The notes beneath the pieces are model-generated. The model did not search any database. It saw only the letters and a program-made list of their open reading frames with translations, and had not been told where the DNA came from. A stretch of 64,000 nt of DNA. Origin: Alphaproteobacteria bacterium. Lineage in GTDB: Bacteria > Pseudomonadota > Alphaproteobacteria > UBA2966. The stretch is taken from positions 2,560,001 through 2,624,000 of the forward strand of contig OZ219856.1 in the NCBI GenBank assembly GCA_964291395.2. The letters run 5' to 3'. This document shows positions 1 through 64,000 of the stretch, in pieces; the stretch's first letter is position 1, and the number at the start of each line of letters is the position of its first letter. A program made the position numbers and the translations under genes.

Positions 1-1722
1 CCGGGAGCGGCCACTGCCGCCGGCGTCGTCCGTGGCGCACAATGCGCCGCATGGAGCGGAGCCGCACGCCCATTCGACCGCCAGGACACGTCGCGCACCG
101 CGGCCATCGCAGGTCAGGCACAGGACTCGGGGAATGGCCCCGCTTGCGAGGCCGGGCTTTCGGCCGTGCTTCACGCCGCCGACGGTGCCGTGTACGAATT
201 TGACGAGGTACTCTGGGTAACCCAGGCCGGCGCCCAGCCGTGGCTCACCGATTCCGGACTCTCTACCGACGAGGACGGCTTCGTTGCGGTGCGGCCGACC
301 CTCGAATCGATTTCCCACCCGGGCATCTTCGCCGCGGGTGACTGTGCCGCGGTGCTCGAACACCCGCGCGAGAAGGCCGGGGTTTTTGCCGTTCGGCAGG
401 GTCCGCCGCTCGCGGAGAACCTGCGCCGAGCGCTCCGTGGCATTGCGCTGAAGCCGTTCGCCCCGCAGCGCCGGTACCTCAGCCTCATCAGCACCGGCGA
501 TCGGCGTGCCGTCGCCACACGGGGCGGTCCGATCGTCCTCGACGGAGAATGGGTGTGGCGATGGAAGGACTGGATCGACCGACGGTTCATGCGCAAGTTT
601 GCCGATCTTCCGGAGATGAGCGACGACGAGAAGCTCGATCTGGCGAGCGGGCTCGCCGGCGATGATGCAATCGAGGAACTCTCGGCCATCGCGATGCGTT
701 GCGGCGGATGCGGGGCCAAGGTCGGCGCGACGGTGCTCGGGCGAGTGATGAACGAGATCGAGCCGGTGGCGCGTGACGACGTGCTCATCGGGCTCGCGGA
801 TCCCGACGACGCGGCGGTAGTGGAGACGCCGCCCGGCAAGGTGATGGTGCATACCGTCGATTCGTTCCGTGCCATGATCGACGATCCGTACCTCTTCGGC
901 CGTATCGCCGCCAACCATAGCCTCGGCGACGTCTTCGCGATGGGCGGCGAGCCGCAGACCGCGCTCGCCATCGCCACGTTACCCTACGGGATCGAGACCC
1001 AGGTCGAGGACACGCTGAGTCAGATGATGGCCGGCGCGACGGAGGTGCTGCACGAGGCCGGCGCCGCGCTCGTGGGCGGACATACGAGTGAGGGCGCGGA
1101 GCTAGCGCTCGGATTCGCGGTTAGCGGACTGATCGACCGAGAGAAGATCCTGCGCAAGGGCGGAATGCGCCCGGGCGACCGGCTGCTGGTCACCAAGCCG
1201 CTCGGCACCGGCGCGCTCTTCGCCGCAAACATGCGGCACAAGGCGCGCGGGGCGTGGATTACGGCAGCCCTCGATTCGATGCAGCTTTCGAATCACGCAG
1301 GCGCCCGGTGTCTGCACCGCCGCAGCTCGAGCGCGTGCACCGACGTGACGGGCTTCGGACTGCTCGGTCACTTGGTCGAGATGATCCGCGCCTCCGAGGT
1401 CGAGGTGGAGCTCGATCTGGGAGCCATCCCAATCCTCCCGGGTGCCCTAGACACCGTCGCGGCGGGGATCACGAGCTCCCTTCAGCCTCAGAACCTGCGG
1501 CTGCGACGTGCGGTGCGCGATCACGACCGGGTGGCTGACGACCCCCGCTGGCCGCTCCTCTTCGATCCACAGACTGCGGGAGGACTGCTTGCATCTGTTG
1601 CCGAAAGCGAAGCCGAGGCGTGCGTCGAGGAGCTACGTTCGCTTGGCTATCCGCATACCGCCCTTATCGGACGCGTCATCGCCCGCAGCGACGCCCTGGA
1701 GCCGATTACGCTGTCAGCTTGA
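1..1722 (+). CDS. selD: Selenide, water dikinase (selenophosphate synthetase, SenC role) fused to an N-terminal FAD-dependent pyridine nucleotide-disulfide oxidoreductase domain; 5' end outside window
   Basis: Frame is open from base 1. Oxidoreductase motifs IFAAGDCA and KAGVFAVRQG precede SelD motifs MRCGGCGAKVG, DDAAV, HTVDSF, GGHTSEG, TDVTGFGLLGHL and LFDPQTAGGLL. Confidence 0.93.
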   Translation, partial: PGAATAAGVVRGAQCAAWSGAARPFDRQDTSRTAAIAGQAQDSGNGPACEAGLSAVLHAADGAVYEFDEVLWVTQAGAQPWLTDSGLSTDEDGFVAVRPTLESISHPGIFAAGDCAAVLEHPREKAGVFAVRQGPPLAENLRRALRGIALKPFAPQRRYLSLISTGDRRAVATRGGPIVLDGEWVWRWKDWIDRRFMRKFADLPEMSDDEKLDLASGLAGDDAIEELSAIAMRCGGCGAKVGATVLGRVMNEIEPVARDDVLIGLADPDDAAVVETPPGKVMVHTVDSFRAMIDDPYLFGRIAANHSLGDVFAMGGEPQTALAIATLPYGIETQVEDTLSQMMAGATEVLHEAGAALVGGHTSEGAELALGFAVSGLIDREKILRKGGMRPGDRLLVTKPLGTGALFAANMRHKARGAWITAALDSMQLSNHAGARCLHRRSSSACTDVTGFGLLGHLVEMIRASEVEVELDLGAIPILPGALDTVAAGITSSLQPQNLRLRRAVRDHDRVADDPRWPLLFDPQTAGGLLASVAESEAEACVEELRSLGYPHTALIGRVIARSDALEPITLSA

Positions 1723-1804
1723 CGTGTAAAGCGGGTCCCGCGACCCACTCGCTCTATCGTCGGAGAGTCTTCGGGGGAATCCGTACGCTTGATCGCGGTC
1801 CGCG

Positions 1805-2782
1805 TCAGCGATCCGAGAGCTCGCCGAGCAGCGCGGCCCAGGCCGAACGCTCGCGCTCTGGCATAAACCGGTCGCATCGCGCGTCGCCGTGCGCGCGCAC
1901 CGCTTCGAGAAATCCGGAATCGGTCTCGGCTCGACGGAGCAACGCGTACAGGGCTTCGGTGTCGCCTGCTGGATACAAAGCGGGATGGTCTCGCCCGAGC
2001 AACCCGACGTTTCCGGGGATCTCGGAAGCGATGACCGGCACGCCGGCCACCACGGCTTCCGAAACCACGTTCGCACCGCCCTCCATGATCGAGCTCATCA
2101 CCATCGCGTGAGCGCGTGCCAAGGTGCGCCGGACCTGCCAGCGCGGCACCTCCCCGCGCCAGACATAACGCGGGTTCGCGGCCATCTCGATGCGCGCTTT
2201 CCGCGCGTGCGCCGCGTCGTGCGGCTTGCCGAGATGAATGATCCGTAGCCTCGACGCGTCCGGCACCGACCGCGCGGCGTACGCCGCGCGGAACGGATCC
2301 TTTTCATCGCGCAGATGGCCGATGACGCATACATCGAAGCTTCGCCGCGAGGGGTTTCTTGGCGCAGGCAGAGGCAGCGCCGATTGGTGAATGACCCGAA
2401 GCTTCGACCGGAACCGTGGCGGCAGATCGTCGGCCACGGCATCGTGCAGGCCGACCAACCGGTCCGCGGCCGCGATCGACGCGATGGTCTCCTTTGCGTG
2501 GCTGTGCTGGAAGCGGTAGATGTCGGTGCCGGACATGAGCACGACGAGGGGTCGAGAGGGATGACGAGCGCGGAACGCAGCCACCGAAGCCGCGCTCCGC
2601 CAAGCGTGGATGGCGATCAGAATGTCAGTGGTCTCCGGCTGAACCGCACCCGGCCACGCTTCGTCTATTGTCGTCGAATGGCCGAGCGACTCCAGGATGC
2701 GCGCCCAGCGCACCGCGGTGGTCCGGTTGCCGCTCCGCGATCGTTTCGCGGCTGGAGTAATCACGCTAATGTTCAGCGTCAT
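1805..2782 (-). CDS. senB: Selenosugar synthase SenB (GT-B glycosyltransferase)
   Basis: Motifs ITPA..SGNRTTAVRWARIL, IHAWRSA, GTDIY, GHLRDEKDPF and MEGGANVVSEA; lies between selD and an EgtB-like gene. Confidence 0.88.
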   Translation of the reverse strand: MTLNISVITPAAKRSRSGNRTTAVRWARILESLGHSTTIDEAWPGAVQPETTDILIAIHAWRSAASVAAFRARHPSRPLVVLMSGTDIYRFQHSHAKETIASIAAADRLVGLHDAVADDLPPRFRSKLRVIHQSALPLPAPRNPSRRSFDVCVIGHLRDEKDPFRAAYAARSVPDASRLRIIHLGKPHDAAHARKARIEMAANPRYVWRGEVPRWQVRRTLARAHAMVMSSIMEGGANVVSEAVVAGVPVIASEIPGNVGLLGRDHPALYPAGDTEALYALLRRAETDSGFLEAVRAHGDARCDRFMPERERSAWAALLGELSDR

Positions 2783-2808
2783 TTCCCCGAGAAATCTTGG
2801 GCTTGGTC

Positions 2809-4170
2809 ATGGGCAATATTCCGGTCGCCCCTCCTTCGGAGGGCATCCCTCCGGTCAAGGAGGTCACATCGGCGACGCTCGAAGCCTACATCCGCGATGC
2901 GCATTCGCGTACCCGGGAGCTGATCGACGACCTCACCGACGAGCAGCTCATGGGACCTCGACTGCGTATCGTCAACCCGATGCGGTGGGAGATCGGACAC
3001 GTCGCGTGGTTCCATGAGCACTTCATCCTGCAGCGCGTGTACGGCGAGGTGCCCTTGCTTGCCAACGGCCACGCGCTCTACGACTCCATTGCGATTCATC
3101 ACGACGCGCGCTGGGATCTGCCGCTGCCTTCGCGCTCGGAGACTCTCGCCTACATGCAGCGGGTGCATGATCGCCTGCTTGAGAGGCTCCAGCCCGGCAT
3201 CGCGAGCGCGGTCGACAGCTATCTCTACCAGTTCACTTCCTTCCACGAGGACATGCACGACGAGGCGTTCACGTGGACACGCCAAACGCTCGCCTATCCG
3301 CGCCCGCGATTCTCGGCGGCATCCGATCCCGGGCCGCCGACCGATGCCGACGCCGGCGAGCTGCCCGGAGATGTGTCCGTACCTGGCGGAGAGTTTCTAG
3401 CCGGCGCGCCCGGGGATGCGCCGTTCGTGTTCGACAACGAGAAGTGGTCCCATCCTGTGGAGGCCCGGCCGTTTCGCATCGCCCGGGCGCCGGTGACCAA
3501 CGCCGAGTTCGCCGAATTCGTCGACGACGGCGGCTACACGCGCTGCGAGCACTGGACCGAAGCAGGGTGGCGGTGGCGCGAATCCGTACAGGCCGAACAC
3601 CCCGTGTACTGGAAGCGCGACGGTGAAGGCGGATGGCTGGTCCGGCAGTTCGATGAGACGCTCCCGCTTGCCCCCCATCGCCCCGTCATTCACGTCAACT
3701 GGTACGAGGCGAGCGCTTGGTGCCGGTGGGCGGGCCGGCGCTTGCCGCGCGAACGCGAATGGGAAGCGGCCGCCCTCGGCGAGCCCGCGGCGGGCGAAGC
3801 GTTCCTCGCGGAGACGAAACGGCGTTATCCCTGGGGTGGTGAGGCCGCAGATTCCGCTCGCGCGAATCTGGACGGTCGCTCCCTCGGCTGCGTCGACGTC
3901 GCGGCGCTGCCGGCCGGCGACAGTGCATTCGGCTGCCGCCAGATGCTTGGCAACGTCTGGGAGTGGTGCGAGGACGCCTTCTGCCCGTACCCCGGCTTCA
4001 CTCCCGATGCCTACAAGGAGTACTCGCAGACCCTGTTCGGTCATACCCGGGTGCTGCGCGGTGGCGCGTGGATGACCCGCTCACGCATGGTGACCGGGCT
4101 CTACCGGAACTTCTTCGGTCCGGACCGCCGTGACGTCTTCGCGGGATTCAGGACCTGCGCGATGGAGTGA
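2809..4170 (+). CDS. senA: Selenoneine synthase SenA (DinB + FGE-sulfatase domains, EgtB homologue)
   Basis: NPMRWEIGHVAWF and HEDMHDEAF iron-ligand motifs (SenA-type rather than EgtB SPxKWHLAH/HEQQHQE), FDNEK, GNVWEW, GFRTC. ATG at 2809; alternative TTG at 2797. Confidence 0.88.
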   Translation: MGNIPVAPPSEGIPPVKEVTSATLEAYIRDAHSRTRELIDDLTDEQLMGPRLRIVNPMRWEIGHVAWFHEHFILQRVYGEVPLLANGHALYDSIAIHHDARWDLPLPSRSETLAYMQRVHDRLLERLQPGIASAVDSYLYQFTSFHEDMHDEAFTWTRQTLAYPRPRFSAASDPGPPTDADAGELPGDVSVPGGEFLAGAPGDAPFVFDNEKWSHPVEARPFRIARAPVTNAEFAEFVDDGGYTRCEHWTEAGWRWRESVQAEHPVYWKRDGEGGWLVRQFDETLPLAPHRPVIHVNWYEASAWCRWAGRRLPREREWEAAALGEPAAGEAFLAETKRRYPWGGEAADSARANLDGRSLGCVDVAALPAGDSAFGCRQMLGNVWEWCEDAFCPYPGFTPDAYKEYSQTLFGHTRVLRGGAWMTRSRMVTGLYRNFFGPDRRDVFAGFRTCAME

Positions 4171-4178
4171 ATCCGTCC

Positions 4179-4550
4179 ATGATTGCGAACCTCCGTCAGG
4201 AAGCTGCAAACGGTGTTGAACCGGACGAACCCGCAAGGAGCACGAATCCGATCGATATGGAAACCGAAGGCTGGACCATGTTCACCGACGACGACGCATC
4301 GACCTGAACGATGATCTGGAGGCGACTACTGCACGACGCGTTCAAGCTGACGGCAGCGGGCCCGGACCTTCTCATGCGTAGCGCCCTGGTCAAATCCGCT
4401 GCCGCCCAAAGCTTCCGGCCTCGGTTTCCGTCGCGCCCGGACGGGTCGGCAGAGGCCCAAGGCCGCAAGGACATCGCGCCCACCCGCAACTTCTTCAATC
4501 TGCATCAACGCTGGCAATTCGCTGTCCTTCGCCTCGCGGACGCTGCGTGA
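4179..4550 (+). other. Two in-frame short ORFs (4179-4307 and 4311-4550) separated by a single TGA; coding status unknown
   Basis: Manual translation gives MIANLRQ...DDDAST*TMIWRR...LADAA*. Fills the senA-egtD gap; no homology recognised. Confidence 0.25.
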
Positions 4551-5530
4551 TAACGGTGGGCCAGACGCCGAACATGCCGCTCACGGCGGACCTCCAGCGG
4601 GCCGAAGGGGCGGACGATTTTCTCCGGGATGTACTCGACGGCCTGAGCGACGCGCCCAAGAACTTGCCGTGCAAATATTTCTACGATGCACGTGGATCGC
4701 AGCTTTTCGACCGGATATGCGCCCTGGAGGAGTACTACCTGACGCGTACCGAGATCGCGCTGCTCACAGAGCATGCCGACCGAATCGCCGCCGCATTCGG
4801 ACCGCAGTCGACCCTCGTCGAGTTCGGCAGCGGCTCGTGCGCGAAGGTAGGGATCCTGCTGGATGTACTCGAGAGACCGCGCGCCTACGTCCCGATCGAC
4901 ATCTCCTACGCGCATATGGCGGCAGCAGCGGCCAGACTGGCCGCGGTGCACCCGAGACTCGAGGTCCGGCCCGTCTCGGCCGATTACACGCGCCCCCTGG
5001 ATCTACCGCACGACTTGCACGGGCAGGGTTGCGTCGGCTTCTTTCCCGGATCGACGATCGGGAATTTCACCCCCCACGACGCCCATTCCTTCCTCAACGA
5101 TGCGCGGCTCTGGCTCGGCGCCGGCAGCCGCTTCCTGATCGGCGTGGATTTGAAAAAACCCGAGTCCATTCTGCATGCCGCCTACAATGACGAGGCTGGG
5201 ATCACGGCAACCTTCAATCTCAACCTGCTGCGTCGCATCAACCGTGAGATCGGCGCCGACTTCATTCTGGACAACTTCGAGCACGAGGCCCGCTACGATG
5301 CGATCGAAGGCCGGATCGAGATGCATCTGCTAAGCCGTGAAGCCCAGTGCGTCACCGTTGCGGGACGTGCATTCGACTTTGCTGCCGGCGAGACCATCCA
5401 CACGGAGAACTCGTACAAATACACTGCCGGGGAGTTTCACTCGCTGGTCGCCGGCGCCGGATGGTCGGTCGAGGCATGGTGGACGGACCGGGACGGACTC
5501 TTCAGCGTACACCTCCTCGTCACGCCCTGA
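4547..5530 (+). CDS. egtD: L-histidine N(alpha)-methyltransferase (hercynine synthesis)
   Basis: KYFYDARGSQLFDRIC, EYYLTRTE, EFGSGS, FPGSTIGNF, AYNDEAGITATFNLN, IHTENSYKY. Start is GTG 4547 or ATG 4574. Confidence 0.95.
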   Translation: MITVGQTPNMPLTADLQRAEGADDFLRDVLDGLSDAPKNLPCKYFYDARGSQLFDRICALEEYYLTRTEIALLTEHADRIAAAFGPQSTLVEFGSGSCAKVGILLDVLERPRAYVPIDISYAHMAAAAARLAAVHPRLEVRPVSADYTRPLDLPHDLHGQGCVGFFPGSTIGNFTPHDAHSFLNDARLWLGAGSRFLIGVDLKKPESILHAAYNDEAGITATFNLNLLRRINREIGADFILDNFEHEARYDAIEGRIEMHLLSREAQCVTVAGRAFDFAAGETIHTENSYKYTAGEFHSLVAGAGWSVEAWWTDRDGLFSVHLLVTP

Positions 5531-5713
5531 ACATTGTCGGATTTCTCCCGATACCTCGATTTCTTGTGATCTCCTTCGCAATCGTCGATCTCTCCCAGGG
5601 GGATGCCCTGATGGAACTGTCTCGATAGCCGGATAGCGGTCTGGAACCGATGCTTGCAGCCCAGGACCGCGGCGGGCATATATCCATGATCCACCGACGC
5701 GGAGAGACTCATC

Positions 5714-6697
5714 ATGAAATGCCGGTTATTCGCCGCGGTGGCGGCAGCTATCATCGGAACCTCGGGGGACGCGGCGGCCGAGTTCGTCCCCGCCATAGTC
5801 TTCGATACAGGCGGCAAGTTCGACAAGTCGTTCAACGAGGCGGCCTACAACGGCGCCGAGAGATTCAAGACGGAGACCGGGATTGCCTATCGCGAATTCG
5901 AGGTCGCCCAGGTCTCGCAGCGTGAGCAGACGATCCGAAATATGGCGCGACGCGGCGCGACGGTCGTTGTGGCTGTGGGCTTTTCCCAGGCACCCGCGGT
6001 CGGCGAGGTAGCCCGGGAATTCCCGGACACCAAATTCACCCTGATCGACGCGGCAGTCGATCTGCCCAACGTGCAGTCCGTGATCTTCAAGGAGCACGAG
6101 GGATCGTTTCTGGTGGGCATGGCCGCGGCATTGGCCTCGAAAACCGGAAAGATCGGCTTCATCGGTGGCATGGACATCCCGCTGATTCGCAAGTTCTTCG
6201 TCGGTTACACCGAAGGCGCCAAACACGTTAGCCCGGACATCGTTGTGCTCATGGATATGATCGGCACGACGTCGGCGGCCTGGAATAATCCGACTAGGGG
6301 GGGCGAATTGGCCAACAGCCAGTTCGACCTGGGGGCTGACGTGATCTACGCCGCCGCCGGCGGCACCGGCATCGGCGTCTACCAAGCAGCGAATGATCGG
6401 GGCAAACTGGCCATCGGAGTGGATTCGAATCAGAACTATATACACCCCGGAACAATGCTGACCTCGATGATCAAGCGTGTGGACGTGGCCGTGTACGACG
6501 CTTTCATGTCGGCGAAGGACGGCACCTGGAAACCCGGCGTCGTCGTACTCGGGCTCAAGGAGGACGGCGTCGGCTTCGCCCTCGACGAACACAACCGGAG
6601 CCTGATTTCGCCGGTCATGGAAGCCAAGATCGAACAGGCCCGCAAGAACATCATCGCCGGCAAGATTCAGGTCACCGACTACACGGCTGAAAACTAG
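5714..6697 (+). CDS. BMP family ABC substrate-binding protein (nucleoside/purine type)
   Basis: Signal peptide; GGKFDKSFN, FKEHEGSFLVG, AAGGTG, IGVDSNQ, TSMIKRVD. Confidence 0.92.
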   Translation: MKCRLFAAVAAAIIGTSGDAAAEFVPAIVFDTGGKFDKSFNEAAYNGAERFKTETGIAYREFEVAQVSQREQTIRNMARRGATVVVAVGFSQAPAVGEVAREFPDTKFTLIDAAVDLPNVQSVIFKEHEGSFLVGMAAALASKTGKIGFIGGMDIPLIRKFFVGYTEGAKHVSPDIVVLMDMIGTTSAAWNNPTRGGELANSQFDLGADVIYAAAGGTGIGVYQAANDRGKLAIGVDSNQNYIHPGTMLTSMIKRVDVAVYDAFMSAKDGTWKPGVVVLGLKEDGVGFALDEHNRSLISPVMEAKIEQARKNIIAGKIQVTDYTAEN

Positions 6698-6900
6698 TGC
6701 AACCGTTTAGGATTCGGAGTTCTCGAGCGGCGCGGCCATTGGGTTGAGCGCTCGTCCAACGAGAGCGTCATCGAAGGTCCTTACGCGGGCGACCAACGAC
6801 GCGATGGCGTCCGCATCGAGATTGTCCCGGATCACGACAACGCCCGGTTCCCGTTCCAGCCTGGATTTCGGCGGTTTGCAGGACCGTCGTCCGACCCCCG

Positions 6901-8013
6901 TCAAGCGGACTCCTCGGCACCGAGCCGCGCGGCAACCCATCGGTGGAAGGCGTGGCTCGGCGTGTCCATGACCGGGGAAAAGCAGCCGCCGTCGAAAGCG
7001 GGCGATTGCCGCCCCCGTTGCATTCGCTCGACGATGTCAACATCCTCCCGGAAGACCTCTTCCCAGCGAGCACGCAACCGGCTGCGCGCTTCGGCATAGG
7101 CGGGGTCGGCAGCCGCCTCTTCCAGGCACCATAACCGCGCTTCCTCCACCGTCAGATCCGGGGCGGCCGGGTCGATGCGCATGGCGAAGAAATGGTCCGT
7201 ATGCGCGCCGAGAAGCAGATTGGGATAGAGAGCCACATATTCGGCAAGCGTGCGGTCGGCCGCACCGGGCAGCTCGCCCCGGACCGCATAGTGGCTCGAC
7301 CCCTGGCCGGAAAAGGCCGTATCGACGATCGGGTAATGATCGGCGAGGGAAGAGATACGGTTGAGACCCGAATGCACCCAGGGGAGGTGATAAGCCTCGC
7401 AATAGTTCTCGACCGCAAGTTTCCAGTTGGCATTGAGCCGGAAGCGGATCGGCTCCGCGTCCGCCGGCCGATAGTGGGCGAGCGGGAAATCTCGCCACCG
7501 CCGCTGCAGCGGCGCCAGCCACTCCGCCAGGCCCGGCGCGCCGCCGTGGAGATCGACGAAGACCATGTCCAGCCAGACATCCGTGCGCACCGGGATCAAG
7601 CCGCGGTCGCTCTTGCGGAAGCCCGGCGCCTGATGGCGGCCGACGCCCCCGATATGCGGCGTGGCGCGCAACCGTCCGTTCAGGTCATAGGCCCAGCCAT
7701 GGTAGGGACAACGTACGGCTCTCATCCCGCGCGCCGGCTTCTCCAGAAGCCGGACGCCGCGATGGCGGCAGACATTGTGGAAGCAGCGGATGTTGCCGTC
7801 GGCTGTCCGCACGAGTAGCAGCGCCGTGCCCATCGCTTCCACCGGCAGCAGATCGCCGGGGGCCGCAATATCGCTTGCGAAGGCAAGGCAGAACCAGTCC
7901 CGTCCGAAGATGCGCCGACGCTCTTCGTCGAATGCTGAGGACTCCGTGTAGTAGCGGCCCGGCAGGCCGCTCGCGGCTTCGATCGGCCGTAGAACGCTTG
8001 CAAGTTCGTTCAT
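6901..8013 (-). CDS. Rieske ring-hydroxylating oxygenase alpha subunit (choline monooxygenase-like)
   Basis: Rieske CRHRG...CPYH and mononuclear iron ENYCEAYHLPWVH motifs; ATG at 8013 chosen (MNELASVL). Confidence 0.9.
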   Translation of the reverse strand: MNELASVLRPIEAASGLPGRYYTESSAFDEERRRIFGRDWFCLAFASDIAAPGDLLPVEAMGTALLLVRTADGNIRCFHNVCRHRGVRLLEKPARGMRAVRCPYHGWAYDLNGRLRATPHIGGVGRHQAPGFRKSDRGLIPVRTDVWLDMVFVDLHGGAPGLAEWLAPLQRRWRDFPLAHYRPADAEPIRFRLNANWKLAVENYCEAYHLPWVHSGLNRISSLADHYPIVDTAFSGQGSSHYAVRGELPGAADRTLAEYVALYPNLLLGAHTDHFFAMRIDPAAPDLTVEEARLWCLEEAAADPAYAEARSRLRARWEEVFREDVDIVERMQRGRQSPAFDGGCFSPVMDTPSHAFHRWVAARLGAEESA

Positions 8014-8413
8014 CGTATGGCGTCCCGTCGGGATCGGAAGGCACCCAGTCTGCAGTACGCCGTCCCGGACCAACTTGCGTGGATGCGACCTCGAACCGAA
8101 GCAAATGCGACGACGACCGTTATCGCGTGATTGGACTTGCCCCCGTCCGCGCCGGCAAATGCACACGGCACGGCTTGCAGGACGCCGCAGTCATCGACGA
8201 GGGCCCGAGTGCCTGCGGGCTCCGCTTGCCAGAGGCGGCGGGCGGCTCTTCGACGGTCACCTTTGCGTCTTGCCGCTGGTCAGCTTCTCGGACACCATGA
8301 TCAAGTTGACATGACGACTGTCGGCTTGGCTTTCGGACCAGCGATGAAGGCTCGGACGGCATGTCGAGAGTGTCCATCGACATTCGGGGTGCACACGATG
8401 GAGGAGACGAAAG

Positions 8414-9595
8414 ATGAGACGTTCTCTACTGGCTTCGGTGGGGTTGGCTATGGTGGCGTCGGCCGCGCATGCCGACATGAAGGTGGGCGTGCTAATGGGC
8501 TTTACCGGGCCGATCGAATCCCTTGTACCCAACATCGTGGCGGCGGCGGAATTGGCCATGAAGGAAGCAACGGAGTCCGGCAAGTTCCTCGGCGGCAAGC
8601 AGGTCATTCCCGTGCGGGGCGATTCCACCTGCGTCGACGCCGCGGCGGCCCAGGCGGCAGCGGAGCGCCTGATCACCTCGGACAGGGTTGCGGCGATCAT
8701 GGGCGCCGACTGCTCGGGCGTCAGCATCGCGGTGGCCAACAACGTGGCGGTGCCCAACGGCGTCGTCATGGTGTCGCCCACGGCCACGTCACCGGCGATC
8801 ACCACGTTGAATGACAGGGGCTATTTCTTCCGCACCTGTCCGTCCGATGCGCGACAGGGAGAGGTGCTGGCGAAGGTGGTTACGGCACGCGGCATCGAGG
8901 AGATCGCCGTCACCTACACCAACAACGACTACGGCAAGGGGCTGGCGGATTCGTTCTCCAACGCCTTCGAAGCGGCCGGCGGCCAGATCGTGCTGTCCGC
9001 GGCGCATGAGGACGGCAAGGCCGATTACGCCGCCGAGGTCGGCGCGCTTGCCGCGACCGGCGCGAAGCATCTGGCGGTGTTCGGCTATATCGACAAGGGC
9101 GGCAAGGGGATCATCCAGGCGTCCCTCGATGCCGGGGCGTTCGACAGGTTCATTCTCGCCGACGGCATGGTGGGCGAGTCCCTGATCGAGGCCATCGGCG
9201 AGACGCTCGACGGCTCCGTCGCCACCGCGCCGGGTTCGGATTCCCCGAACGCCATGAAGTTCCGGGACGCCGCCGCGAAGGCGGGCCTCAAGGGGGACGC
9301 GCCGTTTGCCGGGGAGGGCTACGACGCGGCGGCGCTGATCGTACTGGCCGCGCAGGCGGCGGGTACTACGGACCGGGCGGCGATCCAATCGAAGATCCTG
9401 GAGGTCGCCAACGCGCCTGGCGAGAAGATCGGCCCGACCGAGTTGGCCAAGGGGCTGAAGCTGCTCGCCGACGGCAAGGCGATCGACTACCAGGGGGCGA
9501 CGGATGTCGAGCTGACCGCCGAGGGCGACGCTTCGAGCCCCTACAAGGAGTACGAGGTCCGGGAGGGCAAGTTCACCGTAGTCAGAATACATTGA
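8414..9595 (+). CDS. Branched-chain amino acid-type ABC substrate-binding protein
   Basis: Signal peptide, GFTGP, SPTATSP, FFRTCPSD, NDYGKGLA; RBS ggagga upstream. Confidence 0.92.
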   Translation: MRRSLLASVGLAMVASAAHADMKVGVLMGFTGPIESLVPNIVAAAELAMKEATESGKFLGGKQVIPVRGDSTCVDAAAAQAAAERLITSDRVAAIMGADCSGVSIAVANNVAVPNGVVMVSPTATSPAITTLNDRGYFFRTCPSDARQGEVLAKVVTARGIEEIAVTYTNNDYGKGLADSFSNAFEAAGGQIVLSAAHEDGKADYAAEVGALAATGAKHLAVFGYIDKGGKGIIQASLDAGAFDRFILADGMVGESLIEAIGETLDGSVATAPGSDSPNAMKFRDAAAKAGLKGDAPFAGEGYDAAALIVLAAQAAGTTDRAAIQSKILEVANAPGEKIGPTELAKGLKLLADGKAIDYQGATDVELTAEGDASSPYKEYEVREGKFTVVRIH

Positions 9596-9691
9596 ACCAG
9601 TACCGGAACGGGAGTTCGCCCGGCGCGGTCCGTCAGGTCAATTCTCCGGTCTCTTGCAGAATGTACGATGCACCGGAGGAAAGGTACCCTC

Positions 9692-10483
9692 ATGATCCGC
9701 GTGGTTGACCTGCATAAGCACTTCGGCGGTGTTCGGGCCGTCGACGGGGTCGACCTCGAAATCGCGGAGGGTGCGATCACGGGCCTGATTGGACCCAACG
9801 GCGCCGGCAAGACCACCTTGTTCAACGTCATCGCCGGGGTCTATCCGCCGACTTCCGGACGCGTCTATCTCGACGACGGGGACATCACCGGGATGCGGCC
9901 CCATCAACTGTTCCGCAGGGGCGTGACGCGGACATTCCAGATCGCGCAGGAATTCACGACGCTGACCGTCCTGGAGAACCTGATGTCAGCTACTGGCGAT
10001 CAGACCGGTGAAAGCCTCATTGGCGCTTGGCTGAGGCCGGGACGGGTGTGCGCCGAGGAAGCGGCCATCCGGCGCAGAGCCGAAGAGGTGATCGAGTTCC
10101 TGGACCTCTCAGACGTCGCTCAGGAACCGGCCGGCAACCTTTCAGGCGGTCAAAAGAAGCTGGTCGAGCTGGCCCGCGTGATGATGACCGAGGCGCGGGT
10201 GATCCTGCTCGACGAGATCGGGGCCGGGGTCAACCGCACGCTTCTGCGATCTATTTCGGGGGCGGTTCTTCGGCTCAATATCGAGCATGGCTACACGTTC
10301 TGCTTGATCGAGCACGACATGGATCTGGTGTCGCTGCTCTGCGACCCCGTGATCGTCATGGCGGAGGGGAAAGTGCTCACCCAAGGACCCGCCCCCGACG
10401 TCCGGTCCGACGAGCGGGTCATTGAAGCCTATCTCGGCGCCAGGTCGAAGAACGGCCAGAGTCCGGCGGCCGACCGCGCATGA
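9692..10483 (+). CDS. ABC ATP-binding protein (LivG-like)
   Basis: GPNGAGKTT, LSGGQKK, LLDE, IEHDM. Confidence 0.93.
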   Translation: MIRVVDLHKHFGGVRAVDGVDLEIAEGAITGLIGPNGAGKTTLFNVIAGVYPPTSGRVYLDDGDITGMRPHQLFRRGVTRTFQIAQEFTTLTVLENLMSATGDQTGESLIGAWLRPGRVCAEEAAIRRRAEEVIEFLDLSDVAQEPAGNLSGGQKKLVELARVMMTEARVILLDEIGAGVNRTLLRSISGAVLRLNIEHGYTFCLIEHDMDLVSLLCDPVIVMAEGKVLTQGPAPDVRSDERVIEAYLGARSKNGQSPAADRA

Positions 10484-11184
10484 GCTATCTGATCGGGGAG
10501 AACATGCATGGCGGCTATGGCGGCGCCGATGTATTGCGCGGCTGCACCATTTCCGTCGACAAGGGCGAAATCGCCGTGATCGTGGGGCCCAACGGGGCCG
10601 GCAAATCGACAGCGATGATGGCGTTGTTCGGCATGGTGCGGCTGCGCCACGGCGAGGTGCGCTTGGGCGCGCGCGCTATCACCGGCCTGAAGCCGCAGGA
10701 CCGTGTGAGGAGGGGGATGGCCTTCGTGCCGCAAACCGGCAACATATTCACGACCCTGACGGTCCGGGAAAATCTGGAGATGGGCGCCTTCCTGCGCCCA
10801 GACGACATCTCCGGCGGCATGGAGCGGGTCTTTGGCTTGTTTCCCGTTCTGAAGCAGAAACAGCGCCAGCCGGCGGGTGAGCTGTCGGGCGGGCAGCGCC
10901 AACAGGTCGCGATCGGACGCGCGCTGATGACCCAGCCGGACGTCCTGATGCTCGACGAGCCGACCGCCGGCGTGTCGCCGATTGTCATGGACGAGTTGTT
11001 CGACCGGATCCTCCAAATACGGCAGGCCGGCACCGCCATCCTGATGGTGGAGCAAAACGCCCGCCAGGCGCTTGCCGTCGCGGATCGTGGCTTCGTCATG
11101 GTGACGGGTGAGAACCGGTTCACGGACAGCGGACAAGCCATCCTGGCCAACCCCGAAGTGCGGCGCTCGTTCCTCGGCGGGTAA
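10480..11184 (+). CDS. ABC ATP-binding protein (LivF-like)
   Basis: GPNGAGKST, LSGGQRQ, LDEPT, VEQN; ATGA overlap with the previous gene. Confidence 0.93.
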   Translation: MSYLIGENMHGGYGGADVLRGCTISVDKGEIAVIVGPNGAGKSTAMMALFGMVRLRHGEVRLGARAITGLKPQDRVRRGMAFVPQTGNIFTTLTVRENLEMGAFLRPDDISGGMERVFGLFPVLKQKQRQPAGELSGGQRQQVAIGRALMTQPDVLMLDEPTAGVSPIVMDELFDRILQIRQAGTAILMVEQNARQALAVADRGFVMVTGENRFTDSGQAILANPEVRRSFLGG

Positions 11185-11190
11185 CCGGCG

Positions 11191-12207
11191 ATGCTGGTTG
11201 ATCTCGTCAACGCGCTGGTCCTGCTGGCGAACTTCGTCGTCGTGCCGGCCATCGCCTACGGCTCGCAAATCGCCTTGGGCGCGCTCGGGGTCACGCTGGT
11301 GTACGGCATACTGCGTTTCGCCAACTTCTCCCACGGCGACCTCATGGCTTTCGGCACGATGGTGGTGATCCTGGCGACCTGGCAGTTGCAATCCCGGGGC
11401 GTCGGTCTGGGCCCGCTACCGACGGCATTGCTGGCTCTGCCGGCCGGCGTGGCCGCGACGATCATCGTCAGCCTGGCGGCGGACAGAACGGTGTTCCGGT
11501 TCTACCGCCTCAAGCGGAGCGCGCCGATGGTGATGTCGATCGCCTCGGTGGGAGTAATGTTCGTGCTGAACGGCGTGGTCCGCATCATCATCGGCCCCGA
11601 CGATCGGTCCTTCTCCGACGGTGCGCGCTATCTGATAAACGCGCGGGAATTCAGAAATCTCACCGGCCTCGAAGAGGGTTTGTCCGTCCGCGTATCCCAG
11701 GTCTTGACGGTCGCCGTGGCCGTCGTGGCGGTATCGGCACTATTCTGGTTCCTGCAACGCACGCGTGCCGGCAAGGCGATGCGCGCCTATTCCGACAACG
11801 AGGACTTGGCACTGCTCTCGGGTGTCGAGCCCGACCGGGTGGTGCGGACGACCTGGATCATCGCCGCCTCGCTTGCGGCGACCGCAGGCACGCTCTACGG
11901 GCTCGACAAGAGCTTCCAGCCGTTTACCTACCTGCAACTTCTGCTTCCCATGTTCGCCGCCGCGATCGTGGGTGGCATCGGCCAACCCCTCGGCGCGATC
12001 GCGGGAGGTTTTCTGATCGCCTTTTCCGAAATCGCACTCACCTACCCCTACAGGAAATTCCTGCGTTACCTGCTGCCCGAGGAACTGCATCCCGACGGCC
12101 TGGCCCAGCTTCTGTCTACCGACTACAAGCTTTCCGTTTCTTTCGTCATTCTGGTGGTGGTTCTTCTCTGGAGACCTACCGGCCTGTTTCGAGGGCGGGT
12201 CGCGTGA
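11191..12207 (+). CDS. Branched-chain amino acid ABC permease (LivH-like)
   Basis: ALGVTLVYGILRFANFSHG, GKAMRA, AIVGGIG, RPTGLF. Confidence 0.92.
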   Translation: MLVDLVNALVLLANFVVVPAIAYGSQIALGALGVTLVYGILRFANFSHGDLMAFGTMVVILATWQLQSRGVGLGPLPTALLALPAGVAATIIVSLAADRTVFRFYRLKRSAPMVMSIASVGVMFVLNGVVRIIIGPDDRSFSDGARYLINAREFRNLTGLEEGLSVRVSQVLTVAVAVVAVSALFWFLQRTRAGKAMRAYSDNEDLALLSGVEPDRVVRTTWIIAASLAATAGTLYGLDKSFQPFTYLQLLLPMFAAAIVGGIGQPLGAIAGGFLIAFSEIALTYPYRKFLRYLLPEELHPDGLAQLLSTDYKLSVSFVILVVVLLWRPTGLFRGRVA

Positions 12208-13568
12208 GCGGGCGGGCGCGCGCCGCCGCCGGCTTCGCCGTCGTCGCAGCGTCGCTGCTGATGGTTGGCCTTGGCCAGTCCTGGGCAGTCAGTCTGGCGG
12301 TGCTCAACCTCTGCCTGATCTCGGCCGTGATGGCGCTCGGCGTCAACATACAGTGGGGTTATGCCGGCCTGTTCAATGTCGGGACCATGGCCTTCGCCGC
12401 GCTTGGCGGTTTGGCGGCGGTACTGGTTTCGCAGCCGCCGGTGCCCGCGGCCCTGGCTGCAGGCGGCGCCAAACTGCTGTTGGCGATTGCGGTAACGTGC
12501 CTGACGCTTGGGCTTGTCTGGGTCGCCTGCCGGAGGTTGCCGCGCGGCAGGCTCCGCGCGTTCGGAGTGACGGCCGTGGCGGTGGCCGGATATTTCGCGA
12601 TCCGCACCTTCTTCGATCCCGCCGTCAAGGCCATCGAAGCGGTCAATCCAGCCGCCAGCGGCTATCTCGGAGGGCTGGGTCTCCCCATCATATTGTCCTG
12701 GGCGGTCGGGGGCCTGTTCGCGGCCGGTGCCGCCTATGTGATCGGTCGAATAGCGCTCGGCCTGCGCGCAGACTATTTCGCCATCGCCACGCTGGGCATT
12801 TCCGAAATCGTGATCGCCGTGCTGAAGAACGAGGACTGGCTTGCCCGCGGCGTGAAGAACGTGACCGGTCTCGACCGGCCCGTACCGTACGAGATCGATC
12901 TGCAGCACGCGGCATGGTTTCAGGAACTGGTGCGGTCGTTGAACGTCAGCACGCTGTCCGCCCTGCCCGAAGCCGAACATGCCGCGATGCTGCGTGAACT
13001 CGTGATCGAGGCAGCCGGTATCTTCGTCAAGCTCTGCTACGCGGGGCTGTTCACCCTTGTCCTTCTCGTAATCCTGCTGCTCAGCGAGCGAGCGCTCCGT
13101 TCACCGTGGGGGCGAATGATGCGGGCAATTCGGGACAACGAAACGGCGGCCGAGGCACTGGGTAAAGACGTATTCCACCGACACATGCAGGTCTTCGTCA
13201 TCGGCTCGGCGGTCGTGGGCGTGGCGGGCGCCATGCTCGTCACACTCGACGGACAGTTCACGCCCAATAGTTACAATCCGTTGCGGTTCACCTTTCTGAT
13301 CTGGGTGATGGTGATCGTCGGCGGCTCAGGCAACAACCTGGGCGCCGTACTCGGCGGCTTCATCGTGTGGCTGAGTTGGATCGAGGCCGAGCCGCTCAGC
13401 TTATGGGTGATAGAGGTCCTGACGTCGGCGATGACGCCTGATGATCCGGTGCGCATGCATCTGGTCGAAGCGGCGGCCCACGTAAGACAGATACTGATGG
13501 GGTTGATCCTGCTTCTGGTGATGCGTTTCAGTCCGCGTGGCGTGGTGCCCGAAACCGTTCGATATTGA
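12204..13568 (+). CDS. Branched-chain amino acid ABC permease (LivM-like)
   Basis: GYAGLFNVG, LRADYFAIATLG, SPWGRMMRAIRDNE, VGGSGN. Confidence 0.92.
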   Translation: MSGRARAAAGFAVVAASLLMVGLGQSWAVSLAVLNLCLISAVMALGVNIQWGYAGLFNVGTMAFAALGGLAAVLVSQPPVPAALAAGGAKLLLAIAVTCLTLGLVWVACRRLPRGRLRAFGVTAVAVAGYFAIRTFFDPAVKAIEAVNPAASGYLGGLGLPIILSWAVGGLFAAGAAYVIGRIALGLRADYFAIATLGISEIVIAVLKNEDWLARGVKNVTGLDRPVPYEIDLQHAAWFQELVRSLNVSTLSALPEAEHAAMLRELVIEAAGIFVKLCYAGLFTLVLLVILLLSERALRSPWGRMMRAIRDNETAAEALGKDVFHRHMQVFVIGSAVVGVAGAMLVTLDGQFTPNSYNPLRFTFLIWVMVIVGGSGNNLGAVLGGFIVWLSWIEAEPLSLWVIEVLTSAMTPDDPVRMHLVEAAAHVRQILMGLILLLVMRFSPRGVVPETVRY

Positions 13569-13610
13569 CGGACTTGCGGAGCTCTCCTTCGCCCATTCCA
13601 GTGCACCGCC

Positions 13611-14159
13611 CTACCCGCAGTGGATGAAGAACAACGCCCACGGCCACATGATCTCCTCCTCCTCCGTGGCAGGCCGGTCTCCCGGCGGGTCGAAGACCAG
13701 CCACAGCGGGCCTCTCCCGCCGATGTCGTGCGGCCGGCCGTCGGCCTTCGTCGCCAGCACCCAATCCCGCGTCTCGACTTCCGACGCCGATATCTCGGTA
13801 CTGAAACCGTCGAGGGCCAACGTAGCGAGCGGCCCGCCCCGGCAGCCAGCAGCCTTCAGCACGTCCGTGAGGCGCGGACCGGAGAAAGTTATCAGGCCGT
13901 CCCAATCCTTGTACTCGATACCTACCTCCGTGATACCGAGACCTTCCAGCATGGCGCGGTCGAATACGAACGCCCTGTCGAACGCGCGTTCGTGATACGC
14001 GAGGAAGACATCGCGCTTCTCGTCATAGGCCGGCCGGTTGGCATTCGCCACGTTGCCCGCGACCGTCAACACCACCGGACCGGCCGGTGCTTCGGCACCG
14101 GAGGCAGAGGCGGTTGCGACGAACGAAATCGTCAAGACGACGGCGATGAACCTTTCCAT
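13611..14159 (-). CDS. Exported protein of the molybdopterin-oxidoreductase-like (pterin-binding) fold
   Basis: Signal peptide; VVLTVAG, FSGPRLTDVL, ALDGF, RGPLWLVF, WPWAL. Confidence 0.7.
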   Translation of the reverse strand: MERFIAVVLTISFVATASASGAEAPAGPVVLTVAGNVANANRPAYDEKRDVFLAYHERAFDRAFVFDRAMLEGLGITEVGIEYKDWDGLITFSGPRLTDVLKAAGCRGGPLATLALDGFSTEISASEVETRDWVLATKADGRPHDIGGRGPLWLVFDPPGDRPATEEEEIMWPWALFFIHCG

Positions 14160-14323
14160 GGAATACCTCTTTCGGAATCTTGGAGAGCTTTTGCGGACCG
14201 CCGGCGGAATCTGCCCGCCTCCGACAGTCTATCCCCGGCGCCGACGCGCGTCAGGACGTCTCTAGGTTCAATACCGGCACTACCGTGTAGTTGAAGTCCC
14301 GCGGTTCAGCGACGACGACAACG

Positions 14324-14378
14324 ATAATATAAAACTACCTTATGTGAACGAGAGGAAATCAGTATTAGTTTTTATGAT
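14324..14378. promoter_or_regulatory. AT-rich divergent promoter region with LysR/OxyR-like dyads
   Basis: ATAA-N7-CTAC at 14324-14338 (resembles OxyR ATAG-N7-CTAT) and ATCA-N13-TGAT at 14358-14378, upstream of oxyR. Confidence 0.4.
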
Positions 14379-14458
14379 CCGCCCATGCCAGAATCCGACA
14401 CTCTGGAACCGGAGCGGGGTTTTCCCCGTCACGGCGTTCACGCGGAAAGGGAGGAGAC

Positions 14459-15406
14459 TTGCCTGTCACCCTGCGTCAGCTGCGTTATTTTCAAGCACTG
14501 GTAGAACACGGCTCGTTCAGCCGCGCGGCCGAGAGCGTTCACGTCTCACAGCCCGCGCTCTCCCTCCAGATCCGCGAGCTCGAGGCTGCTCTCGGCGGAA
14601 CGCTGGTGGAGCGCGAAGGCCGCAACAACGTTCTCACGCCGTTCGGCAGGGAGGCACATCAACAGACACTGAGGATCCTGGACGAGACGCTTGTCCTGGA
14701 AACGATGGGAAAACGTTTCGAGGCGGGCTCTGTGCGGGTCACCGTCGGGATCGTCTCTACACTCGCGCCATATCTGCTGCCGGGTCTCCTGGAGCGGCTG
14801 CAAGCGTCGACACCCCGTGTCCAGCTCGATGCAGTGGAAGATCTGGGTCAGCATCTGGTTTCGGCCCTTCTCGCCGGCCATCTCGATGCGGCGATCGTCT
14901 CCCTTCCGCTGGGTCTGATGGAGCTCCCCGAGCGGGAGCTTTTCGACGACCGATTCGTGCTCGCTGCCCGTGCTGCGAGGCTTGGTGGAATCCGCGCGCT
15001 CGGAGACACCGTGCGTCCGACGGATCTGGCGCGGGCCGACATCGGGCCGCTTCTCACGCTCGGGGACGACCATTGCTTGGGCAACCAGGTTCTGGGGGCC
15101 TGCTCGATGTGGCGCCTGCAGGAAGTTCACCGCGGCACCGAATCACTGGCCACCCTCTCGCGGCTCGTGGCGAGCGGCGCCGGCCTGACTCTTCTTCCTG
15201 AAACGGCGGCTCTTTGTGAACTCGCGGCTTCTCCGGGCCTGAGTTTTCTCCGTTTCGCCGAACCCGAACCTTCGCGGCGGATCGGTCTCGCTCACCGCAT
15301 CACATCTCACGGTCAGCGCTGGATCGATCTCCTCGCCGAGGCCACGGCCGGTGCAGGCCAAGAGCTCACGTCCCGAGCCCGGGAGGCGATCAGCGGACGT
15401 AGTTGA
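14459..15406 (+). CDS. oxyR: LysR family hydrogen peroxide-inducible genes activator
   Basis: LysR HTH (TLRQLRYF...SQPALSLQIRELE), TLAPYLLP, redox cysteine pair DDHCLGNQVLGAC, SLATL, GLTLLP; TTG start after ggagga. Confidence 0.82.
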   Translation: MPVTLRQLRYFQALVEHGSFSRAAESVHVSQPALSLQIRELEAALGGTLVEREGRNNVLTPFGREAHQQTLRILDETLVLETMGKRFEAGSVRVTVGIVSTLAPYLLPGLLERLQASTPRVQLDAVEDLGQHLVSALLAGHLDAAIVSLPLGLMELPERELFDDRFVLAARAARLGGIRALGDTVRPTDLARADIGPLLTLGDDHCLGNQVLGACSMWRLQEVHRGTESLATLSRLVASGAGLTLLPETAALCELAASPGLSFLRFAEPEPSRRIGLAHRITSHGQRWIDLLAEATAGAGQELTSRAREAISGRS

Positions 15407-15418
15407 CGAGCGGTGCCG

Positions 15419-16615
15419 CTAATTGGACACGTCTTCGACTCCCTCCCGGGTTTCGGCGAGCACCAGATCGACCACGTGCCGCAATGCCTCTTCCGAGGTA
15501 TCCCCTTCCAGGCGGCGTAGGCGGTACAGGTCGAGCTGGCGGTCCGCGCCGGCTCCCTCCCGGATGATGGTCAGCGCATGGCGCATTTCGGCCTCGCAAT
15601 CCAGCGCGCGGGCGTCGGGCGCGAGTTCGTCGACGAGCTCGGCGGTGTGGTCGTGGATGTCCACCCGTCCACCACCGGACGTCCTGTCGCCTAGGAAAGC
15701 GAAGACGCCGTAGCGCTGGGCCAACCAGCGGTCCTCCGCGATGAGTTCGGTGAGGGGTCCGGGCGGTGGCGTGCCCTCCAGGTCCCGGCGCATCAGCCAC
15801 CGGACGAGGGACGCATAGAGCGCCACGATGCTCACCGCTTCCTCGAGGCGCGTGCAGATGTCGCAGATCCGCATCTCCACCGTCGGATATGCGTGGGAAG
15901 GGCGGATGTCCCACCACAGTTCGCTGCCGTTCTCGATGAAATTCATTCTCTGGTATTCGGCGACGAGCCGGTCGTACTCCGCCCGAGACCCCAGCGGGCC
16001 GGGCATGCCCGTGCGCGGGAGATTACCCATGATCGTCAACCGGTAGGACTTGAACCCGGTCTCGTGCCCGGCATTGAACGGCGACGAGGTGGACAGCGCA
16101 TGGAGCAACGGCAAGTAACGCCGGATCGCCGTCATGACGCGTATGCGGGTGTCCCCATCGCCGAAACCGGCATGGATGTGCATGCCGCCGACGACGGCGC
16201 GGCGCACGGCCTCCTGGTACGTGGCCGCGAACCGCGCGTAACGGTCCCGCGGCGTGGGACTCTGATCCCTCCAAATCGCGAAGGGATGGGTGGAGGCGGC
16301 CATCACGGCGGCGCCGTGCCGTTCGGCCGCCTCGATGACGATCCGCCGGGTCTCTTGCAGCGCCGTGCGCACTTCGGCCACCGACCCGCATACCCGGGTA
16401 TTCGTCTCGATCTGGGAGCGCAGGAACTCCCGCACGACCTTGTGCGGCCCGCGGTTCTCGTCGCAGGTCTTGAAGATACCCGGATCGGGGTCGGCGAGAA
16501 GGTCGCGGGAATCGGGATCGACGAGAAAGAACTCCTCCTCGATCCCGAGCGTGATCGAGAGGTCTCCCTTGCCCGCGGCAGCGGTCACGTTTACAGGCGA
16601 AGGTCCATCACTCAT
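15419..16615 (-). CDS. Carboxylate-amine ligase (YbdK/GCS2 glutamate-cysteine ligase family)
   Basis: TLGIEEEF, STHPF, GMHIH, SSPF, LWWDIRPS, TVEMRICD. Confidence 0.92.
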   Translation of the reverse strand: MSDGPSPVNVTAAAGKGDLSITLGIEEEFFLVDPDSRDLLADPDPGIFKTCDENRGPHKVVREFLRSQIETNTRVCGSVAEVRTALQETRRIVIEAAERHGAAVMAASTHPFAIWRDQSPTPRDRYARFAATYQEAVRRAVVGGMHIHAGFGDGDTRIRVMTAIRRYLPLLHALSTSSPFNAGHETGFKSYRLTIMGNLPRTGMPGPLGSRAEYDRLVAEYQRMNFIENGSELWWDIRPSHAYPTVEMRICDICTRLEEAVSIVALYASLVRWLMRRDLEGTPPPGPLTELIAEDRWLAQRYGVFAFLGDRTSGGGRVDIHDHTAELVDELAPDARALDCEAEMRHALTIIREGAGADRQLDLYRLRRLEGDTSEEALRHVVDLVLAETREGVEDVSN

Positions 16616-16941
16616 AGCCGCCCAAACCTCACACCCCGGATGGCGGGGAGTTCGCCCTCGTCACACGGTTGGCTCTCAGTCGGCAATGGTGATCGGACAT
16701 TCAAAGTCCCCGTCAAACCCGGAGCCTGAATCATATCGCAGCAGCACCGGGATACGACAACATTACTCCCCGATCAATGGGTCCCGAGCCCAGGCTGCGC
16801 CACCGAGGCCCGTGTGTGCGGTTTGACTCGGGACGATGGGATGCGGCCATCGCGACGCCGGAGGATGCAAACCAACGCGCCGGCGGCCGTCGTAAAATCG
16901 GACACCACGACGATGTTCCGCGATGGAAACGAAGTTCGGGT

Positions 16942-17877
16942 CTATTCGGGCATCACCTGCAACAGCGCCTTGATGAGCGCAGTCGCGTTGGCGGCCGCGA
17001 GGCCGAGAAAAATCTCCATTTCGTTTCCCCCCTCGCCGCCGCCCGCCAAGTCGGACAGACTCCGGATGGCGATGAACGGCACGTCGTTCGCGTAGGCCAC
17101 ATGCGCCACGGCGGCGCTTTCCATGTCCAGCACGCGGGCACCGAAGGTCTCGAACGTATATTCGCGGAAACCCGCGTTATCGACAAAGGCGCCTCCCGAA
17201 ACTCCGGAACCGCCGACGACAACCTTGGGCGCCCGCCGCAGGCACGTGCCGTCCGCCGTGCAACGCTCGAGCATCACATCCGCGGCCGCGACACGGGCGG
17301 CCGCCAGCAGCGCGTCATCCACCGGGAACCAGAAACGGGTCTCGGGCGCACCGGCTCCCGCCCCCTGCACGGTGACCGACCGCGGAAACATCATGCCGAA
17401 GTTCGCGTAGGGATAGTCGAAGAACGCCGGCTTGTCCCACCCGCCTTCGACCTCCCGGGCGAAGAGCATTTCGAGATATTGCCCCCACCGGTCCGCGATC
17501 ACGACATCGCCGATGTTCAACGCGGGGTCCACGCCGCCCGCGATGCCGGAGAACACGATCCGCTCTACATTGAAGTGGTTCAAGGCAAGCTGCGTCGTCA
17601 TGGCCGCGTTGACGACGCTGATGCCGCTCAGAAACAGCACGACGTCCCGGCCCTGCAGCGTCCCGACGGAAAAATCGACGCCCTTCACCGTATGCACCGA
17701 CGCGCCGTCGAGTTCCTCCTTGAGAATCGACATTTCCGGCGCGAAGGCGGATACCACGGCGATGCGTGGAACATCATCCTGAACGCCGTGCGCGAACGCC
17801 GGCGAGGCCGAACCGGCCGACGCCACCGCCGCCGCGACCAGACCAGCGATCAGACTCCGAAATCCGGATGGCATCAT
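16942..17877 (-). CDS. Exported 5'-methylthioadenosine/SAH nucleosidase family protein
   Basis: SAFAPE, SGISVVNAA, SGIAGG, DMESAAVAHV, RSLSDLAGG; signal peptide. Confidence 0.88.
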   Translation of the reverse strand: MMPSGFRSLIAGLVAAAVASAGSASPAFAHGVQDDVPRIAVVSAFAPEMSILKEELDGASVHTVKGVDFSVGTLQGRDVVLFLSGISVVNAAMTTQLALNHFNVERIVFSGIAGGVDPALNIGDVVIADRWGQYLEMLFAREVEGGWDKPAFFDYPYANFGMMFPRSVTVQGAGAGAPETRFWFPVDDALLAAARVAAADVMLERCTADGTCLRRAPKVVVGGSGVSGGAFVDNAGFREYTFETFGARVLDMESAAVAHVAYANDVPFIAIRSLSDLAGGGEGGNEMEIFLGLAAANATALIKALLQVMPE

Positions 17878-18082
17878 CCTCACCACGCCTCGGTATGCGG
17901 CCGACATCCCGTTCGGCCGCCGCCCCGTCAGCTTGCAGCATACGATTGCCGCGCCACAAGGGATTGTCTCGGGTCGGCCCTCCCCGGCGGACCCTCCGGG
18001 GCTGCCGATCGGGTGTCATTCGCCCGCCTCGAGCTCTGTGCGAATCGGCGTGCACAGCGTCGTCGAGGATAGCGGACACGCT

Positions 18083-19051
18083 TTAGAATCCTCGGTCTCC
18101 GGGGTGGGCCAAGGCGCGGCGGACGATCGCTTGCATGAGGTGAACGACGACCGCGTTGTCATCCACGGACACGCCGTCGACGGCGGCGATCCGCTTCCCG
18201 CTGCCGCCGTCCGCCAGTCCGAGCTCGACGCCGTAGGCGACGATGGCGTGCTCTTCCTCCCGGGTGTGGCAAAGCTCCAATTCGCCCCGCCTGAGGGCGA
18301 GTGCCGCGACCATACCATAACACCCGATGTTGGATGACGTTCCGACGACTAGAACCTCAGCCGGTATCACCGTGAAGATGCCGCCGCCGCACTCGGTCTT
18401 TTCCTTCAGATTGAATTCCGGCATGCGCGCACAAAGCGTGTCGTAGACCTTGCCGAAGCCGACTTCATTGCCGCCGTCCCCTACGCCGAGGGTCGGCTTG
18501 CCGGAAGCGGTCATCGTTTTGAACAGGTGATCCACATTTGACCGGAAGGCGTGTCGCGGCAGGCCGGTGACACCGTAGAGATTGCCATACGGATTGCCGC
18601 CATGGCGCTCCACGGCCATCGCGATATCCAAGTCCGCAGCGATGGCGTCCTGCTGGACGGTATCGTGAAGGCCGAGGTGCACGGTCGGCACGTCGATGCC
18701 GTAGCGCGCGACCAAGGCTTCGATCGGAGGCGCGGCCGGCGGATCGGTATAGATGCTGACCCGATGCCCCATGCGGACGAGGGTTCGGGCCAGCACGACC
18801 GAGCCCAGCGGGCCGTCATTCTCGCCGGCAGGCATGTGATCGGGCACCGCTGCGCCGGTCACGATCCCGATACGGACCGGCGGCCGATCAAGCAACTCGG
18901 CGGCGGCAAGGGTGAGCGGCCGGCCTTCCGCCTCCCGCGCTGCCTCATAGAGGCCCGTCTTGACGCCGTAGGGCAGGGCCGCACCCTGGATCTCCAGGCA
19001 CAAGAGCTGGTCCAGATTGGCGTAGGCCACTTCATCGGTTGAATTCACCAT
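18083..19051 (-). CDS. D-glutamate cyclase / DUF4392 family protein
   Basis: IVTG, ENDGPLG, AVER, GVGDGGNEVGFG, SSNIGCYG, AVDG. Confidence 0.8.
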   Translation of the reverse strand: MVNSTDEVAYANLDQLLCLEIQGAALPYGVKTGLYEAAREAEGRPLTLAAAELLDRPPVRIGIVTGAAVPDHMPAGENDGPLGSVVLARTLVRMGHRVSIYTDPPAAPPIEALVARYGIDVPTVHLGLHDTVQQDAIAADLDIAMAVERHGGNPYGNLYGVTGLPRHAFRSNVDHLFKTMTASGKPTLGVGDGGNEVGFGKVYDTLCARMPEFNLKEKTECGGGIFTVIPAEVLVVGTSSNIGCYGMVAALALRRGELELCHTREEEHAIVAYGVELGLADGGSGKRIAAVDGVSVDDNAVVVHLMQAIVRRALAHPGDRGF

Positions 19052-19270
19052 CGGGCCTTTCTCCCCTTGTTGCCGGACCTGGAATCCCGCCTGAAGGCCT
19101 TGCCGTCGGGAAACACTCCTGTCGTCAAGAGGAACCGTCCGGACCGTGGACGCCGTTCTCGGCGCGGCTTATTGTTTTCTTTCCACGGACTTCACGGTCT
19201 GACTCTCGAAGGTTCCGCAGCGTATGCGGGGCCCGGACCGACTGCCAACATAGACGCACGCAGATGTAAC

Positions 19271-20446
19271 ATGCCGGTTGAAGACACGCCCTGTCCGATC
19301 CCGATGAAGGAGTTCGCAGCCAGCACGACCGAGCACCGCAGGACGATATCACTACCGCCCGAGTGTTTTTGGGATCCGGTTTTCTATCGCTTCGAACTCG
19401 ACGCCGTGTGGGGGCGCGACTGGTTCTGCGCGGGTCGTGCGACCGACGTACCGAATCCCGGGGATTACTGCACCATCACGGTTGGACAGGAGCCCCTGCT
19501 GATCGTGCGGCAAAAGGACGGCTCGGTCCGCGTGCTCGCGAACGTGTGCCAGCACCGGGGGCAGCTTCTGCTGACGGGGAACGGCAATGTCCCGCAAATC
19601 CGCTGCCCCATGCATTCATGGACCTACGATCTTTCCGGCGGCCTGACCTTCGCACCCGGCTTCGAGGAAGACCCGACGTTCGGCGCCCCGGCCGTCTGCC
19701 TGCCCGAAATCCGGTCCGAGGTGTGGGAGGGTTTCCTGTTCGTCACGTTCGACAAAACGGTTGCCGGCATCGGCAAACGTCTCGCGAAGTTGAAGAGGCA
19801 ACTGGCGAATTACCATTTGTCCGGACTGCGATCTCCCGCCCCGCTGGAGTTCGTCCGCCACGACTGGAATTGGAAGATCTATGCGGACGAGTGCTACCAC
19901 TGTACCTATCTGCATGCCCGGTCTTTCGGGAGCATGTTTCCCGTACCGCCTTCCGCGATCGATGAGGAGTGCGAGTACAACGACGCCGACAACGGGATCA
20001 TGGCCTACACGTTGATCGGGCGGCACCTCGACGCGAGCCCGACCCGCACGGGAAAGTCCCTTCACCCGATTTTTCCGGACCTGACGGAGACGCAACGCTC
20101 GCGAATCGCCTACATCACGGTCGCACCCAATCTTCTCATCGTCGCGATGCCGGACAAGGTGAAGTACTGGGTCTGGTTGCCGGCGGAACCAACCGCGTCC
20201 TATCTGGGCGTAACCAACACATTTCCGGAGGCCGTGCTGGGCGATCCCAAGTTCGAAGAGCGCGCGCGGATGGAAGCGGAGGATCTGCACACGACGGCCG
20301 AAGAGGACCTGGAGGGCTGGAAGCGTTATCAGCTGGGAATCGGTTCGCGATTCGCGCCGCGCGGTCGGCTGTCGGGATTCGAAAAAACGCTCGGACGGCT
20401 GCAGGACTGGCTGGTGGCTCACTACCGGGCGGCAGAGTCGGGATAG
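19271..20446 (+). CDS. Rieske ring-hydroxylating oxygenase alpha subunit
   Basis: NVCQHRG...CPMHSWTY and WNWKIYADECYHCTYLH; start uncertain (19271 or slightly downstream). Confidence 0.9.
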   Translation: MPVEDTPCPIPMKEFAASTTEHRRTISLPPECFWDPVFYRFELDAVWGRDWFCAGRATDVPNPGDYCTITVGQEPLLIVRQKDGSVRVLANVCQHRGQLLLTGNGNVPQIRCPMHSWTYDLSGGLTFAPGFEEDPTFGAPAVCLPEIRSEVWEGFLFVTFDKTVAGIGKRLAKLKRQLANYHLSGLRSPAPLEFVRHDWNWKIYADECYHCTYLHARSFGSMFPVPPSAIDEECEYNDADNGIMAYTLIGRHLDASPTRTGKSLHPIFPDLTETQRSRIAYITVAPNLLIVAMPDKVKYWVWLPAEPTASYLGVTNTFPEAVLGDPKFEERARMEAEDLHTTAEEDLEGWKRYQLGIGSRFAPRGRLSGFEKTLGRLQDWLVAHYRAAESG

Positions 20447-20546
20447 GTCTTAGCGCCCCAAGAGATGTCCGGGTCGGCGATCAAGAACCTCCACCCGGTA
20501 CAAGCCCCGAGAAAGACGCAAGGGGGCGGCCACACGCCAGAAGAGG

Positions 20547-22319
20547 TCAGGCCTGGGCGCGCCCTCGTGACGCTCTCAAGCGCTCCGTCGCCTCGGCGTC
20601 GACCGTGCGGCCCCGGGCGTCGAGCACGACGCCATAGAGCGCTTCGGCAGCCTCGCGGCTTAGAACGCCGTCTCGCGTGTCGCGCAGCACGCGTTCCGGG
20701 TCGCGGTTCAGAGGATCGCCCCAGCCGCCGCCGGCCGGCGACCAGGCTCGCAGCCGCAAGGGATCGTACGTCTCCACTCCGTACTGCGGAGCTTCGAGCT
20801 CGGTCCCATCCTCGAACGTCAACGTCATCCGTCCGGCTTCCCCCGTGCCGCCGCCGCCGATGCCGAATCCCGACGGGTGGATGAGCCCCTCCCCGCGGAA
20901 CGAATATTCCGCCTGCTCCTGCACGGCCACTTCGTAGTCGATCCCCGTGCCGCCCCGGAATTCGCCGGGCCCGGCGGAGTCGCAACGGTATTCCTGACGG
21001 ATGAAACGGGTCGGATAGCGTTGCTCACAGACTTCGACATTGTTCATCACGATGCCACCCAGCGAGCCGATGTGGCCGAACTGGTTGAACCCGTCCCGTC
21101 CCTTCACGCCTCCCGAGCCCGACATCGTATTCCAGTGATACATGACCCACGGGTTGGGAGTTCCCATACCCCCGGACGTGAGGCCGTGGATACTCTTGCC
21201 CCACCCGGCGCAGGCGCGCACCGGATCCGCCTTCCCCATCGCCTTCCAGACGACGTGGCCGATCTCGTGTGCGGCCGCTGCCGTGCAAAACGTCATGGGG
21301 GCCGGCGGACGCGGGTTGACGACCGTTCCTTCGGGCAAAATGACGTCGATGGCCCGAAACGCGCCGCCGTTGCGGGGCATGTCGGCGTCGAAGTACGCCG
21401 TGATAGCCAGGTACACGGCCGAATGCGTGTTCACGTAGGAACTGTTCTTGAATCCGCGCATCTGGGGGTCCGTACCGTCGAAGTCGACCGTCACATGGTC
21501 TCCGTCGATCGTCACGGCCGCGCGGATGCCGATGTCGACCTCCTCAAAGCAATCGGTGTGGGTGTACTCCTCGGCCTCGTAGCGGCCATCCGGCAGAGTG
21601 GCGAGCGCCGCCCGGAGGCGGCGTTCGCCATGGTCGAGTATGGCGCCGATCAGGTTGAGCGTCGTCTCGACGCCCAATTCGCGCGTGATTCCCGCGATGC
21701 GTTCCGCCCCGATCCGTGTCGATCCGACCATGGCGCGCAGGTCGCCATCCATGAGGTCCGGCGTGCGCGAATTGAGCAGCAGCAATTGCCAGAGGTCCCG
21801 ACGCATCGTTCCCTGCTCGACCAGGCGCATGACCGGCAATCGGATGCCCTCTTGCCAGATCTCCGTGGCGCGCGAGTTGTACGTACCGGCGGCGCCCCCG
21901 CCGATATCCGACTGGTGCGCCCGGTTGCAAGTGAAGCCGATGAGCTCGCCGTCGACGATGATGGGACGCGAGATCACCCAATCGGGTGGATGGTTGCCGC
22001 CGGCGGCGTACGGGTCGCTGGAGACGAACACGTCGCCTTCCGAGATACGGTCGCCGAATACCCGGAGAACGGCGGCAACCGTGAATCCGCCGCCCCCGGT
22101 GTGGATGGGGATGCCGTCCGACTGGCTCAACAGCGTTCCCTCGCGATCCGTCATGAAACACGAGAAGTCGTGGGAATCGGTGAGGATCGGGCTGCACGCG
22201 GTGCGCGTCATGATCCAACCCATATGCCGGCAGGTATCGTCGAACAGACCCTGGGTCAGGGCCAGGGTTACGGGGTCGACGCCCGCGTCCACCGCGGGTT
22301 CCGCAGCGAGCGCGTTCAT
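20547..22319 (-). CDS. Hydantoinase B / 5-oxoprolinase family protein
   Basis: DPVTL, RTACSPIL..SHDFS, DPYAAGGNHPPD, AHQSDIGG, QEGIRLP, SAGPGEFRGG, GGGWGDP. Confidence 0.93.
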   Translation of the reverse strand: MNALAAEPAVDAGVDPVTLALTQGLFDDTCRHMGWIMTRTACSPILTDSHDFSCFMTDREGTLLSQSDGIPIHTGGGGFTVAAVLRVFGDRISEGDVFVSSDPYAAGGNHPPDWVISRPIIVDGELIGFTCNRAHQSDIGGGAAGTYNSRATEIWQEGIRLPVMRLVEQGTMRRDLWQLLLLNSRTPDLMDGDLRAMVGSTRIGAERIAGITRELGVETTLNLIGAILDHGERRLRAALATLPDGRYEAEEYTHTDCFEEVDIGIRAAVTIDGDHVTVDFDGTDPQMRGFKNSSYVNTHSAVYLAITAYFDADMPRNGGAFRAIDVILPEGTVVNPRPPAPMTFCTAAAAHEIGHVVWKAMGKADPVRACAGWGKSIHGLTSGGMGTPNPWVMYHWNTMSGSGGVKGRDGFNQFGHIGSLGGIVMNNVEVCEQRYPTRFIRQEYRCDSAGPGEFRGGTGIDYEVAVQEQAEYSFRGEGLIHPSGFGIGGGGTGEAGRMTLTFEDGTELEAPQYGVETYDPLRLRAWSPAGGGWGDPLNRDPERVLRDTRDGVLSREAAEALYGVVLDARGRTVDAEATERLRASRGRAQA

Positions 22320-22487
22320 CCGACCGCCCGAGATACGAAGTGTATTTCCATGGCGAGACTCCGGATTGTCCGTCTGGAGCGGATCATTATACCTCTCCCA
22401 ACGATCGCGTCGGGCGGGTGTCAGTCGGCATGAACCAAGAACAGCCTGGTCGCTTGGGCCCGGGTGGTCGGCGCGCCTGATAGTGCC

Positions 22488-23912
22488 TCATATCGGAGGG
22501 CCGAATGTTTGCCAGCCTGACTCGCGCTCATACGCGCGGCCTACGCGAAAAAGCGACGCTTCGTCGTTGGGCCGGCCGATCAGTTGGAACCCAACCGGCA
22601 CCCTGTTGTGATCCAATCCAGCCGGCAGACTCAATGCGGGCAGATGGAACGCGTTGATGGGGCGGGTGGTGTGGCTAACCCGTGCGGAGAGCTCCAGATA
22701 GTCGTCGCGGGTATCCGGGTCCGATTCGGCAATCGTGGGAACCGGCGTCGGTACGACGGGCGCATGAAGCATGTCGGCCTGGTCGAACACGGCGGCGGAA
22801 AATTCCGCCAGCAATCTCTCGCGCTGTTCGAGTGCTTCCGCGTAGCGCGTGGCCGGGATGTCGAGGCCGGGTGCGAGCCTCTGGCACGTCCACGCCGTAT
22901 AGTCGTCAGGCCGGTCATTGATCCACTTCTGATGGTATCGGGCCGCTTCGAACTGAAAGACGATTCGGTGCATTTCCAGAGCCTCGTCGAGAGACTCCGG
23001 TAACCGTATGTGCACGATGTCGGCGCCTGCCGTGCGCAACGAGGCGAGACTCGTGTCGAGATGTTGCCGCACCTCTTCATCGACGTGGTCGTAAAAATAG
23101 TCTTCCGAGACCGCGATTCTGACACGCCTCGCGCCGTCCTCGATGTCGGAAACGTAGTCCGGAACGGGAGAGGCATTGGATGCCGGATCATTTGAATCGT
23201 GTCCGGCGATGACACCAAGCATCAGCGCGCTGTCCTTCACGGTCCGCGTCATGGCGCCGACGTGATCCCACGACGTTGAAAGCGGCATAGCGCCGTAGCG
23301 GCTCACCCGGCCATAGGTAGGCATGATACCGACCACGCCACAACATGACGCCGGCACTCGGATCGACCCGCCGGTGTCCGACGCCAGGGCCCCGTATATG
23401 AGCCGCGCCGCCACGGCAGAGGCGGGGCCGCTCGACGATCCGCCCGTTCCGTGATCCGTGTTCCAAGGATTGCGAGGTGTTCCCGTGATCGGGTTATGAC
23501 CGTACACGGGCGCGCCGGTCGCAAACTCCGTCATGTTCAGGCGCGCAATGTCGAGCGCGCCCGCCAAGTCGAGGCGCTTGAGAACGTGTGCCGTGTGGTC
23601 GGGTCGATAGTCCGCGAGAATGCGCGATCCGCAGGCGCTGATCTGTCCCTGGCGATAAAACATGTCCTTATGCGCCAGTGGCACGCCGTGGAGGGGTCCA
23701 CGCACGCGACCGGCGGCGAGCTCTTCGTCGGCCCTTTTCGCCGCGGCCAGCGCAGCACCGGGCTCGCACCGGACGACAGAGCGGTGCTGCCGGCCCAACG
23801 TAGCGATCCGATCCAGACATACGCGCGTTGCTTCACGTGACGTGAGCCGGCCGTCAGCGATGCAGGCGGCCACCGTATTCAAGCTCAGGTCAGCGATTTC
23901 GTCGTCGTTCAT
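22488..23912 (-). CDS. Amidase signature family protein
   Basis: GPLHGVPLAHKD, GGSSSG, SDTGGSIRVPA, GFQLIG. Confidence 0.93.
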   Translation of the reverse strand: MNDDEIADLSLNTVAACIADGRLTSREATRVCLDRIATLGRQHRSVVRCEPGAALAAAKRADEELAAGRVRGPLHGVPLAHKDMFYRQGQISACGSRILADYRPDHTAHVLKRLDLAGALDIARLNMTEFATGAPVYGHNPITGTPRNPWNTDHGTGGSSSGPASAVAARLIYGALASDTGGSIRVPASCCGVVGIMPTYGRVSRYGAMPLSTSWDHVGAMTRTVKDSALMLGVIAGHDSNDPASNASPVPDYVSDIEDGARRVRIAVSEDYFYDHVDEEVRQHLDTSLASLRTAGADIVHIRLPESLDEALEMHRIVFQFEAARYHQKWINDRPDDYTAWTCQRLAPGLDIPATRYAEALEQRERLLAEFSAAVFDQADMLHAPVVPTPVPTIAESDPDTRDDYLELSARVSHTTRPINAFHLPALSLPAGLDHNRVPVGFQLIGRPNDEASLFRVGRAYERESGWQTFGPPI

Positions 23913-24215
23913 GGCCGCTTACCGAAAGGTTCGCCAAGATTTGGCGGCGTCTTGGCTGAAGCACGTGAATGTCCGGCCAATTTCGAGGCCTTGCCCAAGT
24001 ATGTGCAAGAACATACCGCACACATAAAGACGGCGTGAGCGCCACCTGCAATCGATGGCGCATCCGTGGACGCCGCGACCGGACCGCCCCGACGCCTCTC
24101 GTGGAGAATTTTGGCAGCGCCGACTACACTCCGCTCAACTGCCCTCGAGCCCCGTGATCGAAACCGAAAACTCTCAGACGAACCGGCCCCAAACATCGGA
24201 GAAGGTCAACTCCAC

Positions 24216-26261
24216 ATGCCGTGTCGACAAATCTGCCTGACAACTGCGCTGCTGCTCGCACTCGTCAGCGCTCAATCGACCCCGGCACATGCGCTGTCGG
24301 CCGACACACTGAAGTCGGTCGTTTCGGTGTTGCCCGTCTGGCCCGGGCGAGCCCAAGCCGGCGCCGGCGGATCTCCGGGCGTCGCGCCGGAAGGAAGCGG
24401 GGTGGTTTTGAAACCCGGACTTATTGCGACGGCCTGGCATGTGGTCAAGCCCGCCAAGCGGATCGACATTCGTCTTTCGGACGGACGCATCCTGCCAGCG
24501 CAGCTGATTGCAAAGGACGCCGCGAGCGACATCGCCGTACTGGGCGTTGAAGTTGAGCTTGTGCCGATCGAGATCGCGCCTGCGCCGCAACTTACGCAGC
24601 CGGTATGCGCCGTCGGCAACGCATACGGCCTGGGCCTTTCCGTGACATGCGGCGTGGTTTCCGCGCTGAACGTATCCGACGCAGGTTTCAACCCTGTGGA
24701 AGACTTCGTCCAGACGGATGCCGCTGCGAACCCGGGCGTGTCGGGTGGAGCGTTGGTGGACGCGGAAGGTCGCCTGGCGGGCATGATGTCGGCGATCTTC
24801 GCCTCCGAGGGCGATACCAATATCGGCGTTAATTTTGCCACTTCGACCGAGCTGCTCCTGCGGGTCGTCGAGGCACTTATTTCCGATGGTGAGGTCCGGT
24901 ATCCTTCACCCGGCTGGCGGCTGGAGGCCGCCGGGCGCGATCAGTTGGCCACAGTGGCCGCGCCGGTGATCAGCGAGGTGAGCGACGGCGGTCCGGCGGC
25001 CACGGTGGGCATCGCACCCGGCGACATGATCCTGAAAATCGGCTTGCGCCGGGTTCGGACGCCTCGCGACGCACTCGCCGCGCTTGCCGTTGTTCCCGAC
25101 GTCAGCGCGCCACTCGACATTACCTTGCAACGTGACGGGCAACGGCGCGTCGTCGCTCTGTCTTTTGATGCAGCACCGACGGTGTCCGACGCGCCGGACA
25201 CATCGGAATCGCTCGGAGACTGCCCCCATCCGGCGCCGGTCTGCCGCGTCCGACAGGCGGTTTTCCCGGTCTCCGGCTTCGATCCAATCGCCAGCGCAAC
25301 ACGGATCGGACCCACGCTCCTGGTCACGAACCGGCATGTCGTGGCAGACCGACCGGATGCGGTCGTCCACACCCCCGATGGGCCAAAAGGCGCAAGGGTG
25401 ATCCCCTCGGCCTACCTCGGCGATCTGGCACTGCTCGAGGTTCAGGGTCTGCCCGGGGATGGGTTCATTCCGGACCTCGAGGGGGAAGTCTCGGACGATG
25501 GCGCATTCTACGCCGTCGGCGCCGATATAGCCCGGAAAGAGGTGCGCGTCTTCGACCCCGGCGGGTTGATTGCGGGGCCGGCGGAAGGCGCAGATCTGGG
25601 ACGGCTCCACGTTCGGTCACGCATGCAACCCGGCGTCAGTGGCGGGGCCCTCGTGGACCGGCGAGGCGAATTGGTGGGGATTGCCGTGGGCGGCGGCGAC
25701 GGACGTTTCGAGGCGGTGACTCTGGAAGGCGTCCGCGCACTTTTGGCTTTGCGCACCGACGCTGCGGCCGCCGACGTGACGCGCCGGCTGGGAACGGCCC
25801 TGTCGGAGTGTGCGGCCAGGATGAGCGCAATTCAGGCGCGCACGGCGGACGAATCCGACCGTGATACGCTGTTTGAAACCTGCGCCGCGACGATGAACCA
25901 TGGTCAGCTGCTCGAAGCCGGGCGCATCCTGGCGCGGGCCGGCGATTTTGACGGCGCCATAGCTCTACATGGTCAGGCTGCCGAGCAGGTCCCGAACTCG
26001 ATCAACGCACGGATCTCGCTATTGGTGTCGCTGCAGCTCGCCGGACGCTTCGATGAGATGACAGGGCACGCACGTCGGCTGATGCTCATGGCACCCGAGG
26101 ACCCCCAGGCCTTGCGGTTTGCAATACAGTCCGGCGTCTGGGGAAACGCGCCGGCACTCGCCGAAGAAGCCTATCGGGCGCTCGTGAAGGCAGATCCGCG
26201 ACAGGCCGAGGCCGCCCGCCGGTTCATCGACAATGCACCGCCTGCGCCGGTGCGTCGATAG
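24216..26261 (+). CDS. Exported trypsin-like (HtrA-type) protease: trypsin-PDZ-trypsin-TPR-like
   Basis: Domain 1 has TAWHVV / DIAVL / NPGVSGG; a PDZ-like segment GGPAATVGIAPGDMI follows; domain 2 has TNRHVV / DLALL / QPGVSGG; C-terminus is helical and Ala-rich. Confidence 0.85.
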   Translation: MPCRQICLTTALLLALVSAQSTPAHALSADTLKSVVSVLPVWPGRAQAGAGGSPGVAPEGSGVVLKPGLIATAWHVVKPAKRIDIRLSDGRILPAQLIAKDAASDIAVLGVEVELVPIEIAPAPQLTQPVCAVGNAYGLGLSVTCGVVSALNVSDAGFNPVEDFVQTDAAANPGVSGGALVDAEGRLAGMMSAIFASEGDTNIGVNFATSTELLLRVVEALISDGEVRYPSPGWRLEAAGRDQLATVAAPVISEVSDGGPAATVGIAPGDMILKIGLRRVRTPRDALAALAVVPDVSAPLDITLQRDGQRRVVALSFDAAPTVSDAPDTSESLGDCPHPAPVCRVRQAVFPVSGFDPIASATRIGPTLLVTNRHVVADRPDAVVHTPDGPKGARVIPSAYLGDLALLEVQGLPGDGFIPDLEGEVSDDGAFYAVGADIARKEVRVFDPGGLIAGPAEGADLGRLHVRSRMQPGVSGGALVDRRGELVGIAVGGGDGRFEAVTLEGVRALLALRTDAAAADVTRRLGTALSECAARMSAIQARTADESDRDTLFETCAATMNHGQLLEAGRILARAGDFDGAIALHGQAAEQVPNSINARISLLVSLQLAGRFDEMTGHARRLMLMAPEDPQALRFAIQSGVWGNAPALAEEAYRALVKADPRQAEAARRFIDNAPPAPVRR

Positions 26262-26266
26262 CGCGG

Positions 26267-27562
26267 TCACTCCGATAGCGGGTCGGGAATCCAACCGGCC
26301 GCGACGACGCCTTCACGCTCAAACGGAGACGGTGCCGCGCGGGCCAGGATGCGGGCCTTGAGCTCGGCCGAGCTCAGCCCCGGGTTCCGCGCCAGTAACC
26401 TGGCCGCAAGGGCGGCGAGACGCGGAACCGCGTAGCTGGAGCCGGAGGCGATCCCGGATGCGCCGCGAAAATCGACGATCTCCAGGTTCTCGGCCGGCAG
26501 CATCACATCGACACTCACCGCTCCCCAGTTCGATCCCGAAGCAAGGCGCCCGAAGCCGTCGGCCGAGGTTACGGTGACGATGTTTTCGAGCGCGGACGCG
26601 GCCGGAAAGACAGGGTCTTTGTCGATATCGCGGCCGTCGTTTCCGGCTGAAACGATGGCCAAGATGTCGAGCCCGCGAAGCGCGTTCTCGAAAGCGCGCC
26701 AGTCTTCGGGCCTGCGGCTGCCCAGCGGCACGGCGAGGATGCGGGCGCCCGCATCGGCCGCGCGCGCGACCAGATCGCCCATGCGCCTCATGTCGGGGCG
26801 CGGATAGCGGAACGGGATCAGCGCGGCGTGGGGCGCTTCCCGCGCGAGCACCGATGCGGTCGCCGTACCGTGACGGATCGGAAGGAAGGGTCCGCGCGAG
26901 ACGTCCCCGTCGTACGGCCAGGGATCGAGGTCCCAATAGTCATAGCCCAGGGGCATTCCTTCGCCGTCGCGGGCCAGTCGGTTCCGAAACATCGGTAGAT
27001 CGTAGGCCAGGCCCGAGTCCACAAGGGCGACCCGAATACCGCCGGGGTCTCTCCCCTCAGGCCAGGGGGCCTGCAAGGTCTCGGTCCATCTTGGCGTCTT
27101 GAGATCGCCTTCCAGCTGATCGAGGTATTGCCGAACATCTCCGTCTGCCCGGATCGCCCGACCGGATCGAACGGTGCACCCGCCATCGGCTATGGCCTGA
27201 AGAGACGGCCGAGCGCCGTCGCCGTCGTGCGCGGCGTAGGAAACCAGGAACCGGCGAAGCCTGCCGTCGAACTGCCGCCGCTCGATGATGAGTTCGTCGG
27301 CTCCCGGCAGCAGAAGGCGAACCACGATACGGCGCGGGTCTCGATTGTCGGGCTGACGGGTCTCATCCAGAAACCAGCTGCCGGGTATGGCGTTCTGTGC
27401 ATCGAGGCCGAATAGTCCGGGCTGCGGGCATACCCGTTCGACGGCGAGACGCAGCCAGTGCGCTTCGTCCCTGTTGCTGTCGGCGATCGATCCAGTCGGC
27501 ACCGCAATCATCGAAGCGAGTACGAACAGTCCGCCGGGGGTCCGCATGAGAAAGCGTCTCAT
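26267..27562 (-). CDS. Exported S8 (subtilisin-like) serine peptidase
   Basis: VALVDSG, HGTATA, SAGNDG, SNWG, SGSSYAVP. Confidence 0.85.
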   Translation of the reverse strand: MRRFLMRTPGGLFVLASMIAVPTGSIADSNRDEAHWLRLAVERVCPQPGLFGLDAQNAIPGSWFLDETRQPDNRDPRRIVVRLLLPGADELIIERRQFDGRLRRFLVSYAAHDGDGARPSLQAIADGGCTVRSGRAIRADGDVRQYLDQLEGDLKTPRWTETLQAPWPEGRDPGGIRVALVDSGLAYDLPMFRNRLARDGEGMPLGYDYWDLDPWPYDGDVSRGPFLPIRHGTATASVLAREAPHAALIPFRYPRPDMRRMGDLVARAADAGARILAVPLGSRRPEDWRAFENALRGLDILAIVSAGNDGRDIDKDPVFPAASALENIVTVTSADGFGRLASGSNWGAVSVDVMLPAENLEIVDFRGASGIASGSSYAVPRLAALAARLLARNPGLSSAELKARILARAAPSPFEREGVVAAGWIPDPLSE

Positions 27563-27643
27563 GTACCGATGATTCCACCACCGAGAACAAGTGTGACGAT
27601 CTGTCGCTTGTTCATTTCAGAGATATTCCCAAGGTTGGAGTAA

Positions 27644-28525
27644 TCACCCCGCAAAGAACGGTTCCGGAATCCCCCTTGAACCCGTCCCGTAGATCGCAAA
27701 CAAAGCACCCCCGAGTGGCGAGAGCTCCTTGTCTCCAGGCTGGACCTCGTAACCGATCGACGTGACGTACAGCACGTCGAGATTCTTACCTCCAAACGAA
27801 CACATGCTGGGGTACCGCACGGGCATCGGGATCGTCCGCATGCGTTGGCCTTGGGGGTCGTACTGGGCCACTTCCCAGCCATCGATGTGGGCCGCCCAGT
27901 AGCAACCCTCGGCATCGACCGTTGCGCCGTCGACCCGGCCGGGAATATCTTCGGTCGAGATGAAATCCCGGCGGTTTTCGATTTCGCCCGTCTCGATATC
28001 GAAGTCGAAGGCATAGACCGTGTTGCCGCGGGAATTCGCGTAGTACAGGACCTTGTCGTCCGGACTCCAGCCTAGTCCGTTGGAGACGACGACACCCTCG
28101 GCCATCTTCGTACAGGACAAATCCGTATCCAGACGATATAGCGCGCCGAGTGGATCCCTCAGGTTCATGTCCATCGAGCCGCACCAGTATCGCCCCCGCC
28201 GGTCGCACTTGCCGTCGCTCAATCGTGTGCTGGGATGATCGGGGTCGGGATCGATGATGTACGTGAACGATCCTGTTTCCAGATCGACAAAATGGAAGCC
28301 GGCATGCATGCCGGCGACGAGCCCGCCCTGTTCGCGGAACACGATGGAACCGATTTTCATAGGGGCGTCCCAGACGGTGACGATGTCGGTTTCGGGGTCG
28401 AGGCGCTGGATTTTCTGGCCGTTGATGTCGACCCAGTAGAGGGCGTTTTCCCGGCAGTTCCAGTTTGGGCTCTCGCCCAATTCGTTGGGGCCCTTCCAGA
28501 TACAGGCCACTTCGGGTTGGGCCAT
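27644..28525 (-). CDS. SMP-30/gluconolactonase/LRE family protein
   Basis: LGESPNW, LYWVDI, DGKCDRRGRYW, SNGLGWSPD, DGATVDAEG, FGG..LDVLYVTS; start at ATG 28525. Confidence 0.92.
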   Translation of the reverse strand: MAQPEVACIWKGPNELGESPNWNCRENALYWVDINGQKIQRLDPETDIVTVWDAPMKIGSIVFREQGGLVAGMHAGFHFVDLETGSFTYIIDPDPDHPSTRLSDGKCDRRGRYWCGSMDMNLRDPLGALYRLDTDLSCTKMAEGVVVSNGLGWSPDDKVLYYANSRGNTVYAFDFDIETGEIENRRDFISTEDIPGRVDGATVDAEGCYWAAHIDGWEVAQYDPQGQRMRTIPMPVRYPSMCSFGGKNLDVLYVTSIGYEVQPGDKELSPLGGALFAIYGTGSRGIPEPFFAG

Positions 28526-28752
28526 GCCCGCCTCCGTCCGTTCGTTGAGGGGCACCGTGCGTTCCGCGGTCACCTCGGATATGTCAGCATATGCGCAGGC
28601 GTTGTCGGACAAAAATGGATCGACGCGCAGACGGAGCGGCGACACGCCGGAGCGGCCTGTTGGATCCGAGCCGGGGATCCCGGAGGAAATCACGGCAAGA
28701 GTCCCGTGCGTAATCAGATCCGCAAGAGAAGGCCCGAAGGAAGCACCGGACG

Positions 28753-29391
28753 ATGAAACGGCTCGAGGAAGATTTATGGCAGAGCACGATTCACCGTTCG
28801 GGCATCCTGAACGCCCACGCCTACTTTCTCGAGCGTCCGTCAGGCAACATCCTGTTCTACAACACTGGCGATAAGGGCGATCTGCGGCACATGTCCGAAC
28901 GTGGCGGTATCGCCTATCAGCTTCTCACACACCGGGATGAGGCCGGCCCATCGCAGACCCGGATCAGGAATCGGTTCGGCTGCAAGCTCGGCTGCAGTGC
29001 GATCGAAGGGCCGTTCGTCTCCGCCCACGGGAAGGCCGATCTCCTGTTCGAGACGGGCGACGACCGGATCGAGGACATCGATATCATCCACACGCCGGGG
29101 CACACGGCGGGCAGCATCTGCTTTTTCTACCAATCCCCGTACGGCAAGTCCTATCTCTTCAGTGGCGACACGATTTTCCAGCGGAACGGAGAATGGTCGA
29201 CTCTGGTGCTCCCCGATTCCGGCGGCAGCGCGGCCGCCCTGGCCGAGAGCATGGCCAAGCTGCGTGACACCAGCCCGGATATCGTGATGAGCAGCGGATT
29301 TGTCGGCGATGTGGCGTATCGAGAGGTCACGCGCGAGGACTGGACGGCGGCGCTCGACGACAGAATCACCCATCTCAATGCCTCGTCCTGA
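28753..29391 (+). CDS. MBL-fold metallo-hydrolase
   Basis: LTHRDE, HTPGHTAGS, LFSGD. Confidence 0.85.
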   Translation: MKRLEEDLWQSTIHRSGILNAHAYFLERPSGNILFYNTGDKGDLRHMSERGGIAYQLLTHRDEAGPSQTRIRNRFGCKLGCSAIEGPFVSAHGKADLLFETGDDRIEDIDIIHTPGHTAGSICFFYQSPYGKSYLFSGDTIFQRNGEWSTLVLPDSGGSAAALAESMAKLRDTSPDIVMSSGFVGDVAYREVTREDWTAALDDRITHLNASS

Positions 29392-29593
29392 ACGGGCCGA
29401 TGCCGTGGGCAGGCTGGCGTTCATCAACGGGTATGAACGTCGCCTTTCCAGCGCCGCTTCCTTTCCGTTTCCCATCCTCCGCCCGACCGGAGGGTGTGCA
29501 CGGGGTGTCTGCTATCGCATAGGGCACGGCAGGAGAGCCGAGCGGGACCTCCGCTACCGACAAACGCGGGCACCAAACGTTGGATTCAATCCC

Positions 29594-30589
29594 CTAGCTT
29601 TCGAGTTCGGACGGCCGCTCGACGGGGTCGGGCTCCTGCCGGTTCGCGAAAGACTTGGTCTTGTCGAAAATATGATCGCCTTCCCCGAACGCATCGGCGC
29701 TGGCGCCCACGATCAGAGGATCGGGATGGCCCACGACGTGGAGATCCTTGTCCGCATAGGGCAGCGCCGAGAGAAAGTGCCTCATGCAGTTCAGCCGGGC
29801 GCGTTTCTTGTCGTCGGACTTGATAATCGTCCAGGGCGCGTCGGCGGTGTCGGTATAGAAGAACATGGCCTCCTTGGCGTCGGTATAGGCCTCCCACTTG
29901 TCCAGCGACTGACGGTCGACCGGCGACAGTTTCCACTGTTTCAGGGCGTCGTTCTCCCGAGCCTCGAAACGGCGTCTCTGCTCCCCTTGCGTGACGGAAA
30001 ACCAGTATTTGAACAGGATGATTCCACTGCGCACGAACATGCGCTCCAGCTCCGGCGCCTGACGCATGAACTCCAGATACTCCTTGGCGTTGCAGAACCC
30101 CATCACCCGCTCGACGCCGGCGCGGTTGTACCACGAGCGGTCGAACAGAACGATCTCGCCACCTCGCGGCAGGTGGCGGATATAACGCTGGAAAAACCAC
30201 TCGGTCTTTTCGCCTTCGGTCGGCTTGTCGAGCGCCACCACACGGGCGCCGCGCGGATTGAGATGCTCGGTGAACCTCTTGATGGTCCCGCCCTTGCCGG
30301 CGGCATCCCTTCCTTCGAACAGGATGACGACCTTCCCCCTCGTCTCCTTCACCCACTCCTGGACCTTCAGCAGCTCCACCTGCAGTTCGGCCTTCTGCTT
30401 CTCGTAGACCTTGCGGGTGAGTTTCTGCTTGTAGGGATACTCGCCGGTCTCGAAAATCCGGCGAATGGCGTCGTGGTCCCGGCGCAACGCAGCCACGGTA
30501 TCCGCGTTGCCGGCACCGTCCCCGCCACGAGTGGTTCCGGCCCCCAACTCATCCGCCGACGGCCTTCCGGCGGCATTCGCTTTCACCAT
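29594..30589 (-). CDS. ppk2: Polyphosphate kinase 2
   Basis: FEGRDAAGKGG, FDRSWYNRAGVERVMGF, WKLSP, KKRARLN. Confidence 0.96.
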   Translation of the reverse strand: MVKANAAGRPSADELGAGTTRGGDGAGNADTVAALRRDHDAIRRIFETGEYPYKQKLTRKVYEKQKAELQVELLKVQEWVKETRGKVVILFEGRDAAGKGGTIKRFTEHLNPRGARVVALDKPTEGEKTEWFFQRYIRHLPRGGEIVLFDRSWYNRAGVERVMGFCNAKEYLEFMRQAPELERMFVRSGIILFKYWFSVTQGEQRRRFEARENDALKQWKLSPVDRQSLDKWEAYTDAKEAMFFYTDTADAPWTIIKSDDKKRARLNCMRHFLSALPYADKDLHVVGHPDPLIVGASADAFGEGDHIFDKTKSFANRQEPDPVERPSELES

Positions 30590-30813
30590 ATCGTCCTCCG
30601 CAGGATCGCCCTCTTGATCACCAACGCGTCATCACGTTCGTACCGACAACTCATCAGGCACCATTCCTCTTCCGACAGCTTAGCTGCGCCCGGACCCGAC
30701 CTCCACCCGTTCGTTCAAAACGGGCGTCGTTGAGCGCCCGGTACGCGTCCGCAGCCGCATCCCTGAAAAGAGAAGAAGGGGTGTAATCGCGGCCGCGAAA
30801 ACGTCAACCACCG

Positions 30814-31230
30814 TCAATTTCCAGGTCTCCAATCGGGCGGTGCGAGCTCGAAGCCGGCGAATTCGAAAGCCGGCGCTACCGTGCAGCCGACCAATGTCCA
30901 GGCACCTTCCGAACGGGCGCTTTGCCAGGCTCCAGCGGGAACCACGACCTGGGGCTCGGCGCCGACGCCCACCCCCAGAATCCGATTCGTGATCTCGACG
31001 CCGTCGGACGACAGGTCGAGCCGCAGCGCATCGCCCGCATGGTAATGCCATATCTCCACCGCATCGATCCGGTGCCATGCAGAGATCTCGCCGGACTTGA
31101 GAAGGTAGTAGATCGCGGTCACCGCGCCCCGGTCGCCGTCGCCGGTAGGTGCACGAAACGTCTCGCGGTAATGCCCGCCTTCGGGGTGCGGTTTCAGTCC
31201 GTACCGAGCGATAATTTCGTCAGCGTTCAT
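30814..31230 (-). CDS. Cupin domain protein (DUF985 type)
   Basis: PHPEGGHYRET, TAIYYLL, WHRI..EIWH, VGCTVAPAFEF. Confidence 0.92.
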   Translation of the reverse strand: MNADEIIARYGLKPHPEGGHYRETFRAPTGDGDRGAVTAIYYLLKSGEISAWHRIDAVEIWHYHAGDALRLDLSSDGVEITNRILGVGVGAEPQVVVPAGAWQSARSEGAWTLVGCTVAPAFEFAGFELAPPDWRPGN

Positions 31231-31593
31231 CGGCAACCCATTTTTCAGCGGGCCACGGCGGCACCGGGCCGTAACGGCTCAGCGTACCGGACGATAAGCC
31301 GATCCCCTGACGGCCCACCCTGCGGGCAGAGAGTTCCGATTGCATCATGGATTCAAACACCGCCGGACGGTTTGTGTCTGCATGAGGAAATAGTAATTTA
31401 CGGATCTCGTTCACTCCTCGCCTCTTTCTGCGGAATGGCGGAAGCGTGAAGAAGCGTGAAGAAGTGAGACTTGCCGTCGCCGCGTTCGCCTCTGTTGGCG
31501 TGCGGCGCCGTTTTCCGCCTGCGGTGAGTCCCGTCGGGAATCGAGGGAAACGGGCTTCCCCGCCGACGACTCCAGTATAGCCAGAGGCTGACG

Positions 31594-32889
31594 ATGCGCG
31601 AAAACATATCGGAACGGGGATTGTTCGACCTCTACCGCGAGGACCCCGATGAGGCTGACCGGCTGTTGTTCGGCCGCGAGACGTACCCCGACAGGCGGGG
31701 ATTTCTAAGGAACGCCGGACTGGCGGCCATGGGAGCGCTGGTCGGCACGGCTATTCCCTTCCACCGCAATATCCCGGCCCATTTCGTTCCCGTCGCGCTC
31801 GCCGCGCAGCACACGATTCAGGGCAAGGACGGATTGACGGTGCTCAACGACCGGCCGTTATGCGCGGAAACGCCACCGCACCTGCTCGACGACGACATTA
31901 CGCCGACCAGCAGGCACTTCGTCCGCAACAACGGCCTTCCTCCGGAGGACGTCGACGCGGCGAGCTGGAGGTTGACCATCGACGGTCTGGTCGAAAACCC
32001 GATGACATTGAGTATCGATGATCTCAAGCGGCAGTTCGACGTGGTCACCGAGGCGTTGACGTTGGAGTGCGGAGGCAACGGCCGTGCCTTCTTCGACCCC
32101 CCGGCGAAGGGCAACCAGTGGACCTACGGCGCCGTCGCCTGCTCCGAGTGGACCGGCGTCCGCCTCGCCGACGTGCTCAAGGTCGCAGGGGTGAAAAACA
32201 ACGCCGTCTACACCGCGCATGTGGGCGCCGACACCCATCTTTCCGGCAAGGAGGGCAAGCTCCCCATCTCCCGCGGCATACCGATCGAGAAGGCCATGAA
32301 TGAGCACAACCTCATAGCCTTCGCCCAGAACGGCCGGGCGATCCATCCCATGAACGGTGCGCCGCTGCGCCTCGTAGTACCGGGCTGGCCAGGCTCATGC
32401 TCGCAGAAATGGCTGACCCGCATTTGGCTGCGAGACCGGGTTCACGACGGTCCGAAAATGGGCGGCACCTCCTATCGGATTCCCGACCGGACGGTAGCCC
32501 CGGGGGCGAAGGTGGCCAAAAAGGACTTCGTCATCATCCAGGCCATGCCGGTCAAGTCTCTGATCACCAGTCCGGCCACTGACCACAAGACGGCCGACAA
32601 GACGCTGCGCGTCCGGGGACATGCCTGGGCCGGAGACCGGAAGGTCGACGCCGTCCGTCTGTCGATCGACTTCGGCGCGACTTGGATCGAGACCAGGCTT
32701 GACGACCCGGTGAACGACCACGCCTGGCAGAATTGGCATGCCGCGATCGCATTTCCCCGGACGGGATACTACGAGATTTGGGCCAGGGCGATCGACTCGC
32801 GGGGTGTTGGCCAACCTCACGCCGTTTCCTGGAACCCGAAAGGCTACCTCAACAACTCGATGCACCGGATCGCGGTAACCGTCGGTTAG
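31594..32889 (+). CDS. Periplasmic molybdopterin sulfite dehydrogenase (sulfite oxidase family, SorA/SorT-like)
   Basis: Tat motif DRRGFL, FVRNN, LECGGNGR, GAPLRLVVPGW, SQKW, WNPKGY. Confidence 0.92.
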   Translation: MRENISERGLFDLYREDPDEADRLLFGRETYPDRRGFLRNAGLAAMGALVGTAIPFHRNIPAHFVPVALAAQHTIQGKDGLTVLNDRPLCAETPPHLLDDDITPTSRHFVRNNGLPPEDVDAASWRLTIDGLVENPMTLSIDDLKRQFDVVTEALTLECGGNGRAFFDPPAKGNQWTYGAVACSEWTGVRLADVLKVAGVKNNAVYTAHVGADTHLSGKEGKLPISRGIPIEKAMNEHNLIAFAQNGRAIHPMNGAPLRLVVPGWPGSCSQKWLTRIWLRDRVHDGPKMGGTSYRIPDRTVAPGAKVAKKDFVIIQAMPVKSLITSPATDHKTADKTLRVRGHAWAGDRKVDAVRLSIDFGATWIETRLDDPVNDHAWQNWHAAIAFPRTGYYEIWARAIDSRGVGQPHAVSWNPKGYLNNSMHRIAVTVG

Positions 32890-32918
32890 GGAGCGCTCCG
32901 GGTCGCTGGCTCCGATCG

Positions 32919-33302
32919 ATGCCCCTGCGTCTCGCACGCCGCAAACCTCGGCTCGTCGCGCCGCACGCTGCGGTAGCGGCGATGCTTGCCGTCGGCGCGA
33001 CGCTCGTCCTCAGCGCGGCAGGCATGGGCTCCGGCATCCCGGACGAATACTTCGGTCTGCCCGACGATACGGGTCGCGAGGAAGTCATGGCCTATTGCGG
33101 CGCCTGCCATTCCATGAAGCTGGTGGCGCAACAAGGACTGACCCGTGCCGACTGGGCGGATGTCCTGGTGGAGATGTACGAAGAGCAGGACATGGAGGTA
33201 CTCGAAAAGGAGGACGCGAAACTGATCCTCGACTACCTCGCCAAGCATGTCGGCCTCGAAAACCGGAAGCGGCGCCTTGAAGAGCTCGGGATAGTCCCCT
33301 GA
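32919..33302 (+). CDS. Small monoheme cytochrome c, probable electron acceptor of the sulfite dehydrogenase
   Basis: Signal peptide, CGACHS heme motif, LVAQQGL, ILDYLA. Confidence 0.82.
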   Translation: MPLRLARRKPRLVAPHAAVAAMLAVGATLVLSAAGMGSGIPDEYFGLPDDTGREEVMAYCGACHSMKLVAQQGLTRADWADVLVEMYEEQDMEVLEKEDAKLILDYLAKHVGLENRKRRLEELGIVP

Positions 33303-33469
33303 GCAAAGGCGCCGCCGGTATGGGCCATGCTGGCCCATGACCGGGCATACCGACCGGACTTCGTCAGCCAACCGGCATGAACGCGGCTGGCGACACGATC
33401 GGTTCACACCTTGACAGGTCCGACGCATGCTCATAAAAAACTACTATATACTATAAAGAGATTGGGCTC

Positions 33470-33715
33470 ATGCGCACCGTTTCTCTCATGATCGCCAACC
33501 AGGAGTTCTCCAAGCTGATCAAGGAAGTCGAGCATGGCGAAGCCGTCGTGATCACTCGGCGCGGTCGCCCCATAGCCAAGCTGGTGCCCCATACGGCCGA
33601 CAAGACCGCAGATCCGGAATGGGCGGCCGCCTACAGGCGGATGATGGAGCGGCTGGAGGAAGGCGCTCCGCTCGGCGGACTGCGGGTCGAGCGGGACGCT
33701 CTCTATGACCGTTAA
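33470..33715 (+). CDS. Phd/YefM family antitoxin
   Basis: FSKLIKEVEHGEAVVITRRGRPIAKLVP; overlaps a PIN toxin gene. Confidence 0.9.
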   Translation: MRTVSLMIANQEFSKLIKEVEHGEAVVITRRGRPIAKLVPHTADKTADPEWAAAYRRMMERLEEGAPLGGLRVERDALYDR

Positions 33716-34163
33716 GGGTCGCTTCTCGCTCGACACGAACATCCTCGTCTATGCCGTTGATCGCGATGCGGGCGAACGCCACCGGCGATCCAGGGAGCTC
33801 ATGGGGCAGGCCGCTCTGCGCGACTGCGTGCTCACGGTCCAGGCACTCGCGGAGTTCTTCCATGCGACGACACGGAAGAACCTCCTCGAGCCCGAGCACG
33901 CAAGTGCCTTCGTGCGAAGCTGGCTCGACGTGTTCAAGGTCGCTTCGGCAGACGATTCGGCTCTCCTCGACGCCATGGACGCGGTCGAGGAGCATCACCT
34001 TTCTTTGTGGGACGCCATGCTCTGGGCCGCGGCCCGGCAGACTGGCTGCTCGGCCATCCTCAGCGAAGACACGCAGGACGGCCGACGTCTGGGCGGCGTC
34101 GAGTTCATCAATCCTTTTGTCGGTGACGCCGCGACCCGCCTCACGGCGCTGCTTGAAGCATGA
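33705..34163 (+). CDS. vapC: PIN-domain (VapC-like) toxin
   Basis: LDTNILVY, QALAEF, SLWDAML, SED, INPF. Confidence 0.9.
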   Translation: MTVKGRFSLDTNILVYAVDRDAGERHRRSRELMGQAALRDCVLTVQALAEFFHATTRKNLLEPEHASAFVRSWLDVFKVASADDSALLDAMDAVEEHHLSLWDAMLWAAARQTGCSAILSEDTQDGRRLGGVEFINPFVGDAATRLTALLEA

Positions 34164-34276
34164 TCCCCGCTGCACCGTCTCGGCCGCGCCGGCGCTCGCG
34201 AGACCGGACACGATAATCAAGCCGGCATTCAAAGGCAGAAGTCGACGAGGTCTCCTGGTTCGATCGCATCACCGAA

Positions 34277-34320
34277 GCGGCTTGCAAGAACGGTGCGCAG
34301 ATTTCGTGGCACGGCGCGGC
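34277..34320 (+). repeat. 44-bp direct repeat of an internal piece of the methyltransferase gene (other copy at 35858-35901)
   Basis: 41/44 identical by manual alignment; both copies encode GLQERCADFVARRG. Confidence 0.9.
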
Positions 34321-34370
34321 TCAAAAGGCTGTGCAATCCCGGCCTCTCCCAAGATCGCCATTCGAAAGGC

Positions 34371-34664
34371 TCAAGCGGCCTTGGCGAGTTGCTTCACGGT
34401 CTTCCTTATCGCGGGTCCGTTATCACGCTCGGCAACCTCGAGCTCGTAATGGGACTGGAGGTTGAGCCAGAACGACGCGGACACGCCGAAGGCCCGCTCG
34501 AGCCTGAGCGCGGTGTCGGCCGTGATGCCGCGCCGGCCGCGCACGATGTCGCTGATTCGGTTCTGCGGGATGCCGAGCGCCTTCGACAGGCCGTTGGCGC
34601 TGAGCTCGTAGGGTTCCATGAAATCCTCGCGGAGAGTCACGCCCGGGTGTATGGGTCCGATCAT
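34371..34664 (-). CDS. higA: HigA family antitoxin
   Basis: PIHPGVTLREDF, RISDIVRGRRGITADTALRL, FWLNLQ. Confidence 0.93.
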   Translation of the reverse strand: MIGPIHPGVTLREDFMEPYELSANGLSKALGIPQNRISDIVRGRRGITADTALRLERAFGVSASFWLNLQSHYELEVAERDNGPAIRKTVKQLAKAA

Positions 34665-34942
34665 CGGTGGTAGTCCGTTATCTCTACGTTGGCGGGTCCA
34701 TCCTTCCAGTCGAACACGATGCGGTATCGCTCGTTGATGGCGACGGTCCACTACCCTTCGCGATTCCCTCTGAGCCTGTGGAGCCTCGCGCCGGGGTTGT
34801 TTCGCAGGTCGTCCAGCGTGGTCGTCGCGTTCAGAACGTTGAGCCTGCGTTTGGCCTGGGCCTGAATGCCCTGGAAGCGGCGCACCCGCCGGTCGCGCCA
34901 AACCGCCTCCGTATCCCTGTCCACGAACGACCGTATCGCCAT
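34661..34942 (-). pseudogene. higB: HigB (RelE/ParE) toxin with an internal amber stop
   Basis: MAIRSF...LHRLRGNREG*WTVAINERYRIVFDW...VEITDYH; TAG at 34751-34753; the final TGA overlaps the higA ATG. Confidence 0.9.
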
Positions 34943-35190
34943 GTCCAATGTGTAATACGGTGCTCGTATATGTCAAGACTCCGCCACTCGACGGGCGTCG
35001 AGATCCAGGGCATCGATCTCGCGTCGGACATGAGCGGATCATGCGCCATGTCCAGGTCGCCGGGGACAGATCCGTCTGATTCGGACGTTCAGGACCGGCG
35101 GCCAAGAGACCCGCGGCCCCGGTCTTGCGCGTGACGCCGGACACGGCGCACGTCGAGCGTGATACACTTGTCTTTCGGGAGAAGCGTCCG

Positions 35191-36081
35191 ATGTCGTCCA
35201 CCGGTCCGGCAGTCCAACGACCAAGCAAGACCGCGGAGTTGGCCGCGGCCGTTCGTGCGCTGCACCTTCGACGCGCCCGGTCTCCCGTATTCTACGACGA
35301 TCTGGCGCTGGAGATGTGTGGACCGTTCTGGCGTACCGTGGTCTCCAGCAGGCTTTTGTCCTGGTTGGTCGTCGACGGCATCTTACGGCGCCTGGCGCCC
35401 ATTTCGCCGGCTGTCTATACCCGCGCCCGGTTCGGCGAGGATTGTCTGGAAGCAGCCATTGGCCGGGGCGTCGAGCAGTACGTGATCGTAGGGGCCGGCT
35501 ATGAAACCTTCGCGATGCGCCGCCAAGACCTCATGGCGCGGCTGACGGTTTACGAACTGGATCAGCCGGCAACGCAGGAATCGAAGCGGCGGCGCATGCG
35601 GAAGGCGGGAATCCCGATGCCGGAAGGACTACGCTACGTCGCTGCCGACCTGAATGCCGAGACTCTGTATGACGCGTTGGGGCGGGCCGGCTTCGATGCC
35701 TCGCGGCAGACGCTTTTTTCCTGGTTCGGTGTCACCTACTATCTCGGCAAGGATGCCATACGGGAGACCCTGGAAAGCATCGCCGGCAAGATGGCGCCCG
35801 GCTCGTCCGTGATGTTCGACTATCTCGCGGATCCGGCATGGACGCCCGTCGCGTGGCGCGGCCTGCAGGAACGGTGCGCCGATTTCGTGGCACGGCGCGG
35901 CGAACCTTGGGTATCGAGCTTCGATCCGGCTGAGATGCCCGACTTTCTTACCGGCATCGGGTATTCGGAAATCAACAATCTCGAACCGGACCGGATCGGC
36001 AGCGAGTATTTCTCCGCCGATCCGGATCTCGTCTATCCTCCCGTCATCGGCTTTTGCCATGCGGCCACGTCGACGGGATGA
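35191..36081 (+). CDS. Class I SAM-dependent methyltransferase (leucine carboxyl methyltransferase-like)
   Basis: TAELAAAVRA, RARFGED, QYVIVGAGYET, YELDQP, YVAADL, GVTYYL. Confidence 0.9.
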   Translation: MSSTGPAVQRPSKTAELAAAVRALHLRRARSPVFYDDLALEMCGPFWRTVVSSRLLSWLVVDGILRRLAPISPAVYTRARFGEDCLEAAIGRGVEQYVIVGAGYETFAMRRQDLMARLTVYELDQPATQESKRRRMRKAGIPMPEGLRYVAADLNAETLYDALGRAGFDASRQTLFSWFGVTYYLGKDAIRETLESIAGKMAPGSSVMFDYLADPAWTPVAWRGLQERCADFVARRGEPWVSSFDPAEMPDFLTGIGYSEINNLEPDRIGSEYFSADPDLVYPPVIGFCHAATSTG

Positions 36082-36415
36082 AATTGCGCCCCGAATCCGA
36101 CCGGCCCTCACGTTTGGCGCGACGCGTAGAGTTGGAGTCGTAGTTCTCTCGGTCGCCGGCGCGTTCCGCGTCGCCTTCGCCGCACAGAGCGGAACACGCC
36201 CTGACTCGGCCTCGACCGGGTCGTTTCGATATCGGCGGAAACGGGTCTTATGAGTCTGGCCCGACCGTCCCGTGCCGATCTTCAACATATAATGCGAGAA
36301 CTTGCCGTCGCCGCCCTATGCCGTCAAACTCCGGGTAGGAATACCGCCTCGTCGAATCGTCCACGATGACGACGTCCGGCGCATGTGGTGGTCGTTCAAA
36401 AGGAGACAGACCAAA

Positions 36416-37816
36416 GTGGCGATTAATCGACACATCCATACCGGTTTTGGTTTTCGGTCTTTGGGGATCAGTGCCCTTACTGGTCTTTTGGCCGTTTCGT
36501 TCTTGGCGTTTTTTCCGAGTGAGGCGCAGGCGGCCCTGGACGGTGAAGCCCAGTTCGTTCTGAACAGCTTTTCGTTCCTGATCTGGGGGGCGCTGGTGAT
36601 GTGGATGTGCGCCGGGTTCACCATGCTCGAATCGGGCTCGGTGCGCACCAAGAACGCATCGGTGATCTGCCTCAAGAACATTGGCCTCTATTCCATAGCC
36701 GGTCTGATGTTCTACCTGGTCGGCTACAACATCATGTATGTCGGGGTCCCGGAAGGCGGCTGGTTCGGCACGCTGACTCTGTTCTACGGCACCACGGGCG
36801 ACGAGGTGACGCTGCTCGGCGGCGGCGACGACGCGGCCAAGGCGGGCGCGGCGGTGGTCAAGAACGGCTATTCGACGATGTCTGACTGGTTCTTCCAGAT
36901 GGTGTTCGTCGCAACCACCGCCTCCATCGTCTCCGGAACCCTGGCCGAGCGGGTCAAGCTCTGGTCCTTCCTCCTGTTCATCACCGTGCTGACCGCGATC
37001 ATCTACCCGGTCATCGGGTCGTGGACCTGGGGCGGCGGCTGGCTCTCGGCAATGGGCTTCCAAGATTTCGCCGGCTCGACGATCGTCCACTCGACCGGCG
37101 GCTGGGCGGCGCTCGCCGGCGCCCTGGTCGTCGGCGCGCGCAAGGGCAAGTTCCGCGAGGACGGCAGCGTGAAATCCACCCCGCCCTCCAACGTGCCGGC
37201 GGTGACGCTCGGCGTGTTCATCCTCTGGCTCGGCTGGTTCGGATTCAACGGCGGTTCGCAGCTGGCGCTCAGCGGCGCCGCCGATGCCGTGGCCATCAGC
37301 AACATCCTCGCCAACACCAATCTCGCGGCGGCCGCCGGCGTGCTCGCCGCGATGGCGCTGTCGCGGCCGGTGCTCGGGCGCGTCGACCTGCTGGCGAGCC
37401 TGAACGGCGCCATCGGCGGACTGGTGGCGATCACCGCGGGACCCGACATCGTCGACCACTACTGGGCGGTGGTAATCGGCGCGGTCGGCGGCGCCATCGT
37501 GGTACTCGGCGTGAAGGTGCTCGACCGGCTCAAGGTCGACGACGTGGTGGGCGCGGTTCCCGCGCATCTGTTCGCCGGAGTCTGGGGCACGCTCGCGGTG
37601 TGCATCGCCGCCGGGGGCAGTTTCCTCGTGCAGCTCACCGGGATCGTCGCCATCGGCGCGTTCGTGTTCGCCTCCTCCTGGATGGTATGGTGGGCGATCA
37701 ACATGACACTCGGCGCCCGCATCACGCCGGTGACCGAGGACCTGGGCCAAGATGTGGCGGAGCTGGGCATCGAGGCCTATCCCGAGTTCGTCGTCGTCCC
37801 CGACTCCGACGACTGA
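36416..37816 (+). CDS. amt: Ammonium transporter
   Basis: GFTMLESG, FFQMVF, SGTLAER, DFAGSTIVH, LWLGWFGFNGGS, DDVVGAVPAH; GTG start after aggaga. Confidence 0.95.
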   Translation: MAINRHIHTGFGFRSLGISALTGLLAVSFLAFFPSEAQAALDGEAQFVLNSFSFLIWGALVMWMCAGFTMLESGSVRTKNASVICLKNIGLYSIAGLMFYLVGYNIMYVGVPEGGWFGTLTLFYGTTGDEVTLLGGGDDAAKAGAAVVKNGYSTMSDWFFQMVFVATTASIVSGTLAERVKLWSFLLFITVLTAIIYPVIGSWTWGGGWLSAMGFQDFAGSTIVHSTGGWAALAGALVVGARKGKFREDGSVKSTPPSNVPAVTLGVFILWLGWFGFNGGSQLALSGAADAVAISNILANTNLAAAAGVLAAMALSRPVLGRVDLLASLNGAIGGLVAITAGPDIVDHYWAVVIGAVGGAIVVLGVKVLDRLKVDDVVGAVPAHLFAGVWGTLAVCIAAGGSFLVQLTGIVAIGAFVFASSWMVWWAINMTLGARITPVTEDLGQDVAELGIEAYPEFVVVPDSDD

Positions 37817-39120
37817 GAGGCGGACAATGCGTGAGGGTGAGTGGCGCCGTCCGGCGTGCCTTCGAAGATGAAGTCATTCAGAAAGATGCGCTGACCGAAC
37901 AGGTTACGCTCGACCTCGGTCAATCCAGCTTCCTTGCAGATGTCGTCCCATTCGTCCCGGATGGCGCCGATCTGCCGATCTATGATGTCCCTCGCCGCTT
38001 TCGCGCTGAGCTGGAAATTGGGCGCGGCCTCCAGGCAGGTCGCAAGCGTGCTCGTCCGATTGTCTCCGACGATCAACATCGCCTGGCTGGCCACATTGCC
38101 GGAACGGCTTTGCGGGCAGATGTCATAGGCAGGCGTCAGGGTCAGGCGTTCGCCGTCCCAGAAGCCCGCATGGTTGCGGGCGTGGTCGTCGGTATTGCCG
38201 CACAGGACGTTGAACACGAGCCGTCCGTAAAGCTCGTGCAACGTCGCCTTCGGCGAGGTGAAGCGGTGCCGAATGATTTCCGCGAGGACTTCATAGCTGG
38301 CGTAACGCGCCATCATTTCATCGAGACCGAACAGCGTCAGCGCCGAGACCATCGCCTTGCGCGTCCAGCCGTCTTTCGTCTTCACGCGGTCGAAACGCTC
38401 GACCAGCAGCACGTTCTTGCCGGCGACATGCGTAATACGCACGGGAGCGACGTCGAGCCCCGCCTTGGCAGCAAGGCGCATGGCGACATATTCCGCCTTC
38501 ACCACGTTATAGGTGTCGGTCGAAGACGAGAACTTGGCGATCATCTTCGTGTCGCCTTCCTGGATCGTCGCCTTCGGGCGCGCGCCGCCGAGCGACGTAC
38601 CGTGCAACAGCGCTTGATCGAGATCGGGCGTCAGCGGCACGCCATTCTCGACTTTCTCGGCGGCGCTCAGCAGCTCTTCGAGCGTCGCGGCTTGGACGGC
38701 GCGCGACACGTACTCGGAAGGGGAGCGCTGGAAGTCCAGGGCGCCGATTCGGTCGGAGCCGGACTCCGAGCAGATAGGTCAGCTCGTCGAGCGCAGCGGT
38801 GTCGACATGCATTGCCCTTGCGCCCGAAGGTCCGGTTCAGGATGACGCGACGGCCCCACGCATCCGGCGCGGCGTCGCGCAGACATCCGGCCATGCTCAG
38901 CCCGGCATTCGGGCGCAATCGCTCCGCTGCGCAGCGGCAGTTCCGGCTCGTAGATCGGAATGCGGTCATTCCGATCCAGATAGCTCTGGCCGTAGTTGAA
39001 GATCAGCCGCTCGCCGTCACGCGCGATTCGACCGGCGACGACCGGTGCCGTCGCGCCGGGCAGCCATACCCAGACATAGGCTTCCTCCGGCGCTTTCGTG
39101 TCGGGGCGATCAGAAGTCAT
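37777..39120 (-). pseudogene. hipA: HipA family kinase toxin disrupted by frameshifts at about 38760-38915
   Basis: Segments in different frames: AYVWVWLPG, LRDAAPDAWGRRVI, LDELTYLL, SDRIGALDF, SLGGARPKA, VERFDR, NTDDHARN, LTPAYD. Confidence 0.88.
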
Positions 39121-39448
39121 CCTTCACCTTCTTCGTTCCGGTGCGGACGGATTGCGGCAGCAGGGTGAGCTTGTCGCGTTCCATCGACAGATGGCGCGTC
39201 AGCGTTGTCGGTTCGGCTTGGAACAAGCGCAGCCCGACAATGGCGGCCACCTCGAAGGCCGCGCCGATGGAGGAGCCCATTTCGCCTTTTTCGATGCGGT
39301 GCACGAGGCCGCGCGAAGTCCCGGCGCGTTCGGCGACATCGGCGACCGTGATGCCGCGTTCGATGCGCGCGTTACGGATCATGAGCCCAAGAAGCTCTGC
39401 GGCTTCGCGGGCATAGCGGGAATAGCTTCTGTTTGCGGGCTTCGCCAT
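39110..39448 (-). CDS. XRE-family HTH antitoxin (HipB-like)
   Basis: IRNARIERGITVADVAERAGTSRGLVHRIEKG; overlaps the hipA start. Confidence 0.88.
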   Translation of the reverse strand: MAKPANRSYSRYAREAAELLGLMIRNARIERGITVADVAERAGTSRGLVHRIEKGEMGSSIGAAFEVAAIVGLRLFQAEPTTLTRHLSMERDKLTLLPQSVRTGTKKVKDDF

Positions 39449-39457
39449 TGCTTTGTT

Positions 39458-39588
39458 TGATCCATAAATAGATCATGAATAAGGGTCATGACTTATTTAT
39501 AGATTATTCCAGTGGATTTCAAGTGGATTGGAAAGTCTGAGTTCCATAAATTGATTGTAAGATAGATTAATGATCCGTTTATAGAACA
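39458..39588. promoter_or_regulatory. Four operator-like dyads (TGATC-N8-GATCA consensus) upstream of the hipB-like gene
   Basis: TGATC-CATAAATA-GATCA at 39458, TGACT-TATTTATA-GATTA at 39489, AGTTC-CATAAATT-GATTG at 39540, TGATC-CGTTTATA-GAACA at 39571, all within an AT-rich island. Confidence 0.7.
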
Positions 39589-39663
39589 GATATGTTGGAT
39601 TGAGCCGCCATATAAAGCCCATGTGTTGGTTCAAAGCCAAATAGGGCTTTGCGCCAAAGGACT

Positions 39664-39798
39664 ACGAACGAGAAGCGGCTGCCGTTCGCCGCCCAGGTGC
39701 CGAATGCCACCACCGTCAAAGCCATGAAGGAACTCGACGACTGCGAGGGCGAGCGCGTCGGAAGCGTCGAGAAGTTGTTCGAGGACATCGGCGGCTGA
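39664..39798 (+). pseudogene. C-terminal remnant of a DinJ/RelB antitoxin
   Basis: NEKRLPFAAQVPNATTVKAMKEL...SVEKLFEDIGG*; no N-terminal RHH half; sits directly before yafQ. Confidence 0.75.
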
Positions 39799-39799
39799 T

Positions 39800-40073
39800 G
39801 TGCTGATCCCGGTCCGGTCCACGCAATTCAGGCGCGACGTGAGGAGAGCGCAAAAGGCGGGGCAAGGACCTGACCTAGTTGCGGCCTCCGCTGACGGCAC
39901 CGATCCAACAGGAACCTTTGCCCGTGGGCTATCGCGATCATCCGTTGCGAGGGATCTGGAAAAGTTACCGGGAGTTTCATATCGAGCCCGAGTGGCTGTT
40001 GATTTACCGCGTCAAGGGAGACGAGTTGCATTTGGTCCGCACCGGGTCCCACGCCGACCTTTTCGATGAGTAG
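39800..40073 (+). pseudogene. yafQ: YafQ family toxin with a frameshift and an internal stop
   Basis: MLIPVRSTQFRRDV, then a shifted frame RGKDLT*L...YRDHPLRGIWKSYREFHIEPEWLLIY...RTGSHADLF. Confidence 0.85.
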
Positions 40074-40346
40074 CACTGACAACGAGGCGTTGTCCCTGCG
40101 GAGGATAGCTGCCCTGGTCCCGTTTCAGCCCGCGCTCTGTCCGTCCTGGTGGCGCCGCGCGTTCGGGGGAAAGGGACGCGAGGGGACCGGGGATCGAGGA
40201 AGAGAAAACTGACGGATCATGACGGTCATTCGACGTATCCCAAGGCGCCTGCGATTACCGTCCGTGACGCAATGCATGATACCCACAACACCAACTTGAC
40301 CCCTCCATCAAAACCGGGGACCATCCGGAGAGAATGCATGGGTCAT

Positions 40347-40389
40347 CGGTTCCGGGGATGACCGGTCTCGAGCCGGCATCCCGGAGCCG
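40347..40389. repeat. GC-rich imperfect hairpin
   Basis: cggttccggggatgaccgg ... ccggcatcccggagccg can pair with two bulges. Confidence 0.5.
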
Positions 40390-40404
40390 TCCGTGGCTTG
40401 ATGA

Positions 40405-40860
40405 AACGCTTGTTCAGGGTGTGACGAAATCGCTGTCCTCGAAATCTCGCTGACCAACGATCTTCAGGAGATCGCCGTCGCGGCGGAGCAAATCGAAGAA
40501 TTCTGCGCCGCGCGCGACCTGTCGCCGGCCATCGCCTACGCCGTCAACCTGTCGATCGATGAACTGCTGACCAACACGATCAACTACGGGTATGACGACG
40601 GCGTCCGGCACCGGATCGACATCGCGGTGCACATGGACGGGAGCGTCATCGTCGTCGAGATCACCGACGACGCCAAGCCGTTCGATCCGTCCGGAGTCGC
40701 GCAACCGGATACCGATATCCCGCTCGAGGACCGGCCGGTCGGCGGGCTGGGCATTCACTTGGTCCGCGAAATGATGGACGAGTTCCGATATCGCCGCAGC
40801 GGGGAACACAACATCGTGACCTTTACCAAAAACACGAAGGATGCCGGGACGGCGGTATAG
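40405..40860 (+). CDS. RsbW/SpoIIAB-like anti-sigma factor kinase (start codon unclear)
   Basis: LSIDELLTNTINYGY, DDAKPFDP, EDRPVGGLGIHLVREMMD, YRR...N; frame is open from 40405 without an early ATG/GTG/TTG. Confidence 0.82.
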   Translation, partial: NACSGCDEIAVLEISLTNDLQEIAVAAEQIEEFCAARDLSPAIAYAVNLSIDELLTNTINYGYDDGVRHRIDIAVHMDGSVIVVEITDDAKPFDPSGVAQPDTDIPLEDRPVGGLGIHLVREMMDEFRYRRSGEHNIVTFTKNTKDAGTAV

Positions 40861-40885
40861 GGGCGCCGGGAGTGGCGCCGTGCGG

Positions 40886-42832
40886 TCAATCGGGCTTGCC
40901 GTTGTAGCGTAGAACCAGACATGTGATGTCGTCCGACTGCGCCGCCTCGCCGACGAAATCGGCGACCGCGAGGGTCACGTTTTCGATCACGGCGTCGACG
41001 GAGATCTGGTTGCCGGTCGACAGCACGGTTTCCAGGCGCGCCTCCTCGAACATATCGCCGCCGACGTCCATCGCCTCGGAAATGCCGTCGGTGTAAAGGA
41101 ACAGCGTGTCCCCTATGGTAAGCGTCAGGCTGTTTTCCTCGTATGGCAGGTCCGGCATGACGCCGATCGCGACGCCGCCGGTCAACGGCAACGTCTCGAC
41201 CTCACCGTCCCGCCGAACGAGGAACGGCGCATTGTGACCGGCATTGGCGTAGGAGAAACGGCCCGTCCCGGGATCCAGAATACCGTAGAACAACGTGACG
41301 AACAGATCGTGGGGGTTCTGGGCGCAGATCCCGTCATTGACAAGGCGCAGGCAGGCGCCGGCCCGGTCCGTGTCGTTCGCGGCGGTGCGCGTGACCGTCC
41401 TCGCGATCGCCATGAAGAACGCCGCCGAGACGCCCTTGCCGGAGACGTCGGCGATCACCACGCCGAGACGGCCGTCCGGCAGGGTGAAGAAATCGTAGAA
41501 GTCGCCGCCCATCTCGCGCGCCGGGGTCATCAGGGCGTGCCCCGAATAGGCGTCGTGGCTCGGCATGGTCTTGGGCAGGATCGCGCCCTGCAGGGAATGC
41601 GCGATGGCCAGCTCGTCCTCCATGCGCCGTTTCGCCTGATCGAGTTCCGCGTTCTTCTCCTCGAGGTCCCGCGTGCGCGCCGCCACCAGGGCTTCCAGAT
41701 GATCCTCGCGCGCCTGGACCTCGCGGGCCATCGCCTGAAACACGCGGATCAGCCGTCCCAGCTCGTCCCGCCGGCGCCCGATGCGGTCGAGCGATTCCGG
41801 GACGAAACTGCGCCGGTCCATCTCCTCGGCCGCCTGGGTCAGCGCCATGACCGGCCGCGTGATGCGGCGGGCCGACAATATTGCGGTCACCGAGCCGACC
41901 AGGAAGGCGGCGGCCGCGACCATGAAGCCGAATCTGAGATAATCGGCAAGCAGTCGGTCCAACTGGTCGCGGGGCATGTGGATGACGGCAACGCCAGTGG
42001 CTACGCCGCCGCGGTCCAGGACGGGCGCGGCGACGTGGAGCGCATCGTCGCTCAGTACCGATTGCGCGCCCGCGTTCAGCGCCCGGCCGGCGAGCGACCG
42101 GTCGACCGCCAGGAACGCCGGCCCCGGCACACCGGCATGCGCGTCGGTCGCGACCGCAGCCGTCACCTCGAGAGAATCGTCAACCACCCAGATCGCCCGG
42201 ACTCCCGGTTGCCCGGCCAGCGAACCGAGCGCTGCCACCAGACCGAAGGTCTCGCGCAGGCCCGTGGTCTTGTCGGCCAGGCTGCCGACCAGCACCAATC
42301 CGCCGCTGCGGGCGCGGACGCCGACGTATTGCAGGGGCCGCTCCAACCCGTCCCGCGGCACCGGCCGAAGGGCGACGGAGAAGCGGCGTCCCGACAGGAG
42401 GGTCTGCAAGACCGGTCCGTCGATCTCCTCGAGCGCCATGCCGACGCCGGTCTGGCTGAGCCCATTGATGGCGCGCGCCGACGGCGCTCCGGTTTCGTCC
42501 AGTACCCAGATGTCGTCGATGACACTGTCCGACGTTATCTCCGCGAGGTGGATGGCAAGCCCCTTCGCGTCGCTGCCGACGACCTCGGCCAGGTGAGCCA
42601 GGGCGATCGCCTGCGCCTCGTTCTCGCGCGCGACGAAACGGTCGATCTCGTCGGATATCATGCCGGTCCGGTTGGCTTCGCCCGCGATCAGGCCGGCGAC
42701 GAGCCGTGCCTGATTCTCCGCCTGGTCGACCAGCGCATCGCGCGCCAGCAAGCCCATCGCCGTCGCCACGCCGAGAATGGCGACACCGACCGACGCCGAG
42801 ACGATCAGGATGAGATGCCGGGAGAGGCTCAT
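40886..42832 (-). CDS. Membrane sensor phosphatase: TM-periplasmic-TM-HAMP-PP2C (SpoIIE/RsbU-like)
   Basis: Two hydrophobic helices, HAMP (ITRPV...DELGRL), MGGDFYD, IADVSGKG, NAGH, LYTDG, DDIT. Confidence 0.93.
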   Translation of the reverse strand: MSLSRHLILIVSASVGVAILGVATAMGLLARDALVDQAENQARLVAGLIAGEANRTGMISDEIDRFVARENEAQAIALAHLAEVVGSDAKGLAIHLAEITSDSVIDDIWVLDETGAPSARAINGLSQTGVGMALEEIDGPVLQTLLSGRRFSVALRPVPRDGLERPLQYVGVRARSGGLVLVGSLADKTTGLRETFGLVAALGSLAGQPGVRAIWVVDDSLEVTAAVATDAHAGVPGPAFLAVDRSLAGRALNAGAQSVLSDDALHVAAPVLDRGGVATGVAVIHMPRDQLDRLLADYLRFGFMVAAAAFLVGSVTAILSARRITRPVMALTQAAEEMDRRSFVPESLDRIGRRRDELGRLIRVFQAMAREVQAREDHLEALVAARTRDLEEKNAELDQAKRRMEDELAIAHSLQGAILPKTMPSHDAYSGHALMTPAREMGGDFYDFFTLPDGRLGVVIADVSGKGVSAAFFMAIARTVTRTAANDTDRAGACLRLVNDGICAQNPHDLFVTLFYGILDPGTGRFSYANAGHNAPFLVRRDGEVETLPLTGGVAIGVMPDLPYEENSLTLTIGDTLFLYTDGISEAMDVGGDMFEEARLETVLSTGNQISVDAVIENVTLAVADFVGEAAQSDDITCLVLRYNGKPD

Positions 42833-43461
42833 TGTTGCCTCGCGGCCAGGCGGGCGCGCAGGGCCCGCATCGCCAGGGCCACGACCGCCGCGAAGGCGAG
42901 AAACCAGACCATGGCATAGAGATAGACCCAGAACGTAAACTCGGCCCTGCCTATCGCGCCGATCACGGTCTCGGCCCGGTGGACGAGTTCGGGCACGCCG
43001 ATGACCGAGGCCGTGGCGGAGGCCATGACGATGATCAGGAAATAGCTCGTCCAGGAGGGAAGGAACAACAGCGCCTCGGCGGTCTCGCCGCGCCTCAGAT
43101 GCCGCAGCGCGGCAAGCGCGTTGTCGGACACGTAACCGGCGACCGCGATCGCCAGCGCGAGCGACGCCTTGAACCAGGCCGGCACGGTGACGACGACGCC
43201 CAGAACCTCGAAGGTTCCGGGGACGGCATAGGCGAGATAGAACAACATGACGAAGGTCGGCGCCCCACGCGCGAACGCCGTGAGCGCGCTGCCGGTCTGC
43301 TTGACGCCCGGCGCGGTGCCGCCCCGCAGCGCCGCGAGCAGCAGGCCGACCGCCGTCCCGATCGCCATCGCGGCCAGCGAGACGATCATGTTCCAGCCGA
43401 AACCCGCCGCCAGATAGGGCGTCCAGGTGATCAGCACGTCGGCGACGTCCACCATCATCAT
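42829..43461 (-). CDS. Amino-acid ABC permease-like membrane protein lacking the EAA loop
   Basis: LAAGFGWN, ARGAPTFVML, ASVIGVPEL match the HisM/GlnP type, but the EAA-G segment is absent. Confidence 0.8.
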   Translation of the reverse strand: MMMVDVADVLITWTPYLAAGFGWNMIVSLAAMAIGTAVGLLLAALRGGTAPGVKQTGSALTAFARGAPTFVMLFYLAYAVPGTFEVLGVVVTVPAWFKASLALAIAVAGYVSDNALAALRHLRRGETAEALLFLPSWTSYFLIIVMASATASVIGVPELVHRAETVIGAIGRAEFTFWVYLYAMVWFLAFAAVVALAMRALRARLAARQQ

Positions 43462-45068
43462 GACGCGTGCTCCCGGTGCTCCCAGCGGCGGAAGATCCGG
43501 ACCGTGACGATGACCAGCACGAAATAGCAGATCAGCAGCAGGTTCATCATCACGTCATCGTTGCCTTTCTCGGCCACGATGGCGGTGCTGGCGTGCACCA
43601 GTTCGGGCAATGCCAGGGTGCTGGCCATGCCGGTCGCCTTGACGATGTTGACCGAATTGCCCATCACCGCGGCGTGGCACAGCCCCAGCGCGCGGCGGAT
43701 CTCGGCGATCCTGAAACCCAATCGGCTGCCCTCGCCGGCCGCCACGTCCGCCGCCAGAGCGAACGCGACGGCATTGCTGGCCGCGGCATAGAACGACAAG
43801 ACCACGGATGCGACCGTGAACGCGTCGAGCGAAAAGCCGAGCGCCAGGATGACGCCGCCAAGGCCAAAGAAGACGACATAGAGCTGCAGGAGCGGCGGCG
43901 TCATGCGCAAGGTCGCGCAAAGAGCCTGCAGGACGACCGCGACGACAGGGGTCCGTCGATGCATCAACCAGCCGAACAGAACACCCAGGCCTATGCCGCC
44001 CGCCACCGTCACGACGGACAGCGCGACCGTCAAGGCCAGGCCGAACAGAAAGATGTCGCGGTCCAACGGATCGTAGAGCAGGCTGACGTCGAGACCGGTC
44101 GCTTCCATCAACGTCAGGGAGACGCCCGAAATGCCGCCGAGCTCGCCGCCGGCGACCAGCGCGACCTCGCGGCATGCGAGCGGCCATTTTCCGGTGCCGT
44201 CGCGCCGGCAGACGAGATCGCCGGCCTCGTCGGTCTCCTGCCAGGTCAACCGGGCCCGCCGCAGATAGGGCGAGGGAGGCAACTCCCACCGCTTCTCCAG
44301 TTCCTGCAGAAAGCCTCCGCGATGCCATCCGGCGAGCGTATCGCCGAGCAGCCGGTCGAGGCTGCTGCCCGCCGCCTCCTTGGCGATGGCGACCGCCCAT
44401 GGGAACACGAAGCGCGTCGGCAGCGAGACGCCATAGCCCTCCCACTCGCCGCTCCTCAGCTCGTTCAGCAGGTTGACCTCGTCGTACAGCCAGCCGATGC
44501 AGTGCTCGTTGCGCAGGGCGAGCGCGGCCTCGCGCGTGGAGTTGAGAGAGATTGTCTCGACCAGCAGCCGTTCGCGGGCGAGGCGATTCCACAGCGAGCC
44601 CTGGACGCTGCACAGGGTGCGGCCCCGCAGGTCCGCCCAATCCGAGATCCCCGCATCCGGACGCAACAGGACGTTGGCGCCGTCGCCGTAGTACTGTGGT
44701 TCCACCATGTGGACGAGTTCCCGGCGGCTGCGGGTGTCGCCCAGTGTGGCGACGACGATGTCGATCTCGCCGCGCTGCAGTTTCTGCAGACGATTGGCGC
44801 TGGTCACCGGCGTCAACCGCAGCGAGACGCCGATGACTTCGGCGAAGGCGCGGGCGACGTCGACATCGTAGCCGACGAGGTTTCCGTCGGCGTCGGGGAA
44901 GCCGAAGGGCCGGTAGTCGGCCTTGACCCCGGCGATCAGATGGCCGCGCTCTCGGATCTCCTCAAGCCGGTCGGCCACGGCCGGGCCGGTGCCGCAAAGC
45001 CAGACGGCGACGGCGAGAATGACGAGGCCCGCGCGGTGGCGGGGACGGTCCCGGTCGGTCGCACTCAC
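43458..45068 (-). CDS. Fusion of a family-3 substrate-binding domain and an amino-acid permease-like domain with a degenerate EAA loop
   Basis: AGVKADYRPFGF, GYDVDVA, VTSANR; then GLALTVALS, RMTPPLLQLY, NIVKATGMAS, PEL. GTG start overlaps the upstream stop. Confidence 0.85.
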   Translation of the reverse strand: MSATDRDRPRHRAGLVILAVAVWLCGTGPAVADRLEEIRERGHLIAGVKADYRPFGFPDADGNLVGYDVDVARAFAEVIGVSLRLTPVTSANRLQKLQRGEIDIVVATLGDTRSRRELVHMVEPQYYGDGANVLLRPDAGISDWADLRGRTLCSVQGSLWNRLARERLLVETISLNSTREAALALRNEHCIGWLYDEVNLLNELRSGEWEGYGVSLPTRFVFPWAVAIAKEAAGSSLDRLLGDTLAGWHRGGFLQELEKRWELPPSPYLRRARLTWQETDEAGDLVCRRDGTGKWPLACREVALVAGGELGGISGVSLTLMEATGLDVSLLYDPLDRDIFLFGLALTVALSVVTVAGGIGLGVLFGWLMHRRTPVVAVVLQALCATLRMTPPLLQLYVVFFGLGGVILALGFSLDAFTVASVVLSFYAAASNAVAFALAADVAAGEGSRLGFRIAEIRRALGLCHAAVMGNSVNIVKATGMASTLALPELVHASTAIVAEKGNDDVMMNLLLICYFVLVIVTVRIFRRWEHREHAS

Positions 45069-45916
45069 GGAGCGCCCGGGAGCAGAGGTTTGCTCACTAT
45101 GAGAAATCCGTAGCCGCCGGCCGCGGGCACAAACCGGCACGCCAAGTCGTCGAGCCGGCCGAGCAGCGGCCTGCCGACGACGACACTCTCGGGCAGCAGA
45201 CTCTCGGGCTCGATGCTCTCGATTCGAAACCCCGCAGCCGAGAGGTCGTGCCGCGCCTCCGATGGAGAGAAGAGATGGTAGAACAGCCGGATCTCATCCG
45301 CGCCGCCGCCCCGCGTGTAGAGAACGTCTCCGGGCTCCAGTTCGCCGGCCCGGACCAGGGGGGCCACCGAGCGCTGTTCCGCTCGAAACCGCCGCCTCGC
45401 GTTCGGCAGGCCGAGGATCAAAACGCCATCCGGCTTCAGCATCTCGCGAACCGTGCCGAGCAGGCGCAGGCGCTGCTTCCGTCCGGCGACGTGCCCCAGA
45501 ACTCCGAAGGTCAAAAGCGCCAGATCGAACGCCCGCTCGTGCGTTTCGACCAAAGCCGCCAAGTCGCCGTTGCGGATGACGAGCCGTCCGTCGCCGACGA
45601 AGGCGCGCAAGCGCTCCGCCATCACCCGGCACGCCGCCGGGCAGACATCGTACGCCACGCCGCTCGCCCGGGTCAGTTCCATCAGCGGCAAGGTGTAGCG
45701 TCCGGTGCCGGCCCCGAAGTCGAGAAACCGGCCTCCTTCCCGCAGGCAGCGCAAGGATTTCCTCAACGTGCGCCTGTTCGGGCGCGGGTAGCGCCGGTCG
45801 TAGAGGCCCGAGGAGATGTAGGTATCGTAACCGCCGCGCACGTCCGGCACGCCCACCCGGGGCACGGGCTCGTCCTTGCCCATGGCGTCGGTAACGCCAC
45901 TGGGTACGCTCATCAT
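45065..45916 (-). CDS. Class I SAM-dependent methyltransferase
   Basis: FLDFGAGTGRY, AYD, FGVLGHV, MLKPDG, FYHLFS; RBS ggagga. Confidence 0.85.
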   Translation of the reverse strand: MMSVPSGVTDAMGKDEPVPRVGVPDVRGGYDTYISSGLYDRRYPRPNRRTLRKSLRCLREGGRFLDFGAGTGRYTLPLMELTRASGVAYDVCPAACRVMAERLRAFVGDGRLVIRNGDLAALVETHERAFDLALLTFGVLGHVAGRKQRLRLLGTVREMLKPDGVLILGLPNARRRFRAEQRSVAPLVRAGELEPGDVLYTRGGGADEIRLFYHLFSPSEARHDLSAAGFRIESIEPESLLPESVVVGRPLLGRLDDLACRFVPAAGGYGFLIVSKPLLPGAP

Positions 45917-46049
45917 TCCTCCTTTGGCCTCGGTCCGTCGGGGCTTGTCACCCAAGCGACTGTACCATTAGGCTACCGGCGTCGGTCCGACCCTACTATC
46001 GACTGTCCCAGGGAGCAATTCCTGAAATCACGTCGATGCCCTTGGGCGC

Positions 46050-47045
46050 ATGGCGAAGCAGGGCGGTCGCGAAAGGGCCGGGGACGAGAACCTGCGGACG
46101 CGCAACACCTCGATTGCCCATGGCGAAAAGGGGCGGAGATTGAGATCACGAGAGAACGGTTGGTCGCGAGCGCGGCGACTGGCGGCCCTGCCGATGTTGG
46201 CGGCGCTGGCGACGGTCCACGCCGGGGTGCATGCGGCGGACGGCGTCCTCGACCAGATCGCGGCCGACGGCGTGATGCGCGCGGGCACGAGAGCCAACGC
46301 GGCGCCCTTCGCCCAGAAGACGGCCTCGGGAGAGTTCGAGGGATTCTCCGTCGACCTGCTCGGGGAGATCCGTGCGGCGGCAGAGAGGACGGTCGGCCGG
46401 ACCGTCAGCCTCGAGCTTCACGAGGTGACCCCCGCCGATCGGCTGCAGCGCGTCGCCGCCGGTGAGATCGACATCGTCTGCGGCATCACCACGCCAACCT
46501 GGAACCGGGAAGACCTGGTGGACTTTTCCCTGCCGTTCTTCCGCGACGGTACCCGTGTCATGGTGTATCGCGGGCATGGAGACCGCGCCCTGGATCTCGG
46601 CCGGCTGAAGGTGGGCGTGGTGGAGGGCACCACCACCGTGACCGTCGTGAAGGATCGGCTGCCCGGCGCCAGCCTCCACGTCTACGCCAACATGGGCGAC
46701 GCGATGCGCGGGCTGGAGACGGGCGAGGTCGAGGGCGTGGCCAACGTCGGCGTCGTGCTGCTCGGGCTGGCCGAACGCAGCAAGCCGCGGCGCAGCGTCC
46801 TGCTGCTGCCGAGGACGCGCGCGTTGGCGACTGAGGCCCTGGCCTGCGTTCTACCGCAGAACGACAGCCGCTGGCGCGACCTGGTCAACAGGACCCTCGT
46901 CGGAATGTTCGCCGACGTGCAGGACTTCAACGGCCGCTACGAGGAAATCTACGATCACTGGTTTGGCCGCGACGGCGCGCTGTTCTATCCGCTCGACCGC
47001 GCGACGCGCGACTACCTCGGCAACGTCTCGATCTGGGCCAGATGA
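46050..47045 (+). CDS. Amino-acid ABC substrate-binding protein (GltI-like, family 3)
   Basis: RAGTR...PF, GFSVDL, VTPADR, IDIVCG, VDFSLP, GTTT, IYDHWFG; true start may be further downstream. Confidence 0.88.
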   Translation: MAKQGGRERAGDENLRTRNTSIAHGEKGRRLRSRENGWSRARRLAALPMLAALATVHAGVHAADGVLDQIAADGVMRAGTRANAAPFAQKTASGEFEGFSVDLLGEIRAAAERTVGRTVSLELHEVTPADRLQRVAAGEIDIVCGITTPTWNREDLVDFSLPFFRDGTRVMVYRGHGDRALDLGRLKVGVVEGTTTVTVVKDRLPGASLHVYANMGDAMRGLETGEVEGVANVGVVLLGLAERSKPRRSVLLLPRTRALATEALACVLPQNDSRWRDLVNRTLVGMFADVQDFNGRYEEIYDHWFGRDGALFYPLDRATRDYLGNVSIWAR

Positions 47046-47299
47046 CCGCCCCGGTGTTCGCCGGAGACGTTCGATGCTCCGCCCCCGAGTCGGCGGCCGC
47101 TCGTTCGCAACTCGGTGACGGCGGCGTCCGTGCCCAGAACCACCACGAAAAATCTCCGCCCGCGACCGCGCGGACGCACGCGGATGCGAAAGCCGGCCTC
47201 AACCGATAGGATCGACTCACTGCCGCTACCCGTCGGATCATGCGGCCGTGACAAGGGCCGGCCAGCCGATCGCCCCTTACGCCTCGGCCACAAGCGCAC

Positions 47300-49183
47300 A
47301 TGACCCTCCCTCTCCGTCGTGCCGTAAGCCTCATCACCGGCCGCGGCCCGAGGCAAGGTGATGGGGGGCCGCACCCCGAGCCGTCACGCGGACGCTTGGC
47401 CGTGGCCGTCCTTCTGGCCCTGTCGGCAGACGGCATCGAACCGCTGGCCGCACAGGATCACGGCATCGCCATGCACGGCGACCTCAAGTACGAGGCCGGC
47501 TTCGGTCATCTCGATTACGTCTATCCCGACGCGCCAAAGGGGGGCGAGCTCCGACGTGCCGCGACGGGCACCTTCGACAACCTCAACCCGTTCATCATCA
47601 AGGGTGTGCCGGCGCGTGGGAGTCACTTGCCCTTCGAAAGCCTCCTGAAAAGGACGTGGGACGAGCCGTTCTCGCTTTACGGTCTGATCGCCGAATCGAT
47701 CGAGGTGCCGGATGACCGTTCTTCCGTTACCTTCGTGTTGCGACCGGAAGCGCATTTCCACGACGGCCGTTCGATCACCGCGGATGATGTCGTCTTTTCC
47801 TGGGAGATCCTGAAGGAACAAGGAAGGCCCAACCACCGGCTATATTACCGGCAGGTGCAGCGCATCGAGCGGCCTGATGCGCGCTCGGTACGGTTTGTCT
47901 TCGATTCCGAGGCGCCGGACCGCGAGCTGCCGCTGATCATCGGATTGATGCCGATCCTGTCCAAGTCTTACTACGCGGCGGTGACGTTCGAGAAAACGAC
48001 GCTCGATCCACCGCTCGGCAGCGGTCCCTATCGTGTTGAGAGCGTGGACGCGGGCCGCAGCATCGTCTATCGCCGCGATCCCGAATATTGGGGGCGCCAC
48101 CTGCCCATCAACCGCGGGCAGCACAACTTCGACCGCATTCGCTACGACTACTACCGCGACGGCAACGTGATGATGGAGGCTTTCAAGGCGGGCGAGTACG
48201 ACCTTCGTCGGGAACACTCCGCGAAACGTTGGGCAACCGCGTACGACTTCCCTGCCGCCGCGGACGGCCGCGTCAAGCTCGAACGCCTGCCGCACGGTCG
48301 CCCCTCCGGCATGTTCGCCTTCGTTTTCAACACGCGGCGGGAGGTTTTCGTTGACCGCACGGTTCGCCGCGCCCTGGCGCACGCCTTCGACTTCGCCTGG
48401 GTCAACGAGACGCTGCTGCACGGCGCCTACATCCGTACACGCAGCATCTTCGATAACTCGGAACTCGGTTCGCGAGGTGTTCCGCGAGGTCTCGAGCGCG
48501 ATCTGCTGGAACCCTTTCGGAAGCGTCTGCCTCCCGAGTTGTTCGAGGGCACCTACCGTCCGCCGGCTGTCGACGGCGGCATCCGAGCCAACCTCAAGGC
48601 GGCGCGGCGCCTGCTGGCCGAGGCAGGCTGGGTGGTGCGGAAAGGATCGCTACGGCGCGCGCAAGACGGACTGCCGATGGCATTCGAGATCCTGCTCGTG
48701 GATTCGGCGAACGAGAAAATCGCCCTCTCGTTTGCCCGGAACCTCGAGCGCCTGGGCGCACAGGTGCGGGTCCGGACGGTGGACACACCGCAATACCGGT
48801 ACAGGCTGAACGCCTACGACTTCGACATGATCGTTTACCGCTGGGGCATGTCGCTTTCACCGGGGAACGAGCAGGCGTACTATTGGGGCATCGCGGCGGC
48901 AGCGCAGGAGGGGACGCGCAACTACCCGGGGGTGCGGGATCCGGTCGTCGATGAACTCATCGATCGCATGACCAAGGCGCGCGAACGCGATGCCTTCGTC
49001 GACATCGTCCGCGCCATGGACAGGGTGCTGTTGTGGGGGCACTACTTCGTTCCCCTCTACCATCTGAACGAAGATCGAATCGCCTATTGGGACAAGTTCG
49101 GTCGGCCTGACATCACACCCTTATATGGAATCGTGATGGAAGCGTGGTGGGAGGACTCCGACAAGGCGAAAACCGGACGGTGA
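47300..49183 (+). CDS. Family-5 extracellular solute-binding protein (YejA-like)
   Basis: HGIAMHGDLKY, DAPKGG, GTFDNLNPF, YGLIAES, PLGSGPY, SPGNEQ, DRVLLWGHY. Confidence 0.92.
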   Translation: MTLPLRRAVSLITGRGPRQGDGGPHPEPSRGRLAVAVLLALSADGIEPLAAQDHGIAMHGDLKYEAGFGHLDYVYPDAPKGGELRRAATGTFDNLNPFIIKGVPARGSHLPFESLLKRTWDEPFSLYGLIAESIEVPDDRSSVTFVLRPEAHFHDGRSITADDVVFSWEILKEQGRPNHRLYYRQVQRIERPDARSVRFVFDSEAPDRELPLIIGLMPILSKSYYAAVTFEKTTLDPPLGSGPYRVESVDAGRSIVYRRDPEYWGRHLPINRGQHNFDRIRYDYYRDGNVMMEAFKAGEYDLRREHSAKRWATAYDFPAAADGRVKLERLPHGRPSGMFAFVFNTRREVFVDRTVRRALAHAFDFAWVNETLLHGAYIRTRSIFDNSELGSRGVPRGLERDLLEPFRKRLPPELFEGTYRPPAVDGGIRANLKAARRLLAEAGWVVRKGSLRRAQDGLPMAFEILLVDSANEKIALSFARNLERLGAQVRVRTVDTPQYRYRLNAYDFDMIVYRWGMSLSPGNEQAYYWGIAAAAQEGTRNYPGVRDPVVDELIDRMTKARERDAFVDIVRAMDRVLLWGHYFVPLYHLNEDRIAYWDKFGRPDITPLYGIVMEAWWEDSDKAKTGR

Positions 49184-49292
49184 CGGGCGCAGATGATCGG
49201 AAGGGCCCGCGGACAAACGGCACCGTCTCGGGACGACGACGCCGGAGATCCGGCTCCATAAGGGGCCCGACGCGAGCCGCTCGACCGGAAAA

Positions 49293-49697
49293 TCAGCAGA
49301 CTGAGGAGAGACCTTCGACCGCCACGGCGCGAGCGAGAGCCTTGTCAAGGGTCGCAAGCGGCGCCGCGTGTCTTGCCGCCAATTCCAGATAAATTGCGTC
49401 GTAGAACGACAAACCGTGTCTCTCCGCCAGAGCGAATGCGATGTCCAGATCGGGGTCCGTGTCGGTACGGATGGGCAAATCATACAAGGCGCTCAGGCGC
49501 TCCGCCGGCCCGTCGGAGGCAGATCGGCCACGCCGGACCGCCACGAGAAGGTCGTTGCGCAGTTCCAGATGCCATAGATGCGGGACCAGCGCCTCATCGT
49601 CTTCCAGGCGCCTCAACGCCGACTCCGCCGCGGGCACCGCCTCGTCACCCAACAGCCAAGCAACCGCGACCGAGGTATCGAGGACAAAGAGGCTCAC
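49293..49697 (-). CDS. vapC: VapC family PIN toxin
   Basis: FVLDTSVAVAW, LSFYDAIYLELA, LATLD; GTGA overlap with the antitoxin gene. Confidence 0.88.
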   Translation of the reverse strand: MSLFVLDTSVAVAWLLGDEAVPAAESALRRLEDDEALVPHLWHLELRNDLLVAVRRGRSASDGPAERLSALYDLPIRTDTDPDLDIAFALAERHGLSFYDAIYLELAARHAAPLATLDKALARAVAVEGLSSVC

Positions 49698-49945
49698 AGG
49701 CGATGCCCGTGATGGCGTGCCTGCGGAATATCGTCGATGGACATGGCGACGGGTCTCCATTCGCCGCTGCGGCGGCGAAAGCGTGCCATGGCCCGCTTGT
49801 GGTCGGTGCGCTCACCCGCCGGTGCCGGGATCACATGTGCTATCGCCTGGCCATGCCGGGTAATCGCCACGGTCTCGCCGCGCTCGACCGTGCGGAGGAG
49901 TTCGGCCAAACGTGCCTTGGCTTCGGTTGCCTGTATGACGCGCAT
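49694..49945 (-). CDS. Phd/YefM family antitoxin
   Basis: [25 protein letters not shown]. Confidence 0.88.
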
Positions 49946-49986
49946 CGCGAGATCCAACCGGTCATTATAACCGGACATATCCCATC

Positions 49987-51006
49987 ATGCGTCGCTGGAG
50001 ACTGGCAACCCGTTCGCGGCCTTGCGCCACTCGGCGTTTGAAAGAGAACCGGTTTCGCGGTGCGGCGGCATCGCCGTGCGCCGGGCGCCAAACTAGCCAG
50101 CGTCCCGTGGCGCATGTAGGATCGGCGGCGGCGCCTACGGGACGGCCCGCCGACCCGTATGCCGAGGGGGGACGCGCGATTCCGAGTTCTGACGACCGAG
50201 TCACGATCGACGAGGGAGGCGACCCCGCGTTCGAGCGGGGCGGCACGGCTCTGGCGGTCGAAGACGTGCACAAGAGCTTCGGCCCGGTCGAGGTCCTGAA
50301 GGGCGTCTCCCTCGGCGCGAACGATCACGACGTGGTCTCGATACTCGGCTCGAGCGGCTCGGGCAAGAGCACCCTGCTGCGCTGCATCAATCTGCTGGAA
50401 ACTCCCGATTCGGGCCGCGTGTACGTGAAGGGGGAACTCATCCGGATGCGCGAGAGCCGCCGGGGCGGCCCGGTTCCCGAGAATCCGAAGCAAGTGGAGC
50501 GGATACGCGGGAAGCTCGCGATGGTGTTCCAACAGTACAATCTATGGTCGCACATGACGGTCATTCAGAACGTCATCGAGGCACCGGTGCACGTGCTCAA
50601 GCTTCCCCGCGCCGAAGCCATCGAGCGCGGCGAGGAGGAGCTGCGACGAGTGGATATGTACGATCGCCGCGACTACTATCCGGCCCATCTTTCGGGCGGA
50701 CAGCAGCAGCGCGCGGCGATTGCCCGCGCTCTCGCGATGCAGCCCGACGTGATGCTGTTCGACGAGCCCACGTCGGCGCTCGATCCGGAGCTGGTCGGCG
50801 AGGTGCTGCGAGTGATGCGCGGCTTGGCCGAGGAAGGCCGCACCATGCTGGTGGTCACCCACGAGATGGGTTTCGCCCGGGAGGTGTCGGACCGGGTGAT
50901 GTTTCTCCATGAAGGCAGAGTGGAGGAGAACGGGAAACCGGACGAAGTGTTCCAGAATCCGAAGTCGGAGCGCTTCCGGCAATTCCTCGCCGGAACGTTG
51001 AGATGA
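49987..51006 (+). CDS. Polar amino-acid ABC ATP-binding protein (HisP-like); real start probably near 50180-50250
   Basis: [40 protein letters not shown]. Confidence 0.92.
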
Positions 51007-51085
51007 CGGCGTGGGCCCCGGTGCGGACAAAGGTCCCACCCAACCGTCGCCGACCCACCCCGTCCAAACGAAAGGAGGAGCCAAC

Positions 51086-51862
51086 ATGAAACGTTTCACC
51101 ACCGCGTTGGCGGCGGCGGCACTTGCCGTCGCGGCCGGCACCGCGTCCGTGTCCGCCGGAGAAGAGCTCCGGATCGGAGTCGAAGGCGCCTATCCACCGT
51201 TCTCCTGGAAAGAGGCGGACGGGTCCCTGAAGGGATTCGACATCGATATCACGTTCGCTCTCTGCGAGAAGATGGGTCGCGAATGCACGCTCGTCGAGCA
51301 GGACTGGGACGGCATGATCCCCGCCCTCCTCGCGAGGAAGTACGACGCCATCGTCGCGTCGATGTCCATCACCGAGGAGCGAAAGAAGCGCGTCGACTTC
51401 ACCGGCAAGTACTACAACACGCCGGCGCGTTTCGTGGCCACGGAAGGATCGGACCTCGACGTTTCACCGGCCGGGCTGGCCGGAAAGGCGGTGGGCGTGC
51501 AGCGTGGGACGACTCACCAGTGCTTCATGGAGAAGCTCTTTCCGGAGGCCGACCTGAGGCTCTATCAGACGCAGGAGGAGGTCTTCCTCGATCTGGCCGC
51601 GGGGAGGCTCGATGCCCAGTTCTCGGATGCACTCCAGGCCGACGAAGGCTTTCTCAAGTTGGACGCGGGCAAGGGCTTCGCCTTCGTCGGCGGTCCTCAG
51701 TACGACCTGGAATGCCACGGCGAGGGCGCCGGCGTCGCCTTGCGCAAAGGCGAGGACGAGCTTCGTCAGGCGTTCAACGCGGCGATCCTGGCGATCCGCG
51801 AAGACGGCACCTACAAGTCGATCAACGACAAGTATTTCGACTTCGACGTGTACGGCGACTAG
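51086..51862 (+). CDS. Polar amino-acid ABC substrate-binding protein (ArgT/HisJ-like)
   Basis: EGAYPPF, GFDIDI, WDGMIPAL, SMSITEER, GVQRGT; RBS aggagg. Confidence 0.93.
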   Translation: MKRFTTALAAAALAVAAGTASVSAGEELRIGVEGAYPPFSWKEADGSLKGFDIDITFALCEKMGRECTLVEQDWDGMIPALLARKYDAIVASMSITEERKKRVDFTGKYYNTPARFVATEGSDLDVSPAGLAGKAVGVQRGTTHQCFMEKLFPEADLRLYQTQEEVFLDLAAGRLDAQFSDALQADEGFLKLDAGKGFAFVGGPQYDLECHGEGAGVALRKGEDELRQAFNAAILAIREDGTYKSINDKYFDFDVYGD

Positions 51863-51996
51863 CCCGCCGACGGCCGGGTGAAACCTCCGGGTGAAGAGTC
51901 CCCGGTGAAGCGGGGCTGCCCGAGTTCGCGCGACGGGCCCCGCCGGTCGCTCCCCGCGCCTTCGATCGCCGCCCGGCGGGCGGGCTCCGGGCCCAG

Positions 51997-52686
51997 ATGG
52001 ACACGGTAGTCGCCTATCTGCCGGCCATTCTGAGGGGCACCAGCGTCACCGTCGCGGTGGCCCTGTGCTCGGCGGTGCTGGCCGTGCTTCTGGGGCTGCT
52101 CGGCGCGTGGGGGAAGATCGCGCCGTCGCGGACCGCGAACGCCGTCACCGGCGCCTACACCACCCTCGTCCGCGGGGTCCCCGATCTCGTGCTGATGCTG
52201 CTCCTGTTCTACGGAGGGCAGCAACTCCTGAACGACATCGGCGCCGCCACCGGGTGGTGGGGATATATCGAAATCAGCCACTTCACCGCCGGCGTATTCA
52301 CCATCGGGTTCATCTACGGCGCCTACATGACCGAGACGTTCCGCGGCGCCTATCTCGCGATCCCGAGAGGCCAGATCGAGGCCGGGACCGCCTGCGGCAT
52401 GAGCGGCAGCCTGGTGTTCCGCCGTATCGTCTGGCCGCAGCTCGTGCGCTACGCCCTCCCCGGATTCGGCAACAACTGGCTGGTGCTCCTCAAGACCACC
52501 GCCCTCGTATCGGTGCTGGGCTTGCACGAACTGGTCTGGGAGTCGTTCACCGCCGGCCGGTCCACGCGCCAGCTCTTCACCTTCTTCTTCGTAACCCTGG
52601 CCATCTACCTGGTGTTGACCGCGATCTCGGACACGGGGCTCAGGTGGCTCGAGCGCAAGTACAGCGCCGGCGTGAGAAGGGCCTGA
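51997..52686 (+). CDS. Polar amino-acid ABC permease (HisQ-like)
   Basis: RGVPDL, AYMTETFRGA, intact GQIEAGTACGMS EAA loop, ALPGFGN. Confidence 0.93.
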   Translation: MDTVVAYLPAILRGTSVTVAVALCSAVLAVLLGLLGAWGKIAPSRTANAVTGAYTTLVRGVPDLVLMLLLFYGGQQLLNDIGAATGWWGYIEISHFTAGVFTIGFIYGAYMTETFRGAYLAIPRGQIEAGTACGMSGSLVFRRIVWPQLVRYALPGFGNNWLVLLKTTALVSVLGLHELVWESFTAGRSTRQLFTFFFVTLAIYLVLTAISDTGLRWLERKYSAGVRRA

Positions 52687-52689
52687 ACG

Positions 52690-53448
52690 GTGGACGATCC
52701 GCGCGGCCCGAGCCTCCTCGACGCGATCCGCGACTTCAGCGGGAACGCGTCGCCGCTCGATTTCGTGCTCATCATCCAGCACTGGGAGATGTTTGCGGCC
52801 GGAGTCGGCTACACCCTGCTGCTGGTCGCGGTCTCGCTCGTCATCGGCGGTGCGCTCTCGCTGCCGCTCGCCGTCGCGAGAGCCTACCGGACTCCCGTCG
52901 TCAATCAGGTGGTCTGGGCCTACGTCTACCTCTTTCGCGGCACCCCGCTCCTGGTGCAGCTCTACATCATCTACTACGGCGTCGGGCAGTTCGAAATCGT
53001 GCGCGAGAGCGTCCTCTGGCTGGTCCTGCGCGAGCCCCTGTGGTGCACCCTCATCGCCTTCGTGCTGAATACCGCCGCCTATACGACCGAGATATTCCGC
53101 GGAGCCATCGAGGCGGTGCCGTACGGGGAGGTCGAGGCAGCCAAGGCATACGGCATGTCGGCCCGGCTGCGCACGTCCCGGATCGTGCTGCCGAACGCCC
53201 TGCGCCGGGCGTTGCCGGCGTATTCCAACGAGGTCATCTTCATGCTGCACGGCAGCGTGGTCGCGAGCACGGTGACCATCGTCGATATCCTCGGCGCGGG
53301 GCGGATCCTCAACTCGAAATACTATCTGGCCTACGAGGGCTTCCTCGCCGCCGCGGTGCTCTACATGCTCCTGGTGTACGCCATTACCCGGGGCTTCAAG
53401 ATCTGGGAGCGGCACTGGCACGCACATCTTCGCCCGCGCGCAGCCTGA
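52690..53448 (+). CDS. Polar amino-acid ABC permease (HisM-like)
   Basis: FRGTPLLVQL, intact GEVEAAKAYGMS EAA loop, ALPAYSNE. Confidence 0.93.
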   Translation: MDDPRGPSLLDAIRDFSGNASPLDFVLIIQHWEMFAAGVGYTLLLVAVSLVIGGALSLPLAVARAYRTPVVNQVVWAYVYLFRGTPLLVQLYIIYYGVGQFEIVRESVLWLVLREPLWCTLIAFVLNTAAYTTEIFRGAIEAVPYGEVEAAKAYGMSARLRTSRIVLPNALRRALPAYSNEVIFMLHGSVVASTVTIVDILGAGRILNSKYYLAYEGFLAAAVLYMLLVYAITRGFKIWERHWHAHLRPRAA

Positions 53449-53515
53449 CCGCCTCCGGACGGGCGGATCCGCGCGCGACCCGTCCCGCGGCCGAAGAAGA
53501 CCACACCCTCCTCCG

Positions 53516-53539
53516 CCCTCCCCGTTCAACGGGGGAGGG
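53516..53539. terminator. REP-like palindrome between convergent genes, possible bidirectional terminator
   Basis: ccctccccgttcaacgggggaggg hairpin; no clear U-tract. Confidence 0.45.
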
Positions 53540-53563
53540 TTGGGCGGGGATGGCCGGCCGTCA

Positions 53564-53962
53564 TTACGAGCCCCCCAGGACGAGCCCCAGCGCCATCGCG
53601 GCGATGGCGATCGTCGCGACGCCCCAGACGATGCTGCGAAGCCAGCGGAGTCCGGAGGCGTAGGCGGGCAGGTAGACCACCCGGCTGCAGAACCATATCC
53701 AGCCGCCGTACGAGGTCAGTTCGTTGGCGCGGCCGGACAACTCGGCGGCAATGAGCACCGCCAGGGCGGCGGGCAGCGTTTCGAGATAATTCGTGAACGC
53801 GCGCCGCAAACGCCCGCTCAACAGGGTTTCGCGCGGCGGATCGTCGCGAGCGCCGAACGCCCAGGCGTTTCCGGCGACGCCCCATTGCGTCAATCCGTGT
53901 GCGCAGACATGGACGAACAGCCACGCCCCCGCAAGCACGATCAGCAAAACTTCGTCGGTCAC
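53564..53962 (-). CDS. MAPEG family membrane protein
   Basis: GARD, GRLRRAFTNYLETLP, SRVVYLPAYASG, LRSIVW. Confidence 0.88.
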   Translation of the reverse strand: MTDEVLLIVLAGAWLFVHVCAHGLTQWGVAGNAWAFGARDDPPRETLLSGRLRRAFTNYLETLPAALAVLIAAELSGRANELTSYGGWIWFCSRVVYLPAYASGLRWLRSIVWGVATIAIAAMALGLVLGGS

Positions 53963-54059
53963 TGTTTTCTCACTTCCACCTCGGCCGCGATTTGGCGCCG
54001 GGGCGCAAATCCGAGTTAGGATTTCTTGTTCGCATAGGATACTTAGTCAGAGAAGGCCG

Positions 54060-55058
54060 ATGCCAACGAGCTTACTTGAGGTCAGGGACCTGCGTACGGT
54101 CTTTCACACGCGCGAAGCCGTCATCCACGCCGTCAATTCAGTGAGTTTCGACCTTCGACAGGGTGAGATACTCGGTGTCGTCGGGGAGTCGGGGTCCGGT
54201 AAGTCGGTGACGATGATGTCGCTGCTCGGCCTCTTGCCGTCGCCGCCGGCGGAAATCACCGGTGGTCGCGTCATGTTCGACGGACGGACGCTGCTCGGCA
54301 TGCAACCCGAGGAATTGCGCCGCACATGCGGCCGCGAGATCGGGTTCGTCTTTCAAAATCCGACGACATCGCTGAACCCGGTTTTTTCGGTCGGATTCCA
54401 GCTGATGGAGCCATTGCGGCGCCATCTCGGACTATCGCGCCGGGCGGCAAGGGCCCGGGCCGCGGAGTTGCTCGAACTGGTCGGTATCCCCGATGCCGGG
54501 CGCCGCCTGTCCGACTATCCGCACCAGTTCTCGGGCGGGATGTGCCAGCGGGTCATGATCGCGATCGCCCTGTCGTGCACGCCCCGGATCCTGATCGCCG
54601 ACGAACCGACCACGGCGCTCGACGTCACGATCCAGTCCCAGATCCTCGAGCTGATCGAGAATCTGCGGCACAAGCTCGGCATGGCCGTCATCTGGATCAC
54701 CCATGATCTCGGCGTAATCGCCGAAATTGCCGATCGCGTCCTCGTGATGTATGCCGGCCAGATCGTCGAACACGCACCGGCGGGAGATTTGTTTACCCGC
54801 CCGCGGCACCCGTATACCCGTGCCCTCCTGCGTACGATGCCGGCGACGCGCGATGACGGCCCCGCTCGGCTTCGGACGATTCCGGGCCAGACACCTACTC
54901 TGGTTGCCGATCTCGTCGAATGTCCGTTTCGCCCGCGATGCGAAGAGGCGTTCGCGCGTTGCCGGCAGGAGGTTCCGCGGCGCATGGCCTGTACCGACAC
55001 GCACGATGCAGCGTGTTTTCTCGTATACCGTCCCGGGGCCGACACCCATGCCTTGTGA
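54060..55058 (+). CDS. Peptide ABC ATP-binding protein (OppD/DppD-like)
   Basis: GESGSGKS, YPHQFSGG, ADEPTTALD, HPYT, C-terminal cysteine cluster. Confidence 0.93.
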   Translation: MPTSLLEVRDLRTVFHTREAVIHAVNSVSFDLRQGEILGVVGESGSGKSVTMMSLLGLLPSPPAEITGGRVMFDGRTLLGMQPEELRRTCGREIGFVFQNPTTSLNPVFSVGFQLMEPLRRHLGLSRRAARARAAELLELVGIPDAGRRLSDYPHQFSGGMCQRVMIAIALSCTPRILIADEPTTALDVTIQSQILELIENLRHKLGMAVIWITHDLGVIAEIADRVLVMYAGQIVEHAPAGDLFTRPRHPYTRALLRTMPATRDDGPARLRTIPGQTPTLVADLVECPFRPRCEEAFARCRQEVPRRMACTDTHDAACFLVYRPGADTHAL

Positions 55059-56064
55059 CCGCGACGTTTCCCGGACGCTTCTGGAGGTCGAGGACCTCAA
55101 GGTTCATTTTCCGGTGACCTCCGGCCTGCTGCGGCGCGAGACCGGTCGCATCAAGGCGGTCGACGGAATCTCGTTCCGCGTGCGAAGCGGCGAGACCCTC
55201 GGGATAGTCGGCGAGTCGGGCTCGGGGAAGACGACCGCGGGTCGCGCCATACTGCGCCTCACCGGTATAACGGCGGGCAAGGTGCGGATGGACGGCACGG
55301 ACATCACGGCGGCCGACAGGCGTACGCTCAAACGCATGCGGCCGCTGATGCAGATGATCTTCCAGGACCCCCAGTCGAGTCTCAATCCGCGCATGACCAT
55401 CGCCGACATCATCGGCGAGCCGCTCGACGAACATCGCCGGCCGACGCGGCGGGAGAGGGCGTTGCGGATCGGCGAATTGATGGACGCCGTCGGCCTCAAC
55501 CGGGACTATGCCGACCGCTTTCCGCACGAGTTCTCGGGAGGACAGCGTCAACGGATCGGAATCGCCCGGGCTCTTGCGCTCAACCCGAGACTGATCGTGT
55601 GCGACGAGCCGATCGCGAGCCTCGATTTCTCCATCCAGGCCCAGGTCGTGAATCTGCTCGCGGACCTGCAGGTGGAATTCGCGCTCACCTATCTTTTCAT
55701 CAGCCACGATCTCGGCATGATCCGGCACATGGCCGATCGTGTCGCGGTGATGTATCTCGGAAAGATCGTCGAACTGGCCCCGACGAACGCACTTTACCGC
55801 AGCCCCCGGCATCCATACACGCAGGCGCTGCTGTCGGCCGCGCCGGAGATCTCGGGCGCGGCCGGCCGCGACCGCGTGGTGCTGCACGGCGAAGCGCCGT
55901 CCCCTCAGCATCCACCCGGCGGATGCGTGTTCCAAAGCCGCTGCCCGGTGGCGGCCGACATCTGCAAGACGCGGGCGCCCCGACTCGAGGAAATCGCGGC
56001 AAACCGTCTTGTCGCCTGCCATCTCTGCACCCCGGACCTCGTGGTGGAATCCGATCGGCCTTAG
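55048..56064 (+). CDS. Peptide ABC ATP-binding protein (OppF/DppF-like)
   Basis: GESGSGKT, FQDP, FSGGQRQRI, CDEP, HPYT. Confidence 0.93.
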   Translation: MPCDRDVSRTLLEVEDLKVHFPVTSGLLRRETGRIKAVDGISFRVRSGETLGIVGESGSGKTTAGRAILRLTGITAGKVRMDGTDITAADRRTLKRMRPLMQMIFQDPQSSLNPRMTIADIIGEPLDEHRRPTRRERALRIGELMDAVGLNRDYADRFPHEFSGGQRQRIGIARALALNPRLIVCDEPIASLDFSIQAQVVNLLADLQVEFALTYLFISHDLGMIRHMADRVAVMYLGKIVELAPTNALYRSPRHPYTQALLSAAPEISGAAGRDRVVLHGEAPSPQHPPGGCVFQSRCPVAADICKTRAPRLEEIAANRLVACHLCTPDLVVESDRP

Positions 56065-56105
56065 ACGCGTAAAGTCCCGGACAGGCCCCAACAGGAGAAG
56101 ACAGC

Positions 56106-57803
56106 ATGAAAGCGATATCGTTGGCGATCATGATGACGGGCGCCCTGCTCGTTTCCGGCGCGGCGGCGGCTGAGCGGGGACGCGACGGTCATGTCAGCAT
56201 CATCTACTGGCAGGCCCCGTCGATCCTCAATCCGTATCTCTCGGGCGGGACCAAGGATCTCGAGGCCGCGTCGATGATCCTGGAACCGCTCGCCCGGTTC
56301 GACGAGTCGGGAAACCTTACTCCCTGGCTGGCCGCTTCTGTGCCGACGGTGGCCAATGGCGGGGTGTCCGCCGACTTGAAGACCATCACCTGGAAGCTGC
56401 GCGAGGGCCTCCTCTGGTCGGACGGAAGCCCGGTGACGGCCGCCGATGTCGTGTTTACCGCCGAATACTGCCGCGACCCCGCCGGCGGCTGTTCGCAGCT
56501 TGCGAAGTTTGACGACGTGACCGCGGTCGAGGCGGTCGACGATCTGACCGTGGAGGTCACCTTCGGCATCCCCAAGCCCTATCCCTACGCCCCCTTCGTC
56601 GGCGCCACGTCGCCGATCCTGCAGAAGGCGCAATTCGCGGATTGCACCGGCGCCCGGGCTCCGGAATGTACCGAGGCCAATTTCAACCCGATCGGCACCG
56701 GCCCCTTTCGCGTGACCGAGTTCCGGTCGAACGACGTGATCTCCCTCGCGGCCAATCCCCACTATCGCGATCCGGCGAAACCGGCCTTTGCGACCGTCAC
56801 GTTCAAGGGCGGCGGCGATGCCGCCGCGGCGGCGCGGGCCGTCCTGGAAACCGGCGAATTCGACTACGCCTGGAACCTGCAGCTCGCTCCGGAGGTGCTG
56901 CAAGGTATGCTGGCAGCGGGCAAGGGGGCGCTGGTCTCGAGTTTCGGAACCTTGGTCGAGCGGCTCGTGGTCAACCTGACCGATCCGGCCCCGGAGCTGG
57001 GCGACGCACGCTCCACCCGCGCCCATCCGCACCCGTTTCTGTCGGACCGCGCCGTCCGCAAGGCCCTGTCGATGGCCATCGACCGCGAGCTTCTCGTCGA
57101 GATCGGCTACGGCCAGGCCGGACGGCCGACCTGCAATATCGTTCCGGCACCGGAGATCTACGCGTCGAGCGCGAACGAGGATTGTCTGGTGCAGGACATC
57201 GAAGGCGCAAAGCGTTTGCTCGACGAGGCCGGCTGGCGGCCGGGGCCGGACGGCATACGGCGGAAGGGCGGCATACGGCTTTCGATCCTGTACCAGACCT
57301 CGACCAACGCGGTTCGGCAGGATTTCCAGGCTCTGATCAAGCAGTGGTGGTCGGAGATCGGCGTCGAAACGGAACTCCGCAACATCGACGCGTCGGTGTT
57401 TTTCGGCGGTGACCCGGGCAGTCCGGACACCTATCAGAAGTTCTTCGCCGATATCGAGATGTACGCGAACAACTTCGAGGGCGCCGACCCGGAACCGTAT
57501 CTCGGCGGCTGGCGTTGCGGCAACGAACCGCGGCCGGCCTCCCAATGGCAGGGTGAGAACATGCCGCGGTATTGCAGCGAAGAGTACGATCGGCTGCTCG
57601 GGGAAATGGCGAAGACCGGCGATCTCGGCGAGAGGGCCCGCCTCGCCAAAGCCATGAACGACATGCTGGTTCAGGACCATGTGCTGATCCCGCTGGTTCA
57701 CCGCGGGCGCGTGTCCGCTCACGCGCACTCGCTCGGCGGCGTCCTGCTGAATACCTGGGACAGCGAGATCTGGAACATCGCCGACTGGCATCGGACGCGA
57801 TGA
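56106..57803 (+). CDS. Peptide ABC substrate-binding protein (family 5)
   Basis: Signal peptide, WQAPSILNPY, WSDG, PIGTGPF, VRKALSMAIDR. Confidence 0.93.
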   Translation: MKAISLAIMMTGALLVSGAAAAERGRDGHVSIIYWQAPSILNPYLSGGTKDLEAASMILEPLARFDESGNLTPWLAASVPTVANGGVSADLKTITWKLREGLLWSDGSPVTAADVVFTAEYCRDPAGGCSQLAKFDDVTAVEAVDDLTVEVTFGIPKPYPYAPFVGATSPILQKAQFADCTGARAPECTEANFNPIGTGPFRVTEFRSNDVISLAANPHYRDPAKPAFATVTFKGGGDAAAAARAVLETGEFDYAWNLQLAPEVLQGMLAAGKGALVSSFGTLVERLVVNLTDPAPELGDARSTRAHPHPFLSDRAVRKALSMAIDRELLVEIGYGQAGRPTCNIVPAPEIYASSANEDCLVQDIEGAKRLLDEAGWRPGPDGIRRKGGIRLSILYQTSTNAVRQDFQALIKQWWSEIGVETELRNIDASVFFGGDPGSPDTYQKFFADIEMYANNFEGADPEPYLGGWRCGNEPRPASQWQGENMPRYCSEEYDRLLGEMAKTGDLGERARLAKAMNDMLVQDHVLIPLVHRGRVSAHAHSLGGVLLNTWDSEIWNIADWHRTR

Positions 57804-57904
57804 CGCCGCGCCCGAGAGAGAGCCTGACGTTCGGGCACCCGAACGGCGGCGGGCGGACGGCCGTACCACGGACAGCCGGCCGCAGGGCCTGACGCGGCGG
57901 CGGT

Positions 57905-58912
57905 ATGCTCGTCTATACCGTCCGGCGGATACTCGTCGCGGTTCCGACGCTGCTCCTCATCAGCCTGATCCTGTTCCTGTTGCTCGATCTCGCCCCCGGG
58001 GACCCCACGGCGCAACTGCCGTTGACGATCCCGCCGGAGGTGAAGGAGAAGATTCGCCTGTCTCTCGGGCTCGGCGAGCCGATCCATGTCCGCTACCTGC
58101 TCTGGCTCCAGCAGTTCTTCGTCAACGAACCGCTTCATCTGCTATCGGAACTGACGGGTCTGGACCTCGCCGGCGATCGACCAAGAGTGATTTCCTGGCA
58201 GTCGCGCTCACCGGTCGTCGATATCGTGGTCGAGCGACTGCCGCAGACCTTATGGGTCGTGGGGCTGTCCTACGTCATCGGCGTTCTGATCGCCGTCCCG
58301 GTCGGGGTCGTCTCGGCCTGCCGCCAGTACAGCTGGTTCGATCAGCTCGGCACATTCGCGTCCATGGTCGGGTTCTCGGTTCCGACCTTCTTCAGCGGCG
58401 TATTGCTGATCGTCGTCTTCTCCGTCCATCTCGGCTGGTTCCCGTCGATCTACGATACGACCCACAGGGTCACCGACTGGGACAGCCTCCTGTACCAGGT
58501 CCGGCAGATGGCCATGCCGGTGATGGTCCTTGCGTTCTACAACGCGGCGCAGATCAGCCGCTTCATGCGGGCATCCACGCTCGACAACCTGAATCTCGAC
58601 TATGTCCGCACTGCTCGGGCCAAGGGAATGCCGGAGCGGACAGTCATCCTCGTTCACGTGTTGCGGAACTCGATAGGCCCGGTGGTCACCGTTATCGCGC
58701 TCGGCGTCCCGGCCATATTCGGCGGCGCGATCATCACCGAGCAGGTCTTCAAGGTTAACGGGCTCGGCCAGCTCCTGATCATCTCGATCCAGGCCAGTGA
58801 CCTTCCGATGGTGCAGACCCTGACGTTCATCTTCGCCGTCCTGATCGTCCTGTTCAATCTGCTCGCGGACCTCCTGTACGGCATTGTCGATCCGAGGATC
58901 CGCTATGATTGA
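57905..58912 (+). CDS. Peptide ABC permease (OppB-like)
   Basis: APGDP, RLPQT, DYVRTARAKG, IITEQVF, DPRI. Confidence 0.93.
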   Translation: MLVYTVRRILVAVPTLLLISLILFLLLDLAPGDPTAQLPLTIPPEVKEKIRLSLGLGEPIHVRYLLWLQQFFVNEPLHLLSELTGLDLAGDRPRVISWQSRSPVVDIVVERLPQTLWVVGLSYVIGVLIAVPVGVVSACRQYSWFDQLGTFASMVGFSVPTFFSGVLLIVVFSVHLGWFPSIYDTTHRVTDWDSLLYQVRQMAMPVMVLAFYNAAQISRFMRASTLDNLNLDYVRTARAKGMPERTVILVHVLRNSIGPVVTVIALGVPAIFGGAIITEQVFKVNGLGQLLIISIQASDLPMVQTLTFIFAVLIVLFNLLADLLYGIVDPRIRYD

Positions 58913-59801
58913 GGCCGCTCCGCTGCGGAGCTCTCGCGGGCGTGACGTGTGGCTGCAATTCAAGAGCCACAAGGGGGCGCTGCTCGGGTGCGGCTTCTTC
59001 GTCTTCGTCCTGTGTTTCGTCACGATCGGCCCCGCGTTCTGGACGATCGATCCCCAGTTCATCGACATCCGGGTGCGCAATTCGGGAATGAGCCTCGCCC
59101 ATCCCCTGGGCACCGACCAGCTCGGGCGAGACATGCTCGCCCGCCTGATGATCGGTGGCCGGACCTCGGTCGCGGTCGGCATTGCCGCGATGCTGTTGTC
59201 GCTTCTCATCGGCAGCCTGATCGGCGTTCTGGCCGGATTCATGCGGGGGCTCGATGGTCCGCTGATGCGCCTCACGGACCTGTTTCTGGCCCTGCCGCTC
59301 CTGCCCCTGCTGCTCGTCATCATCTTGCTGTTTCGCGATACGCTTCGGGCGACCTTCGGGCCGGAAACGGGTATCTTCTTCCTGATTGTCGCGGTCATAG
59401 GCATCACCAGCTGGATGCAGACCGCCCGGGTCGTCCGGGGCGAGGTTCTTACCGTCAAGGAACGCGAGTTCGTGATCGCGGCGAAGTCCATCGGCACGCC
59501 GGCACACCGGATCGTCCGGCGCCATATTCTGCCGAACGTCCTATCGCCGATCATGGTTTCGGCGGCCCTCGGCATAGCCAATGCCATCATCACCGAATCG
59601 GCGTTGTCCTTTCTCGGGCTCGGATTTCCGTCGGATTTCGCGACGTGGGGACGCCTGCTGTTCGATGCCACGGACTATCTGCAGGGATATCCGAGCCGGG
59701 TGCTGTGGCCCGGCTTGGCGATTTCGCTGACCGTCCTGTCGGTCAACTACATGGGCGACGGGCTCCGCGATTCGCTCGATCCACGAATGCGTGGGCGCTG
59801 A
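58905..59801 (+). CDS. Peptide ABC permease (OppC-like)
   Basis: HPLGTDQLGRD, ARVVRG, HILPN, ESALSFLG, GDGLRD. Confidence 0.93.
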   Translation: MIEAAPLRSSRGRDVWLQFKSHKGALLGCGFFVFVLCFVTIGPAFWTIDPQFIDIRVRNSGMSLAHPLGTDQLGRDMLARLMIGGRTSVAVGIAAMLLSLLIGSLIGVLAGFMRGLDGPLMRLTDLFLALPLLPLLLVIILLFRDTLRATFGPETGIFFLIVAVIGITSWMQTARVVRGEVLTVKEREFVIAAKSIGTPAHRIVRRHILPNVLSPIMVSAALGIANAIITESALSFLGLGFPSDFATWGRLLFDATDYLQGYPSRVLWPGLAISLTVLSVNYMGDGLRDSLDPRMRGR

Positions 59802-59848
59802 CTCTGCCCTTGACCCGTCCCGGCGTTCTGCCGTAGGGGAATAGAGAC

Positions 59849-60721
59849 ATGGCGCTTGAGATCAGACCGACCGACGCGACCCTCGGCGCCGTCGTCCGCG
59901 GCGTTCGGCTCTCCTCCCTGGACGACGGCATGTTCCCCGACATCGAGCGCGCGTGGCATGACTTCGCCGTGCTGGTCTTTCCGGACCAGCATCTTTCCGA
60001 GGCGGACCAGATCGCCTTCAGCCGCCGCTTCGGGCCTTTGGAGCGCAGCCTCACCGCCAACAACGTTGGCGCCGACCCGGACATCATCGTGCTGTCCAAC
60101 GTCAAGGAGGACGGCAGCCTCTGGCCGGACGAGAGCGCGCATGGCCTGTTCCTGAAGGGCAACAACCATTGGCACACCGACAGTTCGTACAAACGCCTTC
60201 CGGCCAAGGGGTCCGCCTTGGCCGCAAGGATCGTGCCGGAGACCGGCGGCGAGACCGCGTTTGCCGACATGCGCGCGGCATATGACGCTCTCGACCCCGA
60301 GATGCGCACCTACCTCTCGGACAAGATCGCCGTGCACAGCTATGCGTACAGCCAGGGCAAGGTCGGCGGAACGAAAGCCCTGAGCCAAGCGGAATGGGAC
60401 GCGCTGCCGCCGGTCCGGCATCCCGTGATCCGGCGCCATCCGGAGACCCGGCGGCCGTGTCTCTATATCGGGCGCCATGCGAGCCATCTCGTCGGCGAAG
60501 ACGAGAGCGAGAGCCGCCGGCTGCTCGAGCGGCTGTGCGCGGAGGCGTGCCGGCCTCCTCGGATCTACACCCACCGATGGCGGGTTGGCGACTTGGTCCT
60601 GTGGGACAATCGCTGCGTTCTCCATCGTGGCCTCGGCCATCCGGGCGACCAGGCACGCCACATGACCCGCACCACCATCGCGGGCGATGGCGAGTCCAAC
60701 GAATGGCTGCTCTCCGCCTGA
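59849..60721 (+). CDS. TauD/TfdA family Fe(II)/2-oxoglutarate dioxygenase
   Basis: WHTDSS, GGETAFADM, HPVIR.HPET, WDNRCVLH, R.M.RTT. Confidence 0.93.
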   Translation: MALEIRPTDATLGAVVRGVRLSSLDDGMFPDIERAWHDFAVLVFPDQHLSEADQIAFSRRFGPLERSLTANNVGADPDIIVLSNVKEDGSLWPDESAHGLFLKGNNHWHTDSSYKRLPAKGSALAARIVPETGGETAFADMRAAYDALDPEMRTYLSDKIAVHSYAYSQGKVGGTKALSQAEWDALPPVRHPVIRRHPETRRPCLYIGRHASHLVGEDESESRRLLERLCAEACRPPRIYTHRWRVGDLVLWDNRCVLHRGLGHPGDQARHMTRTTIAGDGESNEWLLSA

Positions 60722-60758
60722 CACATCCGTTGCCGGGGAACCGAAGGCAGCGTTTGGT

Positions 60759-60917
60759 CACGCTTTCGCCGTGGAGCGCAATGTCGAGACCCGGGCTCTC
60801 CCGGTCTCCTTCGACGCGAAGGCCGGTCACGAGCCGGACGACCATCAACAGTATGAACGTGGCGATGGCGCAGTATCCGGCGGTGACGAGAACGCTGATG
60901 GCCTGGATCGCGACCTG
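60759..60917 (-). pseudogene. Orphan C-terminal fragment of an AmtB-type ammonium transporter
   Basis: QVAIQAISVLVTAGYCAIATFILLMVVRLVTGLRVEGDRESPGLDIALHGE matches the AmtB tail pattern GLRV..E..GLD...HGE. Confidence 0.8.
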
Positions 60918-61131
60918 GAACGTTGCCCTCGATGGCGCCCGGGACGCCGCCCGCGGCAAGCGCCGAGCCGGCGTTGAAGCCGAACCAGCCGACTTAGAGA
61001 CGCCCGGCAGGCGTTGTCTTGCGTGCGGGTTTGCGCTTGGGTTTGTGGACAATGGTGTCGGTGCGGGCTAGAAGGGTGTCGCTGTTTCGGGGTGTCCGGG
61101 ATGGTTGAGAGGATTTTGGAGGGGTGGAGCG

Positions 61132-61470
61132 ATGGATGTTGCGACGGAACGGCAGGACGACGTCTTGTCGGTCCTGGTGAGCGGTCGCATTGACGGTTCC
61201 AATGCTGCGGCGTTCGAGGAGTCGGTTAGAGCGGCGATTTCGGACAGCGACCGAGCGGTGATCATGGACCTTGAGAAGCTTTCTTATATCAGCAGCGCGG
61301 GTCTTCGTGTTTTGCTGATGATTGCCAAGAATCTTTCGGGTCGGGACGCCAAGCTGGCGCTTTGCGCCATGTCGGATCAGATTCGGGAGGTTATCGAGAT
61401 AAGCGGTTTCGACAAGATCATCCCGGTTCACCCGTCCAAGGCCGAGGCGCTTGCGTCCCTGGACGGCTGA
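61132..61470 (+). CDS. STAS-domain anti-sigma factor antagonist (RsbV/SpoIIAA-like)
   Basis: SGRID, DLEKLSYISSAGLRVLL (phospho-acceptor Ser motif), EISGF. Confidence 0.93.
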   Translation: MDVATERQDDVLSVLVSGRIDGSNAAAFEESVRAAISDSDRAVIMDLEKLSYISSAGLRVLLMIAKNLSGRDAKLALCAMSDQIREVIEISGFDKIIPVHPSKAEALASLDG

Positions 61471-61538
61471 TCTGGTGGGGTGGGCGTTTTCTGCGCCTTG
61501 TTTGTGGTTCTGGGTGCCGCGACGCGGGGGTCTGAGGG

Positions 61539-61961
61539 ATGGTCGCTGAGGTGTCCTTGCGCATGGGGGCGGCCCGGGAGGAGCTTCCGCGCGTACACGC
61601 GGCGCTTGAGGCGTTTGCGCGGGATGAGGGCTGGCCTTCTCGGCTTGAGTTTCAGATCAAGCTGGTCATCGAGGAGGTGGTCATGAACATCCTGAGTCAT
61701 GGGTACGAGGATGGCGGCGATCACGACATCCTGATCGAGCTTGCCTCGGATGCGGAGAAGATCGGCATCGAGATTGTCGACGACGGTCGCCCGTACGATC
61801 CTCTGACGGAGGCGCCGGCACCGGATACCGAGGCGTCTCTCGCGGACCGTCCCGTGGGCGGGCTAGGCGTGTATCTCGTATGCGCGTTGATGGACGAGGC
61901 CAGCTATCGGCGGGAGGACAACCTCAACCGCCTCGCCCTTACCAAACAAAAACCCGCGTAA
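61539..61961 (+). CDS. RsbW/SpoIIAB-like anti-sigma factor kinase
   Basis: LVIEEVVMNILSHGY, DDGRPYDP, DRPVGGLGVYLV, YRR...N. Confidence 0.92.
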   Translation: MVAEVSLRMGAAREELPRVHAALEAFARDEGWPSRLEFQIKLVIEEVVMNILSHGYEDGGDHDILIELASDAEKIGIEIVDDGRPYDPLTEAPAPDTEASLADRPVGGLGVYLVCALMDEASYRREDNLNRLALTKQKPA

Positions 61962-62252
61962 CCAGACGCCACCGGACCGGAACCGGTTCTTGCCGATCGG
62001 TATTCGAGGACGCCTGCCAGCTCGCGGCCTGCGCCAGGTGCAGCCGGCCATCAGGACGGGCCGCTTGCCGATCTCACAAAGTGGCGGGCACTGGCCGTCA
62101 GACGATATGACTCCCAATCGCGCGGGGGCGCCCCACGACGCATTCGCAATGAGGTAGACGCTCCTCGATTTTGCAACCTGCCGGATTGGCCGTATAGGCT
62201 GACGCACCCCGGCCCTGGCGGAGCGTCGAACGAGACGAGCAGGTACGCGAGC

Positions 62253-62753
62253 ATGACATCGAGCAAGACCCTGTATCTGGCGAACCCCTATGGGTTTTCC
62301 GCGCAGCAGCGCGGCGGGCCGCTGGCGGCGCTGGTGGCCGCCCTGGAAGCGATGGGTGCGGAGGTCTGGGAACCGTTCGCCCGCAACAACCAGATCGACC
62401 GGGCGAGCCCCGGCTGGGCCTACCGGATCGGCCAGGCCGACCTTCGCGACGTGCGCGATGCCGACGGGCTGTTCGCGGTGGTCAACGGCTGTCCTCCGGA
62501 CGAGGGGGTGATGGTGGAGCTCGGCATGGCGATCGCCTGGGGAAAGCCCGTGTTCCTGTTCCGTGACGATTTCCGCCGCTGCACCGACAGCGAGGCCTAT
62601 CCGCTGAACCTGATGGTGTTCACCGGCCTGCCGGAGACGGGCTGGGAGGCCTACTGGTACGACTCGGTCGAGGAGATCGCCGATCCCGGCAAGGCCCTCG
62701 CGCGGTGGCTGAACGGCGGGGTGCGCGGCCCTCGCCCCGACGCCGCCGGGTAG
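62253..62753 (+). CDS. Nucleoside 2-deoxyribosyltransferase family protein
   Basis: YLANPYGFS, WEPF, DEGVMVELGMA, NLM. Confidence 0.88.
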   Translation: MTSSKTLYLANPYGFSAQQRGGPLAALVAALEAMGAEVWEPFARNNQIDRASPGWAYRIGQADLRDVRDADGLFAVVNGCPPDEGVMVELGMAIAWGKPVFLFRDDFRRCTDSEAYPLNLMVFTGLPETGWEAYWYDSVEEIADPGKALARWLNGGVRGPRPDAAG

Positions 62754-62761
62754 GAGAGAAG

Positions 62762-64000
62762 CTACGTTTTTCGGGAGGCGAGGAAGCGCTCGTAACGGCT
62801 GACGCCCGCCAGGGCGCGTGCCACTTCCGGAATTTCATCGAACACGGGAATCCCCAATGCCAGGGCCTGGGTCCGGTCGGTACGTTTCCGCTCATCCGCC
62901 TCGGTGGAACCGTCCGAGCGCAGCACGAGCGCGAAATGAACATGCGCCTCCATCCGGGCCCGGACGTGCAAGGCGTTCTGGATGAGATTCTCGAGGATGT
63001 TGAAGCGTTGATCCGCCGAGCCGACGAACGACGCGATATTGAGATGCATCACGAGCGCATCCGAATCGCCCGAGGCATACGCCGCTTCCAGGATTTTCTC
63101 CACGATTCCCGCCCCTTCGACCCGAAGCGTCGAGCGTGGCGTGTCGATCGGGTTTTCGACGCTCGTCCCCGGCGGCAGGTTGAGATCGTCCAACGGCTTC
63201 CGCGTCTCCTCCGAGAAAGCGGGGACCGAGAGCCCCACCGATGAGAATATGTCGGTCCCCATGACACTGATTCCGCCGCCGTTGCCGAAGAGAACGACGT
63301 TTTCCGTGGGCTTTGACGGACGCGGCGTAAGCATCTGGAACGCGAGCAGGATATCCATGAACTCGTCGAGGGTGTCCGCCTGTACGAGACCCAACTGGCG
63401 GACCGCTGCCTGCCAGACGCGCTCGTCGCTGGCCATGGCGCCCGTGTGAGAGACCGCGGCGCGCTGACCTTCCCGGCTGCGCCCCCCGCGCAACAGGACG
63501 ACCGGCTTGGCCCCCGCGGCGGCGCGAAGAATATCGAAAAATCGGCGGCCGTCCTTGATGTCCTCCAGATATAGCCCCACCACTCCGGTGTCGGGATCGG
63601 CGAGGTAGAACTCCAGGAGATCGTTGGGGCCGATGTCCGCGCTGTTGCCGACGCTGACCAGGCTGCTGAAACGCACGCCGCGCTCGTTCCCGCGGCGAAT
63701 CATGTTCGTGCCGAGGCCTCCGCTCTGGGTCACGATGCCGACGGGCCCCGGTTCCGGCGAGACGCCTCCGACCCACGTGAGATGGCCCTTGGGACAATAG
63801 ATCCCGATGCAGTTCGGACCGACCAGCCGCGAGCCCCCGGCGCGGGCCGCCGCAACGATGTGGTCCTCGAGCTCCTTGCCCGCGACGGTCTCACCGAAGC
63901 CGCTGGACGACACCTGGGCGAACCGCACCTTGCCCCCGGCACCGGAGAGGAGACCGGGGATCGACCGTGCCGCCACCGAAATGTACGCGTAGTCCACGAT
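62762..64000 (-). CDS. ADP-forming acyl-CoA synthetase / CoA-binding protein; 5' end outside window
   Basis: SSGFGE, GPNCIG, TQSGG, SVGNSAD, LYLE, AAVSHTG, GNGGG, NPID. Confidence 0.9.
   Translation of the reverse strand: MVDYAYISVAARSIPGLLSGAGGKVRFAQVSSSGFGETVAGKELEDHIVAAARAGGSRLVGPNCIGIYCPKGHLTWVGGVSPEPGPVGIVTQSGGLGTNMIRRGNERGVRFSSLVSVGNSADIGPNDLLEFYLADPDTGVVGLYLEDIKDGRRFFDILRAAAGAKPVVLLRGGRSREGQRAAVSHTGAMASDERVWQAAVRQLGLVQADTLDEFMDILLAFQMLTPRPSKPTENVVLFGNGGGISVMGTDIFSSVGLSVPAFSEETRKPLDDLNLPPGTSVENPIDTPRSTLRVEGAGIVEKILEAAYASGDSDALVMHLNIASFVGSADQRFNILENLIQNALHVRARMEAHVHFALVLRSDGSTEADERKRTDRTQALALGIPVFDEIPEVARALAGVSRYERFLASRKT

Follow-up and report, generated by a model that had tools for sequence, protein, structure and literature searches.

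A putative ATPase-less receptor derived from the transmembrane domains of an ABC importer and linked to a partner-switching module

The window analysed here is a 64,000-nucleotide stretch of the genome of an alphaproteobacterium (contig OZ219856.1, positions 2,560,001 to 2,624,000). It contains a four-gene operon flanked by two genes on the opposite strand:

45065-45955, minus strand: class I SAM methyltransferase, 296 aa, gene 1 of the operon (Pfam Methyltransf_12/23/25/11)
43458-45068, minus strand: fusion of a binding domain (SBP_bac_3) to a permease, called TMD-A here, 536 aa from GTG 45068
42829-43461, minus strand: small permease homologue, called TMD-B here, 210 aa, ArtQ/HisQ-type fold
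40886-42832, minus strand: HAMP-PP2C/SpoIIE phosphatase, 648 aa
40405-40860, plus strand: RsbW-like kinase or anti-sigma-type protein (HATPase_c_2), convergent with the phosphatase gene
46050-47045, plus strand: free ('orphan') family-3 solute-binding protein (SBP_bac_3), divergent from the operon

This arrangement had been described in a first-pass annotation of the window, and the open reading frames bear it out, including the convergent kinase and the divergent binding protein. Read directly from the minus strand, neighbouring genes of the operon overlap by 4 nt at all three junctions (GTGA 45068-45065, ATGA 43461-43458 and ATGA 42832-42829), and the phosphatase is translationally coupled to TMD-B. 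The tight junctions are not due to chance, because an overlap of -4 is available in 31 related loci between the methyltransferase and the fusion and in 34 between the fusion and TMD-B (taking at each junction the candidate start codon closest to -4).

Both membrane proteins are derivatives of ABC permeases of the polar amino acid type, as the annotation had claimed, and both retain the fold of ArtQ/HisQ. TMD-A consists of a signal or anchor sequence, a family-3 solute-binding domain, a linker that contains Cys, and a five-TM transmembrane domain of the ABC importer type. Its reading frame is open up to 45140, giving a 560-aa ORF. The N-terminus matches SBP_bac_3 (Pfam, E 1.2e-22) and residues 364-556 of the 560-aa ORF match TIGR01726 (E 3e-10) and the cystine permease model (E 5e-7) of NCBIfam. 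Pfam BPD_transp_1 is undetected on the C-terminal 280 aa even at E<=10. In the family alignment, Cys153/190, Cys287/299 and Arg, Asp and Thr positions of the binding domain are invariant. So is 'RMTPPLL', a motif typical of working permeases.

TMD-B has no Pfam match at all at E<=10, BPD_transp_1 included. It matches the NCBIfam cystine ABC permease over residues 7-208 (E 1.1e-10) and reaches 36.7 bits against TIGR01726, for which the cut-off is 42.2. Taken together, the NCBIfam models that match the two proteins are TIGR01726 and those of the cystine, ectoine and glutamine permeases. The TMD-B family profile finds ArtQ (4yms_D) at E 2.6e-6, and the AlphaFold2 model (pLDDT 78.6) has the same protein as its best match in the PDB (TM 0.71), followed by MetI. 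The TMD-B family is under constraint: 17 sequences with 49-70% identity to that of the window share 66 invariant columns. The invariant positions include 'PTFV.LFYL', another motif typical of working permeases.

The EAA loop, which couples the permease to its ATPase, is truncated or degenerate in both proteins:

approx. 43680-43751, minus strand: degenerate cytoplasmic loop of TMD-A (MAFFT alignment)
43066-43092, minus strand: what remains of the cytoplasmic TM3-TM4 linker in TMD-B (residues ~124-132)

We aligned the loops with five canonical permeases from the same genome using MAFFT. The TMD-A loop falls 10 residues short of the EAA loop in these paralogues and lacks the EAA---G / LPQA consensus. 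In TMD-B, 'GETAEAL' runs directly into 'LFLPSW', and the EAA/coupling loop has lost about 20 residues. The gaps span 10 columns in TMD-A and 20 in TMD-B, and all 14 family members aligned for each protein have them. The insertion of ArtQ relative to the TMD-B profile (19 residues, 'neaarslgmthamamryvi') falls exactly at the EAA loop. In the TMD-B model, a 5-residue helix (127-131) lies between helices 95-123 and 133-152, leaving a TM3-TM4 linker of about 9 residues. Few stretches of the family are as well conserved as this stub (invariant A130, L131, L132, F133, P135, W137, T138 and Y140). For comparison, hisQ and hisM of the window match BPD_transp_1 at ~1e-22 and ~1e-21.

The absence of an ABC ATPase in or beside the operon, also claimed in the annotation, holds both in the window and beyond it. 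There is no ABC ATPase gene between positions 39000 and 49900. The nearest one (~50245-51006; HisP, E 8e-105) heads its own complete hisP-hisJ-hisQ-hisM operon. A polar-amino-acid-type ATPase is found in 0 of 80 related loci, where the best HisP match within ~10 kb is 36% identical; in 16 of these loci the HisP match (26-29%) is znuC of a zur-znuC-znuB operon.

An ordinary importer of polar solutes could borrow its ATPase, either the HisP-type protein 5 kb away or a shared one, with the phosphatase as a co-regulated neighbour. Shared or orphan ATPases are known in other ABC families, for example those of the MsiK type. We consider this very improbable here. Throughout the family, the EAA loop is truncated or degenerate in both proteins, and the three polar-amino-acid-type ATPases of the genome (identities to HisP of 100, 48 and 44%) each adjoin their own canonical permease pair, while two orphan TMD pairs exist. 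In three related loci (L082-L084) a MalK-type ATPase gene adjoins the free binding-protein gene, which would favor a borrowed motor and counts against a pure receptor. This ATPase is of the sugar type and goes with a GH116 glycosidase.

The gene set recurs, in rearranged order, in the 80 related loci, which come from Alpha-, Beta- and Gammaproteobacteria. TMD-A is present in 79 of them, the free binding-protein gene in 74, and a PP2C domain within 5 kb also in 74; STAS is found in 51 and RsbW in 30, and one or the other lies within 9.5 kb in 54. The annotation had named recurrent linkage to SpoIIE, RsbW and STAS genes without an ATPase as support for its reading, and such linkage is seen here. 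Of the six loci that lack PP2C, four are truncated by the end of a contig.

The permease and the signaling enzymes are also joined in single proteins. A single ORF covers both TMD-B and the phosphatase in 13 of 72 related loci, where two different sequences are seen at the junction, and such proteins (853-855 aa, with SpoIIE) make up 22 distinct clusters at 90% identity. The fused state requires at least two changes on a quick tree. In other lineages TMD-B is fused to HATPase_c_2, the domain of RsbW-type kinases, in three clusters of 383-384 aa and in a 368-aa protein (P0127). In L082-L084 this fusion is located between TMD-A and the phosphatase. In-frame fusions of this kind would be unexpected for a plain importer.

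So would replacement of the transducer, which is seen in the two complete loci that lack PP2C. In one (L040), a gene for an MCP takes its place, 49 nt after TMD-B. In the other (L060), a 1003-aa protein with Peripla_BP_6 and an MscS channel is encoded 24 nt after TMD-B. Both keep the unit of binding-domain::TMD-A plus TMD-B. That PP2C gives way to an MCP or to a ligand-gated MscS-type protein in these loci points to signaling as the conserved purpose. A paralogous TMD pair in the genome of the window (L001) retains the binding protein, TMD-A and TMD-B and adjoins genes for RsbW and STAS, with neither a phosphatase nor a methyltransferase beside it.

The phosphatase (Pfam SpoIIE, E 2.2e-51; HAMP, E 2.2e-5) is the only SpoIIE-family gene product of the genome (one PF07228 match). 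It is composed of TM1, a dCache-like periplasmic domain (~residues 30-290), TM2, HAMP, a coiled coil and PP2C/SpoIIE. The periplasmic part of the model (pLDDT 80) has two PAS-like modules, and Foldseek matches it to the dCache domains of TlpQ, PctA, Tlp3 and KinD (1e-6 to 6e-11). The annotation had placed the phosphatase where the ATPase would sit. This part of its interpretation is not supported in the form given: the phosphatase is a receptor-type protein with two TMs, a HAMP linker and a dCache-like domain of its own, not a soluble protein docking at the NBD site, and in the fusions it is attached to the C-terminal end of the small permease.

The modeled dCache-like domain could detect ligands independently of the TMD pair. 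It might be the real sensor, possibly together with the free binding protein as in LuxP/LuxQ, and the TMD pair might be a scaffold or modulator that has lost its ligand function. Consistent with this, the free binding-protein gene directly adjoins that of the phosphatase as arranged in the beta/gamma and Stellaceae loci and in L078-L081, and in the alpha loci the TMD genes and the methyltransferase form a separate tight unit. However, the binding domain fused to TMD-A is well conserved in every locus examined (SBP_bac_3, 1e-19 to 1e-27), and the loci with MCP- or MscS-type proteins and the paralogous locus keep the TMD unit without the phosphatase. We regard this reading as unlikely.

The remaining components are those of a partner switch and the free binding protein. 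The RsbW-like ORF matches HATPase_c_2 over profile positions 2-127 of 127 (E 2.5e-26; residues 17-142 of the stop-to-stop frame) and NCBIfam RsbW at E 7.5e-8, far below the cut-off. Its stop is 25 nt from that of the phosphatase. The frame has no ATG, GTG or TTG before 40627; a candidate start is ATC 40429, with AGGG upstream, and the orthologues in L002, L003, L005 and L006 also lack a canonical start. The free binding protein matches SBP_bac_3 at E 3.3e-21, and its nearest NCBIfam model is the GrrP orphan binding protein (E 5.6e-38; 130.7 bits, with the cut-off at 190). In the window, no STAS gene adjoins the operon; the nearest lies in a separate pair:

61132-61467, plus strand: STAS (Pfam STAS, E 4e-22; tblastn)
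61539-61961, plus strand: second RsbW-like kinase (HATPase_c_2, E 2.6e-25)

The genome has four RsbW-like and eight STAS hits. This pair is the nearest candidate substrate and partner for the phosphatase in the window, and may be linked to the operon functionally.

The coupling loops are lost and the TMD pair is wired, and in related bacteria fused, to a phosphatase and a kinase; therefore, it is most likely a ligand receptor and not a transporter. We favor, as a reasonably probable explanation, an ATPase-less receptor that is built from ABC transmembrane domains, is operated by binding proteins and feeds a partner switch. The annotation's interpretation is thus partly supported, and the loop truncations and the natural fusions to the phosphatase and to RsbW add to its case. 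The receptor would be built from the membrane-spanning half of an ABC importer of polar amino acids, as a TMD-A/TMD-B heterodimer without EAA coupling loops, probably assisted by the free family-3 binding protein. The binding domains would capture a ligand, likely carboxylate- or amino-acid-like, and then dock on the TMD pair, which would signal instead of transporting substrate, with nothing crossing the membrane. A conformational change in the pair would be passed to the dCache-HAMP-PP2C phosphatase beside it, which together with the RsbW-like kinase would set the phosphorylation state of STAS proteins, the output of the switch. We infer the direction of this regulation, as we do the ligand and the identity of the STAS substrate.

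Some observations fit this receptor less well. The paralogous pair has no phosphatase beside it, the window has no operon-adjacent STAS, and the RsbW-like gene has no canonical start. The motifs 'RMTPPLL' and 'PTFV.LFYL' would also fit a residual translocation path. The methyltransferase (longest ORF from TTG 45955, with alternative starts at ATG 45916 and 45913; generic methyltransferase clusters only in the ESM Atlas) is cytoplasmic, and its leading position in the operon would be more readily explained by the entry of a small molecule into the cell.

In a somewhat unlikely alternative, the TMD pair combines signaling with ATPase-free transport, as a binding-protein-dependent facilitator or channel. 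The presumed role of the methyltransferase would be to modify the imported compound, and the phosphatase and kinase would read the occupancy or flux of the transporter. The importer fold and the permease-type motifs are conserved, and the fusions and synteny fit such a protein as well as they fit a pure sensor. The methyltransferase gene is present in 56 of the 80 loci by synteny and in L084 is accompanied by another permease, of the Xan_ur_permease family. However, we know of no type I ABC importer TMD that translocates without its NBDs, and the swap of PP2C for other signaling proteins counts against this reading. The methyltransferase, at 56 loci, is an accessory gene; it is missing in 24 (8 of them short or cut) and in the paralogous locus, so the core can do without it.

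The putative receptor can be compared with several known systems. The HisQMP2, Art(QN)2 and GlnPQ importers share its TMD fold, with ArtQ (4yms) as best match in sequence and structure, and are encoded alongside a free family-3 binding protein. In GlnPQ-type importers, binding domains are fused to the permease, and GlnP resembles TMD-A in having the family-3 domain at its N-terminus. Unlike these importers, the system described here has no ATPase gene, EAA loops shortened by ~20 and ~10 residues, no detectable BPD_transp_1, and genes coupled or fused to PP2C and RsbW-type enzymes.

Membrane receptor phosphatases of partner switches include SiaA of the RsbU/RsbW/RsbV-type SiaABCD pathway of Pseudomonas aeruginosa (bioRxiv 10.1101/674879 / PMC7647112) and chlamydial RsbU (PMC11619594). 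Our phosphatase resembles these in having HAMP and PP2C with a periplasmic sensor domain, and an RsbW-like kinase and STAS are present. The closest NCBIfam model of our phosphatase is SiaA (E 2.3e-32), at 112 bits against an equivalog cut-off of 700. The operon differs in having no diguanylate cyclase or sigma factor gene beside it. Our literature searches found no partner switch with membrane partners derived from ABC permeases or with permease::phosphatase or permease::kinase fusions.

Transporter homologues that have lost transport and serve as sensors are known. UhpC of E. coli, with UhpB, and Ssy1 and Snf3/Rgt2 of yeast are ligand receptors that control a signaling enzyme. They are homologues of MFS or APC secondary carriers, whereas the pair described here comes from a primary ABC importer that has lost its ATPase and retained its binding proteins. 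In LuxP-LuxQ, TorT-TorS and BvgS, periplasmic binding proteins capture the ligand for a signaling pathway; BvgS has fused Venus-flytrap (family-3) domains, and the double PAS/dCache periplasmic domain of our phosphatase, encoded near a binding-protein gene, is reminiscent of LuxPQ. There, however, the binding protein touches the sensor kinase directly. BceAB-BceS and PstSCAB-PhoU-PhoR are co-sensing ABC systems with ATPases, in which the transporter is a complete ATP-driven machine. In contrast to all of these, we propose that a TMD heterodimer without NBDs stands between the binding domains and a Ser/Thr phosphatase/kinase pair.

Based on an analysis that was computational throughout, we think it fairly probable that a heterodimer of ABC-importer transmembrane domains (TMDs), lacking an ATPase, relays ligand occupancy to a phosphatase and a kinase that set the phosphorylation of a STAS protein. 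In the proposed mechanism and ALTERNATIVES, the binding-protein-operated, ATPase-less TMD heterodimer would sense ligand occupancy and signal to a dCache-HAMP-PP2C phosphatase and an RsbW-type kinase, and these two enzymes would determine the STAS phosphorylation state. The window (C1:2560001-2624000; GC ~65%) lies in a 4.16-Mb, three-contig genome with an estimated contamination of 9%. Four ORFs are arranged head to tail on the minus strand (45955-40886).

Features of the operon and its surroundings in the window
45065-45955, minus strand: class I SAM methyltransferase (Pfam Methyltransf_12/23/25/11)
45068 (GTG) to 43458, minus strand: binding-domain fusion, 536 aa; N-terminal SBP_bac_3 (E 1.2e-22) and a hydrophobic C-terminal half, TMD-A
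42829-43461, minus strand: TMD-B, hydrophobic, 210 aa, with NCBIfam permease matches
40886-42832, minus strand: phosphatase, 648 aa, HAMP and SpoIIE/PP2C (SpoIIE E 2.2e-51)
40405-40860, plus strand: frame of the RsbW-like kinase, complete HATPase_c_2 (E 2.5e-26)
46050-47045, plus strand: free family-3 binding protein, SBP_bac_3 (E 3.3e-21), divergent from the operon
~50245-51006: HisP-type ATPase (HisP model E 8e-105), the nearest ABC ATPase, followed by hisJ, hisQ and hisM
61132-61467, plus strand: nearest STAS gene, in a STAS and RsbW-like pair extending to 61961

The layout proposed in the first-pass annotation was borne out. Read directly on the minus strand, the three junctions have the claimed 4-nt overlaps (GTGA, ATGA and ATGA). 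The RsbW-like frame, said to converge on the 3' end of the operon, ends 25 nt from the phosphatase stop, and the second family-3 binding protein is divergent, as claimed. No ABC ATPase gene is in or beside the operon at the window locus, again as claimed. The nearest one belongs to a complete importer, because hisJ, hisQ and hisM follow it and its permeases match BPD_transp_1 (E ~1e-22 and 1e-21).

Several other genes are found nearby. The RsbW-like gene has toxin-antitoxin genes as its neighbors: on the minus strand a HipA_C kinase (37777-38709) and an HTH/HipB-like gene (39110-39448), and on the plus strand a YafQ-type toxin frame (39879-40073). The YafQ-type frame aligns to profile positions 34-88 alone and could be truncated or contain a frameshift. 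One base at 39852 is absent from contigs of sequencing runs X1 and X4. The window also has a Phd/PIN pair at 33470-34163 and, upstream of the locus, genes for the polyphosphate kinase 2 PPK2 (E 4e-103) and an ammonium transporter (29594-30589, minus; 36302-37816, plus). RNA-library contigs from runs X1 and X2 (sponge metagenome) and X3 (coral metagenome) contain pieces of the operon at 95-100% identity, and X1 contigs span the TMD-B/TMD-A and TMD-A/methyltransferase junctions. Because one X1 contig also crosses the divergent intergenic region, the contigs are compatible with DNA carry-over and are not proof of transcription.

TMD-A and TMD-B descend from the TMDs of type I importers in the polar-amino-acid family, based on matches to NCBIfam models and to ArtQ by profile and by structural model. 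Pfam (E<=10) matched neither TMD-B nor the last 280 residues of the fusion; BPD_transp_1 went undetected because that profile is centered on the EAA region, which is missing here. TMD-B matches the NCBIfam cystine ABC permease over its full length (residues 7-208; E 1.1e-10). Matches to TIGR01726, the N-terminal domain of His/Glu/Gln/Arg/opine permeases, reached 36.7 and 40.4 bits, narrowly missing the cut-off of 42.2, and both TMDs also match, more weakly, NCBIfam models of ectoine, glutamine, glutamate and arginine permeases. A profile built from 19 family members matches ArtQ of the Art(QN)2 amino-acid importer (4yms_D; E 2.6e-6), which is also the top PDB match of the AlphaFold2 model of TMD-B (mean pLDDT 78.6; TM 0.71), followed by MetI. 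The fold is that of five-TM permeases of the HisQ/HisM/ArtQ type, and family-3 binding partners are encoded both in the fusion and in the divergent gene.

In type I importers, the coupling helix, which docks into the ATPase, sits in the EAA loop. This loop is lost in both TMDs, which argues against canonical docking of a nucleotide-binding domain (NBD) on either one. In the profile alignment, ArtQ has 19 additional residues precisely at its EAA loop. When 14 TMD-B and 14 TMD-A sequences were aligned with five canonical permeases of the window's genome, the canonical pattern was GQxEAxxAxGxxxxQxxRxVxLPQA. TMD-B has a 20-column gap there, passing directly from GETAEAL to LFLPSW, and TMD-A has a 10-column gap across EAA itself and no LPQA. 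Thus 19-20 residues are gone from TMD-B and 10 from TMD-A, and neither retains the EAA---G...LPQA consensus. In the TMD-B model, TM3 (95-123) is joined to TM4 (133-152) by ~9 residues containing a five-residue helix. Eight positions in this stub (A130, L131, L132, F133, P135, W137, T138 and Y140) are invariant in 17 sequences with 49-70% identity to that of the window; the stub loop is thus not in decay. Considered as an ABC importer, the system has the fold and the binding proteins but lacks the coupling loop and the ATPase, both of which are defining for the family. It could nevertheless be a transceptor that still passes substrate, as the conserved permease motifs and the cytoplasmic methyltransferase would suggest. 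We regard this as unlikely and prefer the receptor model given at the outset.

The search for a cognate ATPase was extended to related loci, obtained by scanning one genome per prokaryotic species with one peptide pattern and keeping the best 80 of 100 stretches. No HisP/GlnQ-type ATPase gene, that is, none more than 36% identical to HisP, was found within ~10 kb in any of the 80 loci; by comparison, identity to HisP is 44-48% for the genuine polar-amino-acid ATPase paralogues of the window's own genome. In 16 alphaproteobacterial loci, an ABC-ATPase match (26-29% identity to HisP) lies on the far side of the free binding-protein gene, at a distance of 4.3-6.4 kb from TMD-B. We rejected this gene as the cognate partner: it is the znuC of a zur-znuC-znuB operon. 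In locus L030 it is the middle gene between a FUR-family regulator and an ABC-3 gene (the match itself being ABC_tran), and the same three zur-znuC-znuB-like genes are present in all 16 loci. Every other ATPase match in the ~10-kb range is 5 kb or more distant and does not exceed 36% identity to HisP. The window's genome encodes three polar-amino-acid-type ATPases, each adjoining its own canonical permease pair, and two orphan TMD pairs, the window's and that of a paralogous locus (C1:2149232-2153500).

The family is sizable. TMD-B has 129 relatives at E<=0.001 in a collection of 5.8 billion proteins, and a precomputed Pfam domain is present in none of the 120 among the matches listed. Homologues from Aquamicrobium zhengzhouense and Pseudochelatococcus sp., which would be culturable carriers, are among them. 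Against 1.84 billion representatives, the family profile found 51 proteins at E<=1e-30; the number rises to 927 at E<=1e-3, where the weaker matches grade into ordinary permeases. The hosts of the 80 loci, as labelled, are alphaproteobacterial MAGs (including Defluviicoccus, Rhodospirillales and Stellaceae), Accumulibacter, Competibacteraceae/Contendobacter, Propionivibrio, Rhodoferax and Comamonadaceae; two loci labelled Anaerolineae and Phycisphaerales are probably mis-binned contigs. We dropped the idea that the family is confined to wastewater PAO/GAO organisms: the closest relatives of the window, and the runs that carry it, are labelled as sponge or coral. Gene starts in the related loci were assigned by a simple rule.

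Recurrence of the gene set in the 80 related loci (tblastn with the window's proteins, E<=1e-4, by which divergent partners can be missed)
TMD-A, within 2 kb: 79 of 80
Binding domain of the TMD-A fusion, within 3 kb: 78 of 80
PP2C domain, within 5 kb: 74 of 80
Free binding protein, within 6 kb: 74 of 80
Methyltransferase, within 3.5 kb: 56 of 80
STAS gene, within 9.5 kb: 51 of 80
RsbW-like gene, within 9.5 kb: 30 of 80
STAS or RsbW-like gene, within 9.5 kb: 54 of 80

Recurrent linkage to SpoIIE/RsbW/STAS genes with no ATPase had been named beforehand as support for the receptor reading; such linkage was found, with no polar-amino-acid-type ATPase. The N-terminus of the phosphatase was detected by tblastn in just 68 of the 80 loci. 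The gene set persists despite rearranged order, which indicates that it is functionally linked. The order in alphaproteobacteria is methyltransferase, TMD-A, TMD-B, phosphatase, with the free binding protein divergent; in Accumulibacter and Competibacteraceae it is TMD-B, binding protein, phosphatase; in Stellaceae a binding protein-phosphatase operon converges on the TMD operon; and in L078-L081 it is phosphatase, binding protein, methyltransferase, TMD-A, TMD-B. In the ESM Atlas, the methyltransferase fell into generic class I methyltransferase clusters alone and gave no functional lead.

The paralogous locus (L001:6190-10464) encodes a binding protein, TMD-A' and TMD-B' that are 71%, 89% and 85% identical to those of the window. 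It has convergent RsbW-like and STAS genes and neither a phosphatase nor a methyltransferase gene, and a GPP34-family gene and a DEAD-box helicase gene are upstream. The GPP34 (Golgi phosphoprotein 3 family) gene recurs near clusters of the alpha type (L001:5437-6180, L002, L004, L005 and L031); it adjoins RsbW/STAS in L004 and L005, and in the paralogous locus it immediately precedes the free binding-protein gene.

Gene fusions provide the strongest evidence for physical cooperation of the TMD with the partner-switch enzymes, because these Rosetta-stone fusions occur in many species and involve two partners of one pathway. In a search of representative proteins, TMD-B is followed by HAMP and SpoIIE in one relative (P0121, 855 aa) and by HATPase_c_2 in two others (P0123, 384 aa; P0127, 368 aa). 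At least 28 longer relatives are listed, 22 of 853-855 aa with SpoIIE and three of 383-384 aa with HATPase_c_2. The 22 SpoIIE fusions were found in different assemblies, the contigs reaching 6.9 Mb in length; NCBI names one simply "SpoIIE family protein phosphatase [Defluviicoccus sp.]". The TMD-B frame is open through the phosphatase in 13 of the 72 loci that have PP2C on the same strand, with two kinds of junction sequence (L003-L005 versus L008, L010-L012, L014-L018 and L020). In a quick maximum-likelihood tree of the phosphatase with SH-aLRT support, the fused state requires at least two changes, and the unfused gene of the window has the fused L003-L005 clade as its sister group (SH-aLRT 97). 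The fusions are topologically sensible, since TMD-B ends in what we take, by homology to ArtQ and MetI, to be the cytoplasm and the phosphatase begins with a short cytoplasmic segment ahead of TM1. Three metagenomic loci (L082-L084) have a divergent free binding protein, TMD-A, TMD-B fused to the RsbW-like kinase, the phosphatase (4-nt overlap) and, on the opposite strand, STAS. Among more distant TMD-B relatives (E 1e-18 to 1e-21), P0212 and P0239 (~650 aa) carry a C-terminal NMT1_3 (TAXI-like binding protein) fusion.

The output gene can also be exchanged. Six loci have no PP2C, four of them cut by contig ends. The two complete ones keep the methyltransferase, TMD-A and TMD-B, with another gene where the phosphatase would be. 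In L040 this gene, 49 nt downstream of TMD-B, encodes a methyl-accepting chemotaxis protein (MCPsignal E 2.3e-22); in L060 it lies 24 nt downstream and encodes a 1003-aa Peripla_BP_6 and MscS-channel protein. Homology between the periplasmic domains of the L040 chemoreceptor and the phosphatase cannot be claimed; the profile match is weak (probability 45%) and covers only the last sensor strands, TM2 and HAMP. A downstream transducer that varies in this way is typical for sensory input modules and not for nutrient importers. The loop truncations, the fusions and the output swaps make an ordinary importer with a borrowed ATPase very unlikely.

The phosphatase has a SpoIIE domain spanning profile positions 1-191 of 192, and its translation contains the metal-binding motifs GDFYD, DVSGKG, TDG and DDIT. 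An AlphaFold2 model of residues 1-400 (pLDDT 80) has a long helix, two PAS-like alpha/beta modules and a second TM helix leading into HAMP. Foldseek matched it to the dCache ligand-binding domains of TlpQ, PctA, Tlp3, KinD and vpHK1S-Z8 (E 6e-11 to 1e-6; TM 0.27-0.48 by target length), and the Pfam dCache models gave no match, so the periplasmic region is predicted to be dCache-like at the level of fold alone. The long helix and the PAS-like modules lie between two TM helices. The phosphatase is therefore itself a protein of the receptor type. The first-pass suggestion that it occupies the ATPase's place is not supported in that wording, since the enzyme is a receptor and not a soluble substitute for an NBD. 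The dCache domain could be the true sensor, possibly paired with the free binding protein in the manner of LuxPQ, the TMDs being accessory. We consider this improbable and favor the TMD heterodimer as the sensor. A complex prediction for TMD-A (320-536), TMD-B and phosphatase residues 1-400, one copy each and without controls, scored 0.00 and counts neither way.

The kinase is of the HATPase_c_2 serine kinase (RsbW/SpoIIAB) type. RsbW equivalog models gave 27-32 bits against cut-offs of 145-155, so the kinase is RsbW-like and no orthologue of RsbW. Its frame has no ATG, GTG or TTG ahead of HATPase_c_2 (which begins at residue 17 of the stop-to-stop frame), and a canonical start is equally absent from the four closest orthologues (L002, L003, L005 and L006). 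The N-terminal peptide AEI[AS]VLEISLTNDL is conserved among the orthologues, and in L020 a GTG occupies the aligned position two codons further on. Translation probably begins at a near-cognate codon, the candidate being ATC at 40429, ~8 nt after AGGGTG.

As a partner-switch input, the locus has both the phosphatase and the kinase. No STAS gene adjoins the window operon, the nearest of eight STAS hits in the genome being the one at 61132-61467, and no sigma factor gene was seen among the annotated neighbors. The phosphatase is the only SpoIIE-family gene in the genome, and tblastn found four RsbW-like as well as the eight STAS hits; the operon is therefore probably the only source of phosphatase input to the partner-switch network of this organism. 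The STAS and RsbW-like pair at 61132-61961 has a copy with identical tblastn scores (G000:C3:1052636-1053462), reflecting either recent duplication or assembly/binning redundancy. In two Stellaceae loci (L053:~10700-11500; L077:14073-14852), one 259-aa ORF contains HATPase_c_2 (12-136) and STAS (155-251) and looks like a kinase-substrate fusion.

In beta- and gammaproteobacterial loci, a glgX-type isoamylase gene is flanked by STAS genes. The cluster is 4-9 kb from a GlcNAc-2-epimerase-like gene, STAS and glgX in 17 Accumulibacter and Competibacteraceae/Contendobacter loci. This block is downstream in L042, L048, L052, L056, L062-L064, L067 and L070, and upstream and inverted in L045, L047, L050, L057, L059, L066, L069 and L072. 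The nine loci with a downstream block have a further STAS and RsbW-like gene; in those with an upstream block, glgX is cut by the end of the sequence. Beta and gamma hosts share 87-91% identity in GlgX, which suggests lateral transfer, and the partner switch is possibly tied to glycogen debranching.

We speculate, with slightly less than even confidence, that NBD-less ABC-importer TMDs form an unrecognized class of bacterial receptor. In this class, a TMD heterodimer operated by binding proteins would have exchanged its coupling loops for a new, conserved cytoplasmic stub. The transducers that it serves would be interchangeable: a PP2C phosphatase, an RsbW-type kinase, a chemoreceptor or an MscS-type channel. 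In the polyphosphate and glycogen accumulators Accumulibacter and Competibacteraceae, it would drive a STAS switch set amid glycogen-debranching genes, and storage-polymer cycling would thereby respond to a nutrient cue from outside the cell. The family is present in sponge-associated Alphaproteobacteria as well as in Accumulibacter, Competibacter and Contendobacter, three groups known from wastewater phosphorus removal. It may bear on the timing of storage-polymer metabolism in those groups because it adjoins STAS and glgX genes there. Present annotation hides the family, TMD-B having no Pfam domain and the fusions being named "SpoIIE family protein phosphatase". The natural 855-aa permease-phosphatase fusions are ready objects for structural study.

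The closest curated model to the phosphatase is SiaA of Pseudomonas (NF038263; E 2.3e-32), but the score is 112.4 bits against a cut-off of 700, and the phosphatase is not a SiaA orthologue. No GGDEF/diguanylate cyclase gene, as in a siaBCD-type neighborhood, was found among the annotated neighbors. Receptor PP2C phosphatases are already known, examples being SiaA (bioRxiv 10.1101/674879; PMC7647112) and chlamydial RsbU (PMC11619594). The first-pass remark that no described system with this layout was known agrees with our literature search, in which most subscription journals were outside the scope: the components are known singly, and we found no description of TMDs from an ABC importer that have lost their ATPase and become coupled or fused, as a pair, to the enzymes of a partner switch. 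Family-3 binding domains are used in signalling by BvgS, binding-protein-dependent sensors include LuxPQ and TorTS, and transporter-like sensors include UhpC, Snf3/Rgt2 and Ssy1. In ABC importers, the permease functions solely together with its ATPase. To our knowledge, the signals that feed partner switches outside the Firmicutes are mostly unknown. If our reading is correct, the family would provide a new type of input for partner-switching pathways and a new evolutionary route from transporter to receptor, an ABC counterpart of UhpC or Snf3/Rgt2.
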